Shown here piece after piece: positions 1 through 64,000 of a stretch of 64,000 nt of DNA (position 1 is the stretch's first letter; each line of letters starts with the position of its first letter). The position numbers were made by a program, and so were the translations under genes. Source of the stretch: Escherichia phage EC.P2; the sequence record PQ631072.1; one strand, written 5' to 3'. The notes below the pieces were generated by a model, which saw only the letters and a list, made by a program, of their open reading frames with translations, was not told the origin of the DNA and did no database searches.

Positions 1-302
1 AGCGACTAGGTAGATTAGTTAAAGATTACGATGAAGCTACTTGGACTTCTTTACGGGAGAAGATTGTCAAGCGTGGTTTGTATCTTAAATACACACAAAA
101 TGAAGATCTCAAAAATAAACTTATCGCTTACGCAGATAAGGAGTTCGTAGAGGCAAGCCCTTATGATTCTATTTATGGTATCAAAATGGGGATGTGGGAT
201 CGTGATGTGGAAAATAAGGACTGTTGGAAAGGACAAAATCTTTTAGGAAAATGGCATACAGACCTTGCTGTTTATCTAAAAGCACAATCTGATATTTCCT
301 GA
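1..302 (+). CDS. NADAR-domain (YbiA-like) protein, C-terminal fragment; 5' end outside window
   Basis: In-frame translation from base 3 ends ...KEFVEASPYDSIYGIKMGMWDRDVENKDCWKGQNLLGKWHTDLAVYLKA*, matching the conserved C-terminal block of the NADAR family as recalled. Confidence 0.55.
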   Translation, partial: RLGRLVKDYDEATWTSLREKIVKRGLYLKYTQNEDLKNKLIAYADKEFVEASPYDSIYGIKMGMWDRDVENKDCWKGQNLLGKWHTDLAVYLKAQSDIS

Positions 303-519
303 TATTTTGAAAATTTTTATTTTTATAAAAAGGGGTGTGGGTTTCATGTACAGAAATTCACCCTCTGCACAGTATATCCAGAGTAAATATTATTCTGTAC
401 TCTGTTAATAAAGTATTTAATTTGTTTGTTGGATTATGGTATCTGATCTTTAAAAGGCATACTATCTCTTAACTACTACTTATAACAGAACAGTAAAATC
501 ATTTTTATAAAAAGGACAA

Positions 520-727
520 AATTATTTAAAGTTTTTACAGATTTTTGGGTACAAATTTTGAAAATGAAAAGTTCAAGTTTGGTCAAAATTATTTAAAGTT
601 TTTGTACGTATTTCTATCCAGATTTTGAAAATGAAAACTTCAATTTTTTAAAAATTCCCCAGTTTATTTAAAGTTTTTTTGCCTTTTTCCGTAGAAAAAT
701 CAAAAATGAAAAGTTCAATTTCGTGTT
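520..727. repeat. Three tandem ~65-70 bp direct repeats (units start ~520, ~586, ~659)
   Basis: Each unit carries attatttaaagttttt and ttttgaaaatgaaaa(g/c)ttcaa; read directly. Confidence 0.8.
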
Positions 728-730
728 TTT

Positions 731-858
731 ATGGGTATGCGTATGATAATCATTCTCATTTGTAAATGAGAATCATTATCATTTAATTATGTAAATGATA
801 AGCATTCTCACTAAGAGAATGAGAATCATTAGCAAATGAGAATTTTTCTCATTTACAG
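731..858. promoter_or_regulatory. Array of Fur-box-like hexamer repeats (GATAAT/ATTATC units)
   Basis: tgataatcattctcatt, aatgagaatcattatcatt, aatgataagcattctcact, gaatgagaatcattagc; aatgagaatcattatc matches the E. coli Fur consensus core aatgataatcattatc at 15 of 16. Confidence 0.45.
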
Positions 859-1115
859 AATAACGCGCAGGGGCGGTGTTTGTCTCGCGCTCCCGTGTCC
901 CCTCGCCATACAATAAGAATAGCATAACCAACAACAAAAGCAAGCGATTATTTTTATCTTTACATTTCTTTACAAATTTATTTTGGACGAGCTACCGGCG
1001 ATCAACCTTCCAACCAGTGCCCCCTGGTATGTTAGCCCCGCCTTTACGCCGTGGGGGTGGCGTTTCCTCTTCTGTATGTAAAACAGTATAAGCCCGATCC
1101 CTGGGCTTGTCAAGA

Positions 1116-1382
1116 TTATTTTTTGTTTTCTTGCCAGGATAGGACACCTAACCAAAAATACATGTCGCCCCGCGCCCCTGGCGGGATCTTGCTTTCCCCG
1201 CCGCCACTGCAAGCCCATAGATAACCATCAGCGAACGGATCAAAGTTTTCTATTTCTTCCACCTTATGATCGCCCAGGTTGAGAACGGTTTCAACCTTTA
1301 AGCCCGTTGCGCTTGCTACCTGGTGCACCGTGCCGCCTTGCCAGCCCAATGAGTGCATGAGATGTAAAGGAGTATTTGTCAT
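1116..1382 (-). CDS. Hypothetical protein (88 aa) in a GC-rich islet
   Basis: ORF with AAGGG RBS; GC-rich codons atypical for the window; no recognisable motif. Confidence 0.3.
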   Translation of the reverse strand: MTNTPLHLMHSLGWQGGTVHQVASATGLKVETVLNLGDHKVEEIENFDPFADGYLWACSGGGESKIPPGARGDMYFWLGVLSWQENKK

Positions 1383-1493
1383 GGTATCGCCCTTTCTTTG
1401 ATGTGCGCCCTGGTTGGCGCGGTAGAAAGATAATAGCCGTTTCCTTTATAGATAGCAAGCAAAAAAGAAATGAAAAAAAGATTAAAAAAATGG

Positions 1494-1522
1494 TTGACGT
1501 TCCTCACCTGGTAGCGTAGTAT
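1494..1522 (+). promoter_or_regulatory. sigma70-like promoter (ttgacg-N17-tagtat)
   Basis: -35/-10 hexamers with 17-bp spacer, upstream of GC hairpin and RBS of gene 1578. Confidence 0.6.
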
Positions 1523-1577
1523 TCATCTTGTCGAGGGGCGGCAATAGTGCCGCTCATAACAGAAGAGAGAAATAATC

Positions 1578-1850
1578 ATGGCATCATATAGCGCATCAAT
1601 GATCGTAGCTGGCATCACTGGTAAACCTATGCGCGGTGGCGGATCTTTCGCTAACATCAATATTGATGGACGTTTATCCCTGGACGCAGCGATCACAGTG
1701 GCACGGGAAACGTTTAAAAAAGAATGTAATTTCAATAAACAAGATTATCTCGGTTTCGCTATTGAAAAAACCGCGCGCTTTGTGGATTATAAAAGCCCGA
1801 AAATGATCGACACTACACTAAAAGCGCAAGATGTAGCGTTTTTGCTTTAA
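1578..1850 (+). CDS. Hypothetical early protein (90 aa)
   Basis: ORF preceded by promoter, 5' hairpin and RBS. Confidence 0.55.
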   Translation: MASYSASMIVAGITGKPMRGGGSFANINIDGRLSLDAAITVARETFKKECNFNKQDYLGFAIEKTARFVDYKSPKMIDTTLKAQDVAFLL

Positions 1851-1853
1851 GGC

Positions 1854-1882
1854 TTGACACTGAAAAATAATTTGGTAATATA
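1854..1882 (+). promoter_or_regulatory. sigma70-like promoter (TTGACA-N17-aatata)
   Basis: Consensus -35, AT-rich -10; followed by hairpin 1893-1914. Confidence 0.6.
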
Positions 1883-1892
1883 TACCACGTAA

Positions 1893-1914
1893 GGCGGGGA
1901 AATGGTTTCCCGCC
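1893..1914 (+). other. Conserved 5'-UTR GC hairpin ggcgggGAAATGGTTTcccgcc (representative of about 16 copies)
   Basis: Inverted repeat between promoter -10 and RBS; no downstream T-tract. Confidence 0.7.
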
Positions 1915-1936
1915 AAATCAAAGAAAGGGTAATGCA

Positions 1937-2299
1937 ATGAGCAAGCAAATCAATACTATCATGTTTAATCTGGTATCTTTCCGCGATGACGTGAAAAATC
2001 TTTCGCGTGATGCAGTGGATGCACGGATCGAAAGCTATCGCACACAGATCGCAACATTACCGTTAAAACGTGATCAACATGCCGCTAATATGATGCTTGA
2101 TGCTATGATTAAAAAGATGATTCAATGTGATCTTACCCTGGCTTATGAATATGCTGGCGATCTCTTTGTAACATATAGCAAGCCCGTTCCAGGTATGAGC
2201 ACCACGGAAGAATTGCATGCCTTAAATCTGCGACAAGATGCATGGGATAACATGCGCCGTGTTATGGTATGGGTAGAAAGCGGTAAAATTTACGAATAA
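1937..2299 (+). CDS. Hypothetical early protein (120 aa)
   Basis: ORF; promoter, hairpin and RBS upstream. Confidence 0.6.
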   Translation: MSKQINTIMFNLVSFRDDVKNLSRDAVDARIESYRTQIATLPLKRDQHAANMMLDAMIKKMIQCDLTLAYEYAGDLFVTYSKPVPGMSTTEELHALNLRQDAWDNMRRVMVWVESGKIYE

Positions 2300-2377
2300 A
2301 AACGGTTGACATTGCACTAAAACCTGATAAGCTATCTTAAAGCGGGAACTATTCCCGCTTACATAGGATAAAACTTT

Positions 2378-2524
2378 ATGAAACAATATGTAATGAGTAT
2401 TCACACCAAAAACGGCGCTACTGTTACGACTCCGGCACGGTTTGCACTTGTAAACCGTTGCAAGAGACTAAAACGAGAGCTAAAAAATAACCGTGCAACG
2501 GGCTTTAAACGCTGGGGAGGATAA
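2378..2524 (+). CDS. Small basic hypothetical protein (48 aa)
   Basis: Short ORF after hairpin 2341-2358; below the ORF-track cutoff, found by reading. Confidence 0.35.
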   Translation: MKQYVMSIHTKNGATVTTPARFALVNRCKRLKRELKNNRATGFKRWGG

Positions 2525-2526
2525 TC

Positions 2527-2787
2527 TTGTTTTTTCTAAAAGTTTTTGATAATGTGATCGCTTTTGAACATGCTACAACGTTCGACCTGGCGAGATACGC
2601 TATCAGGTTTAAAGATAATGTTTATCCCCGTGCTGGCGGCGGTTACACTATTTTTAATCATCGCAACGCGCAACTGACTGATGTAACTAATCCAGATCCT
2701 GGAGTGTATCGGATAGGCTGGCTACCGTCAAAAGACGCTGCAAGCATGTTTAAGGTATGTAAACTACTAACAGAAGAGGCGAACTAA
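2527..2787 (+). CDS. Hypothetical protein (86 aa, probable TTG start)
   Basis: ORF with GGAGG 7 nt upstream of TTG; no ATG alternative. Confidence 0.35.
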   Translation: MFFLKVFDNVIAFEHATTFDLARYAIRFKDNVYPRAGGGYTIFNHRNAQLTDVTNPDPGVYRIGWLPSKDAASMFKVCKLLTEEAN

Positions 2788-2788
2788 C

Positions 2789-3343
2789 ATGGGGCGTGAA
2801 TATGTGATCCAGTCCTGGGTAAAGCATGACGCAAATGATCCGCGCATAATACCAGATGACATGATCGATCACATGGTAGGGTATAGCGGGGAGCAGATAG
2901 GAAATCGAGCGGCAAAGAGCAACGGCAACACCAGGACGCGATCCGTTCGTCCTGGATGGCTGGCGAATGGTAACGCTGACATTGCAAGCGCCGCAGATCC
3001 AAGCGATGACGCTAAAAATAATCCCTTGTACAGCATTGATCCGGCTTTTAAGGTGTTGGAAGAGTATCCCGCTAAATTAGCCGCACTAGATAAGGCATAC
3101 GAAGAAAAGCGCATGGCCTGGACTGTATACAACACCGCTAAAATGGTGCTAGATGCAAAATTGATTAAAGCCCAGGAGAAGATCAATAAACTTGTTACAG
3201 TAGCGCAAGAGGAAGACCAGGGCGACCAGGAGGAAGAGGAAGAAATCATGCCCACCCTGGAAGAGGAAGAGATCCAGCCATACATGCCGACGGAAGAGGA
3301 AAAAAGACAAGCCTTAAAAAATTATGAAAATTGCATTGTGTAA
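2789..3343 (+). CDS. Hypothetical protein with acidic E/D-rich C-terminus (184 aa)
   Basis: ORF with RBS; low-complexity EEEE tract. Confidence 0.55.
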   Translation: MGREYVIQSWVKHDANDPRIIPDDMIDHMVGYSGEQIGNRAAKSNGNTRTRSVRPGWLANGNADIASAADPSDDAKNNPLYSIDPAFKVLEEYPAKLAALDKAYEEKRMAWTVYNTAKMVLDAKLIKAQEKINKLVTVAQEEDQGDQEEEEEIMPTLEEEEIQPYMPTEEEKRQALKNYENCIV

Positions 3344-3424
3344 GGCTTGACATATGCAAACAAGCCCCGTAATATGTACCACATAAAGCGGGGCAACGCC
3401 CCATAAGGTGAAATAAAAAATCAC

Positions 3425-3452
3425 TTGACACCTGAAATCAGTAAGCTATAAT
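3425..3452 (+). promoter_or_regulatory. Consensus sigma70 promoter (TTGACA-N16-TATAAT)
   Basis: Perfect -35 and -10 hexamers. Confidence 0.7.
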
Positions 3453-3489
3453 GCTTATATAGATTGAAACATTACTAAGGAATAAAAGC

Positions 3490-3669
3490 ATGGCTATTAT
3501 TGCAAAGACTGAGATCGTAGGTTTAGATTCTATCATCCTGGCATATGAGGAAGCTATAGAAATGTATGTGGTTTCCTATGGTGAATATATTCGTGAATAT
3601 AAATCTATTGATCTAGCTTTTGAATGCTATATTCGCCAGGTCAATAAAGCATATGATGATTATCGTTAA
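3490..3669 (+). CDS. Small hypothetical protein (59 aa)
   Basis: ORF downstream of consensus promoter and RBS aagga. Confidence 0.4.
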   Translation: MAIIAKTEIVGLDSIILAYEEAIEMYVVSYGEYIREYKSIDLAFECYIRQVNKAYDDYR

Positions 3670-3688
3670 AAGTTTTAGTCTTGTGCTA

Positions 3689-3717
3689 TTGACAACGAAC
3701 GATAGTACAAGCATAAT
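3689..3717 (+). promoter_or_regulatory. sigma70-like promoter (TTGACA-N17-cataat)
   Basis: Hexamers read directly. Confidence 0.6.
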
Positions 3718-3764
3718 AACTTTTATCGGGAATACTCCTAACTAATCAAAAGAGATTAAAGACT

Positions 3765-4130
3765 ATGGCTAAAAATATCAATGTTTCTGCTTATGCTACC
3801 CTGGCTAACACTGCTAAAATTGAACTATCCAGCATTGAAGCGGTACATATTAGCGCCCGTCGCTGGTTTCAAAAGTCTTATGGCAATACTTATTTCTCTT
3901 TGATGGTTGACGTTGAGATCGGCGGTAAACTGATTGAAGTCGTTAACGTTCCGTTTCAATATGGCTATGGGGATCATTTTGATACCGTTGCCCTAGAAGA
4001 GTTTAGCAAGGTTATCAACCTGGAAGGTAAAGACTTTTCAAATTATGCTTACCTTTCCCGTTTTTGCCGTGACAATGGGATCGCTGTATACAGTCATGCA
4101 AGCGATGTAAAACGTAAAAAAGATTTATAA
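3765..4130 (+). CDS. Hypothetical early protein (121 aa)
   Basis: ORF with RBS and promoter. Confidence 0.6.
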   Translation: MAKNINVSAYATLANTAKIELSSIEAVHISARRWFQKSYGNTYFSLMVDVEIGGKLIEVVNVPFQYGYGDHFDTVALEEFSKVINLEGKDFSNYAYLSRFCRDNGIAVYSHASDVKRKKDL

Positions 4131-4136
4131 AAAGCA

Positions 4137-4164
4137 TTGACAGCACGAATAAAAAGCATATAAT
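4137..4164 (+). promoter_or_regulatory. Consensus sigma70 promoter (TTGACA-N16-TATAAT) followed by hairpin 4178-4194
   Basis: Hexamers read directly. Confidence 0.7.
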
Positions 4165-4218
4165 ACTTATATCGAGAGCGGGAATAGTTCCCGCCTCACT
4201 GAAAAAGAGATTAACATC

Positions 4219-4458
4219 ATGGCTAAATCTAAAATGTACAACGGTCACAAAAATAAAACTCATTGGAATGTAAGCCTTTGGATTAATAACGATCCAGGTT
4301 TTTATAATATGGCAAAAGAATTTATAGCCGTGAACAACAATAAAGATAACGCCGCGCGTGAAATGATGGCACTACTTAACGAAATGGGCCAAAATACTAC
4401 GCCAGATGGCTATAAATTCAGTAAAACCAGTATCCGCGCCGCTATGGTAGGAATGTAA
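4219..4458 (+). CDS. Hypothetical early protein (79 aa)
   Basis: ORF; promoter, hairpin, RBS. Confidence 0.55.
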   Translation: MAKSKMYNGHKNKTHWNVSLWINNDPGFYNMAKEFIAVNNNKDNAAREMMALLNEMGQNTTPDGYKFSKTSIRAAMVGM

Positions 4459-4467
4459 TAAAAGCAG

Positions 4468-4495
4468 TTGACAACGTTTTTTAATCTGGTAAAGT
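4468..4495 (+). promoter_or_regulatory. sigma70-like promoter (TTGACA-N16-TAAAGT, TG-extended) followed by hairpin 4506-4527
   Basis: Same module recurs at about 5348, 8005, 8869, 9851. Confidence 0.6.
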
Positions 4496-4549
4496 TTATC
4501 ACATAGGGCGGGAAATGGTTTCCCGCCAAATGAAAGAAAGGTTATCATT

Positions 4550-4777
4550 ATGGCTATCGTTATTGTTCGCGTATCCGGTACGGTTGGAATCTCTCAGGTA
4601 GTAGCAGTTATCACAGAGAAGAAAGGGGATGATCTTCACTCCTCCTTGAATAGCTGGGCGGTCGCTAACTTTGGGCAATGGTCGAGCGTTGAGTACATCG
4701 AATCCTACCAGGTGCCAACGATTAGCCTAACTGATCTCAACGTTGATCGCTTGTTGTGCCTGGATCAATTAAACTAA
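4550..4777 (+). CDS. Hypothetical early protein (75 aa)
   Basis: ORF; promoter, hairpin, RBS. Confidence 0.55.
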   Translation: MAIVIVRVSGTVGISQVVAVITEKKGDDLHSSLNSWAVANFGQWSSVEYIESYQVPTISLTDLNVDRLLCLDQLN

Positions 4778-4864
4778 AAATAATATTGACAAGATAACTA
4801 AAATCAGTAAAATGTAATGCATAGGGCGGCAATAGTGCCGCTCCTAGTGAGAGAGATTATCAAA

Positions 4865-5080
4865 ATGGCTAATATCCGCACCTTGTTAAAAAATGCAAAG
4901 CAAGTTTTATTTTCAGATGACGAATATTTTAATAAAGATATTACAGGCGTGAAAAATCTTAAAGATGTGAAAGATGTTATCGGTATCCGTGGATCTTTAC
5001 GTAAAGGTGACATATACGGTAACAAGGTGCAATATAAATTGTCAAAAGATTATGATTTTACTTTGACAATTATTTCATAA
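4865..5080 (+). CDS. Hypothetical early protein (71 aa; start moved to internal ATG after hairpin)
   Basis: Track ORF 4817 starts inside hairpin 4824-4843; ATG 4865 has an RBS. Confidence 0.5.
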   Translation: MANIRTLLKNAKQVLFSDDEYFNKDITGVKNLKDVKDVIGIRGSLRKGDIYGNKVQYKLSKDYDFTLTIIS

Positions 5081-5170
5081 AACTACTTGCAAACCTGGTA
5101 AAATAAAGTAAACTATATTCATTAAGGCGGTGGAATAGCCCACCGCCTAACAAAGAGAAGAGGAAACATC

Positions 5171-5341
5171 ATGATCACTTTCGCCACCCGTGAAGCCGCT
5201 CGCAACGTTGCACGTAAAGTTAACGCCGCCAACCTGGGCGCTACGCTTAAAGCCCCGGTGAAAGATGAATCAGGAAAATGGATCTTTCCTGGTCTGCGTC
5301 ACGCTGATAAGCTGGGAACATTAACGTTAAAAAATAAATAA
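5171..5341 (+). CDS. Small hypothetical protein (56 aa)
   Basis: ORF after hairpin 5127-5147 and RBS aggaaac. Confidence 0.4.
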   Translation: MITFATREAARNVARKVNAANLGATLKAPVKDESGKWIFPGLRHADKLGTLTLKNK

Positions 5342-5427
5342 TATTCGCTTGACAGTAGCATCATTTATAAGTAAAGTAACAACAACGGCGGGAAATGGTT
5401 TCCCGCCATCAATAAAGAGATAAGATT

Positions 5428-5787
5428 ATGAAATCAGCAAAAGCAATTAAAACTTACATTTTATCGGCTATTTCTTTTGATGGTACTACAACCGAAAAAG
5501 AAAAAATCACCGAACTGATGCGCCGTTTTAATTCTGAATACTGGTATCCCGATAATCAAAAACGTTACAATTATAACGTGATCAAGGCAATAGCCTCATG
5601 GTTACAAGGTTTACCGTCAGAAATCAATATTGCTTTTGATTATAACGAGATCGATCACTTGTTAATTGAATGGAAGTACATAAAAGAAACAAGCAAAGAA
5701 ACAACCGTTACCCGTGAGCGGGAAAATTATTGGTTATATATTGCAAGCATGATCGTAACTTTGGCAAAATATCATAACGTAGCGTAA
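5428..5787 (+). CDS. Hypothetical early protein (119 aa)
   Basis: ORF; promoter 5348-5376, hairpin 5388-5407, RBS. Confidence 0.6.
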   Translation: MKSAKAIKTYILSAISFDGTTTEKEKITELMRRFNSEYWYPDNQKRYNYNVIKAIASWLQGLPSEINIAFDYNEIDHLLIEWKYIKETSKETTVTRERENYWLYIASMIVTLAKYHNVA

Positions 5788-5801
5788 TCGAGAGGAAAAA
5801 C

Positions 5802-5939
5802 ATGAACGCATCACAGCAGATCGAAAAATTCAACCGCAACAAAGCGCGTAAAGATTGGAACGAAGAGATCACCAAGAAAGGCGACAAGCGGAACAAAACA
5901 AAAAGAGATCGCAGCACTAAAAGACACTGGAACGGATAA
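5802..5939 (+). CDS. Small Lys/Arg-rich hypothetical protein (45 aa)
   Basis: Short ORF with RBS gagagg, followed by terminator. Confidence 0.35.
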   Translation: MNASQQIEKFNRNKARKDWNEEITKKGDKRNKTKRDRSTKRHWNG

Positions 5940-5945
5940 CAAAAA

Positions 5946-5966
5946 GGGCGCAATAAGCGCCCTTTT
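5946..5966 (+). terminator. Rho-independent terminator (gggcgc-aataa-gcgccc + TTTT)
   Basis: GC stem-loop followed by T-run. Confidence 0.6.
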
Positions 5967-6057
5967 AGCTTATATAGAGGCTTGTTACCCATAGGCAATG
6001 GTAACGCCAGGGCAAGCCTATAAATCAACGTTAGACAGCTTTACAGGAGCTTTAAAA

Positions 6058-6240
6058 ATGAAATTAGACGAAATAAGCAAGGCACTAGCCCAGGGGCAAA
6101 GGTTATGCGCCCGATATCGTGATCAATATGGTTTCATAACTAGCGGCGTGATCCTGGGGATTGAAGGAAATAAAATTTTTATTGACACGTTGAAAAACGT
6201 TGTATATAGTGACAATATAATCTCAATAAAACATATATGA
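6058..6240 (+). CDS. Small hypothetical protein (60 aa; start at ATG with AGGAG RBS)
   Basis: Track ORF 5998 trimmed to RBS-supported ATG. Confidence 0.4.
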   Translation: MKLDEISKALAQGQRLCARYRDQYGFITSGVILGIEGNKIFIDTLKNVVYSDNIISIKHI

Positions 6241-6248
6241 GGCAAGAA

Positions 6249-6650
6249 ATGAAAAAATTATTGATCGCTGGTTTAATCTATTTTGGCATGGTTGGAACAT
6301 CTAGCGCGGCGATATCCTCCACAGTAGCAGAATTAAGCGCCGTTGATGCAATGGAAAACGTCATGATCATTAATAACGCGATCCCCGATGAAATCATGGA
6401 GGATTCACACATGATCGCTTATGGTGCTGTTACACAATTAACGGCAAAAATAGATAAATCTATTGTTAATGGCTTAAATGAAGATGTGCCATGTGAAATT
6501 ATTACCAGTGTGCTCACTACTCAAAATTTTACGCCGTGGTTAAAAAGTATTCAAAAAGTACACAGTACAGCCGCAGATCGTAGCAATGAAAAACTAGTGT
6601 CAGCACTTGCAACGTATACCCTAGCAAAATGTACCGAGATAAAAGATTGA
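6249..6650 (+). CDS. Putative secreted protein with N-terminal signal peptide (133 aa)
   Basis: MKKLLIAGLIYFGMVGTSSAA hydrophobic leader. Confidence 0.5.
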   Translation: MKKLLIAGLIYFGMVGTSSAAISSTVAELSAVDAMENVMIINNAIPDEIMEDSHMIAYGAVTQLTAKIDKSIVNGLNEDVPCEIITSVLTTQNFTPWLKSIQKVHSTAADRSNEKLVSALATYTLAKCTEIKD

Positions 6651-6697
6651 CAATATAGAAAGCACGTTATAAGATACACACAACAAAGGAGAACTAC

Positions 6698-7000
6698 ATG
6701 AACGGCATAGCTAAAACGTTTTTTCTTTTTTCTGGTGTAAATGATCCATCAATAAAAGTCGATAGTGTAAAAGAAAACAATACTATCACAGCTAAATTGT
6801 CTCAAGATGAAACAAATAACGTGCTAATCATTAATCTTAAAGAAATAACAAAAGGTTATTATACTATTGCTTACCATGCGATTTATCATGCTGGTACTAA
6901 TGAGGAAGTGCAAACAAGCAACAACGAAAGCGCGGCGCTACCTGGTAATCTGGTGCTGGGCGTTATCAGTTTAATTGTCAATGATTTTTTTAAGGAGTAA
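6698..7000 (+). CDS. Hypothetical protein (100 aa)
   Basis: ORF with RBS aaggag. Confidence 0.5.
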   Translation: MNGIAKTFFLFSGVNDPSIKVDSVKENNTITAKLSQDETNNVLIINLKEITKGYYTIAYHAIYHAGTNEEVQTSNNESAALPGNLVLGVISLIVNDFFKE

Positions 7001-7329
7001 AACCATGCCCTATTTACATTTATTTTTCGGGATCTTATTGACAGGATCTTTTTTCTTCTGTATGCTTGTTTCTATTGTAAACCACGTTTTAAGACATTAA
7101 GGAAACAGCATGAAAATTATTCCCGTACAGTATAGCGTAATAAATCCAGCATATGAGGAAGGAAGGAAAACAAGCATGGCTTTATGTTGTATTGCTACTA
7201 TAGCCATGTTATTATATATTGTGTTTTAATAGGTTTTATAGTTGTACGCTTTAAAGGCTTGACAATTTTTTGTTATGCTTTAAACTATATCTTGAAAACG
7301 GCAAAGGCCGCAAACAAAAGGGTAAAATT

Positions 7330-7653
7330 ATGAAATCTGTGATCGGTGTTTATTTGGATAACTCTGATTTTTTCTATCATCGTGCGCGTTTACTTGATGC
7401 GATTGAAATGATAGAATCAGGCTTTAAAGAGTATCGCCTTGCACATGATGACCTGGAAGCATTACAGGGCGATAGTGTTTTTACATTGCAAGCTAAAGCA
7501 CTATGCAAAAGCCGGATCGACATTGCGAGCAAAAAGATAGAACGCGGCATGTCCTGGTTGCGCACCGCAGAAATCAACATGGGGCAATGGTACGGCGAAA
7601 ACTTAGAAAATAAACGCCCTTTTGTAAATGTAGAAAATATTAAAGATTATTGA
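7330..7653 (+). CDS. Hypothetical protein (107 aa)
   Basis: ORF; promoter ttgaca at 7263-7268; start trimmed to ATG 7330. Confidence 0.5.
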   Translation: MKSVIGVYLDNSDFFYHRARLLDAIEMIESGFKEYRLAHDDLEALQGDSVFTLQAKALCKSRIDIASKKIERGMSWLRTAEINMGQWYGENLENKRPFVNVENIKDY

Positions 7654-7735
7654 TTGACAGCACACCTGATAAGTAATATATTGTATCTCATAGAGCGGGG
7701 AAATGGTTTCCCCGCCTTAACAGAAGAGATAAGAT

Positions 7736-8020
7736 ATGAAGATCACAAAAGCACTTTCCAACTATGCAGCACGTCGCGGCTTATGCTTAACCGTTGAAAA
7801 CTTAGGGAAAGAAGATTTTTTGTGCTTTTGGGAGCTTGAGAATGATAATGAGTGGATCTTCTCTTATTCTATCTGCAAAGATCAAAATGGTTGCTTGTTA
7901 ACCTGGCGCGGTAATATCTATTTACCGGAAGAAATAAAACAAGAATTACCAGGCACGATCATGACTGAGAAACAGCTTAAGGAAGTGATCAATTTTGTAG
8001 GGCAAAACATTAAAAAATAA
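7736..8020 (+). CDS. Hypothetical early protein (94 aa)
   Basis: ORF; promoter 7654, hairpin 7695-7716, RBS. Confidence 0.55.
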   Translation: MKITKALSNYAARRGLCLTVENLGKEDFLCFWELENDNEWIFSYSICKDQNGCLLTWRGNIYLPEEIKQELPGTIMTEKQLKEVINFVGQNIKK

Positions 8021-8104
8021 TTTGACAGTAGGCAAACAACGTAGTAAAGTTTACCACATAGGGCGGGAAATGGTTTCCCGCTCACAACAAAAGAGAAACA
8101 AATC

Positions 8105-8275
8105 ATGATCCCGACTATGTTTTACGTATCGCGCAAAGGTCACAATATTTTTTGGTCTGAAGATTTAAATGAAGCCATGACGTTTGCCCGTGATCGTGTT
8201 GCTATCGGTGGCGTTAATATTACCGTAACCGATGAAAACGGCATTGAATACTACAACGGCGACGATGAAGAGTAA
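8105..8275 (+). CDS. Small hypothetical protein (56 aa)
   Basis: ORF after promoter 8005 and hairpin 8061-8081. Confidence 0.4.
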   Translation: MIPTMFYVSRKGHNIFWSEDLNEAMTFARDRVAIGGVNITVTDENGIEYYNGDDEE

Positions 8276-8322
8276 TTAATAAGGCGGGGGAGTATTCCCC
8301 GCCGTCAATAAAGAGATAAATC

Positions 8323-8592
8323 ATGAAAATAACATTAGATGACGCAATCAAGGCTATCGAATCCGGTTACACCCTGGTAAAAGATGATAAGGCTAAAATA
8401 GTGCATCATGTTAACAAGGAAACAGGCGAAAGCATGATCACGTATAAAACTGCTTACTTTCTCCAATGGGTAGTAAACCCGCGCATTCAAATAAAAATTA
8501 CTGTGGCTATTGCTAAAAAATTATGTGCTTTACAGGGCACAAGTTTTAACGAGATCCCGCCGTGTTTTGACTGGTCGAGCTTGAAAAAATAG
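8323..8592 (+). CDS. Hypothetical early protein (89 aa)
   Basis: ORF after hairpin 8283-8303 (no separate promoter seen). Confidence 0.55.
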   Translation: MKITLDDAIKAIESGYTLVKDDKAKIVHHVNKETGESMITYKTAYFLQWVVNPRIQIKITVAIAKKLCALQGTSFNEIPPCFDWSSLKK

Positions 8593-8672
8593 TTTGACAA
8601 TAATTATAAATAGGGTAGAATGTATTGCGTAGGGCGGCAATAGTGCCGCTCACAACTAAAAGAGAAATCATC

Positions 8673-8867
8673 ATGGCGCTTAAAAAACTAACAAGCAATA
8701 CTCGTTGGGATGAAATTGACGGGGAAGTATACATTTTCGCCCGTAAACCAGGTGATCAAAAATGGTCAAAGGCTTTTACTTGTCACCCTGCAACAATAGA
8801 TCTAATAAAAAGTAAAGGTTTTCGTGAAGCAGTAGCGAGAAGTTTACTGATCCCTTGTAAAAAATAG
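8673..8867 (+). CDS. Hypothetical early protein (64 aa)
   Basis: ORF; promoter 8594-8621, hairpin 8632-8651; start trimmed. Confidence 0.5.
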   Translation: MALKKLTSNTRWDEIDGEVYIFARKPGDQKWSKAFTCHPATIDLIKSKGFREAVARSLLIPCKK

Positions 8868-9246
8868 TTTGACAATATGCGGTTATCTGGTAAAGTGTAC
8901 CACGTAGGGCGGGAAATGGTTTCCCGCCAGAATAGAGAGAACTAAAATGATTATTCTTACCATGATGTGCGCGGCGGTTATTATTCCTTTGATAACGCTT
9001 ATTGTTTCTGAGATCGATGATCTTCTCTTTGAAAGAAGTTTAAAAAAGTAATTGACAACGGCTAATAAGCTGATAATATGTATCACATAGGGCGGGGCAA
9101 TAAGGCAACGCCCACTAATGAGGGTAGCATCATGTTAGAGAAAATTTTCACGGTTGTAATAGTGGGCCTGGCGTTATCGGTTGGAGTGATTGCAACTATG
9201 GCTAACATGATTCTATCTTCCCACGGTATTGGATAAGGTGAAACAA

Positions 9247-9462
9247 ATGATCACGAACAAAACAGGTAAAACGGAATTTTTACGTAACTTGCAGATCGGC
9301 AAGCCTGAGATCTGGTATTGCACTAAAACACCACGTGACGAAATGAAAGATTTCACCGCTACTTTACAACGTGTTAAAATATCTATCACACAGAAAAAAG
9401 CCTTGATAGTTGCAGAAAACGAGATCCCGCAAACCATTATCATTGTTGAGCGTACAGCATGA
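9247..9462 (+). CDS. Hypothetical protein (71 aa)
   Basis: ORF with RBS aaggtga. Confidence 0.45.
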   Translation: MITNKTGKTEFLRNLQIGKPEIWYCTKTPRDEMKDFTATLQRVKISITQKKALIVAENEIPQTIIIVERTA

Positions 9463-9845
9463 AAACAGAAATCATTATTGAAATCATCAACGGCTATAAA
9501 GAAGCCTTTATTTTTGCCGAACCAGCGACGGATCACAATGGGGAATATATTGAGAATCTAGGCGATTATGATTTTTCAGATCAAGCCCATCAGCGGATCA
9601 TTCATGACGTAGCGGCTTATTGTGATGCCAATGATGCGGCTATCTCTGAGGCAATGAGCGACGGCGCAACAGCAAACCAGATCGGGAATGATTTACATTT
9701 TACCCGTAACGGTCACGGCGTTGGTTTTTGGGATCGCCCTGAAATATACACTACTAACACAGCAAACCGTTTAACTAATGCAGCTAAATTAATGCCATCG
9801 GTGCATGCTTACATTGGTGAAGATAATTTGATTTATATTGAATAA
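9459..9845 (+). CDS. Hypothetical protein (128 aa)
   Basis: ORF overlapping upstream stop (ATGA). Confidence 0.55.
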   Translation: MKTEIIIEIINGYKEAFIFAEPATDHNGEYIENLGDYDFSDQAHQRIIHDVAAYCDANDAAISEAMSDGATANQIGNDLHFTRNGHGVGFWDRPEIYTTNTANRLTNAAKLMPSVHAYIGEDNLIYIE

Positions 9846-9932
9846 AAGTATTGACACCGATCCCCAATATGGTATTATTTACCACGTAGGCGGGAAATGG
9901 TTTCCCGCCAGGTAATCAAAAAGGTAAATACT

Positions 9933-10322
9933 ATGCGCAACCTGGTTTCTGTTTCTAACGTTGAAAAATTCCAATCCTTGCAGGGTATCGTTAACAACGT
10001 AGCGCCTTTTTTAGTCAATGGCTTGATTGCAAAGATGAAAAATAAACATCATGCGGCATGGTCTGCTTACTGCTTTGACAATGATGAAAAAGCGGCTGAA
10101 ATGATGTTAAATATGCTGTTAGACAGTGTAGAATCATCTTTACCGGAAAACATCGCAGAAGAGATCACCTATCGTTATAATATGGCGATCACTTACCAGG
10201 AGGTTGCGCAATTTAATATGATGGACGATGACGAACAACAGGATCAGGAAATTTTCTGGGAGTATGCTGATCGTCAATCGGCTTTTGATGAAAAGTTAGC
10301 GATGTATTATAATGAATATTAA
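9933..10322 (+). CDS. Hypothetical early protein (129 aa)
   Basis: ORF; promoter 9851, hairpin 9889-9908; start trimmed. Confidence 0.55.
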   Translation: MRNLVSVSNVEKFQSLQGIVNNVAPFLVNGLIAKMKNKHHAAWSAYCFDNDEKAAEMMLNMLLDSVESSLPENIAEEITYRYNMAITYQEVAQFNMMDDDEQQDQEIFWEYADRQSAFDEKLAMYYNEY

Positions 10323-10337
10323 TACACGGTAAAAGAA

Positions 10338-10363
10338 AGGGGCGCACTAAGCGCCCTTTTTTG
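10338..10363 (+). terminator. Rho-independent terminator (aggggcgc-actaa-gcgccct + TTTTTT)
   Basis: GC stem-loop followed by T-run. Confidence 0.7.
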
Positions 10364-10784
10364 TATTCTTTTTTCACGATGGAAACAACACGTAAAGAAT
10401 AGGCGTAAAGGTGGCGTAAAACCATCTAAAACCGATTGTAACCGTTTAAACAAGGTAGGAATGATTAATCACCTTGCCAGGATGAAAAAGCTGTTATAAA
10501 GCTATATAGGGCGTTTAAAGCACATAGGAAATAATTTGCTTTTTATCTTGCCTTTTATTCTGCTTTTGATTATTATTATGGAACGGGCGGCACCTGGGAA
10601 CAGGGGAAGATAATCACCGGACGACCCCGCTATATATTGATAGCTAACATCTATCAAACAACAAAACATCAAAGGAATAAACTATCAAATCTTTACAATC
10701 TCATCTATTGACCGGTAAATCATAGCAGTTTAATATTGTTTTTAGAGGGTAGAACATACCCAAAACGAAAACAGGAAAAAGAAA

Positions 10785-11021
10785 ATGAAAGAAGTCATGA
10801 TCCTCAAAAAATCACCTATTTTACGTGGTGGCTTTATCGCTTACTCTGATGATCTGTTAATTGCAACGGTTGCAAAAATACTAAAATCAGAAGAGGATAG
10901 TAAAAACGGCGTTTATCGTATCTGTTTCACCCGTGGGAAATTGCAAGGCAAGATCGCCTATGCTTTTGATTTACAAGATGTAAATGATAAAATCTGCGCT
11001 GTTATTGATTATGCAAAATAA
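10785..11021 (+). CDS. Hypothetical protein (78 aa)
   Basis: ORF; promoter ttgacc at 10708. Confidence 0.5.
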   Translation: MKEVMILKKSPILRGGFIAYSDDLLIATVAKILKSEEDSKNGVYRICFTRGKLQGKIAYAFDLQDVNDKICAVIDYAK

Positions 11022-11108
11022 TTAACTTTCTTATTGACACCGGATCACGCTTACATTATTATTTATCACGTAGGGCAAATCATTTTAAACGGTAAACGAG
11101 GAATCACC

Positions 11109-11492
11109 ATGAGCAATATCATCAACCTGGCGGCTACTGTAAACGGTAAAGACTTTAACGGCGCTGTAGATCGTGATCCTATGTGGTGCTTATCAGTGTT
11201 TAAAGGCGATCTGGTTGAAGTTAGAACAACCGAAGGTTATAGCGACGATTATAAATGCGAGATCCATTTACATAACTGGTACACGGGTAAAACTTATGCG
11301 CTGAATCACGCGTTTATCGGGAAAATTGAATATCGCGAAATGATCGACGAAGAAACGGGGCAAGATTTTAGCGATTATGTTTATATTCGTTCCGAAACAT
11401 TAGCCGAACGGTTGATCGAGAAAATGAAAGCAAAAAATAAAATTAATTTAACTCATTGGATTGATATAACAAACGATCCAGCTTATCAGTAA
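11109..11492 (+). CDS. Hypothetical protein (127 aa)
   Basis: ORF; promoter ttgaca at 11043; start trimmed to RBS-supported ATG. Confidence 0.5.
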   Translation: MSNIINLAATVNGKDFNGAVDRDPMWCLSVFKGDLVEVRTTEGYSDDYKCEIHLHNWYTGKTYALNHAFIGKIEYREMIDEETGQDFSDYVYIRSETLAERLIEKMKAKNKINLTHWIDITNDPAYQ

Positions 11493-11508
11493 ATAACATT
11501 CCATACAA

Positions 11509-11534
11509 GGGCGCAATAAGCGCCCTTTCTTTTT
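11509..11534 (+). terminator. Rho-independent terminator (gggcgc-aataa-gcgccc + T-run)
   Basis: Same stem sequence as terminator 5946. Confidence 0.65.
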
Positions 11535-11739
11535 ACCTCAATAAAGATGATAGCTTTTACCTATCAAAAACGTTCACCGAAAAAAGTGAATAGATCGCGG
11601 TATCGAGCTAATCAAGGAGCAGATGAATAACCATACCATGAAGATCATAAGGCGCTTACAACGTGTTTTAGACCGCTTATTTTTAATTTCTCCATGTAAC
11701 TATCTGGCAAAAACAGCCTTTTTCTTATCTTTCCTCTTA

Positions 11740-11820
11740 AATAATAATCATTCTCATTTATAGCTGATTATTTATGCAATAAACTGAATAATGCAATAAT
11801 GATAATCATTCTTAACTTAA
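11740..11820. promoter_or_regulatory. Fur-box-like repeat cluster (second region)
   Basis: aatgataatcattctcatt and aatgataatcattctt. Confidence 0.4.
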
Positions 11821-11829
11821 GACCATCTA

Positions 11830-12130
11830 ACCTATAAAATAATAAGTTATCTAACTAAATTAAAACTAATTATCTTACTTTTATTTATAACTTACTGTTA
11901 CTACCTCATTGATAACCTTATATTAAACAACAATAACTAATATAAATCATTACTAAGCTAAATATAATCTATCTAACCTTTAAAACTATAACTATAATCT
12001 ATTTAATTATTGCACAAAGTAACTATTAAATCGTTAGTAACATTACTAAATAATTAATATCCTATCTATTTATGATCTAATCTTTACCTTACTATCTATT
12101 ACCTAAATAATCATTTCGTACCGTAATCAT
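11830..12130. repeat. About 300-bp tract almost devoid of G on the + strand, with degenerate short repeats
   Basis: Only about a dozen G in about 300 nt by eye; strong strand compositional skew. Confidence 0.6.
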
Positions 12131-12654
12131 TTCATACAATAATTATAACAAGAAATATAATTCGCAAGCGTATCATTAGCAGCCTATGCCGGACACATAG
12201 GCGGCTAATAATAACGCAACTACACATCCCACATAATAACCATCACCGATAGTTATTATTTGTGCTTATGTAGCTTGCAACAACTGCAAGCGCAACAATA
12301 TACATGGTATATTGTATTCCCTTACATTGTTGCGGTGCGTTATTATTAGCTAATGTTTGGAACATTGGCTATAATATAAGCTATCCAATAATAAACATAG
12401 TGAATAATAACCCTGATGATCATAATGCGCCACCTTCCAGGGGGCGCTATGTGAACACAAAGAAATCTTTCTTGTCAAGAAAAATATTACCATTATTGCG
12501 CAAAATTATTTACATCTGAATAGATGGTTTTTCATACTATTGCCCCCAAATTATGCCCCTTTTGTTGCAATATAAACTACTATTTGTTGAGCCTACTTTC
12601 TTAAAAGCGCAATAAATTAGAATTATCTTGATTTTTAGGACGTTTTATAGTATA

Positions 12655-12885
12655 GAAAGTATGCAAATGATAATCATTATCAGCTATCTTCCACGGGTGG
12701 CACTATTTCACGCAGGATCATTTCATTTGGCAAGGTGTATATAGATGTTTAGACTTGCCAAGTCATTGATTTACTTAGAATTTATCTGTTTTGTTGGGAA
12801 TAGTGCCTTTATTGTTCAGAAAATAATCAAAAGTCTTATAAGTCATTGAATGATAATGCAAATGATAATAATTCTCATTGATATT
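12655..12885. promoter_or_regulatory. Fur-box-like repeats incl. perfect core aatgataatcattatc (12664-12679)
   Basis: Also gaatgataatgcaaatgataataattctcatt near 12845. Confidence 0.45.
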
Positions 12886-13237
12886 TGAGGGGGACGGTCG
12901 GCAGAAATCGGGGGCGCTGAAAATCGCGTTAAGCACCTCTCGCAAGCGAGCAGTATTTTGCGGCAAGTTATTGATATTATTGACTTTACGCTTATGAAAA
13001 GGGGGTGTGTCGAAATAAATCGGGTATACCGGAAAATTTTTGTGGCATAGATATTTATTTGTCTATATTATGTACTAAGGGGTGTGTTAAAAATAATAGG
13101 TATATATAGAATAATTGATAGGGAAATCCTATACTAAATCCTTCATTAATGATGTTCCTATGTTGCTGTCCTTGTAACAGATGAAAAGACGCTGTATGAT
13201 GTGTGGCATGAAACGTAAATTTATAAAGGAGTCTGAT

Positions 13238-13603
13238 ATGTGTGTTCCTCTTAGCAGTCCACTGCTGTTAGAATTTTACAAAGCATGGATGGAAGATCAT
13301 TCCTCAATGCATCGTGAGAATGTTGGTTTGTGTAATTGCCTTATGGATTACCTGGCAACCACTATGTCAAAGAAAAAACCTACGCAAGAAGATATAGAAC
13401 ATTTCAAGATGGTTCGTAGCAAAACGCTGGAAGAGATGAAACTGCAATTCACGTGTGCTGGGCTATCCTCCTTCCTACCCTTTAATTATGATCTTCTGTG
13501 TTATGAAGATGAAGGTAAGACACATTCTTGCCATACCAACCCAAAGAGATTGCAGTGGGTGAAAGACAGAATCGAAGATGCAAATAATGCTTGCATTGAG
13601 TAG
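13238..13603 (+). CDS. Hypothetical protein, paralog family member A (121 aa)
   Basis: Shares LLxFY, GLCxCL, HPFN and KRxQWVxDRI motifs with ORFs 15383 and 16375. Confidence 0.55.
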   Translation: MCVPLSSPLLLEFYKAWMEDHSSMHRENVGLCNCLMDYLATTMSKKKPTQEDIEHFKMVRSKTLEEMKLQFTCAGLSSFLPFNYDLLCYEDEGKTHSCHTNPKRLQWVKDRIEDANNACIE

Positions 13604-13673
13604 AAATGTCTGTACACTGTGTTCCATATAATATGCAATACCGCGCATAACAAACTACTAATGAGAGGTGTAA

Positions 13674-13991
13674 ATGAAAACCTTAGCTTTGTATATTGAT
13701 CGTCACTCCATTCGAGAAATGCGAGATGTAGAACAGGATTATGAATTCTACCCAGAAATTTGTGAACGCTATGAAACAATTCTTAGTTCTGTAGAAGATC
13801 CAGATACTAGTGAAACAGGTGCTTCCCACTTACTGTGGATGTTGAGTGAAATTCAGGATGGGTGTAATGGTATGTCTGAAACCAAACGCCATCGTTGGCT
13901 AGGCTATATTCAGGGTGTTATGGTTATGAAAAACCTTATTACAGTGAACGATGAACGTAATGCTACACGCCCCGTCTTTAATGGAGCATAA
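13674..13991 (+). CDS. Hypothetical protein (105 aa)
   Basis: ORF with RBS gagagg. Confidence 0.55.
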   Translation: MKTLALYIDRHSIREMRDVEQDYEFYPEICERYETILSSVEDPDTSETGASHLLWMLSEIQDGCNGMSETKRHRWLGYIQGVMVMKNLITVNDERNATRPVFNGA

Positions 13992-13992
13992 C

Positions 13993-14208
13993 ATGAAAAG
14001 CATTAGGGTGTGTATTGAAAATAATTGTGGCTATCTGGGGTTGACACACGTCACTTTCCCTCTTATATTAGATGCCGATATAGCTTACAGCGGAGTTGCT
14101 TATGTGTCATTCAAGACAATGAGCCAAGTACCTGGCTGGAATTGGGAAGTGGTTGATGTTGTTGAAGGAGAAGATTATGTTTTCCTTCCACACGAATATA
14201 CTGTTTAA
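13993..14208 (+). CDS. Hypothetical protein (71 aa)
   Basis: ORF; start trimmed to ATG with RBS ggag. Confidence 0.45.
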   Translation: MKSIRVCIENNCGYLGLTHVTFPLILDADIAYSGVAYVSFKTMSQVPGWNWEVVDVVEGEDYVFLPHEYTV

Positions 14209-14221
14209 AAGAGGAAAAGAA

Positions 14222-14398
14222 TATGGATAAACAAACTACTGTGTACTTAGTAACAAAGAATACCCCAGGCTGGAGCCAATGCAGCACTGTTCCTTACAAG
14301 ATCTGTGCAACATTAGAACTAGCACAACGTGCAGAAGCAGAAGTGAATGCCATGCAATACAGCTATGGTGAGATCATTCCTTTTACTCTTGAACAATA
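14222..14398 (+). CDS. Small hypothetical protein (58 aa)
   Basis: ORF with RBS gaggaaaag; below track cutoff. Confidence 0.4.
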
Positions 14399-14410
14399 AG
14401 GATTTGTGTA

Positions 14411-14863
14411 ATGTTTGAAATTGGTAAAGTATATCGTTTTAAAAACGCATCTTATATCCGTAAGTTTGGTAATGTGTCTGAGTGCAATAGCAAGATTGCT
14501 TTTTTCTTAGGTGATTCCTGTTTTCGTGTATTGGATGTGGATGACTGGTATGGTGTCACTTCTTTGCAATCCTTAGCAGGAGAACAAGAAATTATCACTC
14601 AAAACGAAGGCGATTTTCGTCAGTGTTACACATTGCTTGCAAAAAGTGAGTTTGAATACTTTGTAGAAGTATTAGAGGAAGCACCAAAAAGTAAACATGA
14701 AGAGAAATATCTTCTCGTAGTGGACGGAGTTCCAATCATGGAAACCATCTACCGTGAGGAAGTTGAAAAAGAGGCAAAACGTTACAAGCTGGATCGTACA
14801 CAGAGTGTAGTTGAAGTATATTCTCTTATTGGTGTTGCAGATATTCATGTGAACATTGTATAA
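14411..14863 (+). CDS. Hypothetical protein (150 aa)
   Basis: ORF. Confidence 0.55.
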   Translation: MFEIGKVYRFKNASYIRKFGNVSECNSKIAFFLGDSCFRVLDVDDWYGVTSLQSLAGEQEIITQNEGDFRQCYTLLAKSEFEYFVEVLEEAPKSKHEEKYLLVVDGVPIMETIYREEVEKEAKRYKLDRTQSVVEVYSLIGVADIHVNIV

Positions 14864-15077
14864 TATGTGTAATGATAGATACATTCTTCGTGTATCTGAT
14901 AAGTCTCCAATGTTTGACTGGCGGGGCTGGTGGCTACTAGCTCCGATACAAGGTCTGACAGACGTGGAAAAGGAGGCTTATGTGTATACAAAAGAAGAGA
15001 TAGAAGATAGCCTTTATTTGACAGATAACATTAAGAATGGTATCTTTGAGTGTAAATTGAAAGGAGAGGAAGAATGA
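14856..15077 (+). CDS. Hypothetical protein (73 aa)
   Basis: ORF overlapping neighbours. Confidence 0.45.
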   Translation: MYNMCNDRYILRVSDKSPMFDWRGWWLLAPIQGLTDVEKEAYVYTKEEIEDSLYLTDNIKNGIFECKLKGEEE

Positions 15078-15373
15078 CTGTTACAGAAAAACTGCGCTGT
15101 ATTGCAAAGCAAAGTGGAGAAGGCTTGTGGTTTCCTATTGATGAAGTTATTCAGGACTGTTATGATCAGGCTAAGACTGGCAAATACTCCAAAGCATTTA
15201 AACCATCTGTTTTCGGTTTGGATGACTATCCGACAAATGAACAAGCAAAGAAACGCCAAGTGGATTTGATTGATCTTGCTATGGAAGCACTACGAGAGCG
15301 TGGTCTTAGTAAGGTGTATGCTTTAAACACCAAAGAGGGTTTTGTAGATTCAGTGATCGTAGACTGGCATTAA
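15074..15373 (+). CDS. Hypothetical protein (99 aa)
   Basis: ORF with RBS ggagagga. Confidence 0.55.
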   Translation: MTVTEKLRCIAKQSGEGLWFPIDEVIQDCYDQAKTGKYSKAFKPSVFGLDDYPTNEQAKKRQVDLIDLAMEALRERGLSKVYALNTKEGFVDSVIVDWH

Positions 15374-15382
15374 GGATAGATC

Positions 15383-15751
15383 ATGCAAGAGAATAATAAA
15401 GTGTGTAACATGAAAAGCAGCCCCTATTTGCTACAATTTTATGAGTGGTGGTTAGAACAAGAAGATACAAACTTTAGCAAAAAGCATTATGGTCTTTGCA
15501 CGTGTCTTGTAGACTTCTTATACAATATTGCTTGGATAAAAGACGTTGAGAATGTAGCAAACCTTCAAACCTCTGTACGAGAGGAAATGAAGGAACAGTT
15601 TAAGAAAGCTGGTTTGAACCATTTACACCCATTTAATACAGATTTCTCACACTACTTTACGGAAACAGAGTTAGGCATTGCACACCTTAACAAAGAACGT
15701 GTACAATGGGTGATTGATCGTATTCGTGATATGGAGGAATATAATGGTTAA
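15383..15751 (+). CDS. Hypothetical protein, paralog family member B (122 aa)
   Basis: Motifs shared with 13238 and 16375. Confidence 0.55.
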   Translation: MQENNKVCNMKSSPYLLQFYEWWLEQEDTNFSKKHYGLCTCLVDFLYNIAWIKDVENVANLQTSVREEMKEQFKKAGLNHLHPFNTDFSHYFTETELGIAHLNKERVQWVIDRIRDMEEYNG

Positions 15752-15962
15752 GTTTAAAACTTTCTGTGCAATCTCTGTTTGTCTTATTTTTGCATACGTG
15801 TTATTCTCTGGTATCATTCGTTTAGGTGATCATATGGCAAGAGAAGCTCGTGAAAGTGAAGCTAAAAAAGAACAGTGTATTGTGTTCAAGCATCAAAGAA
15901 ATGCTGAAAAGTTTCTCGCACTTGATTGTAATCGTTATGTATCTTATCAAATGTATGAGTAA
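15744..15962 (+). CDS. Small single-pass membrane protein, TM-paralog 1 (72 aa)
   Basis: Hydrophobic N-terminus; C-terminal block similar to ORF 19815. Confidence 0.5.
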   Translation: MVKFKTFCAISVCLIFAYVLFSGIIRLGDHMAREARESEAKKEQCIVFKHQRNAEKFLALDCNRYVSYQMYE

Positions 15963-15971
15963 GGAGGATTT

Positions 15972-16196
15972 ATGGTAAAACGTCTGGAATGGGATGCGTG
16001 TACTGCTCACGCTTGTCACTGCGCTATTGTGGAAGATCCTAATGGAGAAATGGTGTATTATGAAGATTACGAAGCATTGCACAATGCTGTGATTGCTTTG
16101 CTGGATGATATTAGCTCACGCTACCCAGGACAACAATTCACGTGTCCACATATTCAACTGTTAGCCAAACTTACGGAGTATCCAAGTGTTCCATAA
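15972..16196 (+). CDS. Hypothetical protein (74 aa)
   Basis: ORF with RBS aaggagg. Confidence 0.55.
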   Translation: MVKRLEWDACTAHACHCAIVEDPNGEMVYYEDYEALHNAVIALLDDISSRYPGQQFTCPHIQLLAKLTEYPSVP

Positions 16197-16197
16197 T

Positions 16198-16365
16198 ATG
16201 GGTGTCCCTGAACAACTGCTCTTTATTGTAGGACTAGTAGGCTTATTGGCGGCTGGAGCTAAAGCCGCTTCTCACACGCGTCACATAATGTTAAGATTTC
16301 TATTCCTGCTCCCTTCTATCCTCGTGCTACTAGTCATACTGATCGATAACATTTTTCACAATTAA
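16198..16365 (+). CDS. Small hydrophobic membrane protein (55 aa)
   Basis: Two hydrophobic segments; below track cutoff. Confidence 0.35.
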   Translation: MGVPEQLLFIVGLVGLLAAGAKAASHTRHIMLRFLFLLPSILVLLVILIDNIFHN

Positions 16366-16374
16366 GGAGAGGTC

Positions 16375-16959
16375 ATGAGTAAAATTATACCAAGCAGTTA
16401 TGAATTATTGCAGTTTTATGTGTATTATATAGACTGGGTTACTAGATCGAATGTTAAAGATAATGCAATGTTTAGTAAAAGCATCTGTTTAACGGAAAGT
16501 ATCTTCCGTTATTGGCACACAGGTAGAAAGTGTACACACAGTGAAGCTATGCGCATTGTAGGTGAATACCTGGAGCAATTGCAAAAAGCAGAACTTCCTG
16601 TCCTTCACCCATTCAATGAATCTAAAGAAGAATTAGAACAAGAGTGTAGGGAAGGTAAGTGCCATTTGAATGAAAAACGTATTGAATGGGTAAGGCAACG
16701 TTTAGCCGATGCAGGAAAGACTCCTAGTGACTCTGACTACACGTGGTACGATGTAGAGGGTTTAGTTCAGGGTTTTGAGGCTTGTGCTATAGATAATACC
16801 AATTTTGCCAAAGTTTTATGCGAGGCTTATGATCTGGCAGATAAAATCCGAAAGCAAGGATGGAAACAAGAGCACAAAGAATCATATGAACGTCTTGACA
16901 AGATTTTCAAACAGATCTATTCTAACCACAAAGAGATGTTCCAAATGGAGGATGTGTAA
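16375..16959 (+). CDS. Hypothetical protein, paralog family member C (194 aa)
   Basis: Motifs shared with 13238 and 15383, plus C-terminal extension. Confidence 0.55.
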   Translation: MSKIIPSSYELLQFYVYYIDWVTRSNVKDNAMFSKSICLTESIFRYWHTGRKCTHSEAMRIVGEYLEQLQKAELPVLHPFNESKEELEQECREGKCHLNEKRIEWVRQRLADAGKTPSDSDYTWYDVEGLVQGFEACAIDNTNFAKVLCEAYDLADKIRKQGWKQEHKESYERLDKIFKQIYSNHKEMFQMEDV

Positions 16960-17014
16960 TGAAAGAGATTATGTTTTATTGAATTGCTAAAACACGTTAA
17001 ATAAGGAGAGTGAT

Positions 17015-17419
17015 ATGTGGTCTGTTAAAATCAAATATAATGCGCAGTATTATGGTGGAAAACCTTACGAAGTTGTTATTTGTGATTGTATCTCTGAAGA
17101 AGTTGCACAGCTTTGTGGCGCTGGTGTTAGTGAAGCTATGAACAAAATGCATAATTCTACTGTGCGTTTCCTGGATCGGGATATTCCAGAAGATGTAAAT
17201 GACTATGGTTACGAAGTTATTTACAGTGAAGGTAAGAAGCTCTCTATTGAAGATGCACTTAAAGCACTACCTGCTATGTGCAACCCGACACCAGAAGCAG
17301 TTAAAGAGATTTTACCAGAATCCAACCCCGATGAATATGCTTCTATGGTTGCTTCAGATATGTGGAATCTCTGTCGAGAAACTATGATTAAAAATCTTGT
17401 GGAAATGGCACATGAGTAA
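17015..17419 (+). CDS. Hypothetical protein (134 aa)
   Basis: ORF with RBS aaggagag. Confidence 0.55.
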   Translation: MWSVKIKYNAQYYGGKPYEVVICDCISEEVAQLCGAGVSEAMNKMHNSTVRFLDRDIPEDVNDYGYEVIYSEGKKLSIEDALKALPAMCNPTPEAVKEILPESNPDEYASMVASDMWNLCRETMIKNLVEMAHE

Positions 17420-17630
17420 AACGCACTTTATACATCCGTTTGATCCAAAGAACAAGGCGGTTATACACCGCCGTTGGACTGAAACGCGCATTACAAAATG
17501 TCCTGTGCCAGCAGCACAGGAATATAACAAAACATATAAAGCAGAATTTGTGGAGTACACCTTTGTGAATAACAAAGGGAAGGAGATTTATGTTCCAGAA
17601 TACTGCCTTTGGATAAAATGGGAGGAATAA
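17412..17630 (+). CDS. Hypothetical protein (72 aa)
   Basis: ORF; start trimmed to ATG. Confidence 0.45.
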   Translation: MSKTHFIHPFDPKNKAVIHRRWTETRITKCPVPAAQEYNKTYKAEFVEYTFVNNKGKEIYVPEYCLWIKWEE

Positions 17631-17797
17631 TGCAAACATTTTTTATCGACAAGTTCAACAAAAATATGAACACGTGGATGGCAACATTCACTATGCAATT
17701 TGCGTCATTTAAAGAGGCTCAAGAATGGTGCGATCAACACAAGGATTTTGATTTTTACTATCAAATTAATACAAATCTTTCTCCAGAGGATAAATAA
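17630..17797 (+). CDS. Small hypothetical protein (55 aa)
   Basis: ORF with RBS gggagg. Confidence 0.4.
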   Translation: MQTFFIDKFNKNMNTWMATFTMQFASFKEAQEWCDQHKDFDFYYQINTNLSPEDK

Positions 17798-17798
17798 T

Positions 17799-18143
17799 AT
17801 GTTGGCTGATATTGAAATCCTTATGTACCGACAAGGTATGATCAAAATGTGGCTGGATTCTTTTAGCAACATATACTCCACAGTACGATCAGCAGACGAG
17901 CGTAAAACGCTTATTTTATCTGCTATTGTTGATAAACAACGTTTCTTCAAGGAAATTTTACAAACAGGCTTCTCCGATGCAGGAGTAGAGATTGCAACTC
18001 TTAGTCTTGGGGTGCTGTCTTACTTGGAATCCGTTGTTTTATATGTCTTCTCTTTGGAAGAACACTTGCAATTTGAAGCATTAAAACTTATCTTAGATGC
18101 TGCAATTGACATAGAACAAAATCGAATTGACTCTTTTAAATAA
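17799..18143 (+). CDS. Hypothetical protein (114 aa)
   Basis: ORF; start trimmed to ATG after RBS. Confidence 0.5.
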   Translation: MLADIEILMYRQGMIKMWLDSFSNIYSTVRSADERKTLILSAIVDKQRFFKEILQTGFSDAGVEIATLSLGVLSYLESVVLYVFSLEEHLQFEALKLILDAAIDIEQNRIDSFK

Positions 18144-18159
18144 AAATAAGGAGAAAACT

Positions 18160-18618
18160 ATGCAAGAGGTTAAACATTATCCACATGGTCGTAGTTTTGT
18201 AGCTGTATGGCATGTTCCTGCTCGTAATGAACTTTTTTGTGCATCTTTTCATTATAAAGATGGACAATATTTCACCTATGACGAAACGATGGATGATTTT
18301 ATCCCAGAGTGCGATCATGGGTATACACCAATGTTCTTTAAACGTATGAAAGCTCGTTTCTTCGTTACAGATGTTGATGGTGAACCTACTTGGCACATCG
18401 AAGAAGATTGGCAAGATTCTGTGGATATTAAAGAAGCCCCAGAATGGGCTACACTGCTGGTACACGTCAAAACCCCTACCCTTGACGTTATGGCGTGGGT
18501 TAATCATGATGATACCCATTTCCAATACATAAATAGTAGCACAGAGATTTCTGGTGAGATTATTGGTCGTTGGAAACCTACGAATCAGGTTGCTATTGTC
18601 GGGTATAAGACTGTATAA
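18160..18618 (+). CDS. Hypothetical protein (152 aa)
   Basis: ORF with RBS aaggag. Confidence 0.55.
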   Translation: MQEVKHYPHGRSFVAVWHVPARNELFCASFHYKDGQYFTYDETMDDFIPECDHGYTPMFFKRMKARFFVTDVDGEPTWHIEEDWQDSVDIKEAPEWATLLVHVKTPTLDVMAWVNHDDTHFQYINSSTEISGEIIGRWKPTNQVAIVGYKTV

Positions 18619-18619
18619 T

Positions 18620-18814
18620 ATGAAAAATAGTATAGATTGGGATGATTTATCCGATTTTGAAAAATGGTTCTTAGGTAGTGGTTGTTATGCAGATGGGGAT
18701 CTCGAAAGAGATCCTTCTGGAAACTACACTATGCCATTAACCCAAGGTTTTTATGAGTGCTGGTGCGCAGCACAAAACAACGTACTGAATAAGGAGACAA
18801 CACAATGCAATTAA
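18620..18814 (+). CDS. Hypothetical protein (64 aa)
   Basis: ORF; start trimmed. Confidence 0.45.
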   Translation: MKNSIDWDDLSDFEKWFLGSGCYADGDLERDPSGNYTMPLTQGFYECWCAAQNNVLNKETTQCN

Positions 18815-19044
18815 ACATCGGACAACCAATTTTTGATGAAGATACTGGTCAATATGCAGTGATTGTTGCTCGTATGAGCGGTCATGACCTTATTGTTTCA
18901 GAGCTACTCGGATCAGATCCGCAACTGCGCGTAGTTTGTGACCTATATCTTCGAGACGAAAGTGATCGCATTGCACTGAAAGAAGATGGTATGCTCTACT
19001 ACACCTGGACTAGAGATCCTGGGGTAACGGAGGTAGAGGTATAA
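18805..19044 (+). CDS. Hypothetical protein (79 aa)
   Basis: ORF with RBS aaggag. Confidence 0.5.
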   Translation: MQLNIGQPIFDEDTGQYAVIVARMSGHDLIVSELLGSDPQLRVVCDLYLRDESDRIALKEDGMLYYTWTRDPGVTEVEV

Positions 19045-19343
19045 TGGTAAGGAACAGGGGTTTACATAAAAGAAGACACCTTACTTACTGGCATCGTAAA
19101 GTACATGAACCTGTATCAAAGAAAGAATGGCAATATCTGCCTTATGGGAAGGAGCGAAGAAAGTATTTGTTAGCTCATTTAAGGGTACATGGTTCGCTTC
19201 CTGTTAACAGTAAGTGGCAATTGCAAACAGCTTATGACGAAGATATGAAATATCTGTTAAAGAGAGGCATTATTTGCCTTGTTAAGATAGGTAGATGGAA
19301 ATCTCGTCAATCTTATATCGTACTTAAACAGGAGAAACGATGA
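19044..19343 (+). CDS. Highly basic hypothetical protein (99 aa), possible nucleic-acid binder
   Basis: Arg/Lys-rich composition; inference only. Confidence 0.45.
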   Translation: MVRNRGLHKRRHLTYWHRKVHEPVSKKEWQYLPYGKERRKYLLAHLRVHGSLPVNSKWQLQTAYDEDMKYLLKRGIICLVKIGRWKSRQSYIVLKQEKR

Positions 19344-19591
19344 ATATCAAAGATGTTGTAGCCTACGTAGAAGATGAAGTTAAAAACCATACAAGTTTAC
19401 TGAAAGTAATGGTTGTGGTTAAAAATGGTGTTGGACAAGTAAACGTACAACATGTCTTATCTGACACTGTATACAATGTGTTTGAATGCAAAGAAACACC
19501 TCATGGAGTACGTGTGGTTTATATTGATAACAATTTCAAAGAATGTGTGAGACATACTTTAGAAAATGAACTAAGGATCACAATCCTATGA
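19340..19591 (+). CDS. Hypothetical protein (83 aa)
   Basis: ORF overlapping neighbours (ATGA). Confidence 0.5.
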   Translation: MNIKDVVAYVEDEVKNHTSLLKVMVVVKNGVGQVNVQHVLSDTVYNVFECKETPHGVRVVYIDNNFKECVRHTLENELRITIL

Positions 19592-19761
19592 GTTATTATG
19601 TTGTACCTTATGCCAATAAGTGGAGAGTAAGAGAAACTTGTTTTCTATTCTCCTGGTGGGCTACATTCGGAGATGGTTGTGGAAATGATACAGGAAAGCC
19701 TGTAGAGTATGACACAAAAGAAGAATGTGAACAGTGGATAAAATTAACACAAAGATGTTGA
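19588..19761 (+). CDS. Small Cys/Trp-rich hypothetical protein (57 aa)
   Basis: ORF below track cutoff. Confidence 0.35.
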   Translation: MSYYVVPYANKWRVRETCFLFSWWATFGDGCGNDTGKPVEYDTKEECEQWIKLTQRC

Positions 19762-19814
19762 CACGATCTTAACTTCTTGTTAGTATCAATGTGTACTAAC
19801 GATAAGGAGGGTTC

Positions 19815-20039
19815 ATGAAGTCTGTAAACAAGTTGCAACAATTTTTGTTATCAACAGCAATCTTTTTGCTTTTGTTAATTGGTATTCTGTATGGTGCAGC
19901 TAACTTATACAATCTACACAACAATGTAGAACATAACATAGAGAAGTGCACCATTCTAAAACATAATAAACAAGCAGAAGATTTCTTAAAGAATAAGTGT
20001 TACAATTACGTTGATTATGAGGAGACAAACAATGATTAA
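19815..20039 (+). CDS. Small single-pass membrane protein, TM-paralog 2 (74 aa)
   Basis: EKCTILKHNKQAEDFLKNKCYNYVDY versus EQCIVFKHQRNAEKFLALDCNRYVSY in ORF 15744. Confidence 0.5.
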   Translation: MKSVNKLQQFLLSTAIFLLLLIGILYGAANLYNLHNNVEHNIEKCTILKHNKQAEDFLKNKCYNYVDYEETNND

Positions 20040-20274
20040 AGAATTAGGCATGCGAGTATACAGTGAGTGGACTCCAAGCAATGGCCCAGGAATTGTTGCA
20101 GCTAAGTGTATCAATGGTCGTATTGAGTACCTGGAAGGTTATGAAGATAATGAAGAGTTAGTAGATTATGCTAAATCTTTTATTGAAGATGATACAGACT
20201 TTATTGTATTATATGATACAGGAGAGTTGGAGTATGGATATGATGGAGATGGGGATATCTTTGAACTTCAATAA
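20032..20274 (+). CDS. Hypothetical acidic protein (80 aa)
   Basis: ORF with RBS ggag. Confidence 0.5.
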   Translation: MIKELGMRVYSEWTPSNGPGIVAAKCINGRIEYLEGYEDNEELVDYAKSFIEDDTDFIVLYDTGELEYGYDGDGDIFELQ

Positions 20275-20481
20275 GAGTAGTAAGTAAGATATAAAGAGTA
20301 TATAGTTAGTTATAGAGTTAGTAACATTACATATACTCTTTCCATGTATAACATGGAATATTCTCTACCTCGCTATCGCTCGGTATATAAGATTAGGGTA
20401 GCATGTTTTTTACGAAAAGTAAAACTGTTTGTACCGATTGATAGCAGGTTTTTAATAGATTTTATCTATGAGGAGTAGAAA

Positions 20482-20700
20482 GTGTACAAATTATATAAAG
20501 CAAAAGATAAGTTTACGGGTAATACATCTGGTTTCTATGTAACACCTCGTGGTGTTGCTGTGTTCGATTGGATCTCTGGTACTCCAGATCGTGAAATGAT
20601 CTCTCTTGTAAAACTGTCGGAACAAGAGTACACTTACGGTGACATTACAACATTCTATTCTCGTGCAGAAAATCCAAAACTGATCGCGGAGTGGGAATAA
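20482..20700 (+). CDS. Hypothetical protein (72 aa, GTG start)
   Basis: ORF with RBS gagg. Confidence 0.4.
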   Translation: MYKLYKAKDKFTGNTSGFYVTPRGVAVFDWISGTPDREMISLVKLSEQEYTYGDITTFYSRAENPKLIAEWE

Positions 20701-20963
20701 TGGTTACACGATATGGCTTAGAGGTGTACAGCCAAGGTGCTGCTGGTCAATGTGATATTGTACCAGATCCAGAAGGGGATTATGTTCTTCTTGCTGATTA
20801 CAATAAGCTAGAAGAAAGACTTCTGGCTGTGTATGCTAAAGAGAACAAAACAATCTGCCCTTATTGCAGTGGAATGGGTTGGGTGGTTGCAGATGTTGGA
20901 CAAATGTACGAATGTGTGCCTTGTAAAACCACAGGATTTATTGAAAAGGATACTGACAAATGA
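20700..20963 (+). CDS. Hypothetical protein with C-x2-C ... C-x2-C (87 aa)
   Basis: CPYCSG ... CVPC pattern suggests zinc ribbon. Confidence 0.45.
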   Translation: MVTRYGLEVYSQGAAGQCDIVPDPEGDYVLLADYNKLEERLLAVYAKENKTICPYCSGMGWVVADVGQMYECVPCKTTGFIEKDTDK

Positions 20964-21208
20964 CTGTAGCAGATAAAATGAGAGAACTGGCAGAAAACGC
21001 AGAACTTAACAAAGCAAAGGATAGTCTACAAAATATCTACTCGTATATTGAGAGAGCAGCTAAAGATGGAGACAGAGAAGTTGCTATATACACGCTTTAT
21101 CCAACTTTTGTAAAAGTTAACTTGGATGCTGAAGGTTTTTCAACTTTTATTGATACAGAAACATCTCATTACGACGAAAACTTTACTCGAATAGTTATTC
21201 GATGGTAA
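20960..21208 (+). CDS. Hypothetical protein (82 aa)
   Basis: ORF. Confidence 0.5.
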   Translation: MTVADKMRELAENAELNKAKDSLQNIYSYIERAAKDGDREVAIYTLYPTFVKVNLDAEGFSTFIDTETSHYDENFTRIVIRW

Positions 21209-21313
21209 ATTTCTGATATTTATGCGCCCTGGCTACCTGGGCGTAATAAATTCAGCTTATATTTGATCCGCGCCTTCGGCGCTTAGGCAAAGCCACGCCA
21301 CACAGGAGGGTTT

Positions 21314-21724
21314 ATGTTCAAATGGTTAAAAGGGTTTCTAACATCTTTGGCAGAACCTAAGCAAGATGTTATTAAAAGCTCTATCACAGGGAAACCGCTT
21401 GTTATAGTTACAGGCGGCTTTGGTCATGGGTTTTCTCTTAAACAAACAGATATAGGTTTACAGGGGTGTCTGATTAGCTTTAGAATCACTCAATTAGGAG
21501 ATAATAGACAAACAATCTTAGATCTTTTCAATGGGGAGTTTGATGATTATTTATCTAAGAGTGATAAAGAACGTCTGATCGAGCATATAAAACACCGCTA
21601 TGAGCGTGGTGGTTACTATTTAGAGACAAAACGTAACTCACAAGGTGATCTTGACATAGTTAGCATAGCGTGGGATAATGAATTTAAAACTAAACTTGGT
21701 AAACTTCTGGAGGAGTTATGGTAA
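21314..21724 (+). CDS. Hypothetical protein (136 aa)
   Basis: ORF with RBS aggaggg. Confidence 0.55.
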   Translation: MFKWLKGFLTSLAEPKQDVIKSSITGKPLVIVTGGFGHGFSLKQTDIGLQGCLISFRITQLGDNRQTILDLFNGEFDDYLSKSDKERLIEHIKHRYERGGYYLETKRNSQGDLDIVSIAWDNEFKTKLGKLLEELW

Positions 21725-21900
21725 ATATTAAAACAGGTGATATTGTACGTCTTGCCAGCGAAGAAATGTTAATGACTGTAATGGTATCTACTTACGATAC
21801 TTGCGAAGTAGTGTGGTTTGATGTTAATGAGCAACTACAGAAAGCTACATTTGATAAACGTATGCTTCGTAAAGTTGAAGAAGTGAAGGAGGAAGAATAA
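21718..21900 (+). CDS. Hypothetical protein (60 aa)
   Basis: ORF. Confidence 0.4.
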   Translation: MVNIKTGDIVRLASEEMLMTVMVSTYDTCEVVWFDVNEQLQKATFDKRMLRKVEEVKEEE

Positions 21901-21901
21901 T

Positions 21902-22114
21902 ATGGGAATATTGCTTCGTGTTTTTGTGTTTCTTATGTTCTGGATTATCGTTGGTAACGGTATCGTATTTTTGATTTTTCCTGAAGTAATGACAGGTAAT
22001 GAAAATAAAGCCGTGCCTTACATTATGCTTATCGGTTACGGTATTGGTACACTTGGACTACTGTTTGCTGATTGGTTAATCAATACTTTGTTCTCTAAGT
22101 ACAGGAACAACTAA
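21902..22114 (+). CDS. Small membrane protein, two predicted TM segments (70 aa)
   Basis: Hydrophobic stretches. Confidence 0.5.
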   Translation: MGILLRVFVFLMFWIIVGNGIVFLIFPEVMTGNENKAVPYIMLIGYGIGTLGLLFADWLINTLFSKYRNN

Positions 22115-22115
22115 T

Positions 22116-22388
22116 ATGTCGGAAAACTTACCTAATGTTTTCTTTTGTTTTGTAGATTGTGTTACACAAGAAATTATAGTTGACGAAGAAGGTATGTTTA
22201 CTTATTTTGCATCTGAAGAAGAGGCAAAACTATCAGCTATGAAATGTATAAGCCAAATGTCAGTACCTGCTGTCAACAGGTTCGGTATTGCCCAGGTGTA
22301 TAAAACAGTAACAGAGTTTACACCAGATCGAAAACTAACTTTTCTTAACGTTCACTTTGTTTGTAAGTTTAGTGAACTACGACATTAA
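22116..22388 (+). CDS. Hypothetical protein (90 aa)
   Basis: ORF. Confidence 0.5.
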   Translation: MSENLPNVFFCFVDCVTQEIIVDEEGMFTYFASEEEAKLSAMKCISQMSVPAVNRFGIAQVYKTVTEFTPDRKLTFLNVHFVCKFSELRH

Positions 22389-22402
22389 AAGCAGGAGTAA
22401 AA

Positions 22403-23002
22403 ATGAAAGAATATTGGAGTGGTGAGAAGGGCTTGCTAAAGCCAGGGATGCTTTTGCGAGTAAAGAACATGTTGATCACACAAGATTACATAATGCCTAA
22501 TCCTGGAGCATTAGTAGAATTCCTTACTGCGCGAGATCAACCTGGGGTTGGTGAAATGTGGATTGTAACGTGGATATCTCTCGATAGTAAATTGCGCGTT
22601 GCTCCTATTGACCCAAAACACTTGGAATCTCCTTACGCCAGCATTGATTCTCGGATCATAGATTTGGCTAGAGTTTATAAAGCTAGGACTGGTGTAGAAT
22701 TAGATGTAGAAATTTTAAATCAATGTATTGACTTCTTACCTGAAAAAGTGCATAATGCACAACAAGAAGATAGCAGTTTAGAAGTTATTCTTCTGAATGA
22801 TGGGATGTTCTCTGGTTTAGCATCTGTAGATTTTCCAATAACATTAAGATTGTTACCTGGGGAATACGTACTGGATGAAGATACTATTGCTATATCCTCT
22901 AAAATTTTAGAACTCATTCCAGGTGCAAGGTGTGTTGGTGATACATCTTCCTTGCTGTTCACTCTGAATGAAGAAGCCATTATAGTTAAAAAGGAGAAGT
23001 AA
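22403..23002 (+). CDS. Hypothetical protein (199 aa)
   Basis: ORF with RBS aggag. Confidence 0.6.
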   Translation: MKEYWSGEKGLLKPGMLLRVKNMLITQDYIMPNPGALVEFLTARDQPGVGEMWIVTWISLDSKLRVAPIDPKHLESPYASIDSRIIDLARVYKARTGVELDVEILNQCIDFLPEKVHNAQQEDSSLEVILLNDGMFSGLASVDFPITLRLLPGEYVLDEDTIAISSKILELIPGARCVGDTSSLLFTLNEEAIIVKKEK

Positions 23003-23158
23003 ATGATGACGTTTATTGTTGGTGTTGTTGTTGGTTATTTTGGTCACAAGTATCAAGATGTTATCATCGCTAAAGTTGACGAAGTAATCGAAAAATTTAA
23101 ACACTAATTTTCTAAAAGGCTGTACTATTGTGCAGCCTATCTTTCAAAGGAGAGTAAA

Positions 23159-23333
23159 ATGTTCAAAGATACCAATTATAAATGTGTACATTGTGGTAAA
23201 TCTTTTGGTGATCACCAAGCTAAGACGTTCAATTGTCCACGAAAAGGGCGAGGTAGCTTTAAAGGTTTTAATCCATCCCACGTTTATTCTCCCAACTACG
23301 AGAAACCAGAAGAAGAAAAATTTGTAATCTGAG
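23159..23333 (+). CDS. Small zinc-ribbon-like protein (58 aa)
   Basis: CVHCG ... NCPRKG; RBS aaggagag; below track cutoff. Confidence 0.35.
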
Positions 23334-23341
23334 GAGGAAAT

Positions 23342-23629
23342 ATGGAACTAGTACAAGAAGTTTATGAAAAACTAAAAGAAGAGAATCTTGATTGGCCTGA
23401 ACATGCTCTTATTGTCGTCAAAGATACCAGTGGTGAAATAAAATTCTCAAGTGTAAGTGAAGATGATGTTGTTTTAAGTCCTACAGGATATTATATGAGA
23501 GGTGTTACGTGTCTGTTCAACACCAAAGTGTATCCTGAAGTTAAACTTAGTTACGGTGAACCTGATCATCCAGAAATCGTTACACGTAATGAATATGAAA
23601 ATTATTATTTTGCTCGTGAAAGCAAATAA
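23342..23629 (+). CDS. Hypothetical protein (95 aa)
   Basis: ORF with RBS gaggagg. Confidence 0.55.
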   Translation: MELVQEVYEKLKEENLDWPEHALIVVKDTSGEIKFSSVSEDDVVLSPTGYYMRGVTCLFNTKVYPEVKLSYGEPDHPEIVTRNEYENYYFARESK

Positions 23630-23637
23630 GGAAAACT

Positions 23638-23961
23638 ATGCAAAAAATAAACACTGGTTCTCGTCCTAAACAGAAGCAAACAAAAGCAAGGGTATCTTAT
23701 GTTGATAACTCTTGTTATAATTTTAAAAATGTTAAAGAAGTCATCATTGACGAAAAAGAAGGTTTGATTCACATTTCATCTGAACGTTTGAAAGGTAGTG
23801 TTACTATTCGTGAGAATGTATCTGTACCTATGAAAGTCGTGGCTACACTCTGTGTTGATAAACCAGATGTTGTTAACTACTATGTGTTCCGTGATAACTA
23901 TATTGCATTACATAATAAGATTTTTAAATCTTCGCACGTTAAAACAAAACACATTGTATAA
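23638..23961 (+). CDS. Hypothetical protein (107 aa)
   Basis: ORF followed by terminator. Confidence 0.55.
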   Translation: MQKINTGSRPKQKQTKARVSYVDNSCYNFKNVKEVIIDEKEGLIHISSERLKGSVTIRENVSVPMKVVATLCVDKPDVVNYYVFRDNYIALHNKIFKSSHVKTKHIV

Positions 23962-23966
23962 CACTA

Positions 23967-23989
23967 AACCCGCTTCGGCGGGTTTTCTT
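23967..23989 (+). terminator. Rho-independent terminator (aacccgc-ttcg-gcgggtt + TTTT)
   Basis: GC stem with tetraloop and T-run. Confidence 0.7.
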
Positions 23990-24045
23990 GTATGTATGCT
24001 CTTTATCTGTTATAAACACTTTTAGCATAAACAATAGGAGGTATT

Positions 24046-24267
24046 ATGTCTGTAGTTGTAGAAGGTAGTATTGGTTTCTTAGTAGATAACCCTCACCCTT
24101 TCGTGGTTAAGGTTCATATTCAAGAAAAGGTAAGCAACAATACGTGGCTGTGTTTGTTAGATAGTAAGATACACTCTTATACAGAGGTTTATCTTCACAC
24201 TTGGCAAATTGGTACAATAACAGCAGAGGATGAATTGATAATTGAACTCTATGAACGAGATCTATAG
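24046..24267 (+). CDS. Hypothetical protein (73 aa), last gene of + strand block
   Basis: ORF with RBS aggagg. Confidence 0.5.
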   Translation: MSVVVEGSIGFLVDNPHPFVVKVHIQEKVSNNTWLCLLDSKIHSYTEVYLHTWQIGTITAEDELIIELYERDL

Positions 24268-24349
24268 ATGACTTTACTAGAGAGTATTGTAGTGTTAATC
24301 ATCTTTATCATTATTGTCATAGGATATTTTACAGAAGACTAAAATAAAG

Positions 24350-24377
24350 CCCCTAGAAGCGATTCTAGGGGTTTTTG
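24350..24377 (+). terminator. Rho-independent terminator (cccctagaa-gcga-ttctagggg + TTTTT)
   Basis: 9-bp stem followed by T-run; closes + strand block. Confidence 0.7.
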
Positions 24378-24442
24378 TTTGCATTAGGTAGGGAAACGTA
24401 TTACTAAAATAAAAAGTGCGTTAGAATGCGTTACAGGAGGTT

Positions 24443-24700
24443 TTAGGAATGCATAAAATCTTCTTCAGGGCAGGTTGAGAGATAAGAGATGCACGTTGGG
24501 ACAACAACAACATTATCTTTAAGGTTTTCAACCAAGCCTTTTGTAATTCCAGCCACTGCCCCGTTAATATCTGCTTGACGGATACCAAAGCCTTGTTGTG
24601 CGGATAGATAACAAAATCCCTCGCCTTTCTGTTGATTGTTATTGAAGTAATAAACGTAGTGCATCATAAAATGGTCTTTAACGATTTGTTCTGTGGTCAT
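24443..24700 (-). CDS. Hypothetical protein (85 aa)
   Basis: ORF with RBS aggag. Confidence 0.5.
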   Translation of the reverse strand: MTTEQIVKDHFMMHYVYYFNNNQQKGEGFCYLSAQQGFGIRQADINGAVAGITKGLVENLKDNVVVVPTCISYLSTCPEEDFMHS

Positions 24701-24716
24701 AATATTCTCCTATAAG

Positions 24717-24736
24717 AAAAGGGGCTTTCGCCCCCT
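24717..24736 (-). terminator. Hairpin ggggc-tttcg-gcccc with A-run (minus-strand terminator)
   Basis: Same ggggctttcgcccc stem recurs at 36009 and 49094. Confidence 0.5.
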
Positions 24737-24744
24737 TGGTTAAG

Positions 24745-25557
24745 TTATTTAGTCAAATGATCTTCTATCATTTTTATGAAAGCAGGATTGCTAAAAGCAT
24801 CTGCGGCTTTTTCTCGATAAACAAAGACTCCTCTATCTTCGTAAAGAAGAGTTTCTTCGTAATTAATTCCTGGGTTAACAACAATCATTTTTGTACCCAT
24901 ATTAAGTGCAGGGAATAATTCCCAATTAAAATTGATAACTTGGTTTGAACATCCTACTACAACAACCAAATCTTGCATGGTCAAAGTATCAAACAAGTGA
25001 GCCATATCTGCATACAAAGGTGCAGCCTCACCAAAAAATACAACATTAGGCTTCACCCAGTTATAATCATCTATGTTTATGCTGTTGTAACCAATATCTA
25101 CCAGTGTTTTGTAATCTCCAGGATGCATACGGTAAACTACTTCAGGAAGATATCCGTGCACGTGAATAACCGAATCTCTGTCTACACCTGCTCGCTCTAG
25201 TAGATCATCAACGTTTGTTGTCAAGTTTATTACTTGGTTAGGATATTCCTTAAACCACTTTGCTATTTGAATATGTGCAGCATTAGGTTGTACATCTTTA
25301 AGCTCAACACGTCTTTTGTTATAAAATTCGTGTGTTTTGGCATACAAATCCATACCATTTTCGTCTACACCACCAACCACTGGAAGATCTGGAGATGTTC
25401 TCACACGATAACCTGCTTGGAAAGCTCCAATATCGCAGACCTCTTCTAAATCATATTCTTCCCATAAAGCACGACCACTATCTGTGTCTGTTCGGAATGT
25501 TCGAATCCCACTGTCTGCACTTAAACCTGCACCACTGACAAAAATTACTCTTCGCAT
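24745..25557 (-). CDS. Sir2-family (sirtuin-like) NAD+-dependent enzyme, no zinc-ribbon cysteines (270 aa)
   Basis: GAGLSADSGIRTFR, TTNVDDL, HG and VVFFGE motifs; no CxxC pairs. Confidence 0.7.
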   Translation of the reverse strand: MRRVIFVSGAGLSADSGIRTFRTDTDSGRALWEEYDLEEVCDIGAFQAGYRVRTSPDLPVVGGVDENGMDLYAKTHEFYNKRRVELKDVQPNAAHIQIAKWFKEYPNQVINLTTNVDDLLERAGVDRDSVIHVHGYLPEVVYRMHPGDYKTLVDIGYNSINIDDYNWVKPNVVFFGEAAPLYADMAHLFDTLTMQDLVVVVGCSNQVINFNWELFPALNMGTKMIVVNPGINYEETLLYEDRGVFVYREKAADAFSNPAFIKMIEDHLTK

Positions 25558-26099
25558 TCAATATCCTCTTCGTAATCATCATACCAAGAAGATGCGTCGT
25601 AACGCTCTTCCTCTTCGAAATCCCAATTAATTTCTACTCCAAAATCTAAAAACAATTTAACAATGTTTTCTGTAGAGTAGTATTTATCATAAGCATTAGC
25701 TAGTTCCCAATACTTATCACTCAATTTTTTATAATTAGGATCATTATAATCATGAGCTACTTTATCACCATAATCATACATCTCTTGTTCAGCTTTAAGC
25801 ATAGCTTCTGGTGTAAGAAGATTAGGGAACGGACGATTTCTTTCTTTTAACTTAGAAGCAATCCAGTTTGCAACATTCGCCACTTCACCATCTCGATTAT
25901 CACCTAAACAGCTTGCATAATCTCCATCTTGGTAAGTGCCTAAATCCCCACTGACTTCATGTACAATAGATGAATACGATCCACACGTTTCACAATCTGA
26001 AAAAGTGTCTACTGTTGTAATATCAATAGATAAAACTGGTAAAGCCATAGCTTCTTTCACACAAGCCTCCTCATATAATAACATATCATCAAAACCCAT
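25545..26099 (-). CDS. Highly acidic hypothetical protein (184 aa), co-transcribed with Sir2-like gene
   Basis: ORF with GGAGG RBS; D/E/Y-rich C-terminus; 13-nt overlap with Sir2 start. Confidence 0.55.
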   Translation of the reverse strand: MGFDDMLLYEEACVKEAMALPVLSIDITTVDTFSDCETCGSYSSIVHEVSGDLGTYQDGDYASCLGDNRDGEVANVANWIASKLKERNRPFPNLLTPEAMLKAEQEMYDYGDKVAHDYNDPNYKKLSDKYWELANAYDKYYSTENIVKLFLDFGVEINWDFEEEERYDASSWYDDYEEDIECEE

Positions 26100-26152
26100 A
26101 TATCCTCCAGACAAATAAAGCCCCTGGTTGGGGCTTTGGTTAAGTTTTACGG

Positions 26153-26182
26153 ATTATACCAGACTTTTAAGGTAGTTGTCAA
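26153..26182 (-). promoter_or_regulatory. Consensus sigma70 promoter on minus strand (TTGACA-N18-TATAAT) for the acidic protein/Sir2-like pair
   Basis: Reverse complement of 26153-26182 gives ttgaca ... tataat; followed by GC hairpin 26113-26137. Confidence 0.55.
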
Positions 26183-26765
26183 GTGCTTCTTGATCACCTT
26201 GACAAACATAGCAACGGAAATCTTGAGCAGAAGGTTCTTTGTCCTCTTCCCAATCCCAATAGACAGTACCTTTATAGCGTGAACCTGGGAACTCGAAGTA
26301 TGCTACGTGGGTAATATGGTGTGGGCCACCCCAAAACTCTGTAAAAGTAAATTGAGGATATGCTGCTTTAACTGTATTTTCAAACCAAGTTTTACGATCT
26401 AATGCTTCGTTTATAAAATAAGCATGGCGTTCCATTTCATCCCAATCTTTCCAAACGCATTTTTCATCCAGGGAAAAAACAAAATTCTCACTGTTAAAAT
26501 CGTCTGTATCTGATTCCAAAATATCATAATCATATGCGCTAGGTATCCACCATCCAGCTTCTAATAGTGCTTTCGCAGGTACAAAACCTTTTTCAGCGTA
26601 TTGATCAAATTCTTTTACTCTACGTACAGTGCAGTATTCATCTTCACCACCAATGTCCAGCATACAAGCGCCTTTGCGTCTTGCTGCAAGACCATGTGTA
26701 TCAAAAACTACAACACTACCTTCACCATCTTCACGATCTACTTGATATGCAACTTTTTGAGTCAT
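26154..26765 (-). CDS. Hypothetical protein (203 aa)
   Basis: ORF. Confidence 0.55.
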   Translation of the reverse strand: MTQKVAYQVDREDGEGSVVVFDTHGLAARRKGACMLDIGGEDEYCTVRRVKEFDQYAEKGFVPAKALLEAGWWIPSAYDYDILESDTDDFNSENFVFSLDEKCVWKDWDEMERHAYFINEALDRKTWFENTVKAAYPQFTFTEFWGGPHHITHVAYFEFPGSRYKGTVYWDWEEDKEPSAQDFRCYVCQGDQEALDNYLKSLV

Positions 26766-26888
26766 ATTACCCCCAATGTATATGGGAAATTAACCAAAAG
26801 ATAAATTCCCAAAAACACCAACCAAGAAAAGTTAATGGAATTATAAAAGCTATCAGAGCAGTCTTCCAGCCTTTCCACAATGTTTCCA

Positions 26889-27878
26889 TCATTCCTCCAT
26901 ACACTTAAGAATATGTGCAATGACAGGTATAGTCCAACCATTACCTAACATCTTATATGCTTGTGTGTTACTACTCACTTTAAAGTAATCATCTGGAACA
27001 CCTTGTAAGCGGCAACACTCTTTAACCGTTAACTTTCTATAATGCACGCCTTCGCTCAATTTTTCAAAGGCATCCAGATATCTTCCAGGTGGAATGTAAG
27101 CTAATAGTACATCTTTCGGCACAGTCGTGAGGCAACGAGTTTTTTCACTGTCTTGAACTTCCAAGCAATGTACCAAACGATCAGTTTTAGATGTACTACG
27201 TTTGCCATTTTCATTAATTCTACGCCCATATATTGCTGCTGGATAAAAAGCCAGTTGTCTGCGACTCTTTTCAAAATACTGTTCTATATTACCACCTTTG
27301 GCATAATTTGCATCTATGCAATAAGCCTTATCTCTGTCTACGATACTATCATCTTCAATGATATCTTGCAACACTTCATTGGTAATATCCCAAGGTTTTA
27401 TTTCCCAATTGCACCAGTATAAACGTTGTCTATTCTGTGCAGTGAAATCTGCGGAGTTAATGAATACGGGATCAACACCTAAGTAACTTGTGATCACGTT
27501 TTCCCACTCCACCTTCATCTTAACGTTTTCAAGCATGAACTTAACATTAGGGTTAAACTTTTTAATATGTTCAAGAATTTCAACATATTCAAAGAACAGT
27601 TTAGATCGCGGATCTTGAAAGTTCAAACCCTTACCAGAAGAAGAGAAGCCTTGGCACGGGCTACCACCTAACAAAAGATCAATTTCTCCCCACGGGATAT
27701 CCCATTCTCTCCATTTTGTAACATCCCCTAATTGAATAATGTCTGGAAAATTGGCTTGGCTTTCAGCTATGGCAAATTTGTCCAATTCTGAGGCATAATA
27801 TTTATCTACTTCAATACCTGCACTTTTTAGTGCAAGCATTCCTCCTGACATACCATCAAAAAGACTTAAAACTTTCAT
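26889..27878 (-). CDS. DNA (cytosine-5)-methyltransferase
   Basis: Motif I FDGMSGG, motif IV GGSPCQGFS, motif VI ENV, C-terminal GNGWT. Confidence 0.85.
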   Translation of the reverse strand: MKVLSLFDGMSGGMLALKSAGIEVDKYYASELDKFAIAESQANFPDIIQLGDVTKWREWDIPWGEIDLLLGGSPCQGFSSSGKGLNFQDPRSKLFFEYVEILEHIKKFNPNVKFMLENVKMKVEWENVITSYLGVDPVFINSADFTAQNRQRLYWCNWEIKPWDITNEVLQDIIEDDSIVDRDKAYCIDANYAKGGNIEQYFEKSRRQLAFYPAAIYGRRINENGKRSTSKTDRLVHCLEVQDSEKTRCLTTVPKDVLLAYIPPGRYLDAFEKLSEGVHYRKLTVKECCRLQGVPDDYFKVSSNTQAYKMLGNGWTIPVIAHILKCMEE

Positions 27879-28291
27879 TATTGCTTCTTCTCCTTAACAC
27901 TAGCTGGTAATTCTGCCTTAAGGCAGAAGTTTAAACGGTAAGCCTCATTTTCATTTAAAAGTACAGATTCACACGATAACCAAAACAAGAGATCCTCAAT
28001 ACTAGGACTGTGGAGCCAACAGTGCAGAAGAGAATGTTGTTCTATATCAATGTAATTTAGCAACAAGCCTTGTAAGGCGTAACTAGTTCCTGTCGCTTTT
28101 GCTTTTTCAAGGATGATATTGTGTTTACTAACAACCTTCTTTCTAAGACCAAACCATTTACTAACAACAACAGTCTCTTCTTGTAGTTGTTTTCTTATTT
28201 TCTCACATTCTTTAACTACAATCTGCATCTTATCCACTGCTGATTGAAGTTGTTCTTTTGTTGGGTTTACAAAATAGTCACTATAATACAT
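27878..28291 (-). CDS. Hypothetical protein (137 aa)
   Basis: ORF with RBS gaggag. Confidence 0.5.
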   Translation of the reverse strand: MYYSDYFVNPTKEQLQSAVDKMQIVVKECEKIRKQLQEETVVVSKWFGLRKKVVSKHNIILEKAKATGTSYALQGLLLNYIDIEQHSLLHCWLHSPSIEDLLFWLSCESVLLNENEAYRLNFCLKAELPASVKEKKQ

Positions 28292-28374
28292 GCTAATCTC
28301 CTCTTCTGTTTTTGTGTAGTTTATTCGAAAAAACTGGTGTTGTCAACAAAAAAACCCGCCGAAGCGGGTTTATA

Positions 28375-28632
28375 TTATTCTACAGGAATTTCTTCACCAA
28401 GAGAAACTTCCAAACGGAATGCTTTACTTTCAATACATTCACTACCTTTTAAGAAATCGAATTGCACTATAGACTGACTTAATAGAATAGATAGAATCAC
28501 ATCGCAATCTTCACTAGGAGCTAGATGTTTGTATTCTTCCTTCAAGGTAACATCATAAAAACATAAATCCCCTACCCCTAGTTCATCCCATCCTTCCCAC
28601 GCATCTACAAAATTAAACTCTAAACCTTTCAT
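28375..28632 (-). CDS. Hypothetical protein (85 aa)
   Basis: ORF with RBS ggagg. Confidence 0.5.
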   Translation of the reverse strand: MKGLEFNFVDAWEGWDELGVGDLCFYDVTLKEEYKHLAPSEDCDVILSILLSQSIVQFDFLKGSECIESKAFRLEVSLGEEIPVE

Positions 28633-29153
28633 ACAACCTCCTCGTAATTGTTATTGTGTTTTACTGTCTCAACATACAATAAAGATTCCATCTGTAAGAC
28701 ATTACCAGAAATAATAAACCCATAAGCCATTTCAGATGTGTCTATATCGTATGCCCCATCTTCCGGTTTAGCAAAGTGTAAAACTATTTCATCTGGGTTT
28801 TCTTCATCCCATATTTTAGAAATTTTCCGAACCAGAATATTAGCTAAAATAGTTGACATTCGGGATAAAGCTGTATCCTCGTATCTTTTAAAACCTAACC
28901 AATAGAGGTTAAGAATTTCTACTTCTTCTTGTGTTAAGTTTTTGTCTAAAGTAATCAGATCTGTAGTGCACGGCGTTTTTGTTGAACCTACTGTTACAAA
29001 ACCTGGAGTGTTATGAAAAACAATCTTAACTTTATCACGTATGAAGTTTAAACCTTGTGCTTCAACTATATATTGTATTGTAGGTACAATATCGTTTGTT
29101 ACATCAATAAAGCTATCTTTAATGACGCTTATATTATTTCTGGACAAGACCAT
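28629..29153 (-). CDS. Hypothetical protein (174 aa)
   Basis: ORF with RBS gaggag. Confidence 0.55.
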   Translation of the reverse strand: MVLSRNNISVIKDSFIDVTNDIVPTIQYIVEAQGLNFIRDKVKIVFHNTPGFVTVGSTKTPCTTDLITLDKNLTQEEVEILNLYWLGFKRYEDTALSRMSTILANILVRKISKIWDEENPDEIVLHFAKPEDGAYDIDTSEMAYGFIISGNVLQMESLLYVETVKHNNNYEEVV

Positions 29154-29712
29154 TCTCCTCTAAAATAGGTTTAATAAATTCGAAAATTTGTTTTTTACTT
29201 TTACCTCGAATATTAAAACAAGGAACATTAAACTTTTTAGCCAACATCCAAGCTGTTCTCGTACCACCTAAAGGATCTCCATTTTTATCTGTATTTGCAC
29301 AAGCTAAAAGAAAACAAGATGGTTTTGGATTCTCAAGATCTCTGCCAAGAACTTGGTGGATATTCCTTTGATGTAATTTTTTAGCACCTTGAGATAATCT
29401 GTCCCAAGCCGGATGCAATTCTTTTGCATATTGCAATGTTAGAGCATAGTTCACACTATCTGGTCTGTCAAGAACAATAACCTCTCCCTCTATCTCATTA
29501 CCTTTAAACGAAGACCAAGGAATGTATATTTCTTTCTTTGTGTTGTTTCCACTATCATATACCCCGCATTCAAATGCGGAATCTGCACCTTCTGCTTTAC
29601 CAGATCGTAAAATGAACCATGTAGATAACCATTTTGCAACAGCTACCATAGTGTCCCATTCTTCGTCTGTAATATCTCTGCTACCAACACCTGTGTAGAA
29701 TAAATCGCTCAT
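29134..29712 (-). CDS. DprA/Smf-like Rossmann-fold (SLOG-superfamily) protein, putative (192 aa)
   Basis: GVGSR ... SGKAEGAD pattern resembling DprA GSR ... SGxAxGxD; start trimmed to ATG with AAGGAG RBS. Confidence 0.35.
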   Translation of the reverse strand: MSDLFYTGVGSRDITDEEWDTMVAVAKWLSTWFILRSGKAEGADSAFECGVYDSGNNTKKEIYIPWSSFKGNEIEGEVIVLDRPDSVNYALTLQYAKELHPAWDRLSQGAKKLHQRNIHQVLGRDLENPKPSCFLLACANTDKNGDPLGGTRTAWMLAKKFNVPCFNIRGKSKKQIFEFIKPILEENGLVQK

Positions 29713-29722
29713 GGTTTTCTCC

Positions 29723-30043
29723 TTAACAAGTAATATTGGGAATAATACTGGGAGTAACAATTGGAGTAATAGGGTACGTAAACCAAGGGCTTCCAATTTC
29801 CCAAGGACTATAAGGTGTACGAGGATCAAATGGAGGCGTTACTTGAGGCTTTTTCCAAATCTCCGCTAGTTGTTTCTTCCATTTATCCCTTGCTGTATCA
29901 TTATCTTCATCCAACTGTTCGTCATTATCTTTTATTTCTGATTTTGGAAATAAAAGCTCTTTGACTAACTCAACGTCTTCCGTTTCAATAGTAGTTTCTT
30001 TCGTAATATTCCCTACCGTCTCTTTAATTGTGACTTTATACAT
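29723..30043 (-). CDS. Hypothetical protein (106 aa)
   Basis: ORF with RBS ggagg. Confidence 0.5.
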   Translation of the reverse strand: MYKVTIKETVGNITKETTIETEDVELVKELLFPKSEIKDNDEQLDEDNDTARDKWKKQLAEIWKKPQVTPPFDPRTPYSPWEIGSPWFTYPITPIVTPSIIPNITC

Positions 30044-30789
30044 TAGTCCTCCTCTAAAGTAGAATAAAATTGTAACGTATTTGAATCATCAAAATATGCA
30101 AAGGTTAAATTACCATTGAAGCAAGATCCTGTATCCATATATACCCTATTACTGCTAATTACAGGTTTAGGAACATAAGAATGCCCGTGAAATACATAAT
30201 CTACTCCTGAAACTCTAGGAAGAAGAATCCCTTCAAGGGCGCAATCTATCATATCACGATCCCACATTAAAGATTCTGTGAATCGAGATACTTGTTCTTT
30301 ATTCATATTCGAACAAAATGGCAAAACTTCCGTCACTGGCAGATGTTCCAAAACTGAAGGATATCCACCGTGAATAAAGCCTAGTTTCATATTACGATAG
30401 TTGACAACAAGTACAACAGGTAAATCTTCTAGCATCAAAGCAAGAGCAGTTGCACCTTCTTCTCCACACTCATTTAGAACTGTATGACCTCCGTTCTGAA
30501 ACCAACATTCGTAATATCGTCTATCACCTTCTAGCAACCCTTTAATCATCATATCTTCGTGATTTCCACGAATAGCATAGCGATTTAGCTTTCTGGTGAA
30601 TTCAACGGTACAACGAAAATTCTGCTTGCCGCGATCTGTAAGATCTCCTAAAGATACAACAACATCTTGATCTCGGATACCTAAAGTATTAACACCTTTC
30701 TGGTATAAATCAAAGCAACCATGTAAATCACCAATAATAAACAGGTCTTGATCATCTTTTACACTAATTTCTTGATATACTAGCATCAA
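30043..30789 (-). CDS. Ser/Thr protein phosphatase (calcineurin-like metallophosphoesterase)
   Basis: GDLHG, GDLTDRG and GNHE motifs. Confidence 0.8.
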   Translation of the reverse strand: MMLVYQEISVKDDQDLFIIGDLHGCFDLYQKGVNTLGIRDQDVVVSLGDLTDRGKQNFRCTVEFTRKLNRYAIRGNHEDMMIKGLLEGDRRYYECWFQNGGHTVLNECGEEGATALALMLEDLPVVLVVNYRNMKLGFIHGGYPSVLEHLPVTEVLPFCSNMNKEQVSRFTESLMWDRDMIDCALEGILLPRVSGVDYVFHGHSYVPKPVISSNRVYMDTGSCFNGNLTFAYFDDSNTLQFYSTLEED

Positions 30790-31112
30790 CTCTCCTCAAA
30801 ATCCATAAGTATAAAGATATTAACTTTACCTTCTATATTATGTTCTACAACAAGATCTGCAAATTCTTTGTAGGCTTTTTCTTCTATTTGTTCAATGTGA
30901 GACGCTACATCTTTGTATATAGCGTCACCATCTACTTTAACAAGGAGGAATAGAGATCTTACCTCAATCTCTTTATTTTTTCGGGGTAGAAAATCGACGG
31001 CTTCTTGTATACGCCAGCCGAGATACCCTGGAGTCCTTTGAATATCCTCCAAATGACTTTCTAAGATTTCCCTTCCTTTGTCTATTAAAGCCTGTTCTGT
31101 CGTTATTTTCAT
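30786..31112 (-). CDS. Hypothetical protein (108 aa)
   Basis: ORF. Confidence 0.5.
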   Translation of the reverse strand: MKITTEQALIDKGREILESHLEDIQRTPGYLGWRIQEAVDFLPRKNKEIEVRSLFLLVKVDGDAIYKDVASHIEQIEEKAYKEFADLVVEHNIEGKVNIFILMDFEES

Positions 31113-31122
31113 CCCCTTCTCC

Positions 31123-31695
31123 TTAATGTGTTAATGAAACTGCGTAACTAAACACAGGTTCAGATATTACATCGGCTACAGTAATAAAAACGTCCTCATC
31201 TTGCGTTGTTTCTACACGACATACAGTTACACCATTTACTACAAATTCAACGCAATGTGGAATATCTTCACAAACGAATGTAGTGTAAGTAACACCCAAA
31301 GCATCATACAAAGATTTAACAGTATTTGCAAGTGCCGCAGTTTCTTCTTTTTCTGAGACAATGAATGCTGTAACAACAAGATTGTTTGCATAGTTTAGAC
31401 TGTCCTCTATAGCCAATGATTTACAAGGTAGTAATGCAAAATATTTACCTGGTTTAATCAGACCTGCTTCCCATTGATTCAAAATTGCTTGGGATGGTTT
31501 AGTAATGTAAAACAGATTTTCGCTTGGGTTATCAATATTACTTCTGGCAATACAACGTGAAGGATTATTAATATCAAACACATGATCAAAATCTACACAA
31601 ACTGGTAAACTGAAAGGTGTGAATTTTTTACCTAATAATCCTACTGCTGACAATATGTTTGCTGTGCTTATCTTCCCGTTAAAAGCTAAACGCAT
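31123..31695 (-). CDS. Hypothetical protein (190 aa)
   Basis: ORF. Confidence 0.55.
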   Translation of the reverse strand: MRLAFNGKISTANILSAVGLLGKKFTPFSLPVCVDFDHVFDINNPSRCIARSNIDNPSENLFYITKPSQAILNQWEAGLIKPGKYFALLPCKSLAIEDSLNYANNLVVTAFIVSEKEETAALANTVKSLYDALGVTYTTFVCEDIPHCVEFVVNGVTVCRVETTQDEDVFITVADVISEPVFSYAVSLTH

Positions 31696-31706
31696 ATTTA
31701 ACTCCT

Positions 31707-31910
31707 TTAACTAGCAACCGTAACTTCCGAACTTTCTTCTTTCGTACTGTCTACGATATGCCTGGTGGCAATATACGAGACTTGCCAGTTACCATCTGGT
31801 GTAGTCTCAATAAGTACCCTATCTACTTCGAGAAAATGCAAAAATTCAACCATCGCTCGCTTCGATAGGAATTGTTTTTTAACAGTCTCCTCAAAAGATT
31901 GAACTGCCAT
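31707..31910 (-). CDS. Hypothetical protein (67 aa)
   Basis: ORF. Confidence 0.4.
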   Translation of the reverse strand: MAVQSFEETVKKQFLSKRAMVEFLHFLEVDRVLIETTPDGNWQVSYIATRHIVDSTKEESSEVTVAS

Positions 31911-31919
31911 GTTTCCTCC

Positions 31920-32582
31920 TTATTTAATATTCAATTTTGCACAAAGACGTTGTACCGCTTTGGCATCGAACAAACTCCCACGAATAGTTCTCTTTCCTGA
32001 TTCATTCAGATGCTTTGCAATAGTCATATATGGCGTTTTACAAGCTCTGTATGCAACTAAAGAATCTTTTAAAGAAAGTGCAAACTCTTTTGAGCGTTTT
32101 GCTTCTTCCGTTTTCGTATAATCTGTTCTTTTGTATTTAGGGTTTGCTGCACCAAGAAGCGTTCCCTTCGCTTTTGCTACCTTAAGGCTCTTCTTAACAC
32201 GATCAGATATTGCACGAGCCTCTTCTTCTGCCAGAACTGCTAAAATATTTATTATCATATTTTCAGCGGAGGGCATAGTTGCTATCCGCACATTAATCAT
32301 CTCTAACAAGGTTGCAACAGAAGCTGTGTTACGTCCAAGACGGTCAACCTTAGCAACAACAAGTGTAGCACCTGTTTCTTTGCAAAGATTAACAGCTTTT
32401 ACAAGCTCTCTACGTTGCTTCCAATCGCCTTTACCAGAATAAAACTCTGCAAAGCTACCTACAATAGTATAATTTTCTTGTGAATCCAAGAAGCGTTGGA
32501 TATCTGCTTCCTGTGATTCTATACCATACTGGTTGCCTTGTTGTTTCTTCTTAGAAAGTCGATGATACAGTACAAACTTCAT
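31920..32582 (-). CDS. Serine recombinase (resolvase/invertase family)
   Basis: N-terminal YHRLSKKKQ (catalytic Ser), LVVAKVDRLGRN motif, C-terminal HTH-like segment. Confidence 0.7.
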   Translation of the reverse strand: MKFVLYHRLSKKKQQGNQYGIESQEADIQRFLDSQENYTIVGSFAEFYSGKGDWKQRRELVKAVNLCKETGATLVVAKVDRLGRNTASVATLLEMINVRIATMPSAENMIINILAVLAEEEARAISDRVKKSLKVAKAKGTLLGAANPKYKRTDYTKTEEAKRSKEFALSLKDSLVAYRACKTPYMTIAKHLNESGKRTIRGSLFDAKAVQRLCAKLNIK

Positions 32583-32639
32583 AATACCCTCCTGTTCTGT
32601 TGCAGGAAGTATGCACTACCTTAATGTTAAAGTCAACAG

Positions 32640-32843
32640 TTAAGTAGTGGTAATATCATCTTCTTGAATATCAGGGTCAACTTCTGCAAAGATAGCCTCT
32701 ACAGGAATTTCTTCACCTGCTATTCTAGAAAGAAGCACTGAACCAATAGCTTTTGCGTGTTCTTCGGATTCCGCATAAACATTAGTTCCTGTGTCTTTTT
32801 TCTTAGTTTCGTTAAAATATACCAGATAGTAATTGTATGCCAT
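32640..32843 (-). CDS. Hypothetical protein (67 aa)
   Basis: ORF. Confidence 0.4.
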   Translation of the reverse strand: MAYNYYLVYFNETKKKDTGTNVYAESEEHAKAIGSVLLSRIAGEEIPVEAIFAEVDPDIQEDDITTT

Positions 32844-33094
32844 TATTCATCCCAATCGTTGTTGCGAGCACTTTCAAGAACCTTGACAACTTCTGCGTAC
32901 TCTACAGCTAAACCAGCACACACTTCAGCTTGTTTTGCAATTGCTTGCTTAAAGAACATAGCGATTGCAACACTCTGTGTTGTGTGAATGTTATCTGCTT
33001 TAGTTGATACATGAAGATCAAAATCTTCTTCATCAAAGGTGAGTTCCATAGTAACAATAAATTTCTCGGTCATAAAAATGCTCCTCTTAAACAA
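32843..33094 (-). CDS. Hypothetical protein (83 aa)
   Basis: ORF. Confidence 0.45.
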   Translation of the reverse strand: MFKRSIFMTEKFIVTMELTFDEEDFDLHVSTKADNIHTTQSVAIAMFFKQAIAKQAEVCAGLAVEYAEVVKVLESARNNDWDE

Positions 33095-33596
33095 AATAGA
33101 AAGGTTGAGTTAAACCCAGCCTGTTTTTTGGGTCGTAGACGTACCAAGCATATGCTGTCTTGTCAGTACCACCTGCAACAAAAGATGGTCGTTCAGAAAG
33201 AACAATCAAATTTGTTGGTGGGTTCTGTTTATGGAATTCCCTTCGTTTAATAGACTCTAGGAACCCAAGACGCAACAAGTATATGCAAACGTCTGCTTCT
33301 TTTAAGCTCTTTTGCAAGAACTCAAGTGCAAGTCTGAATGGTGGATTTGTGATTATAATATCCGGCTTAGTATGCCATTCGTGGTTAAAATAATCCTTCC
33401 CTTCTTCTAACTCGCAATATTCTGATCCTTCTGGAAAATGTTGATAAATTGCAGCAGCAGCGCCTTTACACGGTTCTGCAAAAATAAAACCTTCTTCTTT
33501 AAGGTTATTAAAATCTATTACACTAAACAATGCATTTATACATTTTTGTGGAGTAGGATAGTAATCAGTTGGTGGACGATCATACTTATTTGCCAC
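33087..33596 (-). CDS. Phage-type DNA N6-adenine methyltransferase, putative (169 aa)
   Basis: NPPF catalytic motif, EPCKGAAA AdoMet-like motif; size typical of small phage Dam proteins. Confidence 0.6.
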   Translation of the reverse strand: MANKYDRPPTDYYPTPQKCINALFSVIDFNNLKEEGFIFAEPCKGAAAAIYQHFPEGSEYCELEEGKDYFNHEWHTKPDIIITNPPFRLALEFLQKSLKEADVCIYLLRLGFLESIKRREFHKQNPPTNLIVLSERPSFVAGGTDKTAYAWYVYDPKNRLGLTQPFYFV

Positions 33597-34014
33597 TACT
33601 TAAAATCTCCTCTTTTGTGATTTCAGGGTTTTCTTCAAAAACCATAATATCTCTTAAGAACGTTAATTCTTCCATAGATACTGGTATTGTATCTTCTTCT
33701 GTTTTTCGTTTACATAAGTCGTCAAGAAAGTTTTTAACGCTTTCTGACACATCGTAAAATTTCAACAGTTGATAATCACAGGAGGAGATCCTATCTAGTT
33801 CTAACATTCTTTCTAAGATATTTTCTGTGTTGCCGTACAACACACGAACTTCTCCGAAAGGGTTGACTAAATATTGTGAAGTTCTGAACCATCCCTTTTT
33901 AGATACAGTGTAACGCTGTTCTGCTAAACTTTCAATAAAATTTTTAGCTCTTTTACAGTTTTGTTCTAAAGAGTAATAGGCTTTTTCTACAAAGATTACA
34001 GGTACTGGTAACAT
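33586..34014 (-). CDS. Hypothetical protein (142 aa)
   Basis: ORF. Confidence 0.5.
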   Translation of the reverse strand: MLPVPVIFVEKAYYSLEQNCKRAKNFIESLAEQRYTVSKKGWFRTSQYLVNPFGEVRVLYGNTENILERMLELDRISSCDYQLLKFYDVSESVKNFLDDLCKRKTEEDTIPVSMEELTFLRDIMVFEENPEITKEEILSSGK

Positions 34015-34054
34015 ATCTCCTCCTAATAACCCCCGTGAGGGGGTTTATGTTAGA

Positions 34055-34708
34055 TTAATTATCAGAGGACACTTTATCAAGTTTTTCAGAGACTGTCAAT
34101 ACTTTTTCTTGTGATTCTTTCATTTCTGCTAAAATACTTTCAGCTTCATCACTATCAGGATCACCAGTCAACAGCATACTAATTAGTTGCTCCTTGCTGA
34201 AGTTCAGAATATCTTCCGCTGTTAGCTCCAGTTGTTCTTCGATCTCTTCAACAAAAGTTTCACCGCCTGAAAAAGCATCTCGTAGTTTTGCAACTTCCAT
34301 CGCTTCTTCTGGGGTTGCCCCAGCGTCTAAAGCTGCTAAAGCAAAATCTGCCCCACTACCAACAGCATAGTAATCTTCAGTTAAAGGATATGCTCGCGTT
34401 GGATTATTACCCTCGTGCATATAAATTTTACCGTCTGGGTGAACAACCAATGCCACAAACTCTTCATCTTCTTTATCAGGATCTGATTGGATCACCAAAC
34501 CTGGGATTGTCTCTTGTGCTGCCTGGCACTGTAAGTTTTGTTCAAACCAAGAAAAGAAAGTCAGGATAGAAGACAGACGTCCTGCACCACCAACAAGGTA
34601 ATCCCCAATTTTACGCACTTTCTTGAAATTTAAAGTGTCTACTCGATTACCTACTGTTACTTTACCGTCAGATAGAATTTTGTTATGTGTTGCAATAATT
34701 GTTGTCAT
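34055..34708 (-). CDS. HslV-like N-terminal-Thr peptidase with acidic C-terminal extension
   Basis: MTTIIA start, KKVRK ... GGAG and YAVGSGADFALAA blocks resembling E. coli HslV as recalled. Confidence 0.6.
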   Translation of the reverse strand: MTTIIATHNKILSDGKVTVGNRVDTLNFKKVRKIGDYLVGGAGRLSSILTFFSWFEQNLQCQAAQETIPGLVIQSDPDKEDEEFVALVVHPDGKIYMHEGNNPTRAYPLTEDYYAVGSGADFALAALDAGATPEEAMEVAKLRDAFSGGETFVEEIEEQLELTAEDILNFSKEQLISMLLTGDPDSDEAESILAEMKESQEKVLTVSEKLDKVSSDN

Positions 34709-35199
34709 TGTACTTCCTCCTGTAGTGTTTTAAGGACTGCTTTACCACCGCTTACATACTTACGTAGGTAATCAATAGCTCTTAGTGTTTCTTTATCCAC
34801 AAGAATTTTATTGGTTCTTGTTAGTGGATGATTTAGTAAATCACTGCAATTTCTTACTAACATAGATTTCTTGTGAAAGATACTGCTAAGAAAAAGAAGT
34901 TTAGAATCTTCTTCATCAATCAGGAGTAATTCTGAATTAGATCCGGCTACATTTATTATACACTCAAACAAGCCTTCTTGACTATCAGATAATTCCTGGT
35001 AATATTTAGTTAGCCAATCCTCTCCTTTTAACCAACTAAAAAACATCTGAACTTTTTGTAAAGTTGTCATGTTCTCTAAACGAAGAGATATTTCTTTTTC
35101 AATCTTGTCAATATAAATCTGTCTAAACTCATTCGGCTTAACTAAGCCAGCTTGATAGCATTCATCAATACCATTGCGATCAATCTCAATTAGCGTCAT
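34705..35199 (-). CDS. Hypothetical protein (164 aa)
   Basis: ORF. Confidence 0.5.
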   Translation of the reverse strand: MTLIEIDRNGIDECYQAGLVKPNEFRQIYIDKIEKEISLRLENMTTLQKVQMFFSWLKGEDWLTKYYQELSDSQEGLFECIINVAGSNSELLLIDEEDSKLLFLSSIFHKKSMLVRNCSDLLNHPLTRTNKILVDKETLRAIDYLRKYVSGGKAVLKTLQEEVQ

Positions 35200-35235
35200 T
35201 TAACCTCCATAACAGGCATCCTTGCCTTGTAATTA

Positions 35236-35988
35236 TTAATATACTTCCGTGATAAACTGAGACAAACGGGAACGTTGGTTATCAGCAGTTGTCATTTCAA
35301 CATAACCAATAAAATCTACAATAGCTTCCCTTTCTCCTTCTTCGTTAATAGGAACAACACGATCTAACAAATCACCTAACCCATTAGCTCTTCGTTTAAT
35401 TGCATATGTTTGATTAACATCGCCCATAATGACAATACGTGTATTAAGACCTGCTCGCTCAAGGAGAAGTTTTACTGTGTTTGGTGACATAAGTTGAACT
35501 TCATCAATAAGAATAATGCTGTTATCCCACGTAGCACCTAGTGCATAGTTTGGAATATTAAGTTCAATTTTGCCACTTGCAATATCGTTTTCCAATTTAT
35601 TTGCAGTCATAAACTGTTGGAAAATTCGTTTAGTTGATTCGTAGTGTGCTGCTAGTTTATCAGTCTTATCTCCAGATAAGAAACCGATTTGGTCATCACC
35701 TACTTCTGTCGGGTTTTTAAGGAAAATCAACTTTCTGAAGTCACCAGCTTTAAGCATTTGTAATGCTTTCCATAGTGCTGTTGTCGTTTTTCCTGTTCCT
35801 GCTGGGGCATTAACAATGGTTAAATCATTCCAAACCATGCTTCTTACAATAGCTTCTTGATTCCCAACAGGGGTAAATTCATCAAGACGGTAATCATCAT
35901 TTCCTACTGCTTTAGCCGCATAACGACTGGCACGTTTGTCATCATTGGCTGCTGATTGACGACGAGCCTTTGCGGTTTTATTTCCCAT
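35236..35988 (-). CDS. phoH: PhoH-like ATPase
   Basis: Walker A VNAPAGTGKTTTAL; PhoH-like organisation. Confidence 0.8.
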   Translation of the reverse strand: MGNKTAKARRQSAANDDKRASRYAAKAVGNDDYRLDEFTPVGNQEAIVRSMVWNDLTIVNAPAGTGKTTTALWKALQMLKAGDFRKLIFLKNPTEVGDDQIGFLSGDKTDKLAAHYESTKRIFQQFMTANKLENDIASGKIELNIPNYALGATWDNSIILIDEVQLMSPNTVKLLLERAGLNTRIVIMGDVNQTYAIKRRANGLGDLLDRVVPINEEGEREAIVDFIGYVEMTTADNQRSRLSQFITEVY

Positions 35989-36026
35989 GTTTGCACTCCT
36001 TATAAAAGGGGCTTTCGCCCCTTTGT

Positions 36027-36527
36027 TTAGTTATAAGCGTCTAATGTTCCAGTTTTAAGCACCTGAATTACACGCTCTGCGCGATTAGGCGTTTGGCGAT
36101 ACCATTTACTTTTACGTAAATTTATAGAGGCTTGAGTATAATATGAATTACTCACTAAAGTCAAGCTATTTTTGAAAGATTCTGCACCTTTCAATCCCAT
36201 TTGAAATACCATATTGATAATAGCCATTTTACGATTAGGACTTACTTTATCGTAAATAGGAGATAATATGGTACTTGAATGGATTTGTTGTATCGCTTTC
36301 TTTACGTCACCCTCAAAGATTTTTCTAGCTTCCGCTTCAGTAATAACCCCATTAGTTTTTCTACCTACTAAGTTATCAAGAATGCGTATAGCTTCTGATT
36401 TATCTTTAAGTTTTGTCAGAAGGTGTCCAATACCAACCGTCCAATACCCTTCGGTATCAGTATATACAGTTAGCTTTAGTCCTTCATCAAAACGTAACAT
36501 ATCAAACACATCAACTACTTTAGCCAT
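36027..36527 (-). CDS. T4-type lysozyme (GH24 muramidase, endolysin candidate)
   Basis: FDMLRFDEGLKLTVYTDTEGYWTVGIGHLL closely resembles the T4 lysozyme catalytic N-terminus. Confidence 0.85.
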   Translation of the reverse strand: MAKVVDVFDMLRFDEGLKLTVYTDTEGYWTVGIGHLLTKLKDKSEAIRILDNLVGRKTNGVITEAEARKIFEGDVKKAIQQIHSSTILSPIYDKVSPNRKMAIINMVFQMGLKGAESFKNSLTLVSNSYYTQASINLRKSKWYRQTPNRAERVIQVLKTGTLDAYN

Positions 36528-36687
36528 GTTTTCCTTATATTAGTCGCCCTCCCCATGATCTAGCTCTTGAAACAGTAGGTGTTCAGGAGACATTTCACGT
36601 TTAGGCTTCGTCTTTTTAGTTTGGGACTTAAGCTCTGTTGCCAAAGCACGAGAAAAGATCTTACGTTTCTGTTTACCTTTCATATTG

Positions 36688-36954
36688 TTACTCCGCAATC
36701 TGAGCCATGAATTCACGTAGTTCAGAAAAACCTCCTACGTGGGTTAGATGTTCACCATCTTCCACAAAAATTTGAGGGAAGGTACGTGGCAGAACACCTG
36801 TTTTCTCTAAAACCAGATTCTGAATCTGATCTAAAGAATAGTCTTCATCTAAGGTAAGGTATTTAAAATCCTGTTCACGCTGTTCTAGCAGAATTTTAGC
36901 GTTAGTGCAGAAAGGACAATTTGGTTTACCGTAGATAATAAAATTCATTTTCAC
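36688..36954 (-). CDS. Glutaredoxin-like protein (CPFC active site)
   Basis: IYGKPNCPFCTNAK motif; 88 aa. Confidence 0.75.
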   Translation of the reverse strand: MKMNFIIYGKPNCPFCTNAKILLEQREQDFKYLTLDEDYSLDQIQNLVLEKTGVLPRTFPQIFVEDGEHLTHVGGFSELREFMAQIAE

Positions 36955-37781
36955 TCCTTGTTTAAAAGTATAGTTAAAGTTCTTACAATACCGCTATCAA
37001 CACTTCGCGGATTTAAAGTAGGATCTGTTTTTAAATAAGATGTTGCTGGTCTGACTGCTTTAGAATTATAGGTTGAAGCAGATACAGGATTAACTGTAAC
37101 AGATAAATCTATAACAAGAAATATCTTTCGTGCAAAATCATACCAAGAAATATAATCTGCACCTGCATAGTGTACAATTTTACTATTTACACCATCTTTT
37201 ACAAGTTTAAAAATTGTTTCTGCCAGATCAGGTGCATAAGTAGGACATGATAAATGATCACATACTACATTAAATTCTTTTTGACCACCGTTGTAGCGTT
37301 CCAACATAGTTTTCAAAAAGTTATGTCCAAACTCACTATAAACAGAAGCTGTTCTGATAATAAGTGCTGTAGGACAAACTGTTTGTACTAAAGTTTCACC
37401 TAATTGTTTACTGTAACCATAGGTGTTCAAGGGGTTTGTTTTACTATCTTCTGTGCCAGCGACATGCCCATCAAAAACATAGTCTGTTGAAATATGTACA
37501 AACTGTATCAGTAAATCATTACATGCTTTGGCAATGTTTGTTGCACCGTATGCATTAACATTTATACAGGTGTTAACATCTTCTTCAGCTTTATCTACTG
37601 CTGTGTAAGCCGCACAATTCACAACAACATCAGGCACGTGCTGTACAAGACTATTCATAACATCTTTAAAGTTGGTAATGTCTATATCACTTGCTTCAAT
37701 CAAAATAACATCTTCTGGCGCAACTTTTGCCAAAGACTGTCCTAATTGACCTTTTGAACCAAAGATTAAAAATTTTGTCAA
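36951..37781 (-). CDS. rmlD: dTDP-4-dehydrorhamnose reductase
   Basis: N-terminal FGSKGQLG Rossmann motif; position in rmlBACD cluster. Confidence 0.8.
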   Translation of the reverse strand: MTKFLIFGSKGQLGQSLAKVAPEDVILIEASDIDITNFKDVMNSLVQHVPDVVVNCAAYTAVDKAEEDVNTCINVNAYGATNIAKACNDLLIQFVHISTDYVFDGHVAGTEDSKTNPLNTYGYSKQLGETLVQTVCPTALIIRTASVYSEFGHNFLKTMLERYNGGQKEFNVVCDHLSCPTYAPDLAETIFKLVKDGVNSKIVHYAGADYISWYDFARKIFLVIDLSVTVNPVSASTYNSKAVRPATSYLKTDPTLNPRSVDSGIVRTLTILLNKE

Positions 37782-38332
37782 AATATGATCTCCTTTAGTG
37801 TTTTGGCTTGCTGATCTTTTTGTGACAAGATAGGTTTAAAATTAATATCATTAAAGATTAAATCAAAACCCCAATCTATATTGATATCTGGATCATTCCA
37901 CGCAAGACTACACTCTGAAGTCGGATCGTAATATTCTGTGCATTTATATTCAAAATCAGCAATATCGCTAATCACAACAAAACCATGAGCGAAACCAGGA
38001 GGAATCCAAAATTGTGTTTTATTCTTTTCAGATAAGAGAACACCTACCCATTCTCCAAATGTTGGACTACCAACCCTAATATCTACAGCAACATCATAAA
38101 CTTCACCACGAACACAACGTACTAACTTCCCTTGTGGGTTTTTCTTTTGAAAATGAAGCCCACGTAGAACTCCTCGAATAGAACGTGAATGGTTATCTTG
38201 GACAAAGTTTTGTTTACCTATGTATTGATCATATAAAGCCTGATTAAAACTTTCTAAGAAAAAACCACGTTCATCTCCGTAAACGTCAGGTTGAATGATC
38301 AACAAATCTTCGATTTTTGTTGCTTGAATCAT
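37778..38332 (-). CDS. rmlC: dTDP-4-dehydrorhamnose 3,5-epimerase
   Basis: RGVLRGLHFQ cupin motif; 184 aa. Confidence 0.85.
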   Translation of the reverse strand: MIQATKIEDLLIIQPDVYGDERGFFLESFNQALYDQYIGKQNFVQDNHSRSIRGVLRGLHFQKKNPQGKLVRCVRGEVYDVAVDIRVGSPTFGEWVGVLLSEKNKTQFWIPPGFAHGFVVISDIADFEYKCTEYYDPTSECSLAWNDPDINIDWGFDLIFNDINFKPILSQKDQQAKTLKEIIF

Positions 38333-38344
38333 TTAACTCCCCCT

Positions 38345-39214
38345 TTATTTTAATTTAAGTAAATACTTACCGTAGTCTGTTTTACTTAAAACCTCTCCAG
38401 AACTTCTTACAGAGTCTAAAGTAATCCATTCATTTTTAAAAGCAATCTCTTCTAGGCATGCAACCTTCATCCCTTGTTGCTTTTCTATTGCATGAACAAA
38501 TTGAGATGCTTCCATAAGACTTTCATGTGTTCCTGTATCCAGCCAAGTGAAACCCCTTCCTAGTTTACAGACACGTAAAGTCTTTTCTTTCCAGTACATC
38601 TCATTTATATCTGTAATCTCTAACTCCCCTCTAGCAGAAGGTTTAACGCTCTTAGCTTTCTGTATAACAGAATTATCGTAAAAGTACAAGCCTGTGATTG
38701 CATAGTTGCTTTTTGGTGTTTTTGGTTTTTCTTCAATACTCACCACTGTACCTTCAGAATCAAATTCAACAACACCAAATCTTTCAGGATCATTTACGTG
38801 ATACCCAAAAATATTAGCTCCACCATTCTTTTCAATATGTTCTTTAGCAGAATCTAAAATGCTACCAAAACTCTGACCAAAGAATAAATTATCACCTAGC
38901 ACAAGTGCTACAGAATCTTCACCAATAAAGTTCTCACCAATAATAAAGGCTTCTGCTAAACCTTTTGGGCTGTTCTGTACTGCATACTGTAGGGAAATAC
39001 CAAAAGAAGAACCATCACCTAGAAGATTTACAAAATTAACTTGATCTTCTGGTGTTGTAATTATTAGTATTTCCCTAATTCCAGAAAGCATTAGGACAGA
39101 GAGTGGATAATAAATCATAGGCTTATCGTAAATTGGTAATAGTTGTTTACTAACCCCTTTAGTAACTGGGTAAAGTCTTGTTCCACTACCACCTGCTAAG
39201 ATAATACCTTTCAT
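38345..39214 (-). CDS. rmlA: Glucose-1-phosphate thymidylyltransferase
   Basis: [19 protein letters not shown]-terminus; 289 aa. Confidence 0.9.
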
Positions 39215-39222
39215 ACTCCTCC

Positions 39223-40212
39223 TTAAACTTTATTTTCCCACCACTCTTTGTTATCTACATACCAATCAATGGTTGAATAAAGTTTTTCTTCAAATGTGCC
39301 TTTAGCTTTCCACCCTAATTCCTTTTCAATCTTATAAGGATTCACTTCGTATCTTAAATCATGCCCAGGTCTATCTGTAACCATCTCAATGAGGCTACAA
39401 GCATCTGTTTCAGATGGATACACCGCATCCATATAATCACAAATCATATAGATTACATCAATATTAGTTCTAGGGTTTCTGCTTCCAATATTATATGTTT
39501 CTCCAGGTTTGCCTTTAGTTACTACTAGGTGTAATGCTTCTGCGTGATCGTCAACGTATAACCAATCTCTTACTTGAAGACCATTACCATAAACAGGGAT
39601 TGGTTTATGCATCAAGATATTTGTTATCGTTTTAGGTATTAGTTTTTCTGGATGATGATATGCTCCAAAATTATTTGAACAATTTGTTATAACTGTCGGA
39701 ACACCATAAGTACGATGCCACGCTCTTACCAAATGATCGCTTGCTGCCTTAGATGCAGCATATGGACTACTTGGCTTATAAGGATTCTGTTCTGTAAACG
39801 GATAATCCCCTTCTTCCAGATCACCATACACTTCATCTGTTGAAATATGATGGAACATTTTAAGATTTGATTTATCTCCCATTAAACGAACAGCTTCTAG
39901 AAGATTAAATGTCCCAACAATATTTGAATTTATAAAAACACTCGGTGATGCTATTGAATTATCTACGTGACTTTCTGCTGCAAGATGCATTATATAATCT
40001 GGATTAACATCTGCCACAATCTTAGCAGTTAACTGCGCATTTGTCAAGTCAACACGACAAAACTTTACATTAGGTGTTTCTGATAAATTTCTAGGGTCTG
40101 AAGCGTAACCCCATTTATCTATAACGTAAATATCATTCTTAGTATTTTTAGCCAGGAAACGAACTACTGCACTTCCAATAAAGCCTAAACCACCTGTTAC
40201 TAAGTATTTCAT
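39223..40212 (-). CDS. rmlB: dTDP-glucose 4,6-dehydratase
   Basis: [18 protein letters not shown]-terminus; 329 aa SDR. Confidence 0.85.
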
Positions 40213-40406
40213 TTAGTCTCCTTCCAATTATTTCCTTCAGTAAAAATAATACCTTCATAAAACAACCATCTGGAACCTTTTTCAACAGGAACAGGAATCT
40301 CTTCTTCAGTAAAGTTATAAACCTCTCTAGCATCTTCTAAAAGTGATGCAAATGTTTTTGGACTTACTGTTACGCGAGGAGCATTGATCAGTCGATCTAG
40401 CATCAT
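40209..40406 (-). CDS. Hypothetical protein (65 aa)
   Basis: Track ORF trimmed to ATG with GGAGG RBS. Confidence 0.4.
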   Translation of the reverse strand: MMLDRLINAPRVTVSPKTFASLLEDAREVYNFTEEEIPVPVEKGSRWLFYEGIIFTEGNNWKETK

Positions 40407-40419
40407 TCTACTATCCTCC

Positions 40420-40746
40420 TTACCAAACGTGTTGAGAAATAATAGTTTCCGTTTCAATGTTATATTTTTCAAGAAGTTGTACGTAGGCTTCTTTTGCATT
40501 CTTATTTAGTTGCTCAAGATCTACAGCTATACTTCCTTCGCCACCTTCTAAATAAATGCCATATATGCAATAAGATTCATCAGCATCATAGAAAGGAGAG
40601 ATACGACTTAAATCAAGACCTTCTTGTAAGAACCAGTTCAAATCTCCATCAAATTCTTCTTCAATTTTAGGATCTTCTCCTACAGCCTCTTCCCATTTAT
40701 TAAAAGGTGCACCCTGTAACATACGCCATGCAATATCAACTCCCAC
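40420..40746 (-). CDS. Hypothetical acidic protein (108 aa, GTG start)
   Basis: ORF with GAGGAGG RBS. Confidence 0.45.
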   Translation of the reverse strand: MGVDIAWRMLQGAPFNKWEEAVGEDPKIEEEFDGDLNWFLQEGLDLSRISPFYDADESYCIYGIYLEGGEGSIAVDLEQLNKNAKEAYVQLLEKYNIETETIISQHVW

Positions 40747-40882
40747 TATCTTCCTCCTCTTCTTTTTCTTCTGTATGAACGAAACCTAAGCCGTTACAAT
40801 TCCAACAAGGAATAAATTGTTCCATACTAACAATAAAATTCCCAGTACCACCGCAGACAGGACAAATACTTACATCGTCCAT
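40736..40882 (-). CDS. Small zinc-ribbon protein (48 aa)
   Basis: CPVCGG ... CWNCNG; below track cutoff. Confidence 0.35.
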   Translation of the reverse strand: MDDVSICPVCGGTGNFIVSMEQFIPCWNCNGLGFVHTEEKEEEEDSGS

Positions 40883-40884
40883 TA

Positions 40885-41067
40885 TTAAAGCTCCTCAATC
40901 TTTTCTAACATCTGTTTTAACTCATTCTCTGTTAACAGAATTTCTGTGATACCATCATAAGTTTCTACCATCAGAGTAAAACATTTCTCTCCATCTGAAC
41001 ACACAAAAGCGCCACCTTCATCTTCTGTTAAGTCAGAATTAATATCTACATCAACAAAATCAATCAT
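40885..41067 (-). CDS. Hypothetical protein (60 aa)
   Basis: Trimmed to ATG with AAGGAG RBS. Confidence 0.4.
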   Translation of the reverse strand: MIDFVDVDINSDLTEDEGGAFVCSDGEKCFTLMVETYDGITEILLTENELKQMLEKIEEL

Positions 41068-41278
41068 CTTTTTCTCCTTTGATAATTTCAAACTTGGCTA
41101 CACCATTAACTATAATATGACCGCAAGACATAACTCCTAGCCAATGATCACCATTCTTTTTTAAACGTTTGCCGTAAACATCACAGAAACCATTCTGTAA
41201 TTCGGAAGCCTCATAAGAGGCTCCCTTTTCGAAAACGTCTTTGAAGTCAGAAATTAATCCAACACAAAGTAGTTTCAT
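41060..41278 (-). CDS. Hypothetical protein (72 aa)
   Basis: ORF. Confidence 0.45.
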   Translation of the reverse strand: MKLLCVGLISDFKDVFEKGASYEASELQNGFCDVYGKRLKKNGDHWLGVMSCGHIIVNGVAKFEIIKGEKDD

Positions 41279-42363
41279 TAGAAGTCTAACTCCTCGTCAT
41301 CACTTACATCTTTATTTGCTGAATTCAGTTTGTAAGCTGTAATTTGGATCTCCTGTGCTGCTGCTTGAATTTGATCTGGATTTAACCAAACATCCATCCA
41401 AGGCAGTGGACTTTTCTTCGGTGCACGGAATTTGTGTTTCATTTTCAGTCTGCGATAGATAGGTGCAGCATTGAAGTAAACCCAAAGTTTGAACAACTCT
41501 GCGTTACCACCAACGATAACCCTTCCTTCACTAAACAAATAGTCACACCAATCTTCCTCTTGTCCAACTACCGTATCAAGAATTTCTGTCAGAACGTCGA
41601 TATTATCTTCGTATACTTTTCTCCAAACAGGATCTTTCAGCAGTGCATCAATAATAGCATAATCCATTTTAACGTGCAATAGTTCATCCAACATAATTTT
41701 TTGAATGAGTTTAGCTGCACCTACAAACAATTGCTGCTCTGCTAAGGCAAATGTTGCAGCAAAAGAGGATATGAATTGAATGCCTTCCAGACCGATAAGT
41801 GCAATCATTCCTTTCAAGATCAGTAGACGAAGGTTATCATCCTTCTCAATCAGACCTAGAGCATATTTATGTCCTGCCTCTGCCAGATCACCCATTATCT
41901 CTTCAACTATACCCATCCTCTGGAAGATTCTTTCATTCTCCATAATCTGATCGATAACTTCATTTGGATTAGGGATACACTGACGAATAATTTCAGAATA
42001 TGTCAAAGCGTGTAAAACTTCCATTTCTGATTGCTTCATCATCATTGCACATGCTTCGTTGTTGCTTAAAAATGGTGCAAACAAAGTGATAATTGATTTA
42101 GCAAGTGAATCATTTTCCCATTGGAAAGATAGGTTTTTGATCATAACATCATAGTTGCTTTTAGAACAAGCTACGAAATCTTTTCGTGTCTGATCTAAGT
42201 CTACTTCGTTTTCATCCCAATCTTGCTGTTTTTGTAGTTTGTACAGACGATGCATTTCTGGGTATGTTACATTAATAGAATCAAAAATACCTAACTGTTC
42301 TCCCAAAAATACAGGATAGAAACCTTCTTTGTAAGTGTCGTTGTATAAATTAATCGCTGCCAT
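41278..42363 (-). CDS. nrdB: Ribonucleotide reductase class Ia small subunit
   Basis: LIGLEGIQFISSFAATFALAE block; adjacent to nrdA. Confidence 0.85.
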   Translation of the reverse strand: MAAINLYNDTYKEGFYPVFLGEQLGIFDSINVTYPEMHRLYKLQKQQDWDENEVDLDQTRKDFVACSKSNYDVMIKNLSFQWENDSLAKSIITLFAPFLSNNEACAMMMKQSEMEVLHALTYSEIIRQCIPNPNEVIDQIMENERIFQRMGIVEEIMGDLAEAGHKYALGLIEKDDNLRLLILKGMIALIGLEGIQFISSFAATFALAEQQLFVGAAKLIQKIMLDELLHVKMDYAIIDALLKDPVWRKVYEDNIDVLTEILDTVVGQEEDWCDYLFSEGRVIVGGNAELFKLWVYFNAAPIYRRLKMKHKFRAPKKSPLPWMDVWLNPDQIQAAAQEIQITAYKLNSANKDVSDDEELDF

Positions 42364-42685
42364 TTAAATCCTCCACAATATCACACATTGCTTTTATTGT
42401 ATCAATGTGTTTTCTCTCCATACCATTCTCTATGTAAGCCTTCTCTAATGCGTTCCATACACTCTTTGTGAGTAGTACAGTAACCTCTCCGTCATATCTT
42501 GCCCTGGTTAAAGCATACCAGGTAGCTTCTGGATCATTGGAAGCCCATATTTCAACACTGGAAAATTGAAAACCTGCAATATAATGGCAACACCAATCGA
42601 ATGTAAAATCTTTACTATCTACCAGTGTATAATTTCCCCAACGTCTTTGTGGTGTTGCCCCAGGTAATACAACTAATGTAGGCAT
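42350..42685 (-). CDS. Hypothetical protein between nrdA and nrdB (111 aa)
   Basis: Trimmed to ATG with AAGGAGG RBS. Confidence 0.45.
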   Translation of the reverse strand: MPTLVVLPGATPQRRWGNYTLVDSKDFTFDWCCHYIAGFQFSSVEIWASNDPEATWYALTRARYDGEVTVLLTKSVWNALEKAYIENGMERKHIDTIKAMCDIVEDLNGSD

Positions 42686-42725
42686 ATTCCTCCTTAAGAA
42701 AGGGGGACAAAGCCCCCTAGTTTCA

Positions 42726-44987
42726 TTACATCTTACAAGCCTCACAACCAGATTCTTCATCTTCTTGAGCGAGTGAGGTTGCCGATTTTGTTCTACTATT
42801 TAGATAGTACAAAGATTTACCACCAAGTTTTGCAAACTGAAGGATATATTGCATTTCTGATTTAATGGATAAACGACCACCTTCCATTTTAGAATAGTCA
42901 ATCCACTTATCACATGATGCACCTTGATCTAAGAATTTAGTCAATAATCCATATGCTTCAGCCATATCTTTATCTGGCGTATCCCAAGCCGATTGGTAAA
43001 TATCTTTTAGTTTATCATAGTCTGGCACAATAAACAGGACATTACCTTTTTGGCTTTGTTTATAAACTATAGTATCACGTACAGGATACACAGAGTTAGT
43101 CGTATTACTTACAAGACTACTGGACTCATTCGGAGCAATAGCTGCTAATACGCTATTTCGGATACCGCCTTGTGCAATGATATCTTGTCGTAAACCTTCC
43201 CAATCCATTTTAAGTTTAAAATTGCCAATATCGTCTACAGCTTTAGCGTAGGTGTCAATAGGCAACCATCCTTCAGGCCATTTGGTTTTATGCATCCATT
43301 CTGCATTACCCTTCTCTTTTGCCAAACGAAGAGAAGCTCTTGCTAACCAGTAATAATGCCTTTCTGCTAATTCGTGAATTAGTTTTTTGCCGTAAGGATC
43401 TGAATAAGTAACAAAATTACTTGCCAGATAATGTGCAAGGTTTGTAATACCTACACCGATAGACCTACGTGCTTTAGCAGTGATTTCGTTATGTTTAAAC
43501 GGATACTGCATTGTTTCAATAACATTATCAATAGTTAGAACTGTATAGTATGCAACATCTTCATATTCTTCTGGTGTAACACGACCAGCTACAATAGAAG
43601 ACAGGAAGCATAATGCCAATTCTTGATCTTCTGTATTCTCACCTGTGAAAAGATCAGTCATATTGTGAAATGCTTTCGTAGGTAAGAAAATTTCTTGACA
43701 CAAGTTTGACTGATAAATAACATCCTTAAACGGAGTATGCCTATTAGCATTATCCGCAAAGAACATATAAATACGTCCTGTCTCTGCTCTTTGTGTAATA
43801 ATTTCTGCCAGAAGATCTCGTGCTTTTACGAACTTTTTCTTAATTCGTTTGCGACTAACTTTTTCATATACTTCTTCAAACTCTTCCTCGCTTTTATAAA
43901 GCGCCTCATAGAGTTCTGGTGCTTCGTCATAACTAACTAGCATCCAATCTTTACCTTTTGCTGCACGGCGCAGGAAAGCATTGTTTACTACGATAGAGTA
44001 ATCAAGTTTATCTACTCGTTTTTCACTAACAGTAGTTGGGTTTTTCAAACGTACCAGATCTTCAAAATCAGGTTCTAATATTGTAAACGTTACTGTTGCA
44101 CTTCCACCACGACTTGCTTGTTTTGATGCTCCAACACTTGTTTCCATCCATTTCAGATATGGTAAAAGACCACCGTGAACGATACGGTTGTTCTTAACAC
44201 CTTGTCCTGTGGCACGGGTTTGGAGGTTAACACCAATACCTGCATTATTCAATGTATATTCATGCGCAAGATAGTTAGCAATTGCTAAAGATTCTGCTGT
44301 ATCATCTGCTCTAAACAGACAACAAGAAGCACTACCTTTAATCTTAGTACGCAAAGTTGTTAAATAAGGTGATGGTAAATTAATCTTAAGATCACTTACG
44401 TAGGTATATAGACGTTTAATGTCTTCTACTCTGCGATCTTTTGGTTGGATTTCCATTACCTTCATTGCTACACCAATGAATAAAAACTGTGGTGATTCAA
44501 AAACAACATCATTGATCGCATCTTTCACAAGATACTTATCAACCATCTGGCGCAGTACGGAATAACCATAAGTTAGGTTTTTATCGTGATTGACAATCTT
44601 ACCAATCTCAATAATTTCTTCTTCTGTATAATCCATTTTTCCCCAATAGCCTTTACTTACAGACATATTGTAGAAATCCAGGAGGGAGGGGATATTGTGA
44701 TATCCCCCATGAGCCTGTTTATAAATCATACCAAGAAGTAACCGACCTGCCATATCACTATATGCCTGATCTTTCTTATCAATACATGCTGCTATCATAG
44801 CTTTATGTAAATCACGAGTAGGCACACCATCGTAACAACGTTTAACAGCTTCAAGTTCAATTTCAGACCAATTTAATTTACCAGCAGCAAACTCTGACCA
44901 TTTACGAAGTTTTTCTGGATTAAATTCTTCTTTCTTGCCGTTTGTTTTTGTTACATAACGGATAGATTTGCTTAGATACTGAGTCAC
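42726..44987 (-). CDS. nrdA: Ribonucleotide reductase class Ia large subunit
   Basis: NLCQEIFLPT active-site motif; C-terminal CEAC tail; 753 aa. Confidence 0.9.
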   Translation of the reverse strand: MTQYLSKSIRYVTKTNGKKEEFNPEKLRKWSEFAAGKLNWSEIELEAVKRCYDGVPTRDLHKAMIAACIDKKDQAYSDMAGRLLLGMIYKQAHGGYHNIPSLLDFYNMSVSKGYWGKMDYTEEEIIEIGKIVNHDKNLTYGYSVLRQMVDKYLVKDAINDVVFESPQFLFIGVAMKVMEIQPKDRRVEDIKRLYTYVSDLKINLPSPYLTTLRTKIKGSASCCLFRADDTAESLAIANYLAHEYTLNNAGIGVNLQTRATGQGVKNNRIVHGGLLPYLKWMETSVGASKQASRGGSATVTFTILEPDFEDLVRLKNPTTVSEKRVDKLDYSIVVNNAFLRRAAKGKDWMLVSYDEAPELYEALYKSEEEFEEVYEKVSRKRIKKKFVKARDLLAEIITQRAETGRIYMFFADNANRHTPFKDVIYQSNLCQEIFLPTKAFHNMTDLFTGENTEDQELALCFLSSIVAGRVTPEEYEDVAYYTVLTIDNVIETMQYPFKHNEITAKARRSIGVGITNLAHYLASNFVTYSDPYGKKLIHELAERHYYWLARASLRLAKEKGNAEWMHKTKWPEGWLPIDTYAKAVDDIGNFKLKMDWEGLRQDIIAQGGIRNSVLAAIAPNESSSLVSNTTNSVYPVRDTIVYKQSQKGNVLFIVPDYDKLKDIYQSAWDTPDKDMAEAYGLLTKFLDQGASCDKWIDYSKMEGGRLSIKSEMQYILQFAKLGGKSLYYLNSRTKSATSLAQEDEESGCEACKM

Positions 44988-44998
44988 TTCCTCTCCTA

Positions 44999-45247
44999 TT
45001 AATTGTGCATGTTTAGAACATCTACATCATAACCGCCACGCATCTCATTATATAAGCCATTTGCGTATAGAAAACCTTCAAAATGATCTATACCTTCAAA
45101 ACCTTTTGCCTTTGCTTTGCGGTCTGCTTCTTGTCTTTTTGGTGATAATCTTTTAGATGTATCAAGGATAACTGTTACATTGCAACCTAATGTTTCATCA
45201 AAATAGACTTCAATTTCACAGCCTTCATATTTATTACTTTCTGTCAT
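44999..45247 (-). CDS. Hypothetical protein (82 aa)
   Basis: Trimmed to ATG with gagagg RBS. Confidence 0.45.
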   Translation of the reverse strand: MTESNKYEGCEIEVYFDETLGCNVTVILDTSKRLSPKRQEADRKAKAKGFEGIDHFEGFLYANGLYNEMRGGYDVDVLNMHN

Positions 45248-45259
45248 TTGGCCTCTCAA

Positions 45260-45670
45260 TTAGAATTCAGAATCATCATCTCGTGATGGATCATGTTCAT
45301 TTCCGAAGTCTTCCATTTTGATATGAGAGCTACCCCAACCTGTAAAATCTTCTTCTCCAAAGTGCAAAATATCTACACCTTGATAGATTCGCTTATATTT
45401 ATAGTCTTGTCGAACTGGGAAAGTATACAATGTAGTATTTGCAAACACCACACGTCGATTGTTGTTACTACGAATATTAACACCACGTTCTACTGTATAA
45501 TGTCCATCGGTAGACATACCAAGCATTACTAATGCTGCTCGCAATGTGGTGTTATGATACTCGTGAGGAATTTTTCCTCCGTGCTTTTTAGCCATTTCTT
45601 TCCAGATCGGTGTAGCCTTAATGGTAGACATACTTACGGTCGCCCAAATGGTTGTATTAATTAGTGACAT
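45260..45670 (-). CDS. Hypothetical protein (136 aa)
   Basis: ORF with AAGGAG RBS. Confidence 0.5.
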   Translation of the reverse strand: MSLINTTIWATVSMSTIKATPIWKEMAKKHGGKIPHEYHNTTLRAALVMLGMSTDGHYTVERGVNIRSNNNRRVVFANTTLYTFPVRQDYKYKRIYQGVDILHFGEEDFTGWGSSHIKMEDFGNEHDPSRDDDSEF

Positions 45671-45767
45671 AAATTCTCCTTCTCTCTTTTAAGGAGAGCA
45701 TAGCTCTCCTAACGTTAGCCTATACTACACGAATCTCAATTAAAAGTCAACTATAATTTTAAGTTGA

Positions 45768-46739
45768 TCACCATTTTGTATGGTTCGTCAAAAGTTGACG
45801 ATGTTGAATCCAACCACAGAAGTTTCCACTCCACAAACGATGTTTACGATCCATATGTGTAATACCTTCTTCCCAAGAGGAAGGGAACGGAGGAATATTA
45901 ATACCACCTTTCTGTTGTTTTAATCCTGACAAATCCATTTCTTTCATTGGCGTTGCCTGGTGTTCAAACGGAGATGCATGTACCTTTTGTCCAGACAGCA
46001 AACGAGAATAGATATCCAATGCTTTATCTTTAGTATCATTCAACTTACGATAACTTACCTGAGCGCAACAAGAAGCTGAAATAGCTTTTGCTTCATCTTC
46101 TGTCAACACTTTCTCGTTGGAGAAGGTTTCACCCAAGAAATAACGGATCATACCAGTTTCTGGATCTCGATCACGATTAACGTAAGGTGTATGCCATTCC
46201 CCTGGGAAAAGAAGATATGGTTCAGAAGATTCATACAGTTTTTTAATTTCTTTAGCAAGAGCCTCAATAGTAGGATCTGCATCAGCATCTACGCGCAACC
46301 ACAAGAAGTTTTCTAGCTCTGTAGTGGTTACTACAGTCTTCATACGCTGAAATGGTTCTAGTAGGCGGTTTGCAACCTGTTTATGATAACCAGCAAGGGC
46401 AAACTCTTCTGCAAAACGTGCAGCACTTAGTGCAGCCAAGTCCCACCATTCTTTTGCAGTATAACCTGCATCAATCAGGGCATCGTGATCTGTGCCTTTA
46501 TCTTGCATACCTGGTTGGTTAGCACCAAAACGATAAGGACGTGCTGGAGATTGCCGTACCATTTCAATCAGAGTTTTAACAGGGATAGCTCGACTTGATG
46601 CGGCATTACGAGAAAACAAACGATGCGTCATCAATTCAGAGTGAATGATTCGAGGATATTCAAGTTCAAAGGTAACAATATCCTTACCTTCGGATGTTTG
46701 AGAGTGTGCAATAATTTTTGCTGAAATAGAATTTGTCAT
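45768..46739 (-). CDS. thyX: Flavin-dependent thymidylate synthase (ThyX-like), putative
   Basis: HRLFSRNAASSR resembles the ThyX RHR-x7-8-S-x-R signature (first Arg replaced by Thr). Confidence 0.55.
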   Translation of the reverse strand: MTNSISAKIIAHSQTSEGKDIVTFELEYPRIIHSELMTHRLFSRNAASSRAIPVKTLIEMVRQSPARPYRFGANQPGMQDKGTDHDALIDAGYTAKEWWDLAALSAARFAEEFALAGYHKQVANRLLEPFQRMKTVVTTTELENFLWLRVDADADPTIEALAKEIKKLYESSEPYLLFPGEWHTPYVNRDRDPETGMIRYFLGETFSNEKVLTEDEAKAISASCCAQVSYRKLNDTKDKALDIYSRLLSGQKVHASPFEHQATPMKEMDLSGLKQQKGGINIPPFPSSWEEGITHMDRKHRLWSGNFCGWIQHRQLLTNHTKW

Positions 46740-46748
46740 TATTTCTCC

Positions 46749-47339
46749 TTAAGGTAGTAAAATACTTTCAATTTCTTCCCACTGATTATCTAAACCAGTG
46801 ATAATTACATTAGGAAGTTTCTTTAACTCTTCCAAATATGGATCTTCGTAAATAGTGTTGAAATATATTTTCAACGTTTCATCTGGAAACAGGACAAGAT
46901 TTTCAGCCCTATCGTCAATAGTTACATCGCAAGGTAATAAGTATTTTTCTTTTGTTGCGAAAAAGCCATTACCAGATGTTCTACTAAAATCCACTTTATC
47001 TAAAGATCGTGTTACGTGTCTATATTTAGAACTAAGGTGTCCACCCTTAGTGTGGCTCGCTATAGATATATTAGCTCCATTTGCAATTATACGATGAACA
47101 ACATCTGTACTATTAGGTACTACTCCCATAGTATCATATAGATGTTGGTTATCCCAAAAAGAGTAAGGATCTACACCAAATTGCTTTTTAAAATCAGGGA
47201 AATATTTCGTAATATCATAGTGCACAGTCTTATGTGTCTTATCAAATTTGATATTAGATCTACTTACCGCATTTAACCAATTTAACCATTCTATATCCGC
47301 TGGAGCTATTACTAAATCCCAATCACATACTAGACGCAT
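46749..47339 (-). CDS. HAD-like 5'(3')-deoxyribonucleotidase, putative
   Basis: N-terminal VCDWDLV resembles the HAD DxDx(V/T) motif; weak call. Confidence 0.3.
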   Translation of the reverse strand: MRLVCDWDLVIAPADIEWLNWLNAVSRSNIKFDKTHKTVHYDITKYFPDFKKQFGVDPYSFWDNQHLYDTMGVVPNSTDVVHRIIANGANISIASHTKGGHLSSKYRHVTRSLDKVDFSRTSGNGFFATKEKYLLPCDVTIDDRAENLVLFPDETLKIYFNTIYEDPYLEELKKLPNVIITGLDNQWEEIESILLP

Positions 47340-47886
47340 TATTTCTCCTGTTATAACATTTTCTACACATTGTTTCGTAAATGTCTTCTCCTCCAATAAC
47401 AATCTGTTCTTTAGAGTCGATAAGTCTAGCATTGAAAATAGCTTTTCTTCCACATTTACAAATGCTTTTCAATTCTGTAATTGAATCTGCTATGGCTAAT
47501 AACCGTTCAGAACCTTCAAACAATTCTGTAGCAAAATCTGTTTTAAGTCCATAGCAGAATACAGGAATATCGTAATTGTCTACCACATCTCCAAGAATGT
47601 CAACCATATCTTTAGTTAGGAATTGTGATTCATCCACAAATACTGCATCTACTGGATTCTCTTTAAGTTGTGTATAAATTTCCAGCATATCTTCTTTTGT
47701 TTTAACTGGTTTTGCTTCCTCTTTAATACCTATTCTAGAAGCAATAGCACCACCAGATCTGGTATCTAAAGCTGAAGTTAAAAGAAGAACTTTCATATTT
47801 CTTTCTTTATAGTTCCAAGCTGTTTGTAGAAGATGTGTGCTTTTACCACTGTTCATCGGACTATATCGGAAATAAAGTTTAGCCAT
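47323..47886 (-). CDS. tdk: Thymidine kinase
   Basis: P-loop SPMNSGKST; C-terminal Cys cluster; 187 aa. Confidence 0.9.
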   Translation of the reverse strand: MAKLYFRYSPMNSGKSTHLLQTAWNYKERNMKVLLLTSALDTRSGGAIASRIGIKEEAKPVKTKEDMLEIYTQLKENPVDAVFVDESQFLTKDMVDILGDVVDNYDIPVFCYGLKTDFATELFEGSERLLAIADSITELKSICKCGRKAIFNARLIDSKEQIVIGGEDIYETMCRKCYNRRNNASSM

Positions 47887-47931
47887 ATTTTCTCCTCTAA
47901 CGCTCCCGTTTGTGGGAGCGATAATACTTTA

Positions 47932-48507
47932 TTATTTCTCTTCGTCAAGAAGAATTTTTACTATTTGTTTTCTTCGCTTACTTACTGTACTTTCTGGTGA
48001 AATTCCGCGCTTCGTTAGCCAATTTTTATCCTTTTTAGACTGGCATAAAGCTATCGCTTCCTTCTCCGCTTTTGCTTCCCTGAATGTTATATCGTGCTTG
48101 TCAGCATAAGCTAGGATAGCGTTACACTGCTTACAAACTACACGCAGGTCGTCTTCTGTTACATACAATAGGCGTAAAACAAAACTTGGGATATCTTCAT
48201 AACAGGTTAATGTACCTGCTGCATTAATATGGTCTACTTGAAAGTCTTTCATACCTCCTGTATGTCCACACAATTCACATTGACAATTCCAAACCTGTTT
48301 CGGTTTGCCTGTTTTCTTATCTAAAACTACATTGCCATCTTTATCCAACCTATCGGCTTTAAATCGTACAGATTGGATCTTTTTTATCTTATTCGGGTGT
48401 CTCACCCATGCTTTCCTTAAGCAACCTCTTAAATATGTATAAAAGGCTGCTTGAGTTTTCCAAGGTGTTCCATCTCCCCAAATAACTTTAGGTTCTTTAT
48501 TTTCCAA
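47932..48507 (-). CDS. HNH endonuclease-like protein
   Basis: CELCGHTG ... DHINAAG ... CKQCN pattern. Confidence 0.5.
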   Translation of the reverse strand: MENKEPKVIWGDGTPWKTQAAFYTYLRGCLRKAWVRHPNKIKKIQSVRFKADRLDKDGNVVLDKKTGKPKQVWNCQCELCGHTGGMKDFQVDHINAAGTLTCYEDIPSFVLRLLYVTEDDLRVVCKQCNAILAYADKHDITFREAKAEKEAIALCQSKKDKNWLTKRGISPESTVSKRRKQIVKILLDEEK

Positions 48508-48691
48508 TAGTGCTCACCTTTTTAGCTACATAATCTCCAGGTGGAATGTTATATTTAAAGAAAAGCATACGGTCTAAACCAGCCTTACACATGTTTTCTG
48601 GGATTGTGATTGTATATAGGAGTTTATCTCCACGTTTATTGTATATTTTATATACTTCACCCTCTCCGTATTGTTTACCGTGAGAAGCCAT
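48497..48691 (-). CDS. Hypothetical protein (64 aa)
   Basis: ORF. Confidence 0.4.
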   Translation of the reverse strand: MASHGKQYGEGEVYKIYNKRGDKLLYTITIPENMCKAGLDRMLFFKYNIPPGDYVAKKVSTIGK

Positions 48692-49076
48692 CTACACTCT
48701 CCTTCAATTGTTCAATAGCATCTGCTGCTTCAATATACTTACCTTTATACATTGCTTTTAAAGCCTTACGAACAAGATCATCGTCTGTGTATAAATCAAT
48801 TAGCTGATTAGCTAACTCAATTTTTACAGGATTTTTTAAGTTAGGGTAGGCTTCATACAACATATTGTAATATTTATCACTCAATTCTTTTTCAATATGA
48901 ATAACGTGAATCGCTTTGTTTAGGTTGATCACACGATCACCTTTGTTTCGACAAGCATACTTAGCTAACTTAGTGAAACAAGGAGTTGCACCAATTAGAT
49001 ATGCAAGTTCCAAAGGTTGCATACGCATACGTTTGTAGTGATCACCATCAATTTGAATATCCAGTGCTGTAGTCAT
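48675..49076 (-). CDS. Hypothetical protein (133 aa)
   Basis: ORF. Confidence 0.5.
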   Translation of the reverse strand: MTTALDIQIDGDHYKRMRMQPLELAYLIGATPCFTKLAKYACRNKGDRVINLNKAIHVIHIEKELSDKYYNMLYEAYPNLKNPVKIELANQLIDLYTDDDLVRKALKAMYKGKYIEAADAIEQLKESVDGFSR

Positions 49077-49085
49077 AAATCCTCC

Positions 49086-49112
49086 AAAAATAAAGGGGCT
49101 TTCGCCCCTTTT
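49086..49112 (-). terminator. Bidirectional-looking terminator hairpin (ggggc-tttcg-gcccc flanked by A- and T-runs)
   Basis: Stem-loop with T-tract on both strands. Confidence 0.6.
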
Positions 49113-49114
49113 TA

Positions 49115-50077
49115 TTAAATTCCAATAACAGTGTTTACACGCTTCTCTTTGCTACGCAAATTAACACGTCCACGAGACAGGCTATTACATGATGTGCATC
49201 TTAGCACTTGGAATGTACTAACCGCTGTTGTGTAAACCTTACCAGGAACAACTTCAAGGTGCTCTTTACCGCAACGAGGACAACGAAGTTTTTCATCGTC
49301 ATAGAATGCAGATACGTTAGGATGTTGTGGAATCCACGCACGAAGTTTGATGTAAAGATCTCTAAGAGAAACAACATCACCATCGTTGTATGTTTGCATA
49401 CGGAAGAAGGCGTGTCTGTCTCCTTCACAACATGCTTTCCACAAAGGAAAACCTTCATTATCAAGTTTAAAGTTTTCTGTATCAAAATACAAACACATTT
49501 CTTTAAGCGCATTAGAAGGTAGTGCAAACTGCTTCTTAGCTGCCTTGAGTGTATCAATTACAACATAGTGTGATGGTGGCTCCATACCGTGGAAAGCAAA
49601 ACGTTGGTTAATATAAGCCTTATCAAACTTAATACCGTTGTGCGCGATCACAATATCTGCATCGTCAAGCAAGTGCCACAGATCTTGACATAATTCCCAA
49701 TCGTCTGTATGATCTATGTCAAACAGAGGGTAATTGCTAAGGTTCTTACCTTCTACTTCTCCTGTTTCTAAATCAGCAGATGAATAGGAAAGCAAGTAAC
49801 CTCGACGAATAACTTGTTCAGGTGCAATAAAGGCTTTGAAACGTGAGAAGCTATACACAATCTCCGGTGCTGTCTCTACGTCAATAATTTTAATTACTGG
49901 CCCACCTTTATCTTGCGGAGCACCGCGATGTGGTGAATTTACACGAGCTAAGTAATCATTTACTGTGCTCTTCTTAGTAGAACTTCCCAACACCTCTTGT
50001 GCAATCTTACGCGAAGAATAACCTTGTGCTTTCATAGATACAATCAAGGCTTTCTGTTCGTCTGTTAATTTACTCAA
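49115..50077 (-). CDS. DnaQ-like (DEDD) 3'-5' exonuclease with N-terminal HTH
   Basis: IIDVETAP (Exo I) and AHNGIKFDKAYI (Exo II) motifs. Confidence 0.55.
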   Translation of the reverse strand: MSKLTDEQKALIVSMKAQGYSSRKIAQEVLGSSTKKSTVNDYLARVNSPHRGAPQDKGGPVIKIIDVETAPEIVYSFSRFKAFIAPEQVIRRGYLLSYSSADLETGEVEGKNLSNYPLFDIDHTDDWELCQDLWHLLDDADIVIAHNGIKFDKAYINQRFAFHGMEPPSHYVVIDTLKAAKKQFALPSNALKEMCLYFDTENFKLDNEGFPLWKACCEGDRHAFFRMQTYNDGDVVSLRDLYIKLRAWIPQHPNVSAFYDDEKLRCPRCGKEHLEVVPGKVYTTAVSTFQVLRCTSCNSLSRGRVNLRSKEKRVNTVIGI

Positions 50078-51108
50078 TGTTCCTCCTGCTCTGAAATATA
50101 TGCTTGTAGCATACTTTCAAAAGTTGTTTCATCATTCGCCCAACGTTTCATATATACCAACTGAAAAATTGTCTCTATCCATTCGTCAGTTGTCATCTCT
50201 ACTTCTTCACCATCCCAAGAAGTAAATTTAACGCCATCTGGGAACCATTCATAATACTGATCTTTAACTGTCTGAAAAAGTTCAGCCTGTGTTTTACATT
50301 TGGAAATAAGATTAAAGCAAGTAATATCTCCAAACTTAACATCGAAATCTTGGTAAGGTCGAATACTATCTGTCTTATCACCCATTAGCATTTGATAAGC
50401 TAACCAGTAACTACCCCAACCCTTAATTTCTTTTTTCTTACCTTTTTCTACGATCCAGATATCACCAATAGATTCATCAATCAGAATAATACAAGGATTT
50501 TTATAAACACCATCCTCTTTATAAAAGTTAAAGAGTAAACTTGGTGTGTGCAAGCTATCTTTGTCGATAGATGCTACAATATGAGAAAACTTACCAGTTT
50601 CCTTGTAGGCTTTATACCCTGCATATCCATAGATTTCTAAAGCATCATCTGCCTCAATACCAGTAACAACGTCACCGTTATGTTTTTCAACTAGATAATC
50701 TTTAGTATCTGATAAATGGATTGGTCTTAAATCTGATCGTTCTGATTTATATTCTTTTGGCATCTTGAAAGAATGCCGGAAGGTTTTTCCTACCCCGATG
50801 ACACCGCAATACTTTTGAAGTTTTAGGTGATCCATCATCTGGGTTATTTTTGTCTTTGCAGCTTGAAACGTAAAAGAAATATTATCTGGGACTATTTGAA
50901 CGTCTTTTATTTCAAAATCTTCTCTAGAGAACAACTTCTTACCAGCAGCTTCGCGTTGCGCGTTAAGTGCTCCTAACCATCCTCCAATATTTTTTGAAGA
51001 TTTACCCCAAAAATCTGTTCTTGTTTCAAACTCTTTTACATTACCGGAAGCCTTGTGTACAGCGTGGATTTTTCTTTGTTCTAAAGCTGAAGACGCTTGG
51101 AACGCCAC
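50074..51108 (-). CDS. 5'-3' exonuclease / flap endonuclease (FEN family)
   Basis: GIEADDAL ... SIDKDSLHTP resembles the FEN GxEADD ... DKD signature. Confidence 0.6.
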   Translation of the reverse strand: MAFQASSALEQRKIHAVHKASGNVKEFETRTDFWGKSSKNIGGWLGALNAQREAAGKKLFSREDFEIKDVQIVPDNISFTFQAAKTKITQMMDHLKLQKYCGVIGVGKTFRHSFKMPKEYKSERSDLRPIHLSDTKDYLVEKHNGDVVTGIEADDALEIYGYAGYKAYKETGKFSHIVASIDKDSLHTPSLLFNFYKEDGVYKNPCIILIDESIGDIWIVEKGKKKEIKGWGSYWLAYQMLMGDKTDSIRPYQDFDVKFGDITCFNLISKCKTQAELFQTVKDQYYEWFPDGVKFTSWDGEEVEMTTDEWIETIFQLVYMKRWANDETTFESMLQAYISEQEEH

Positions 51109-51200
51109 TTGATCGTAGTCTATTGCAAGAATTGTGTTCTCGTCAACATATTTGTGCAGGTCTTCCGGTTGGATTAAAATGTAACCGCTAATATTACCTC

Positions 51201-51413
51201 CTATTCATCATCTGAACTCTCTGTTGAGAATGTTCGTGTGTAGGGACACTGACGACTTGCAGAAACCTCTATAACCTTGTCGTACATACCGTTAGAGTAA
51301 AAACAGTATTTTGTACTTCCAGAAACTTGTTCTCCAGAATTAATTAAAGTTATTTGACCAGCATAAGAATAAGAACTGATTACTAGAAGTAAACCGACAA
51401 GAAGTTTTTTCAT
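51201..51413 (-). CDS. Small secreted protein with signal peptide (70 aa)
   Basis: MKKLLVGLLLVISSYSYA leader. Confidence 0.5.
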   Translation of the reverse strand: MKKLLVGLLLVISSYSYAGQITLINSGEQVSGSTKYCFYSNGMYDKVIEVSASRQCPYTRTFSTESSDDE

Positions 51414-51487
51414 GGTGTGTCTCCTTAAAAGCCCACCTAACTAAGTAGGTAGGCATATTAACACATATTAAATTAGTAAGTCAAGTA

Positions 51488-52372
51488 TTATTTTTGAATA
51501 GTTGACTTGATAAGGTCTTGCATAATACCACGGATTTCGTTAAAGCACAGAAGGACAGATGCTTCAAAAGATCCTTCTTCATCATTAAAGTATTTAGGGA
51601 ATTTAATACCACTCAACTTAAATTCTTTATCAACAATAAAGTTAACGAAGCCGTCATATTCCAGGCCAATGGCAACAACGTGCTTACCATCTTCCATAAG
51701 TTCTACTGCACGAGATTCATAAAGGGACTCTTTACTCCATACAACCACACCTTCCGAATCTTCAAGTTTAATATAATTACCCAGGGTCAGTCGTTCAGCT
51801 TCATGTTCTTCTAAGATGGTATCAAAACCTTTAATAATCGCTTCTTCGTGTACACTAAACGGCAGAACTGGGAAAGTACCCAACACCTCACGAAGAAATA
51901 CAGCAATATCTTCACTAATTTTCTTAGTACCATTAAGAACATAGGTAATACTGTTTTCAGTGTCTACAACAACATAGTTATAGAAATCATCTGCCTCTGT
52001 TTCTGGGAGCAAAGAAAACACAATATCAGCCTCAATTGCTTTTTTACTTTCTTTGTCCAAGAAAAACTCTTTGGTAGGATTTGCAGCAATAAACTCTTGT
52101 TCCATTTCCTGGAGCTTTTCATTAAGAATGCGTTTAACTTTCTTCTTGTTAACTTTCTTAACAGACTGCCCTACTTTAATAACCTCTAAACCAGAGAACA
52201 CTTTTACATAGGAACCATCATCTTCAAAACGAACAAGACCAATGGTATGTGCTTGTTGCCCCTGTGCCACAACAAAATCCAGCGGTTTGTCTGTTACTGT
52301 GTTCAGTGCTGAAATAGACAGACCATCACCAGAAATCAGGGTTACGCAAGATTTGAAATTTTTAGCAAACAT
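51488..52372 (-). CDS. Hypothetical protein (294 aa)
   Basis: Trimmed to ATG with GAGGAG RBS. Confidence 0.55.
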   Translation of the reverse strand: MFAKNFKSCVTLISGDGLSISALNTVTDKPLDFVVAQGQQAHTIGLVRFEDDGSYVKVFSGLEVIKVGQSVKKVNKKKVKRILNEKLQEMEQEFIAANPTKEFFLDKESKKAIEADIVFSLLPETEADDFYNYVVVDTENSITYVLNGTKKISEDIAVFLREVLGTFPVLPFSVHEEAIIKGFDTILEEHEAERLTLGNYIKLEDSEGVVVWSKESLYESRAVELMEDGKHVVAIGLEYDGFVNFIVDKEFKLSGIKFPKYFNDEEGSFEASVLLCFNEIRGIMQDLIKSTIQK

Positions 52373-52382
52373 AGTTTTCTCC

Positions 52383-52661
52383 TCAAATAACAACTACAAA
52401 ATATTTTACACCATCATATTCGACAATATGATCAGGATATTTAAATCCTTTATAAGATTTACCAAACAGACTAACAGCTTCATTAGCTTTGTTTTGCGGA
52501 TTACTCAACCACTGTTCTTCTGTGTAAAACTTAAATTCTGTTCTCTTACCTTCTTTTTCTAAACCAACAATTTCCTGTGTGATATCTTCAATACCTGCAT
52601 TCTTCAAGGATTTGATTACCTGACGCAAACCGTGTTTAAAGATATCTTCTGCTGTTAACAT
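52383..52661 (-). CDS. Hypothetical protein (92 aa)
   Basis: ORF with GGAGG RBS. Confidence 0.5.
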   Translation of the reverse strand: MLTAEDIFKHGLRQVIKSLKNAGIEDITQEIVGLEKEGKRTEFKFYTEEQWLSNPQNKANEAVSLFGKSYKGFKYPDHIVEYDGVKYFVVVI

Positions 52662-52697
52662 AATACCTCCAATAAGCCCCCGAAGGGGCTTTATTTC

Positions 52698-53420
52698 TTA
52701 AGCAATGATTGCTGCGATATTAGGTTTAACAAAGGTAGATGGTTTCATAATTTTACCTTTGTCATCAAAGAATACGTATACCTTTTGAACTTCGTTATAT
52801 ACAGCATGTACTCCAGTATAAGAACCTTCTGCACGATCTTTGCTTCGCATCTCGATAGCATCACACTCTTTTTCAAGAGCTTCAACAATATCCTTAGTTT
52901 CCCAAATAGCCAGGAGTTGCTTCTTGGTAGGATACTTGGACTCATTGCTATTCAACACTTCACGCATAACCTTCTTCTCGTTATAAACAGAACGCACCAA
53001 AGTATCTCGTGCCATACGTGTAAGTGTAAGAGACATTAGGGCAAATTGCAAGTCATTTTCTACCATTTTATCAAATTCAATGATAACATCGTAGATGTTT
53101 TCTGCCAGAACATCTCCTGTCGGCATTTCCAGAGCTTTATCAACACCTTCTTTACCAAAGAACATAAACGCCAGGTAGGATGCTACCACAAAAATATCTG
53201 CTGCTGCATCAAGTAATTCAACGTGATCATTTTCCTGTGCTGCTGCTTGGAACTCTTTTAGTTCTTCTCGTACAAAAGAAAGTTGAGCTTCAAACATCTC
53301 TTGAGTAAATTCTGGGGTTACGCCACCACGTGCCTTAGCATTCCAAGCAACAATTTGATCGGCAGCCTTGATAAAGAAGCTATTGTCCACTTTTACTTGT
53401 TTGAAAAAATTCTCGATCAT
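52698..53420 (-). CDS. MazG-like nucleotide pyrophosphohydrolase, putative
   Basis: EELKEF ... ELLDAAADIFVV resembles the MazG ExxE ... D metal-binding helices; weak. Confidence 0.3.
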   Translation of the reverse strand: MIENFFKQVKVDNSFFIKAADQIVAWNAKARGGVTPEFTQEMFEAQLSFVREELKEFQAAAQENDHVELLDAAADIFVVASYLAFMFFGKEGVDKALEMPTGDVLAENIYDVIIEFDKMVENDLQFALMSLTLTRMARDTLVRSVYNEKKVMREVLNSNESKYPTKKQLLAIWETKDIVEALEKECDAIEMRSKDRAEGSYTGVHAVYNEVQKVYVFFDDKGKIMKPSTFVKPNIAAIIA

Positions 53421-53618
53421 TGTTTCTCCTTATTTAAAATATTGTTCTAACAAAACACTAATGCGAACTACCGATTCGCCCATATACGCCCCAGCACAGA
53501 GGAAAACAATAAATCTACAAAAATTGCAGTACCATTTGTCCACTGGAAACGAGCCTAACATTATAATTGCAATAGCAATTAACATCATAAGAACTGTTAC
53601 TAATACCATACTTACCTC

Positions 53619-54734
53619 TTACTCTGCTGGCTCCCAAGTACCTGGAATCATCTTACGTAAACGGACACCTGTTGGTTTAGTAGGTATTCCACCATCGGAA
53701 AACTCTTCATACTCAATCTCAACAAATTTACCAATTAACATTTCAGCATTTTCTGCTTTACGATAGTTAATGGTTTCATCTGAATCCTTACGCATCAGGA
53801 ATTCGACTACTTTACCATTTTCCATCTCGCCTGTCAATACCCCGTCACCATTTTTATCACGTTTTGCACTTACCACCTTAACTTCAAGCGTCTGCCGTGG
53901 TTTACGTTTAATAACATCATAAGAACGTTTATCAAACTCGTAAACACCTTGTGCATTACGATAAACAACACCTTCAGCTTTCTCACGCAGAGCTTTTGCA
54001 TAGAACGCATCAAACTGCTCTTGGTTTTCAATGTACTCTGTATGCACTACACAAATAAGTTCATCTAAACCTTTATCTTCAACTACTTCTTTTAGAGCAG
54101 CCAAAACTTCAACCCTCTTCTCAAATGGTACAGATGGTACAGGAACATCATATACATAGTATTTAAGAAGCGGAGTGTTAGCATTATGCTTTTTCCACGC
54201 ACTATTAATTTGTTGAAGGCTAAGGACACCCAAACCAGCAAAAACTTCACCGTCAAGAGGATGACCAACTACTTCTTTAATGAAGGTTGGAATTTCTTTC
54301 CAGTGAGGTGGAAGTTTATATACTTCCCCAGCTTTAGATAAGCATTCACCTTGCATGTTAATCATTGAACGTAGACCATTCAATTTATATTGTGCATAAC
54401 CTGGGAACAAAACACGATCAGCATAATCTTTATAATCCTGACATTTCATGGGTGTGGAAGGAACATGGTTTTCAGCTTCCTCTTTTGTTTTATAATACCC
54501 ATTCTTAAGTTGCTTTGTCCATTTGGCAAGAGCTTCGATTTCAGCTTGTTCTTCTGCTGTTGTTTCATTTGAGCGACCAATATTTTTAGGTTCTGCTGTA
54601 TAAGATTTGCTAGTAATCTTTCCACCTAATTGACCATGAGCAACAGTTACAACACTACCTTCGGTATAGACTGACCACTGTTTAATTTTACCTGTAGAAG
54701 TTTTACCATATAGTGTAGGATTAGTTTGTTTCAT
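53619..54734 (-). CDS. ATP-dependent DNA ligase-like nucleotidyltransferase
   Basis: Motif I-like KLNGLR (N in place of usual D), motif III LDGEVF, motif IV EGVVYR, motif V IKRK, C-terminal OB-like GGIPTKPTGVRLR. Confidence 0.5.
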   Translation of the reverse strand: MKQTNPTLYGKTSTGKIKQWSVYTEGSVVTVAHGQLGGKITSKSYTAEPKNIGRSNETTAEEQAEIEALAKWTKQLKNGYYKTKEEAENHVPSTPMKCQDYKDYADRVLFPGYAQYKLNGLRSMINMQGECLSKAGEVYKLPPHWKEIPTFIKEVVGHPLDGEVFAGLGVLSLQQINSAWKKHNANTPLLKYYVYDVPVPSVPFEKRVEVLAALKEVVEDKGLDELICVVHTEYIENQEQFDAFYAKALREKAEGVVYRNAQGVYEFDKRSYDVIKRKPRQTLEVKVVSAKRDKNGDGVLTGEMENGKVVEFLMRKDSDETINYRKAENAEMLIGKFVEIEYEEFSDGGIPTKPTGVRLRKMIPGTWEPAE

Positions 54735-54924
54735 CTTTAACCTCCAGTTGCGAAAGAACCCATTTAGCCATTTCAATTTCACCGTGTAGTCTGCCTAGTT
54801 CATAGGCATCATCAATATTACCACCAGTGTAATCATCCACCATAAAGTAAGGATCTTCGCTACTGTTAGGTGCGTTTGCAATTCTCGTTAGTTCTTCGAT
54901 AAATGTCATAGTTACCCTTACCAA
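54721..54924 (-). CDS. Hypothetical protein (67 aa)
   Basis: ORF. Confidence 0.4.
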   Translation of the reverse strand: MVRVTMTFIEELTRIANAPNSSEDPYFMVDDYTGGNIDDAYELGRLHGEIEMAKWVLSQLEVKDETN

Positions 54925-55142
54925 TTATACACAAGAGTTTGAATCTCTTCCATCAAGTCTTCAAGATCTGTATCAACGTATTCAGAAGATGTTGCCATAA
55001 AGTATGTAATCATTGTGAACCCTTCCGAAGAAAGGGCATCAAGGATATCATTAAACATATCTTCCATTTCAGTATTCTCACCAAATGAGAATAACATTTG
55101 TTGATCTTCGCTTACACCTTTAACATAGATAGCTGTACTCAT
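54918..55142 (-). CDS. Hypothetical acidic protein (74 aa)
   Basis: ORF. Confidence 0.4.
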   Translation of the reverse strand: MSTAIYVKGVSEDQQMLFSFGENTEMEDMFNDILDALSSEGFTMITYFMATSSEYVDTDLEDLMEEIQTLVYNW

Positions 55143-55145
55143 ATA

Positions 55146-55466
55146 TTAATCCTTAAGACGTTCATTTAAATCTGCAATAACATCACCTAAATCTTCACAT
55201 TCCAGTGTTAACTCTGAAACTTGTCCACTCAAATAACAAACTTCTTCATTTAAATCTGAAATAATGTTTTCTAATGAATCTACTTGGTCATCATATGAAC
55301 GTTTTGTTTCTTCAAGTTCTTCCGTAAGATCATTAATCAAACGGAGCAAAGATAAGATATAGCCGTCTCCTGTCTCGTTCCTCCACTCACTTCCATAGCG
55401 ATAAATAATAATTTCACCATTATCTACTACTGTAAAATACTTACCTTCACCAGAATAAATTTCCAT
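55146..55466 (-). CDS. Hypothetical coiled-coil-like acidic protein (106 aa)
   Basis: ORF. Confidence 0.45.
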   Translation of the reverse strand: MEIYSGEGKYFTVVDNGEIIIYRYGSEWRNETGDGYILSLLRLINDLTEELEETKRSYDDQVDSLENIISDLNEEVCYLSGQVSELTLECEDLGDVIADLNERLKD

Positions 55467-55475
55467 ACACTCTCC

Positions 55476-55880
55476 TTATTGTAGCTTAAGTGAACTGCGA
55501 AGACGTTTCTCTTGCTGATCACGAATATGTTGTGGAACCTCATGAATTGAGTCGTTACCGTGCCTATTTTCAACAACTAAGGAGATAACTTGATAACCAA
55601 ACTCTTCAGCAAGAGTAAAATAAGGTTTAAGTTCTTTCTCTGTGGTTGAAGTGTTAGAGACAATAATCTTTTTAATATTAGATGCCATAGCATCACGAAC
55701 AATACTCTGACACCATGCGTGTGCTTTACCTACATTCTCTGGCTTCCAATCGTAAACACCACTATCTGTGTAATGATATTGATCTGCCTCACAGATAGGC
55801 CAATAACCTTCAGAAATAATTTCTGCTACTGTAGATTTACCTGCACCTGAAACACCACGTAAGATGATAAGTTGTTTCAT
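55476..55880 (-). CDS. P-loop kinase, polynucleotide-kinase-like
   Basis: Walker A LRGVSGAGKST; adjacent to RNA-ligase-like gene. Confidence 0.5.
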   Translation of the reverse strand: MKQLIILRGVSGAGKSTVAEIISEGYWPICEADQYHYTDSGVYDWKPENVGKAHAWCQSIVRDAMASNIKKIIVSNTSTTEKELKPYFTLAEEFGYQVISLVVENRHGNDSIHEVPQHIRDQQEKRLRSSLKLQ

Positions 55881-56813
55881 TTAGCCTCCAAAGAAGTTTT
55901 CTATTTCTTTACGTCGCTCTTGTGGATCTAAAGCAGCCCATTGAGTTTTAGTAAAGTTGTTTCGAAGCCATTCTAGCAAAGTATAATATTCTTCGTCAAC
56001 AATTTGTTTAGCATTTTTTGGGTTGTCCCAAATCATATCCCACTTCTTATTGCCACCACGCATAAGGAATTTCTTAGCAAGATAGTATGGTGACTTAATC
56101 TTTAACAGCAAGTTAAACGGATAGTTTGTTTCACGAACAACAAACCCTTCGTGCTTACAATGTTTAGACATTTCAACAACATCTGAAAATTTAATCATCG
56201 GATAAACTTCAGGACGTTTAAATTTTGTAATAGATGCAATCCCATCAAGCACACCTTCAGGTAGCATGAAACTTGTCCCATCAGGATTTTGAATCCTTGC
56301 TCCAATTAAGTATGCGCCTGGTTCTTCTTCAACAATATGTGGATCAGAAGGATCACAGATTTCAAAAAGGAAAGTTGCTTTTGCACTTTCTGTCCACTTA
56401 ATGAAATATTCTATGTCATCACACTCGGAAACAATATGATTCTTGGCAAGAATTGCAAAATCTGACTCTAGGCTCCCTGTTGTTGATACAATAAGTTGCC
56501 CTTTGTACACACCTACAGATGCCATAAAACCGTTTACTTTACGGACAGCATCTACAAGCTGGTCTGCTGGAAGATCTGTACCATTCTCAAAACGATTAAA
56601 GATTTTAGTAAAAGGCCAAATAACAACATTGTCTTCTGAGTCAACAACCAACCCACGACAATCTAGAAGGCGTTTGTCTACGTCCCACAAGTTGTCCCAG
56701 AATACATTGTTTTTGTATTTAAGTACAGCAAGACCAGCATACTCTCCAGATTTAACTTCTTTTTTATGCACTAAACCTTTTGCAATCAGGTCATCACAAT
56801 TGAACTTAGCCAC
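55881..56813 (-). CDS. RNA ligase, T4 Rnl1-like (putative)
   Basis: LLDCRGLVV ... KIFNRFENG and KVNGFM resemble T4 RnlA LECRGIMF ... FFNLNEN and KEDG as recalled. Confidence 0.5.
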   Translation of the reverse strand: MAKFNCDDLIAKGLVHKKEVKSGEYAGLAVLKYKNNVFWDNLWDVDKRLLDCRGLVVDSEDNVVIWPFTKIFNRFENGTDLPADQLVDAVRKVNGFMASVGVYKGQLIVSTTGSLESDFAILAKNHIVSECDDIEYFIKWTESAKATFLFEICDPSDPHIVEEEPGAYLIGARIQNPDGTSFMLPEGVLDGIASITKFKRPEVYPMIKFSDVVEMSKHCKHEGFVVRETNYPFNLLLKIKSPYYLAKKFLMRGGNKKWDMIWDNPKNAKQIVDEEYYTLLEWLRNNFTKTQWAALDPQERRKEIENFFGG

Positions 56814-56814
56814 C

Positions 56815-57366
56815 TTAATCTCCTTTGATTATCTTATGATGGTCTACAACAACAATATCACGCTTATCCATAATAGAGATGATTTCGTCAAAATGCAAGA
56901 TTTTTCCGTGTGCGTCCCAACCAACATCCAACATTTTCCCATACAAATGATCAGGGAATGATCCGTGAGAGTGCCCGTGTAGCATGATTGATCCATGCCC
57001 TTGTTTATTCCAGGAAGCCATAGGGTAATGGCTTAAGACGAAGAACAGTTTCTGATATTTCACTTCATCATAATACACCACCTCGCCATATTCTGCAAGC
57101 ACTTCTCGGTGTTTGCTGTAATCATGGTTCCCAACACAGTAAGTGATATCACCTTGGAGACGGGAAGCAATCTTACGGGTATCTTCTTCAGTCCCGAAAC
57201 AGAAGTCCCCAAGATGGTACATCTTTACTCCTGGTGTTGTGGCACATTTATTCCATGCTTCGATCAGTGCTTCTGTCATATGCTCCATATCTTCCCACGG
57301 GCGATATTCAGGAGCAAACTCTCGGATACGTTTGTGCATAAAATGCAAATCACTTGTAATAAACAT
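56815..57366 (-). CDS. Calcineurin-like metallophosphoesterase
   Basis: DLHF, GDF, GNHD, GHSH metal-binding motifs. Confidence 0.7.
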   Translation of the reverse strand: MFITSDLHFMHKRIREFAPEYRPWEDMEHMTEALIEAWNKCATTPGVKMYHLGDFCFGTEEDTRKIASRLQGDITYCVGNHDYSKHREVLAEYGEVVYYDEVKYQKLFFVLSHYPMASWNKQGHGSIMLHGHSHGSFPDHLYGKMLDVGWDAHGKILHFDEIISIMDKRDIVVVDHHKIIKGD

Positions 57367-57725
57367 TAGTATAATCCCTCGCTGAATAGTTCACTGTCGT
57401 GACCATTTCTTTCGTAGTTAATTTGTTTGGCGTTATCTGCAATGATATAAGCATCTTTGCGACTCCACCAGTTATAATACTGGTCAATAAACCCTTGATT
57501 ATCAGGTAAGCAAAACAGTTTATCAATCAATCCTGCATCTTTTAAAACATTAATTTGTGCAGATAGTACAGGATTCGCATGCCTAACACAAGGAATAATT
57601 AACTCTTCGCCATTGTTGAGAATATACTTATTCGCAGCGCAGACTATAACACGTTGAGCATAGTGATCCTCACCAATCCAAGTAAGAGGTTGGTAACAAA
57701 TATCATGTTGATTAGTAGTGCACAT
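57366..57725 (-). CDS. Hypothetical Cys-containing protein (119 aa)
   Basis: ORF, ATGA overlap with upstream gene. Confidence 0.45.
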   Translation of the reverse strand: MCTTNQHDICYQPLTWIGEDHYAQRVIVCAANKYILNNGEELIIPCVRHANPVLSAQINVLKDAGLIDKLFCLPDNQGFIDQYYNWWSRKDAYIIADNAKQINYERNGHDSELFSEGLY

Positions 57726-57871
57726 CAATTTTCTTCATACTCTTCGTCTGTATGTATATCGTAAAAGCAATCTTCAAAAGTTGCAAGTGCTTTTTCTACA
57801 TCGGGCCAATGGTTAGTGTGTTTGTATATATAAAACCCATCCCCTTCATCTACCCAAATAACATAAAGCAT
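57725..57871 (-). CDS. Small acidic hypothetical protein (48 aa)
   Basis: AAGGAGG RBS; below track cutoff. Confidence 0.35.
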   Translation of the reverse strand: MLYVIWVDEGDGFYIYKHTNHWPDVEKALATFEDCFYDIHTDEEYEEN

Positions 57872-57880
57872 AACACCTCC

Positions 57881-58222
57881 TTAATAGTTAACACGTTTAA
57901 TTTCAACACCATAGGATGAAATAAAATTTTCCTTAGCTAACATATATTTACCAGCAGCAGAAGGGTTTGATGTATGGACATAGATAGTTTTAAGAGCATC
58001 CCATTCACCCGCATACAACATACATTCTACGTCTAAGAATGCATGATATCCTTCCTGATCTTCTCCAAGATCATTATCGAAGTGTATCTCTGAGATATTA
58101 TTGAAATTATCTTCATCTGAAACAAAAGATAACCAATCCTCAAAAGATTTTAACCAAATGGCATCCTCATAACCATAATCTTTAGGATCTCTTAAATCGT
58201 CTAACCAAAGAATTTTAGCCAC
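57881..58222 (-). CDS. Hypothetical protein (113 aa, GTG start with GGGGG RBS)
   Basis: Track ORF trimmed; no ATG available. Confidence 0.4.
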   Translation of the reverse strand: MAKILWLDDLRDPKDYGYEDAIWLKSFEDWLSFVSDEDNFNNISEIHFDNDLGEDQEGYHAFLDVECMLYAGEWDALKTIYVHTSNPSAAGKYMLAKENFISSYGVEIKRVNY

Positions 58223-58224
58223 TA

Positions 58225-58416
58225 TCAACCCCCTTCTTGTTTCTCTTCTTTCCAAGTTTTACCATTATCTACCAACCTCTTAGAAACAGCAAATCTTTCT
58301 CCATTGATATAAAACAAATAAAGAATAAAGGATTTTCCTATAGTTACAGTATCTACTACTTCTACACGCTTCACACCTTGCATGTATTTGGCTTTACCTG
58401 AATAAATAAGGAACAT
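58225..58416 (-). CDS. Hypothetical protein (63 aa)
   Basis: ORF. Confidence 0.4.
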   Translation of the reverse strand: MFLIYSGKAKYMQGVKRVEVVDTVTIGKSFILYLFYINGERFAVSKRLVDNGKTWKEEKQEGG

Positions 58417-58694
58417 TACTTATTCCTTTTGTTGTTGATCACATCTAAAGCTGTGTAAGGTTTGTTTGTACCGCTGTATTCAAGAATAATTGGTACATAT
58501 TCATAGACCAACTCAAAAGTACCATACATAGAATCTGCAACTGAAATAAGCATTTCAGTGCCTTTGTCGTTCTTAATTAATGAAAATCTTGCCCCTGGTT
58601 TATTGAGCACTTCATATTTCTTACCTGCTGTCAGCAAACCTGAATACCATTCATTTTGCACAACAGACAAACACTTCAGATAAGTTTTTCTCAT
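58416..58694 (-). CDS. Hypothetical protein (92 aa)
   Basis: ORF. Confidence 0.45.
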   Translation of the reverse strand: MRKTYLKCLSVVQNEWYSGLLTAGKKYEVLNKPGARFSLIKNDKGTEMLISVADSMYGTFELVYEYVPIILEYSGTNKPYTALDVINNKRNK

Positions 58695-59026
58695 TTCTTT
58701 TTGCTCCTTCTTTTAGGCTTCTCGTATAAACCTAACACAGCCGACTCTTTTGCGCAAATAGGAACTGACTTCATTCCTCGTTTTTTAGCTTCTGGTAGAT
58801 TCAAAACCCACCAGCCAAACCAGTACAATTCATCTTCTGTGAAAGGATCTGCCATAGGATCTGCATCACGTGCTTCAAATTTAGCAAGAGCTTCTTCTAT
58901 CTTTTCTATTGGAGTATCAAAGACAAAAGCCTCTGTGTCAAATTTTTGTTTCTTAGGAGCGGCTTTTGCCGCCCCATCTTTAGATGCGCGCTTTGTTACG
59001 GATCGCTTCTTCGGTGTTTTCGCCAT
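58691..59026 (-). CDS. Hypothetical protein with Lys-rich N- and C-termini (111 aa)
   Basis: ORF with GGAGG RBS. Confidence 0.45.
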   Translation of the reverse strand: MAKTPKKRSVTKRASKDGAAKAAPKKQKFDTEAFVFDTPIEKIEEALAKFEARDADPMADPFTEDELYWFGWWVLNLPEAKKRGMKSVPICAKESAVLGLYEKPKRRSKKK

Positions 59027-59219
59027 CAACAACCTCCATGCGGTGTAAGAAATCTTGCTGGAATCGCCAATACTGTTGACCAGTCCTTACATCTTCGTAG
59101 ATCACAACAGGATCAAATACTTTAGATACACCCGCTGGTTTAGGAAAGCCAACTACACGATATAAACCGCCTTTGCTAATACAAGAATATGTTACACCAG
59201 TTAAAATTTCTTTTTTCAT
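58980..59219 (-). CDS. Hypothetical protein (79 aa)
   Basis: ORF; 3' end overlaps next gene by about 45 nt. Confidence 0.4.
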   Translation of the reverse strand: MKKEILTGVTYSCISKGGLYRVVGFPKPAGVSKVFDPVVIYEDVRTGQQYWRFQQDFLHRMEVVDGENTEEAIRNKARI

Positions 59220-59413
59220 TTCTTAATAAACTCCAATACAGGTACGTGATCAGCAGTTAAAGTTACACAATTGTAACTTACCTTTTCAACTTCAGAGAAT
59301 GCTTCAACCCATAGCAAGAAATTCTCTTTAGCTTCTTCATAATTCAATGTTGACTTAACAACATGGAACTCACCAAGGATTACTCTATAGATTGTTTGCA
59401 TAGTTTGATTCAT
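59216..59413 (-). CDS. Hypothetical protein (65 aa)
   Basis: ORF. Confidence 0.4.
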   Translation of the reverse strand: MNQTMQTIYRVILGEFHVVKSTLNYEEAKENFLLWVEAFSEVEKVSYNCVTLTADHVPVLEFIKK

Positions 59414-59479
59414 TTATTTTTCCTTTGTTTAAAATGTGTTAAACAATCGCAAATGCTTGTGACGCACTTTGTGATCCCA

Positions 59480-59848
59480 CTAATTAATGTCAGCACTATG
59501 ATTGTTGAGAGTATAGGATACTCCATCGCCCAAGTCAACATGAATCTCAACTCCTAACTGTCTTTCTAATGGTAAACGTTTTGAGAATTGATAATTACAA
59601 AGTTTACAGTCTAAGTCAAGCAACTCATGTTTGCTTAAACCTGCAACGATAACTTTGCTTCCCACTGTCCACTCAATACCTTCAAAGTTATCTCTTCTTT
59701 TCAAAATGTCAAGTAAGAAGATTATTTGTTGCCATTCCGTAGACAAGTCTTCTTCATAGAATGCAGAACAAAAAGTTTTATCATCGTAGAAAGCATACAT
59801 TATGCCTCCATCTATTGTTTCACTTCTAACGTAACGTGTGACCCTCAT
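59480..59848 (-). CDS. Hypothetical protein (122 aa), first gene of minus-strand block
   Basis: Trimmed to ATG with AGGAGGG RBS. Confidence 0.5.
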   Translation of the reverse strand: MRVTRYVRSETIDGGIMYAFYDDKTFCSAFYEEDLSTEWQQIIFLLDILKRRDNFEGIEWTVGSKVIVAGLSKHELLDLDCKLCNYQFSKRLPLERQLGVEIHVDLGDGVSYTLNNHSADIN

Positions 59849-60189
59849 TATTCCCTCCTGTATGGCTCTGTAACGAGCTAATAGCACCTAAGATATGCAA
59901 TCACCTTACCTCACAGTAAAACTCGTTACAATCGTTTTTAGGAGGTTCAGGTTGTACTTAAAAATAATCTAAAAAGGTGTTGACAAACGCAAAAAAGTAT
60001 GCTACCCTAACCCCCGAAAAACGCCGAGCGCAGCGAGGGGGTGTTATCTAATCTTGTGATACATGATCTAACAGACAACTGAGTAGTCTACATATAGCAC
60101 TATGTTATGTCTATAATACTAACATACATGCTCTATACTAACAATAGATTATTTATTAATTTTATTATTAATTAAATAATAAATATCTA

Positions 60190-60218
60190 TTGACTTTAGA
60201 TCTATCTGTATGTAGAGT
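60190..60218 (+). promoter_or_regulatory. sigma70-like promoter (ttgact-N17-tagagt) for prs-like gene
   Basis: Hexamers read directly; RBS aaggag follows. Confidence 0.55.
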
Positions 60219-60257
60219 AGAGAACATAAAGTCCTAACTCAACTAAGGAGATAAAGA

Positions 60258-61151
60258 ATGAAAGTTAGTATTCTGCATGGTGTTGACTGTTATGTTACTG
60301 ATGTAGACGTTAAAGTGTTTACATTCTCTGGTGGAGAACAACATGTTCAATTAGATACGAATCTATCAGGTTTCAATCATGCTACAGACAGAATCTTACT
60401 CACTTTAGAAGTAAGATCTGCTAAAGACTTGATGACTTTGGTTATGACTAAGAATGCATTGGACAATATGCTATATCATAAACCATATTGTGTTGATTTA
60501 CTCATGTTGTATGTGCCGTATGCACGACAAGACAGAGTGTGTGAGCCTGGGGAAGCATTCGGAGTTAAAGCATTTGCTTCTATAATTAATTCATTAAATT
60601 TCTCACGTGTTATCGTTGCTGATCCGCATAGTGATGTTACTCCAGCAGTGTTTGACAGACTCTGTGTAATACCTCAAGAAGAGATTGCTTACGAAACTTT
60701 AAAGTGGAAGTTACGTATGGAGAATTTTGCTCTTGTTAGCCCTGATGGTGGTGCTCTTAAGAAAATATTTAAATTATCTAAGAAAATGTCTTTAGATGTG
60801 TTCTGTGCAGAGAAGGTTAGAGATACCGCAACAGGTGCTATTGTTCGTACAGACATTTCTGTACAGGATTTCAATAAGCGTAACCTGATGATCGTAGATG
60901 ATATCTGTGATGGTGGTAGAACTTTTATCGAATTGGCTAAAGTGCTACGTGCTCGTAACGCAGGTAAGATTGAGCTATATGTTACGCACGGTATCTTTTC
61001 TAAAGGTCTTAAAGAGTTAAGTGAGCACTTTGACTGCATTCATTCTCTTAATGTGTGGGAAGATAACATCCAAGAAGATTCTGGTGTTCTTGTTAAGAAT
61101 CAGTCAGATTTGCAACAACAAATTGTATCTCCATACGTGTGGAATTTTTAA
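60258..61151 (+). CDS. prs: Ribose-phosphate pyrophosphokinase (Prs) family protein; candidate ADPR-PP synthetase of a NARP1-like module
   Basis: YARQDR, VSPDGGA and IVDDICDGGRT Prs-type motifs. Confidence 0.8.
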   Translation: MKVSILHGVDCYVTDVDVKVFTFSGGEQHVQLDTNLSGFNHATDRILLTLEVRSAKDLMTLVMTKNALDNMLYHKPYCVDLLMLYVPYARQDRVCEPGEAFGVKAFASIINSLNFSRVIVADPHSDVTPAVFDRLCVIPQEEIAYETLKWKLRMENFALVSPDGGALKKIFKLSKKMSLDVFCAEKVRDTATGAIVRTDISVQDFNKRNLMIVDDICDGGRTFIELAKVLRARNAGKIELYVTHGIFSKGLKELSEHFDCIHSLNVWEDNIQEDSGVLVKNQSDLQQQIVSPYVWNF

Positions 61152-61161
61152 ATAATAAGTG

Positions 61162-61190
61162 TTGACAATAGGGAGTATGCTTAGTAAGAT
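61162..61190 (+). promoter_or_regulatory. sigma70-like promoter (TTGACA-N17-taagat) overlapped by inverted repeat gggagtat/atactccc
   Basis: Hexamers and 8-bp inverted repeat read directly. Confidence 0.5.
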
Positions 61191-61222
61191 ACTCCCACAT
61201 TAACAAACAAGGAGACATAACT

Positions 61223-62956
61223 ATGAATATTTTTGCACCTTTTGCTACTGATTGGTACAAACCTGGTCACAAGCAGATGTACAACCAAAATACAAAACTT
61301 ATTTTCTCTAATTTAACTCCTCGTAATGATAAAAACTTTGCACACTATGCAGATCGTGAAGCACGTGGTGTGATTGTTTTAGGTATTCGTCGAGCAGTCA
61401 CTGATGCTCTTGTAACTATGTGGGATAGCTTCTTTAAAATGTCTCGTAGTGCAGCAGTAAATAAGTTTTATCGTATGTCTAAAAATGCATTAGGTGCTTC
61501 TGCGCCTTCTGCTGAATGTTGGGGAGAATTGCACGACTTAGGTTATCTTCCGCTGGAAGTTCGATCTCTGCCAGAGGGTGTTTTGTGTCCTATTGGTGTT
61601 CCTGTATTTACTGTGCATAATACTTTAGAAAAATTCTTTTGGTTAACTAACTATGTGGAAACACTGTTGTCAGATGAAACTTGGAAGACAATGACTAATG
61701 CCACAGCAGCTTTTCAGTATAAGCGTATCGCTATGGCATATGCGATGGCAACGTGTGATAATATTGATCACGTTAACTTCCAGTGTCATGATTTTAGCCT
61801 ACGTGGTTTAAGTAATATCGAAGATGGTTATAAGAGTGGTATCGCTCACTTGGCATCGTTCACAGGAACAGATAATATTCTGGCTATTGAAACTGTGCAT
61901 GATTATTATGGTATTGATTATGATCAGTTTGTTGCAGGTTCGATTCCGGCAACAGAACATTCAGTAGCAACGACTAACATTGGAGCTATTGTTGAAGATC
62001 TGAAGAAACATTTCCCACATCTTAAAGATGATGTAGATGGGCTTCGTTATGTAGCAGAAAAAGAGTTTCTTCGTCGTTATATCGAAGAAATTGTTCCAGA
62101 AGGTTTTTGTTCATATGTAGCAGACTCTTATGACTATTGGGCTGTATTGACTCGCATTCTGGTAGAATTGAAAGATTCCATTATGTCACGAAATGGTCGT
62201 CTTGTTATTCGTCCAGATTCAGGAGATCCGGTTAAAGTTGTTGCAGGATACAATGTTGAATCTTTTGATAACTATGAAGACCTTTTAAATAATGGTATTG
62301 CGACAGCCACTGAAGTAGTTCATTTGGCTGATGTTAATAAGTATTACAATGTTCTTCAGGATTGCAGTGTTGCTGATTGCATTGATGAAACTTATGAGAT
62401 TCCTTATTGTGAAGCAGTAGGTTCTATTCAAATTCTTTGGGAAGTGTTTGGTGGTACTATCAACCGAAAAGGCTACAAGGTTCTTGATCAGCATATCGGT
62501 ATGATTTATGGTGATTCTATTACTGTTGAACGAGAACACGAGATCTTACGCCGACTGAAGAAGAAAGGTTTTGCAGCTTCCAATATTGTATTTGGTGTTG
62601 GTAGTTATACTTATCAGTTCAATACACGAGATACTTTTGGTTTTGCTGTTAAAGCAACAGGTAGTATCATCGGTGAACACGAAATTTTGGTAAGTAAGGA
62701 GCCTAAAACTGATCCTGGTAAACGCTCTGCAAAAGGTTTTATTAAGGTTGTTAAGGATACCAATGGTAATCTTTCTCTTGTAGATAATCTTTCTTTTAAA
62801 GATATCCAGGATGAAGACAATGAGTTACAAGTTATCTTCAAGAATGGTAAGGTTATTACACCACAAGTAGAAGGTCGTGATGAAACATTCACTGATATCC
62901 GCAACCGTGTTGATGTAGAGGTTCTTCGTACTATGGGAACCATCCAGGTTGACTAA
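61223..62956 (+). CDS. nadV: Nicotinamide phosphoribosyltransferase (Nampt/NadV) family protein with C-terminal extension
   Basis: N-terminal FATDWYKPGHKQMY characteristic of Nampt; 577 aa. Confidence 0.8.
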   Translation: MNIFAPFATDWYKPGHKQMYNQNTKLIFSNLTPRNDKNFAHYADREARGVIVLGIRRAVTDALVTMWDSFFKMSRSAAVNKFYRMSKNALGASAPSAECWGELHDLGYLPLEVRSLPEGVLCPIGVPVFTVHNTLEKFFWLTNYVETLLSDETWKTMTNATAAFQYKRIAMAYAMATCDNIDHVNFQCHDFSLRGLSNIEDGYKSGIAHLASFTGTDNILAIETVHDYYGIDYDQFVAGSIPATEHSVATTNIGAIVEDLKKHFPHLKDDVDGLRYVAEKEFLRRYIEEIVPEGFCSYVADSYDYWAVLTRILVELKDSIMSRNGRLVIRPDSGDPVKVVAGYNVESFDNYEDLLNNGIATATEVVHLADVNKYYNVLQDCSVADCIDETYEIPYCEAVGSIQILWEVFGGTINRKGYKVLDQHIGMIYGDSITVEREHEILRRLKKKGFAASNIVFGVGSYTYQFNTRDTFGFAVKATGSIIGEHEILVSKEPKTDPGKRSAKGFIKVVKDTNGNLSLVDNLSFKDIQDEDNELQVIFKNGKVITPQVEGRDETFTDIRNRVDVEVLRTMGTIQVD

Positions 62957-63027
62957 ATAAAAACTTCGTGATAAGATTAAGGTAAGGAGAGCCTACAACT
63001 GCCCTGGATGGGCTTCACGAAGGATTT

Positions 63028-63249
63028 ATGAAACAACATAATTTTTATTTTCGTTGCCGAGCCTGTAACAGACACTTGACTAATCATTCCCGTAGAGACA
63101 GGAATGGTAATATTCAAGAGTCGGATCTATGCTCGATTTGTACAAGTTTGGCATTCGATGACAGTCCCGAAAGGGTTTATCAACATCAAAGTGTAACTGA
63201 TCTTCTTCTAAATTACACAGCACCAGAGGAGGAATTAGATTTCACATAA
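63028..63249 (+). CDS. Small zinc-ribbon-like protein (73 aa)
   Basis: CRACN ... CSIC pattern. Confidence 0.45.
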   Translation: MKQHNFYFRCRACNRHLTNHSRRDRNGNIQESDLCSICTSLAFDDSPERVYQHQSVTDLLLNYTAPEEELDFT

Positions 63250-63369
63250 TTAAGGAAACAGTATGTCTACAGAAATTATTTTTTGCTTATCTGTTTTTAT
63301 TGCTCTTGTATCTTTTGTATGCGGTTATACACTAGGTTACAGATCAAGAAAAAATATTGTAAAAACTAG

Positions 63370-63399
63370 TTGACAACATAGCTAGTTATTTGCTAAGAT
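63370..63399 (+). promoter_or_regulatory. sigma70-like promoter (TTGACA-N18-taagat)
   Basis: Hexamers read directly; precedes ORF 63430. Confidence 0.5.
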
Positions 63400-63429
63400 A
63401 AGCCCAAGTTAAACAAAAAGGAGAAAACT

Positions 63430-63696
63430 ATGACAGAACGTACTTATGGTAAAGAACTGATTGAGAAGCACGTATTGATTGATAATAAAGGTGGAGCAAT
63501 CTTTATTTTTGAACCTGAATCAGTTCTTACTGAAAACGAAAATGGTAGCGTTAGCCTTAAAACAGAAAGTTTGGTAATTGACTTCCTTGCTCTTCTGGAT
63601 GAAATGGGGCTTCCTCACGAAGAAGAAGCAGCTATTGCTTTGATTACAGTTCTTCTGGAGAAACGCGAAGCTGGTGAAATGACCCAGTATGCTTAA
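63430..63696 (+). CDS. Hypothetical protein (88 aa)
   Basis: ORF with AAGGAG RBS. Confidence 0.5.
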   Translation: MTERTYGKELIEKHVLIDNKGGAIFIFEPESVLTENENGSVSLKTESLVIDFLALLDEMGLPHEEEAAIALITVLLEKREAGEMTQYA

Positions 63697-63703
63697 TATT
63701 CAA

Positions 63704-63779
63704 GGTTCCATAGCTCACTGACGAGAGCGCACACCTCATAAGTGTCGAGGGCAGGGATTGTAACCCTGGGGAACCACCA
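63704..63779 (+). tRNA. tRNA with CAT anticodon (Met, or Ile if lysidinylated), CCA encoded
   Basis: Manual cloverleaf: acceptor ggttcc/ggaacc, D-stem gctc/gagc, anticodon loop cuCAUaa, T-stem caggg/ccctg. Confidence 0.7.
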
Positions 63780-63810
63780 TTTAAAAGGAGGTGCTATGCA
63801 TCTCCTATAT

Positions 63811-63896
63811 GCAAGTGTGGTGGAATTGGTGATACACATTGTGCTTAAAACGCAACGCTTAAATGATTGAGGGTTCGAATCCCTCCACTTGCACCA
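63811..63896 (+). tRNA. tRNA-Leu (TAA anticodon), type II with long variable arm, CCA encoded
   Basis: Acceptor gcaagtg/cacttgc, anticodon loop cuUAAaa, 13-nt variable arm, T-arm gaggg-ttcgaat-ccctc. Confidence 0.75.
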
Positions 63897-64000
63897 ACGC
63901 CTAGTAGGGTATTTGGTAATTCCGAGGCCATCAAAGCCTGAAAAATATGTTAGACCGCTTTGTCTAACTAAATACGAAATATGGTTCGATTCCATAACTA

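Follow-up and report, generated by a model that had tools for sequence, protein, structure and literature searches.

Escherichia phage EC.P2 (PQ631072.1) carries three consecutive minus-strand genes within 55476-57871 that encode a metallophosphoesterase (MPE), an Rnl1-like ATP-dependent RNA ligase and a minimal P-loop kinase, and these probably form a split three-enzyme heal-and-seal system that would repair RNA, such as tRNA, cut by bacterial defence nucleases. In the proposed pathway, the MPE would hydrolyse a cyclic phosphate and then the resulting monoester to leave a 3'-OH, possibly aided in the opening of the cyclic phosphate by a cREC protein encoded upstream. The 134-aa kinase would then move a phosphate from an NTP onto the 5'-OH, with D33 as the general base, and the ligase, adenylylated at K92, would pass AMP to the 5'-phosphate before joining this end to the 3'-OH. 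A sequence-only reading had already predicted that the three proteins would together supply 3'-healing, 5'-phosphorylation and sealing, and the computational tests set out below, which cover protein families, catalytic residues, the ligase fold, and linkage and fusions across genomes, agree with that prediction.

The genes were analysed in a stretch of 64,000 nucleotides, referred to here as the window, to which all positions refer. On its minus strand, the stand-alone, binuclear MPE (183 aa) is encoded at 56815-57366, the ligase (310 aa) at 55881-56813 and the kinase at 55476-55880, and all of the ORFs and motifs described from the sequence alone were recovered at the same coordinates. Two small minus-strand ORFs lie directly upstream of the MPE gene, one of 119 or 120 aa (57366-57725 or 57366-57728; PF26092 / phrog_839) and one of 48 aa with no family match (57725-57871). 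The intergenic gaps in the module range from -1 to +9 nt, and a Shine-Dalgarno-like sequence precedes every start. The small ORFs had been thought to head the operon; in fact the packed minus-strand block continues upstream of them, to ~59887, and a gene for a cREC domain protein (57881-58222, minus strand; ~113 aa; PF20274) is the immediate upstream neighbour, 9 nt from the 48-aa ORF. Since the block also contains an ATP-dependent DNA ligase gene (53619-54734) together with recombination genes (exonucleases) and genes for nucleotide metabolism, its content suggests early or middle expression.

Dozens of Justusliebigvirus (phi92-like) genomes match the interval 55000-58500 at 96-99% identity, and the same CDSs are annotated in them. 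Because of these near-identical annotated CDSs, and because the ligase, MPE and kinase each match a protein family, we judge the ORFs of the module to be genuine genes rather than chance ORFs. The module is also already known, being annotated in near-identical phages and having a published neighbourhood. The annotation of BASEL phage PaulScherrer lists an RNA ligase, a phosphoesterase and a polynucleotide kinase, and the neighbourhood in rV5 and Proteus phage Mydo has been described (Iyer, Burroughs, Anantharaman, Aravind 2022, PMC9503650, section 3.7.3). Our literature search returned no biochemical or genetic data for the ligase, kinase, MPE or close homologues. Profile searches, the check that had been suggested alongside the sequence-only reading, placed each protein in a family: PF09511 for the ligase, phrog_547 for the MPE, and AAA_33 and phrog_2071 for the kinase.

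The ligase matches PF09511 (RNA_lig_T4_1) over residues 52-244 with 53.3 bits, against a gathering cutoff of 28.3, and phrog_562 at 1.3e-68, and it contains the motifs LLDCRGLVV, FNRFENG and KVNGFM. When the profile of its family was aligned with full-length T4 RnlA using hhalign (probability 97.8, E 1.1e-12), the match covered residues 46-246 only. In the alignment with T4 Rnl1, R53 pairs with R54, K70 with K75, F72 with F77, K92xNG95 with K99/G102 and E151 with E159, while in motifs IV and V E222-G223 pairs with E227-G228 and K238/K240 with K240/K242. Motifs I (K92-V-N-G95), III (E151), IV and V are invariant in 23 sequences with identities down to 30%. In the N-terminal sub-domain, R53 is invariant and K70 and F72 are nearly so, and all three align with T4 residues; the ATP contacts in T4 Rnl1 are Arg54, Lys75 and Phe76/77 (PMC6379707). 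We propose that this protein is the sealing enzyme, with K92 as the putative adenylylated lysine. One position differs: Lys119 of T4 Rnl1 is known from mutational studies to be essential, and the EC.P2 ligase has an invariant threonine there (T112, in 'STTG').

An AlphaFold (AF2) model of the ligase (pLDDT 89.6) was compared with the PDB using Foldseek. Its matches were led by Trl1-LIG (6N0T, 3.9e-13) and T4 Rnl1 (5TT6/2C5U/9DO4, 4e-13 to 1e-12), with Rnl3, Rnl2 and Rnl5 ranked behind these two and no Rnl4 structure among the top 50 matches, so that the fold, as modelled, is closest to Rnl1/Trl1-type adenylyltransferases. The likeness to T4 RnlA that had been claimed stands for the adenylyltransferase core (E ~1e-12) and fails for the C-terminal domain, as the alignment ends at ligase residue 246 (T4 RnlA residue 248), leaving a C-terminal module of ~65 aa, compared with ~120 aa in T4. 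From the alignment, the C-terminal tRNA-specificity domain of T4 Rnl1 appears to be absent from the EC.P2 ligase or replaced by a short, non-aligning helical module of its own.

The kinase matches AAA_33 (39 bits, 1.3e-9), phrog_2071 (197 bits, 8e-58) and phrog_505 'polynucleotide kinase' (8e-9). It has a P-loop, G9-V-S-G-A-G-K15-S-T17 (LRGVSGAGKST), and an aspartate, D33, that all 21 homologues compared retain and that pairs in the alignment with the general base of T4 Pnk, D35 (D38 in CthPnk). When its family profile was compared with the PDB, the matches included Pnkp1 (4XRP) at 8.6e-9, T4 Pnk at 6e-8, PSTK at 3e-7, CthPnk at 2e-6 and mammalian PNKP at 6.5e-6, as well as a stand-alone RNA kinase from Mucorales (9D8A). 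Nicotinamide riboside kinase followed at 2.6e-4 and other small-molecule kinases at 1e-4 or above, placing nucleoside kinases 3-4 orders of magnitude below the polynucleotide kinases; the exception was adenylate kinase 9 (1.4e-7), a short match confined to the P-loop. By this profile evidence, the closest characterised relatives of the protein appear to be polynucleotide kinases and not nucleoside or nucleotide kinases, and we propose that it acts as a polynucleotide 5'-OH kinase. In T4 Pnk, Arg38 and Arg126 bind the acceptor phosphate backbone. The Arg38 position is occupied in the EC.P2 kinase by a variable residue, His36, with no obvious counterpart of Arg38; the other arginines include R106 in 'ENRHG' and the invariant R8, and their alignment with the T4 arginines is uncertain.

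The MPE matches phrog_547 (188 bits, 2.8e-55) and scores 21.5 bits against Pfam Metallophos_2, below the gathering cutoff of 27. It contains the motifs SDLHF, GDF, GNHD and GHSH, and its metal site (D6xH8, G53-D54, G79-N80-H81-D82, H113 and G131-H132xH134) is preserved without change in 18 homologues that are 29-49% identical to it. Among solved structures, the nearest is that of the uncharacterised Aquifex protein aq_1665 (1XM7; profile E 1.9e-23). A search of NCBIfam, TIGR04075 included, gave no match, and neither the CthPnkp phosphatase nor lambda phosphatase was among the profile matches in the PDB at E<=1. The MPE would thus fall outside the Pnkp/lambda-phosphatase clade, in an uncharacterised aq_1665-like clade, and the earlier description of the system as closer to bacterial Pnkp logic is sustained in functional terms and not by clade. 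CthPnkp and lambda phosphatase, which are related MPEs, are 2',3'-cyclic phosphodiesterases (PMC2190708), and we propose that the EC.P2 enzyme heals 2',3'-cyclic-phosphate or 3'-phosphate ends.

The three activities travel together across genomes. We collected 80 IMG/VR loci with a ligase of 38-99% identity, which form 41 clusters at 70% identity, and searched for partner genes within 6 kb. The kinase was present in 73 of the 80 loci, and an MPE homologue in 66 (38 of the 41 clusters); 34 clusters had kept both partners, which lie on the ligase strand in all loci but one. This linkage is seen in at least six different gene orders and extends to fusions, since 11 viral loci, as well as bacterial genomes, have the kinase joined to the N-terminus of the ligase. 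These fusions lend indirect support to the predicted phosphorylation of 5'-OH RNA by the kinase. In Cardiobacteriaceae, the MPE gene lies downstream of such a kinase-ligase fusion, and in cyanobacteria of the Leptolyngbyaceae a single 707-aa protein combines an AAA_33 kinase, a Pnkp-type Metallophos domain that matches TIGR04075 and a ligase of the same family as that of EC.P2.

Other neighbours differ in how closely they follow the ligase. The cREC protein scores 53.9 bits against PF20274 (cutoff 27), and its 'WLDDLRDP' and 'FDNDLGE' elements are conserved across 5 diverged homologues, so that the acidic residues typical of receiver domains are retained; in rV5-like relatives the gene sits between those for the ligase and the kinase. 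The sole SIR2 homologue in the window (24745-25557, minus strand; 270 aa; PF02146 at 1.5e-22) is ~30 kb from the repair genes and shares 55% identity with the sirtuin whose gene directly follows that of the kinase in the rV5-like locus L005. Both cREC and SIR2 were found with the ligase in 11 of the 80 viral loci. A role of cREC in cyclic-phosphate opening and the removal of RNA 2'-phosphates by rV5-type sirtuins, as KptA analogues, are published predictions (Iyer et al. 2022, PMC9503650). The cREC protein is probably an accessory of the module, with predicted cyclic-phosphate esterase activity, and the SIR2 protein is possibly a distal accessory; their association in this lineage hints at a more complex end chemistry. 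The sequence-only reading mentioned neither the adjacent cREC gene nor the distant sirtuin, both of which are linked to the module in rV5-like phages. A gene for a MazG-like nucleotide pyrophosphohydrolase (52698-53420, minus strand; PF01503 at 3.2e-7) is part of the extended conserved neighbourhood, as in 12 of the 80 loci a MazG-like gene lies downstream of the ligase, and the published rV5/Mydo gene set includes MazG (Iyer et al. 2022, PMC9503650). The 48-aa ORF is kept in the closest relatives only (1 of 80 loci), and although both small ORFs lie within the operon, comparison of the loci gave no sign that either belongs to the pathway.

As predicted from its genes, the EC.P2 module resembles the tRNA repair pathway of T4, formed by Pnkp (PseT) and RnlA, in bringing together a 5'-kinase, a 3'-end phosphoesterase and an ATP-dependent ligase in a lytic coliphage. 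The ligase core is homologous to that of T4 RnlA and has the same catalytic residues, and the kinase is homologous to the kinase domain of T4 Pnk, whose P-loop and catalytic Asp it shares. Unlike in T4, where one bifunctional enzyme heals both ends, healing would be divided between two EC.P2 proteins, and the phosphatase is a binuclear MPE instead of a HAD/DxDxT acylphosphatase. Both features had been anticipated, and the ORFs and metal-site motifs agree with them.

The published sirtuin-centred rV5/Mydo neighbourhood (type 2), itself a prediction (PMC9503650), comprises a T4-like tRNA ligase, cREC, a nucleotide kinase, a MazG-like protein and a calcineurin-like phosphoesterase. All five are encoded on one strand of EC.P2 within 52698-58222, and the EC.P2 proteins are orthologous to the set in L005. 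The arrangement differs, however, since in EC.P2 the cREC gene lies upstream of the MPE gene and the sirtuin gene is far from the kinase gene. In addition, the MPE, 'occasional' in the published account, is a constant member in the wider family. Clostridium thermocellum Pnkp-Hen1 and Capnocytophaga Pnkp1-Rnl-Hen1 offer a further parallel, as they combine a kinase, a metallophosphoesterase and a ligase and use an MPE for 2',3'-cyclic phosphate, a function that is predicted for EC.P2. Pnkp1 is the best solved match of the kinase profile, CthPnk also scores, and cyanobacteria join a Pnkp-type kinase-phosphatase to the EC.P2 ligase family. Unlike bacterial Pnkp, EC.P2 has its activities on separate polypeptides, with an MPE of the aq_1665-like clade and a ligase that is Rnl1-like and not Rnl4, and no Hen1 methyltransferase was seen with the module. 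The analysis of EC.P2 shows gene presence and packing, protein families, conserved catalytic residues, the ligase fold and the linkage with its fusions; which substrates are used, how each step proceeds, the counter-defence role and the host nuclease involved are inferred. Because Justusliebigvirus and Vequintavirus phages stay sensitive to the HEPN tRNase Ec2ApeA, the module is no general shield.

The gene content of the block lends itself to another explanation, in which the kinase and MPE fix 5'-OH/3'-phosphate DNA ends for the neighbouring DNA ligase and recombination genes, making the whole a replication and recombination region. T4 Pnk and mammalian PNKP act on DNA too, the module shares its block with a DNA ligase, recombination exonucleases and nucleotide metabolism, and a DNA ligase gene lies within 6 kb of the RNA ligase in 37 of the 80 loci. 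Its position is variable, however, and it is found in fewer than half of the loci, whereas the kinase and MPE accompany the RNA ligase in ~90% of clusters. With an Rnl1-like RNA ligase, not a DNA ligase, as the conserved core partner, and with the kinase fused to it, we regard healing of DNA ends as very improbable. We give just as little credence to separate functions for the three proteins, with an MPE acting on cyclic-nucleotide immune signals or as a protein phosphatase, a kinase acting on nucleotides and a non-catalytic ligase involved in tail-fibre attachment like T4 gp63. The PHROG label of the ligase family is indeed 'RNA ligase and tail fiber protein attachment catalyst', that of the kinase is just 'ATPase', MPEs are catalytically promiscuous and the Pfam score of this one is under the gathering threshold. 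Nevertheless, the catalytic residues of the ligase are all invariant, the kinase profile favours polynucleotide kinases, and the linkage survives shuffled gene orders and fusions in phages, Cardiobacteriaceae and cyanobacteria.

A yeast-type route would keep RNA as the substrate and change the chemistry of the ends. Here, the MPE, cREC or both would merely open the cyclic phosphate to give 3'-OH,2'-PO4 ends, the ligase clade would need the 2'-PO4 like Trl1, the phage sirtuin or host KptA would use NAD+ to remove the junction 2'-PO4, and adjacent Prs-like/NAMPT-like genes would replenish NAD+. Overall, we consider this unlikely. In its favour, fungal Trl1-LIG is level with T4 Rnl1 in Foldseek and is the top structural match of the ligase model. 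The EC.P2 ligase family also has three extra invariant residues, with H159 at +8 from the motif III Glu, and K248 and R252 at +8 and +12 from the second motif V Lys. These fall within one residue of the spacing of the Trl1 2'-PO4 triad, which comprises a His at +9 after the motif III Glu and an RxxR at +9/+12 after the second motif V Lys (PMC6379707, PMC11404444), and T4 Rnl1 has no His at the H159 position. Against this, the offsets differ by one, so that the His-Arg-Arg triad is mirrored approximately, in Rnl3 ligases, for which a 2'-PO4 is dispensable, the His position has a similar 'SPY' element, and the ligase profile gave no sequence match to Trl1-LIG even at E<=10.

The partner genes divide in the same way. 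The window carries both cREC and SIR2, and the two are tied to the ligase in rV5-like phages, where the sirtuin is the proposed KptA analogue (PMC9503650). Yet they co-occur in only 11 of the 80 loci, far fewer than the near-universal MPE and kinase, and the sirtuin is 30 kb away in EC.P2. Fungal/plant Trl1 (LIG-KIN-CPD) has split versions in Mucorales, in which, as in EC.P2, the ligase and kinase are separate proteins. Unlike the EC.P2 module, whose core partner is an MPE, Trl1 has a 2H cyclic phosphodiesterase and needs a 2'-PO4 end and NAD+-dependent Tpt1. One study is reported to have changed a single active-site residue of a Pnkp MPE and so left it with cyclic phosphodiesterase activity alone, in a form that can work with Trl1 ligase, which would favour the yeast-type route. 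By contrast, the phosphatase fused to the cyanobacterial ligase is Pnkp-type, and in CthPnkp such a phosphatase gives 2',3'-OH ends. There is nevertheless a small chance that the EC.P2 protein represents an uncharacterised ligase clade, with an Rnl1-like core, its own C-terminal module and a near-Trl1 triad, that seals 3'-OH,2'-PO4 ends. If true, RNA ligation of the yeast type would be placed in bacteria or phages for the first time, and bacterial Tpt1/KptA would gain a natural substrate.

The window belongs to a phi92-like coliphage (Justusliebigvirus, Stephanstirmvirinae), and between 55000 and 58500 it shares 96-99% identity with Serratia phage KKP_3264, Escherichia phages PHB05, PD06 and PaulScherrer (BASEL Bas60), and many others. 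The sequence-only reading had placed five ORFs here, and all of them were recovered as described on the minus strand, with every motif it had quoted: a kinase (55476-55880), a ligase (55881-56813), a metallophosphoesterase (MPE; 56815-57366) and two small ORFs, orf120 (57366-57725/57728) and orf48 (57725-57871). With start codons set as in annotated relatives, the intergenic spacing is -1 to +9 nt, and a Shine-Dalgarno-like sequence stands ahead of each gene in the operon. The GC skew indicates a long minus-strand transcription block extending from ~24 kb to 60 kb, with the repair genes close to its upstream end. The two small ORFs do not, however, lead the operon as had been supposed, since the block runs on upstream of 57871 to ~59887 via several small ORFs. 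Directly upstream of the pair lies a gene for a cyclic-phosphate-processing receiver-like (cREC) domain protein (57881-58222; PF20274, 53.9 bits), while the kinase is followed on its downstream side by three small ORFs and then by genes for an ATP-dependent DNA ligase (53619-54734) and a MazG-like pyrophosphohydrolase (52698-53420).

A consensus scan of 52000-60400 detected 30 promoter-like sites, against 28.3 expected from shuffling, and no minus-strand terminator inside the repair block, so the scan does not set the bounds of the transcription unit. Just downstream of the MazG-like gene, a GC-rich palindromic hairpin (52666-52691; AAGCCCCCGAAGGGGCTT) carries T-rich flanks on both strands; this candidate bidirectional terminator may mark the end of the repair-gene transcription unit. 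Some Justusliebigvirus genomes (PaulScherrer, where it lies at 2009-2638 of locus L001, and L004) have a 209-aa gene with no Pfam match between the DNA ligase and MazG-like genes, which is missing from the window; L004 also has an insertion of ~625 bp. Elsewhere in the window, a 329-aa minus-strand ORF (26889-27878) shows, by eye only, the DNA cytosine-C5 methyltransferase-type motifs GGSPCQGFS and ENV, and tRNA-Met (CAT) and tRNA-Leu (TAA) genes at the window end (63704-63896, plus strand) are probably the start of a phage tRNA cluster.

The ligase matches Pfam RNA_lig_T4_1 at 53.3 bits (cutoff 28.3) and phrog_562 at 1e-68. As a single sequence it found no relevant match in the PDB (phmmer), and the kinase found weak matches only, so that family profiles were needed for both. 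A family search for the ligase yielded 2,621 homologues, each ~300 aa, and profiles of this family match T4 Rnl1 at E 3e-9 to 1e-12. The proposed resemblance to T4 RnlA holds for the adenylyltransferase core: hhalign of the ligase profile with full-length T4 RnlA gives a probability of 97.8% (E 1.1e-12) and pairs the catalytic residues (ligase/T4: R53/R54, K70/K75, F72/F77, K92xNG95/K99xxG102, E151/E159, E222-G223/E227-G228 and K238,K240/K240,K242), which are invariant or nearly so in 23 sequences down to 30% identity. It does not extend further, since the homology ends just past motif V (query 246, T4 248), and T4 Lys119 lines up with an invariant Thr in the window ligase family. We therefore call the protein Rnl1-like. 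It very probably works like Rnl1, but it is not a strict member of the Rnl1 family as defined by the C-domain, and the tRNA anticodon loop is not to be assumed as its RNA target. An AlphaFold model (pLDDT 89.6) has as its best PDB matches fungal Trl1 ligase domains and T4 Rnl1 (E ~4e-13), ranking above Rnl3, Rnl2 and Rnl5. Outside the canonical nucleotidyltransferase motifs, H159, K248 and R252 are invariant across the family, cyanobacterial fusions included, and are absent from T4 Rnl1.

The kinase matches AAA_33 and phrog_2071 ('ATPase') and, more weakly, phrog_505 'polynucleotide kinase'. When a profile of 21 homologues drawn from related loci was searched against the PDB, its best matches were the Pnkp1 kinase of the Capnocytophaga Pnkp1-Rnl-Hen1 repair complex (E 8.6e-9), T4 Pnk (E 6e-8; whole-protein alignment), seryl-tRNA(Sec) kinase (PSTK; E 3e-7), a stand-alone RNA kinase of Mucorales (E 5.7e-7), CthPnk (E 2e-6) and mammalian PNKP (E 6.5e-6), with nucleoside and nucleotide kinases weaker than ~1e-4. 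Within this profile the P-loop is invariant, as is D33, which aligns with D35 of T4 Pnk, although Arg38 of T4 Pnk has no evident counterpart in the window kinase. A 106-aa coiled-coil protein (55146-55466, minus strand; phrog_18076, 'hol-like chemotaxis') and two small ORFs directly follow the kinase, at the place taken by a sirtuin in rV5-like phages.

The MPE matches phrog_547 at 188 bits and scores under the Pfam Metallophos_2 threshold; NCBIfam gave no usable match for the MPE, the ligase, cREC or the small ORFs. Eighteen homologues of 29-49% identity all keep its dinuclear-site motifs (DxH, GD, GNHD, H and GHxH) unchanged. Among solved structures its sole close relative is Aquifex aq_1665 (1XM7; profile E 1.9e-23), a protein without functional characterisation. 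Neither the Pnkp phosphatase nor lambda phosphatase was detected as a relative in NCBIfam or in a search of the MPE profile against the PDB. The phrog_547 match, the intact metal motifs and aq_1665 as the only close structure thus place the protein in the MPE superfamily, in a separate clade. We propose from gene context, and from the precedent of other MPEs, that it may heal 2',3'-cyclic phosphate ends; CthPnkp and lambda phosphatase are MPEs that act on 2',3'-cyclic phosphate (PMC2190708).

The strongest evidence for a repair module is gene linkage. When the ligase alignment was used to scan IMG/VR, it found 80 loci, at ligase identities of 38-99%. The ORFs of these loci were searched with the window proteins, counting partners up to 6 kb from the ligase. 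The kinase was near the ligase in 73 loci and the MPE in 66, compared with 11 for cREC, three for orf120 and one for orf48; several of the loci in which a partner is missing are truncated. Partners share the ligase strand in every locus but one (L017), and of the 41 clusters formed at 70% ligase identity, 37 have the kinase, 38 the MPE and 34 both. The commonest gene orders, MPE-ligase-kinase and kinase-ligase-MPE, are joined by several more, and 11 loci encode the kinase as an N-terminal fusion to the ligase. In a bacterial scan using a single genome per species, Cardiobacteriaceae were found to encode a kinase-ligase fusion (4446-5924 of the MAG locus L084) followed by a phage-type MPE. Leptolyngbyaceae cyanobacteria carry the ligase as the C-terminal domain of a trifunctional protein of ~707 aa, behind an AAA_33 kinase and a Pnkp-type Metallophos domain (partial TIGR04075, 176 bits), as in Leptolyngbya spp. 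loci L098 (3783-5903) and L103 (3768-5906). This protein is a variant of Pnkp with a ligase of the phage family rather than of Rnl4; no Hen1 was seen with it, and in L103 RtcB is encoded 1.6 kb downstream. Since the MPE is phage-type in phages and Pnkp-type in cyanobacteria, the slot beside the same ligase is filled by non-orthologous MPEs, a pattern expected of a '3'-end healing' slot.

In the rV5-like locus L005 the MPE comes first and is separated from the ligase by two unknown ORFs; after the ligase follow cREC, the kinase, SIR2, the DNA ligase, further ORFs and MazG, in that order. Iyer et al. 2022 (PMC9503650) described such a neighbourhood in phage V5 and Proteus phage Mydo and read it as NAD+-utilising RNA repair, proposing the sirtuin as a KptA-like 2'-phosphate remover and cREC (a domain defined in PMC7824862) as a cyclic-phosphate esterase. 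The window encodes an orthologue (55% identity) of the rV5-like sirtuin (24745-25557, minus strand; PF02146, 1.5e-22), in which, by eye, the zinc-ribbon cysteines are absent. Whereas the rV5-like sirtuin adjoins the kinase, that of the window lies ~30 kb off at the far end of the minus-strand block, and cREC, found between ligase and kinase in rV5-like phages, has shifted upstream of the MPE. Since just 11 of the 80 loci combine the ligase with cREC and SIR2, these two are lineage-specific additions outside the core.

Divergent from the repair block stands a pair of genes for a Prs-like ribose-phosphate pyrophosphokinase homologue (60258-61151, plus strand; PF00156/PF14572/PF13793) and, from ~61220, a nicotinamide phosphoribosyltransferase, so annotated in relatives. 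The pair resembles, and may be, NARP1, a pathway by which phages reconstitute NAD+ (Adps + Namat; Osterman et al.). The MPE was ruled out as the 'phage phosphatase' of the extended NARP1 pathway, that enzyme being a Macro-domain protein. In an unrelated viral locus, L047, a Prs-like gene (9612-10454) adjoins a kinase=ligase fusion and an Rnl2-type ligase.

We consider a T4/Pnkp-type heal-and-seal route the likely best explanation: the MPE, possibly with cREC, would generate a 3'-OH end, the kinase would provide the 5'-PO4 end, and the ligase would seal by way of K92-AMP. That the kinase and MPE instead heal DNA ends, or that the three proteins have unrelated, separate functions, is unlikely because of the fusions to RNA ligase. 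The chief alternative is a yeast-type route, with a ligase that would require a 2'-PO4, to be removed afterwards with NAD+. In its favour, the positions of the His-Arg-Arg triad that binds the 2'-phosphate in fungal Trl1 (PMC6379707, PMC11404444) fall within one residue of H159, K248 and R252; yet Rnl3 ligases carry a comparable element where the His lies, and the Trl1 top rank among fold matches is set against a ligase profile that finds no sequence match to Trl1-LIG even at E<=10. While cREC and a sirtuin are both encoded in the window, as this route would have it, the near-universal partner of the ligase is an MPE, and in cyanobacteria the partner is a Pnkp-type phosphatase.

The repair-module finding is correct and already known as a prediction, since GenBank entries for near-identical phages name the genes RNA ligase, phosphoesterase and polynucleotide kinase, or else 'RNA ligase/RNA repair', and both the neighbourhood and its RNA-repair reading are published. 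A literature search that covered phi92-like, rV5-like and other phages found no experimental study of the module proteins.

Cleavage of tRNA is the means by which many toxins and immune systems of bacteria block phages, so that RNA repair encoded by a phage is a counter-defence. Justusliebigvirus and Vequintavirus phages are, however, sensitive to the HEPN tRNase Ec2ApeA, which cautions against expecting broad protection. If the heal-and-seal reading is right, the module, made of three small separable proteins, is a widely distributed alternative to Pnkp/Rnl1 of T4, its ligase family reaching across many diverged phage lineages (the 41 clusters), cyanobacteria and Cardiobacteriaceae. Characterisation may provide compact enzymes for manipulating RNA ends; it would establish which end chemistry this unstudied clade of MPEs performs, show what replaces the tRNA-recognition domain of T4 Rnl1, and clarify the roles proposed for cREC and phage sirtuins.

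Follow-up and report, generated by a model that had tools for sequence, protein, structure and literature searches.

Two adjacent plus-strand genes of Escherichia phage EC.P2, adps and namat, most likely form the core two-gene module of NAD+ reconstitution pathway 1 (NARP1) in a Justusliebigvirus coliphage, a reading to which we give a probability of about 0.88. The window, i.e. the whole 64,000-nt stretch of sequence record PQ631072.1 that was analysed, belongs to a Justusliebigvirus coliphage, and its NARP1 region is 99.5% identical to that of vB_EcoM_PHB05. The initial annotation had proposed a NARP1-like architecture for the pair, with which clade placement, the adenine-clamp motif, catalytic residues, gene adjacency, the lack of an NMN adenylyltransferase (Nmnat) and the listing of sister phages all agree. 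The operon lineage of EC.P2 is already known, the pathway, its structure and its presence in Justusliebigvirus/BASEL phages have been published, and no new biology was uncovered in the pair; the value for this window is mainly one of annotation.

The first gene, adps (60258..61151, + strand, ATG start), encodes a 297-aa Prs-family protein, a putative ADP-ribose diphosphokinase of the Adps clade, and the second, namat (61223..62956, + strand, ATG start), a 577-aa Nampt-family protein, a putative nicotinamide ADP-ribose transferase of the Adps-associated clade (both from the ORF list). The first ORF matched PHROG 619 'ribose-phosphate pyrophosphokinase' with E 3.8e-91 and the second PHROG 448 'nicotinamide phosphoribosyl transferase' with E 1.4e-188, far better than chance would give and in line with the adjacent Prs-family and Nampt-family genes described at the outset. 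They lie on the same strand with a 71-bp spacer between them, within the distance of ≤10 genes between Adps and Namat that is used as the adjacency criterion for NARP1, and no terminator-like site was seen in a consensus scan of the spacer. The pair is transcribed divergently from a neighbouring minus-strand block of nucleotide-metabolism genes; the nucleotide genes named in EC.P2 include ribonucleotide reductases, thymidylate synthase and thymidine kinase.

Consensus scans found a promoter-like site ahead of adps that agrees with the consensus at 9/12 positions (TTGACT-17 nt-TAGAGT; 60190..60218, + strand) and another within the spacer (TTGACA-17 nt-TAAGAT, 10/12 match; 61162..61190, + strand), so that the claim of a separate promoter for each gene was borne out at the consensus level only. 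The upstream site is unchanged in PHB05, W22 shows 1 difference in 158 nt, and the TTGACW-N17/18-TAAGAT motif class of the spacer site occurs 5 times in the window compared to 0.12 expected. Shine-Dalgarno sequences (AAGGAG) were read 7 nt 5' of the adps ATG (60245..60250, + strand) and 8 nt 5' of the namat ATG (61209..61214, + strand). These candidate sigma70-like promoters and the strong ribosome-binding sites on both genes would fit a pair that host RNA polymerase expresses early. The upstream promoter-like site sits inside a 370-bp AT-rich divergent intergenic region, and position 60190, where the feature had originally been taken to begin, is the -35 hexamer of this site and not a gene start.

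All four motifs quoted for the two proteins are present, as YARQDR, VSPDGGA and (I)VDDICDGGRT begin at residues 88, 160 and 213/214 of the 297-aa protein and FATDWYKPGHKQMY spans residues 6-19 of the 577-aa protein. Adps scored 97.5-98 bits against the canonical Prs models of NCBIfam, for which the cut-offs are 296-297 bits, and the broad TIGR01251 subfamily model was the sole Prs model that it passed, just (118 vs 113 bits); matches to Pfam Pribosyltran/Pribosyl_synth were weak, yet above cut-off. Alignment located its flexible catalytic loop (E185-K186-V-R-D-T-A-T-G-A-I195; 60810..60842, + strand), in which K186 aligns with K162 of SPbetaL1 Adps, the residue replaced in the designed active-site mutant K162A (Osterman et al. 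2024, 10.1101/2024.02.11.579819), and with K197 of B. subtilis Prs. This loop reads K-x-R-(D/N)-x-x-(T/G)-G-x-I in all aligned Adps, compared to D-K-R-R-P-R-x-N-V in Prs. Likewise, the phosphoribosyl-binding loop aligned at residues 214-222 (60897..60923, + strand) reads DDICDGGRT, as it does in the Adps of Bas63 and an Erwinia phage, and its Prs counterpart is DD(M/I)IDTGGT; the DPHSDVT motif is also common to EC.P2 and Bas63 Adps. A canonical Prs was rejected for EC.P2, which has EKVRDTATGAI, DPHSDVTPAVF and DDICDGGRT instead of the hallmark KRRPRxNV, DLHAxQIQGFF and DxIDTGGT. By these scores and motifs, the 297-aa protein is a divergent member of the Prs family.

The 577-aa protein matched Pfam NAPRTase (E 5e-38), and its best sequence match in the PDB was the Namat of SPbetaL1 (9W5X/9W5W; E 1e-118, 400 bits), with human NAMPT reaching only 175 bits. 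Profile and structure comparison with Adps/Namat versus canonical Prs/NadV had been suggested as a check; Adps fell far short of the canonical Prs cut-offs, and 9W5X was the top Foldseek match (TM 0.92) for the AF2 model of EC.P2 Namat (pLDDT 90.3). Catalytic residues D10, Y12, F191, R194, D217, H246, R330 and D332 are kept in the alignment, the last six of which are the equivalents of Namat F189, R192, D215, the catalytic His, R306 and D308. The selectivity-clamp helix (G460-S-Y462-T-Y-Q-F466-N-T-R-D470, i.e. GSYTYQFNTRD; 62600..62632, + strand, by alignment) fits the GSX-phi-X-phi-X-phi-TRD signature of Lan et al. 2026 (PMC12774641), its third and seventh residues being aromatic (Y462 and F466, the adenine-stacking positions). 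This signature was found in 8/8 aligned Adps-associated sequences versus 0/4 Nampt-type sequences, as Adps-less phage Nampts and human NAMPT read GGGLLQxx(T/D)RD at this position. In the clamp loop, the published rule is that the third residue is R, or K/Y with the fourth residue stacking (Lan et al. 2026, PMC12774641); the EC.P2 loop (TPRNDK37-N38-F39) departs somewhat from this rule in that it has the K, then Asn, and the aromatic F39 one position later, and K37 and F39 are kept in at least 90% of 33 subfamily members.

In neighbour-joining trees, which were small and without bootstrap, Adps and Namat of EC.P2 clustered with the validated proteins of Bas63, SPbetaL1, FADO and ICP1. EC.P2 Adps was separate from E. 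coli and B. subtilis Prs, and EC.P2 Namat was separate from both human NAMPT and the Nampts of the Adps-less phages D482, GAP161 and Tauntaun. For Prs, NAMPT, NadD, NadR and Macro, hand-entered sequences served as references, and the E. coli Prs so entered had 312 aa vs 315. Identity of the EC.P2 proteins to those of Bas63 and SPbetaL1 was moderate, at 42-44% for Namat and 28-31% for Adps.

To cover sequence beyond the window, the near-identical complete genome of W22 (97-99% identical) was used as a stand-in for EC.P2. Searches with hand-entered NadD/NadR seeds (phmmer --max, E up to 1) detected no NadD/NadR-like ORF in any of the six frames, either in the window or across the complete W22 genome, the (H/T)xGH regular expression had no match in these same ORFs, and the W22 genome carries no Nmnat annotation. 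The statement that the window holds no NMN adenylyltransferase was thus upheld, and none was found just outside it, as judged from W22. With two hand-entered Macro seeds, phmmer gave no match to a Macro-domain ADPR-1''-P phosphatase in the window or the W22 genome. There was no Macro Pfam domain in the flanking ORFs scanned and no ORF in the 71-bp spacer, and no Pfam match to the RyR domain (PF02026) in the flanking ORFs (59480-59887, 63028-63249, 63430-63696 and six others). By these scans, EC.P2 has NARP1 in its plain two-gene form, with neither a Macro-phosphatase nor a RyDEP gene as accessory, and the module is for this reason predicted to fail against aRES-type defences, whose NAD+ phosphorolysis leaves ADPR-1''-phosphate. 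Two extended versions were rejected for EC.P2 because no Macro or RyR gene was present in the flanking ORFs scanned: NARP1-AP (Adps-Adpp-Namat) of Vibrio phage Gary, which has the same core Adps and Namat but adds a Macro-domain ADPR-1''-phosphate phosphatase to the operon, and the RyDEP-containing NARP1 of mycobacteriophage DyoEdafos, in which the same core is joined by an extra RyR-domain cADPR glycosidase.

What is observed directly is the identity of the genes, their motifs, the clades to which they belong and the absence of a detectable Nmnat; from homology to Bas63, SPbetaL1, FADO and ICP1 we infer the substrates, products and anti-defence phenotype of a NARP1 mechanism in EC.P2. According to this mechanism, a host NAD+-depleting defence, candidates for which are SIR2-HerA/Nezha, DSR1/2, type I Thoeris, SEFIR, SPARSA, Kongming and similar systems, would cleave NAD+ into ADP-ribose (ADPR) and nicotinamide. 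The 297-aa Adps would use ATP to pyrophosphorylate C1 of the terminal ribose of ADPR, yielding ADPR-pyrophosphate (ADPR-PP), and on the 577-aa Namat, presumably a Nampt-fold dimer, nicotinamide would displace pyrophosphate to give NAD+ directly, such that NAD+ would be regenerated without an NMN intermediate or an adenylyltransferase. Preference of Namat for ADPR-PP over PRPP is expected from the adenine clamp, to which the GSYTYQFNTRD helix would contribute Y462 and F466 and the partner subunit its K37-N-F39 loop. NARP1 function has been proven elsewhere through Bas63 deletion and metabolomics and SPbetaL1 enzymology (10.1101/2024.02.11.579819), structures of SPbetaL1 Namat support the function of the pathway (Lan et al. 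2026, PMC12774641), and ICP1 NrsAB acts against Nezha (10.1101/2024.06.17.599363); in the literature searched, no enzyme assay or knockout was found for the Justusliebigvirus lineage. With NARP1, a phage can repair the damage from any defence whose cleavage of NAD+ yields ADP-ribose and nicotinamide; SIR2-HerA, DSR, type I Thoeris and short Argonaute-Sir2 systems are among these.

It is improbable that the pair instead boosts classical salvage, with a true PRPP synthetase and a true Nampt producing NMN that host NadR or PncC/NadD would convert to NAD+, in effect a NARP2-like route borrowing the host adenylyltransferase. The aromatic Namat clamp of EC.P2 is absent in all compared Nampts, including the NadV of Haemophilus ducreyi (PDB 9KE8/9KEO), a bacterial Nampt that, among relatives of solved structure, is the nearest one outside the Namats (340 bits, TM 0.92) and has Q and R at the clamp positions (GAQTYQRNTRD). 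Placement of both EC.P2 proteins in Adps-associated clades and the exchange of the Prs loops KRRPRxNV and DxIDTGGT for Adps versions also argue against salvage, even though the 577-aa protein passed NCBIfam PRK09198 (463 vs 405 bits), the 297-aa protein was just over TIGR01251, and nearly all GenBank records, through automated annotation, name the genes as salvage would have it. Because SPbetaL1 Namat keeps PRPP-to-NMN activity in vitro, making NMN from PRPP and nicotinamide (Lan et al. 2026, PMC12774641), some classical Nampt activity is possible in EC.P2 Namat. NARP2 proper, as in Vibrio phage KVP40 (Nampt plus a bifunctional Nmnat), resembles NARP1 in having a Nampt-fold enzyme and in restoring NAD+ against depleting defences, but it starts from PRPP and needs an Nmnat, and NARP2-type Nampts, which are only ~30-33% identical to EC.P2 Namat, carry GGGLLQ where Namats have the aromatic clamp. 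NARP2 was ruled out for EC.P2 by the absence of an Nmnat in the window and W22 genome, by placement outside the Adps-less clade and by the lack of the GGGLLQ motif; no phage is known to combine NARP1 with NARP2.

A role in nucleotide supply, in which the Prs-like enzyme would mainly raise PRPP for phage nucleotide synthesis and the pairing with a Nampt-like gene would be incidental, draws on the large nucleotide-metabolism set of the neighbouring minus-strand block. The divergent orientation of adps-namat relative to that block, together with Adps scores far under those of canonical Prs models, makes this role very improbable, as does the constancy of the pairing: adps and namat adjoin in 8/8 phage loci compared here, and Namat adjoins 97% of Adps-clade genes (Osterman et al. 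2024, 10.1101/2024.02.11.579819). That the genes are decaying or inactive remnants with no current function is scarcely credible given their intact frames, good ribosome-binding sites, promoter-like sites and full set of retained catalytic residues, and nothing was found in its favour. Codon differences against PHB05 and W22 were 47 synonymous vs 3 non-synonymous, which indicates purifying selection on adps-namat, and 55 phage records share the pair at ≥95% identity.

Among the closest known NARP1 systems is that of Bas63 (JohannRWettstein; genes 79-80), which has the same gene order, strand and host species (10.1101/2024.02.11.579819). Bas63 Adps has both loops in the form seen in EC.P2 (K-x-R-(D/N)-x-x-T-G-x-I and DDICDGGRT), its Namat clamp, GSYTYQYMTRD, carries the same signature, and Namat is long in both phages (593 aa in Bas63). 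However, Bas63 is a Felixounavirus, with identities to EC.P2 of 31% (Adps) and 42% (Namat), its spacer is 45 bp compared to 71 bp with its own promoter-like site in EC.P2, and its NARP1 has been validated experimentally whereas the EC.P2 lineage is known from sequence. SPbetaL1 Namat (9W5X/9W5W; Lan et al. 2026, PMC12774641) is the closest PDB relative of EC.P2 Namat by both sequence and fold, and its nicotinamide, NMN and AMP-phosphate contacts are all kept in EC.P2 (with A362 replaced by S432). The helix aromatics F392/Y396 of SPbetaL1 correspond to Y462/F466 in EC.P2, the stacking residue of the clamp loop is R40 in SPbetaL1 compared to K37-N38-F39 in EC.P2, and SPbetaL1 Adps has DDLSSFGGT where EC.P2 Adps has DDICDGGRT. 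The highest Adps identity in the compared set (38.7%) was to NrsA of Vibrio phage ICP1, the sister of EC.P2 Adps in the neighbour-joining tree; NrsA/NrsB is also a two-gene module and counters Nezha (SIR2-HerA) (10.1101/2024.06.17.599363), but the ICP1 Namat is shorter and without large insertions, and the host is Vibrio.

As had been suspected, EC.P2 Namat is longer than bacterial NadV (the H. ducreyi NadV chain has 495 aa and NCBIfam PRK09198 has 465 positions). The idea that this reflects an extra C-terminal domain (~490-577) failed, as the alignment to SPbetaL1 Namat reaches residue 548 (chain residue 480/491). The extra 86 aa result mainly from two internal insertions that are lacking in both H. 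ducreyi NadV and the 491-aa SPbetaL1 Namat. Alignment and the AF2 model placed insertion 1, which is helical, at residues ~254-276 (61982..62050, + strand) and insertion 2 at residues ~348-393 (62264..62401, + strand), directly after the RPDSGDP motif; the latter is a small alpha/beta element that is confidently modelled and variable in sequence (pLDDT ~87-96 for the insertions). At both of these positions, insertions also occur in the Namats of Bas63, Erwinia SNUABM_01 and Pseudomonas HJ01, with insertion 2 being longer in Bas63 (345-421). The two insertions are confined to Namats of phages that infect Gram-negative hosts. It is unlikely, if conceivable, that they form a functional surface module, which might for example dock Adps transiently and channel hydrolysis-prone ADPR-PP, or serve in regulation or in evading an inhibitor; otherwise they would be neutral decoration. 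No stable Adps-Namat complex was found for the SPbetaL1 pair, a result that applies to that insertion-less pair only (Lan et al. 2026, PMC12774641).

Sister phages of EC.P2 have been catalogued previously. The Prs/Adps proteins of PHB05, ECGD1, alia, JohannJBalmer and PaulScherrer appear in Table S1 of Osterman et al. 2024 (10.1101/2024.02.11.579819) as having a 'Namat within 10 genes = Yes', and their Namats are 'Adps-associated' in Tables S1/S2. EC.P2 Adps is 100% identical to a protein of phage W22, and EC.P2 Namat is 100% identical to a protein of pEC-M2929-1AR.1; the gene for that protein, OP177727_00134, represents the 'Adps-associated' cluster in the tree of Table S2 (10.1101/2024.02.11.579819). 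Some of the four BASEL phages that first drew attention to the operon are probably members of the lineage. Under the GenBank labels 'ribose-phosphate pyrophosphokinase' and 'nicotinamide/nicotinate phosphoribosyltransferase', the wrong chemistry would be predicted for these genes. As EC.P2 is a therapeutic-type coliphage that most likely carries NARP1, recognising the module helps predict host range.

Two other genes noted at the start also proved real, namely a Sir2-like gene (24745-25557, - strand; PF02146, E 1.5e-22) and a NADAR gene (1-299, + strand; PF08719, E 1.2e-23) that is truncated by the start of the window. Together with the NADAR protein and the phage's CobB-like sirtuin, NARP1 might conceivably act as an NAD+/ADP-ribose toolkit, although this is unlikely.

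Two adjacent plus-strand ORFs, adps (60258–61151, 297 aa) and namat (61223–62956, 577 aa), were found 71 bp apart, and their products contained all motifs quoted in the initial annotation for a Prs-like and Nampt-like gene pair. The 60190 start given there for the pair marks the –35 hexamer of a promoter-like site; no gene begins at this position. The 297-aa protein matched PHROG 619 'ribose-phosphate pyrophosphokinase' (E = 3.8e-91), with weak matches to the Pfam phosphoribosyltransferase and Prs-associated domains, and the 577-aa protein matched both PHROG 448 (E = 1.4e-188) and Pfam NAPRTase (E = 5e-38). Codon differences in the pair relative to the sister phages PHB05 and W22 comprised 47 synonymous and 3 non-synonymous changes. 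A further profile, PHROG 12872 (547 positions), was matched at positions 9–222 by Adps residues 14–225 and at the later positions 221–536 by Namat residues 225–563; a single profile spanning Adps and then Namat suggests that some phages encode fused Adps-Namat proteins.

In the NARP1 pathway, NAD+ is rebuilt from ADP-ribose (ADPR) and nicotinamide by Adps and Namat. The Prs-like/Nampt-like operon was first noticed in four BASEL phages, and its deletion from Bas63 established an activity against SIR2-HerA that does not depend on host pncC/nadR; in phage SPbetaL1, Adps converts ADPR and ATP to ADPR-PP, from which Namat forms NAD+ with nicotinamide (Osterman et al. 2024, 10.1101/2024.02.11.579819). 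In Table S1 of that study, 'Namat within 10 genes: Yes' is entered for the Prs-like protein of each of PHB05, ECGD1, alia, JohannJBalmer and PaulScherrer, and in its Table S2 the matching 577-aa protein of each of the first four phages is classed as 'Adps-associated'. The window Adps sequence matched all five Table S1 entries and was 100% identical to that of W22. Namat shared 100% identity with its counterpart in pEC-M2929-1AR.1, which represents the 'Adps-associated' Table S2 cluster in the tree. Since proteins of sister phages appear in both tables, this operon lineage is already catalogued as NARP1, and the finding is thus a known one. A literature search found no experiments on the Justusliebigvirus lineage of the operon. 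Overall, we consider the NARP1 reading of the pair well supported, with a probability of roughly 0.9.

Comparison with canonical Prs and Nampt enzymes placed both proteins with Adps and Namat by trees and motifs, in agreement with the initial annotation. Neighbour-joining trees, which were small, without bootstrap and included approximate cellular reference sequences, were built with validated loci (Bas63, SPbetaL1, FADO and ICP1), further Adps-linked loci (Erwinia SNUABM_01, Pseudomonas HJ01 and Staphylococcus G1) and phage Nampts lacking an associated Adps (Vibrio D482, GAP161 and Tauntaun). In these unbootstrapped trees Namat fell within the Adps-associated clade, with 54% identity to the Erwinia protein, 42–44% to those of Bas63 and SPbetaL1, and 30–33% to Adps-less proteins and human NAMPT. 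Adps likewise grouped with Adps proteins, at 39% identity to ICP1 NrsA, 31% to Bas63 Adps and 21–23% to the approximate references for E. coli and B. subtilis Prs. Three Prs hallmarks were replaced in Adps, with EK186VRDTATGAI in the flexible loop instead of DKRRPRxNV, DPHSDVTPAVF instead of DLHAxQIQGFF, and DDICDGGRT instead of DDxIDTGGT; these replacement forms are shared with Bas63 Adps. Against canonical Prs models Adps scored 98 bits, where 296–297 bits are required.

For Namat, the structures of the SPbetaL1 enzyme (9W5X/9W5W) define a selectivity clamp helix, GSX-phi-X-phi-X-phi-TRD, in which positions 3 and 7 hold aromatics that stack on adenine (Lan et al. 2026, PMC12774641). The corresponding helix of the window protein reads GSYTYQFNTRD (Y462, F466); the aromatic form occurred in all eight Adps-associated sequences aligned, and GGGLLQxx(T/D)RD in all four Nampt-type sequences. 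H. ducreyi NadV, a close bacterial relative, differs in having GAQTYQRNTRD at this helix. The nicotinamide, ribose-phosphate and catalytic residues were all kept (D10, Y12, F191, R194, D217, H246, R330 and D332). The variable clamp loop fitted in part, as the residues after K37 are N38 and a conserved F39, whereas the published rule places the stacking residue immediately after K (Lan et al. 2026, PMC12774641). An AlphaFold2 model of Namat built from 33 homologues (mean pLDDT 90.3) returned 9W5X as the top Foldseek match (TM 0.92). However, H. ducreyi NadV was equally close (TM 0.92), so the fold was set aside as a discriminator and Namat was told apart from Nampt by its sequence motifs and its position in the trees.

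It had been proposed that the length of the 577-aa protein reflects an extra C-terminal domain. Alignments to 9W5X and eleven homologues refuted this, attributing the extra length to two internal insertions and a tail of ~10 aa. The HMMER alignment to 9W5X reached Namat residue 548, equivalent to chain residue 480 of 491, and was interrupted at Namat residues 253–282 and 343–399. By multiple alignment, the insertions span residues 254–276, modelled by AlphaFold2 as a helical extension, and residues 348–393, modelled as a small alpha/beta element; Bas63 Namat (593 aa) and the Erwinia and Pseudomonas phage Namats carry insertions at the same two positions. P0099, an 867-aa metagenomic Namat homologue, was considered as an Adps-Namat fusion and rejected, as it showed no similarity to Adps. 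It has an insert of ~290 aa exactly within the catalytic RPD|SGDP, beginning with Cys after RPD and ending in GN before SGDP, boundaries that look intein-like.

The NARP1 pathway operates without an NMN adenylyltransferase (Nmnat), and the initial annotation saw none in the window, naming such a gene just outside it as evidence against a NARP1 pair. Among six-frame ORFs of the window, neither a NadD/NadR-like ORF nor an (H/T)xGH motif was detected, which bears out the first observation. The complete genome of W22, collinear with the window (97–99% identical) and used to seek an Nmnat beyond its ends, gave the same negative result; none is annotated in W22 either. Published extensions of NARP1 include Adpp, a Macro-domain ADPR-1''-P phosphatase that overcomes aRES, and RyDEP, a RyR-domain cADPR glycosidase; neither a Macro-domain nor a RyR-domain accessory gene was found when looked for. 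The metallophosphoesterase at 56815–57366 (–) was rejected as a NARP1 phosphatase because the published enzyme is a Macro-domain protein and because the gene lies on the opposite strand, inside an RNA-ligase/kinase/cREC cluster.

The Sir2-like and NADAR genes mentioned alongside the pair were both recovered, 35–60 kb from it in window coordinates. The sirtuin (24745–25557, –; PF02146, E = 1.5e-22) had E. coli CobB (1S5P) as its best PDB match and scored well below the NCBIfam CobB cut-offs; it is CobB-like and not of the defence type. The NADAR gene (1–299, +; PF08719, E = 1.2e-23) is cut by the window start, leaving the C-terminal 99 aa. Simple regular expressions detected no NADAR, which was located by phmmer with a YbiA sequence and then Pfam; the full W22 gene encodes 183 aa (PV159336, 136298–136849) and is annotated as hypothetical. 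The anti-TIR protein Atd1 has been described in Justusliebigvirus and Phapecoctavirus phages (AntiDefenseFinder, PMC11724313) and, if present in this genome, would give the phage another, independent means of countering TIR/NAD-based defence.

Each ATG of the pair is preceded, 7–8 nt upstream on the plus strand, by the Shine-Dalgarno sequence AAGGAG. A consensus scan placed promoter-like sites upstream of adps (TTGACT-17-TAGAGT, 60190–60218, +) and in the adps-namat spacer (TTGACA-17-TAAGAT, 61162–61190, +), the latter being the better of the two. The suggestion that each gene has its own promoter is therefore plausible, with a site before each gene and the consensus as its support. Promoter-like sites as a whole were not enriched in the window (20 cf. 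a shuffled expectation of 15 ± 3.9); the only enriched class was TTGACW-N17/18-TAAGAT, a recurrent sigma70-like class with five sites (6647, 40047 (–), 61162, 62949 and 63370) against 0.12 expected, three of which precede consecutive genes at 61.1–63.4 kb. A scan for terminator-like sites found no plus-strand intrinsic terminator between or after adps and namat.

The pair segment shared 99.5% identity with Escherichia phage vB_EcoM_PHB05. It was matched at 95% identity or above by 55 phage records, all from Justusliebigvirus, a genus of Stephanstirmvirinae (phi92-like myoviruses of ~148 kb). The pair opens a rightward transcription block, with a strand switch near 60 kb marked by a sign change in GC skew. 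Downstream lie two small ORFs, including a 73-aa Cys4 zinc-ribbon-like ORF directly 3' of namat (63028–63249, +) with its own candidate TAAGAT promoter, followed by tRNA-Met (CAT) and tRNA-Leu (TAA) at 63704–63896 (+), where the phage tRNA region starts. Just upstream on the opposite strand is an RNA-repair-like cluster (55476–58255, –) of an AAA_33 kinase (55476–55880), a T4 Rnl1-type RNA ligase (55881–56813), the metallophosphoesterase, which is calcineurin-like, and a cREC_REC 'cyclic-phosphate processing receiver' protein (57881–58255); this cluster might serve to counter defences that cleave tRNA. Elsewhere on the minus strand are a MazG/PRA-PH-type nucleotide pyrophosphohydrolase domain protein (52698–53420; PF01503, E = 3e-7) and a complete phage-encoded dTDP-rhamnose pathway (36951–40212), assigned from W22 and PHB05 annotation as dTDP-4-dehydrorhamnose reductase, 3,5-epimerase, glucose-1-phosphate thymidylyltransferase and dTDP-glucose 4,6-dehydratase. 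The pair segment was also matched by four GenBank 'Campylobacter phage' records, including C3 (MG065656), whose Adps is 99% identical to the window protein; the host labels of these four records look doubtful.
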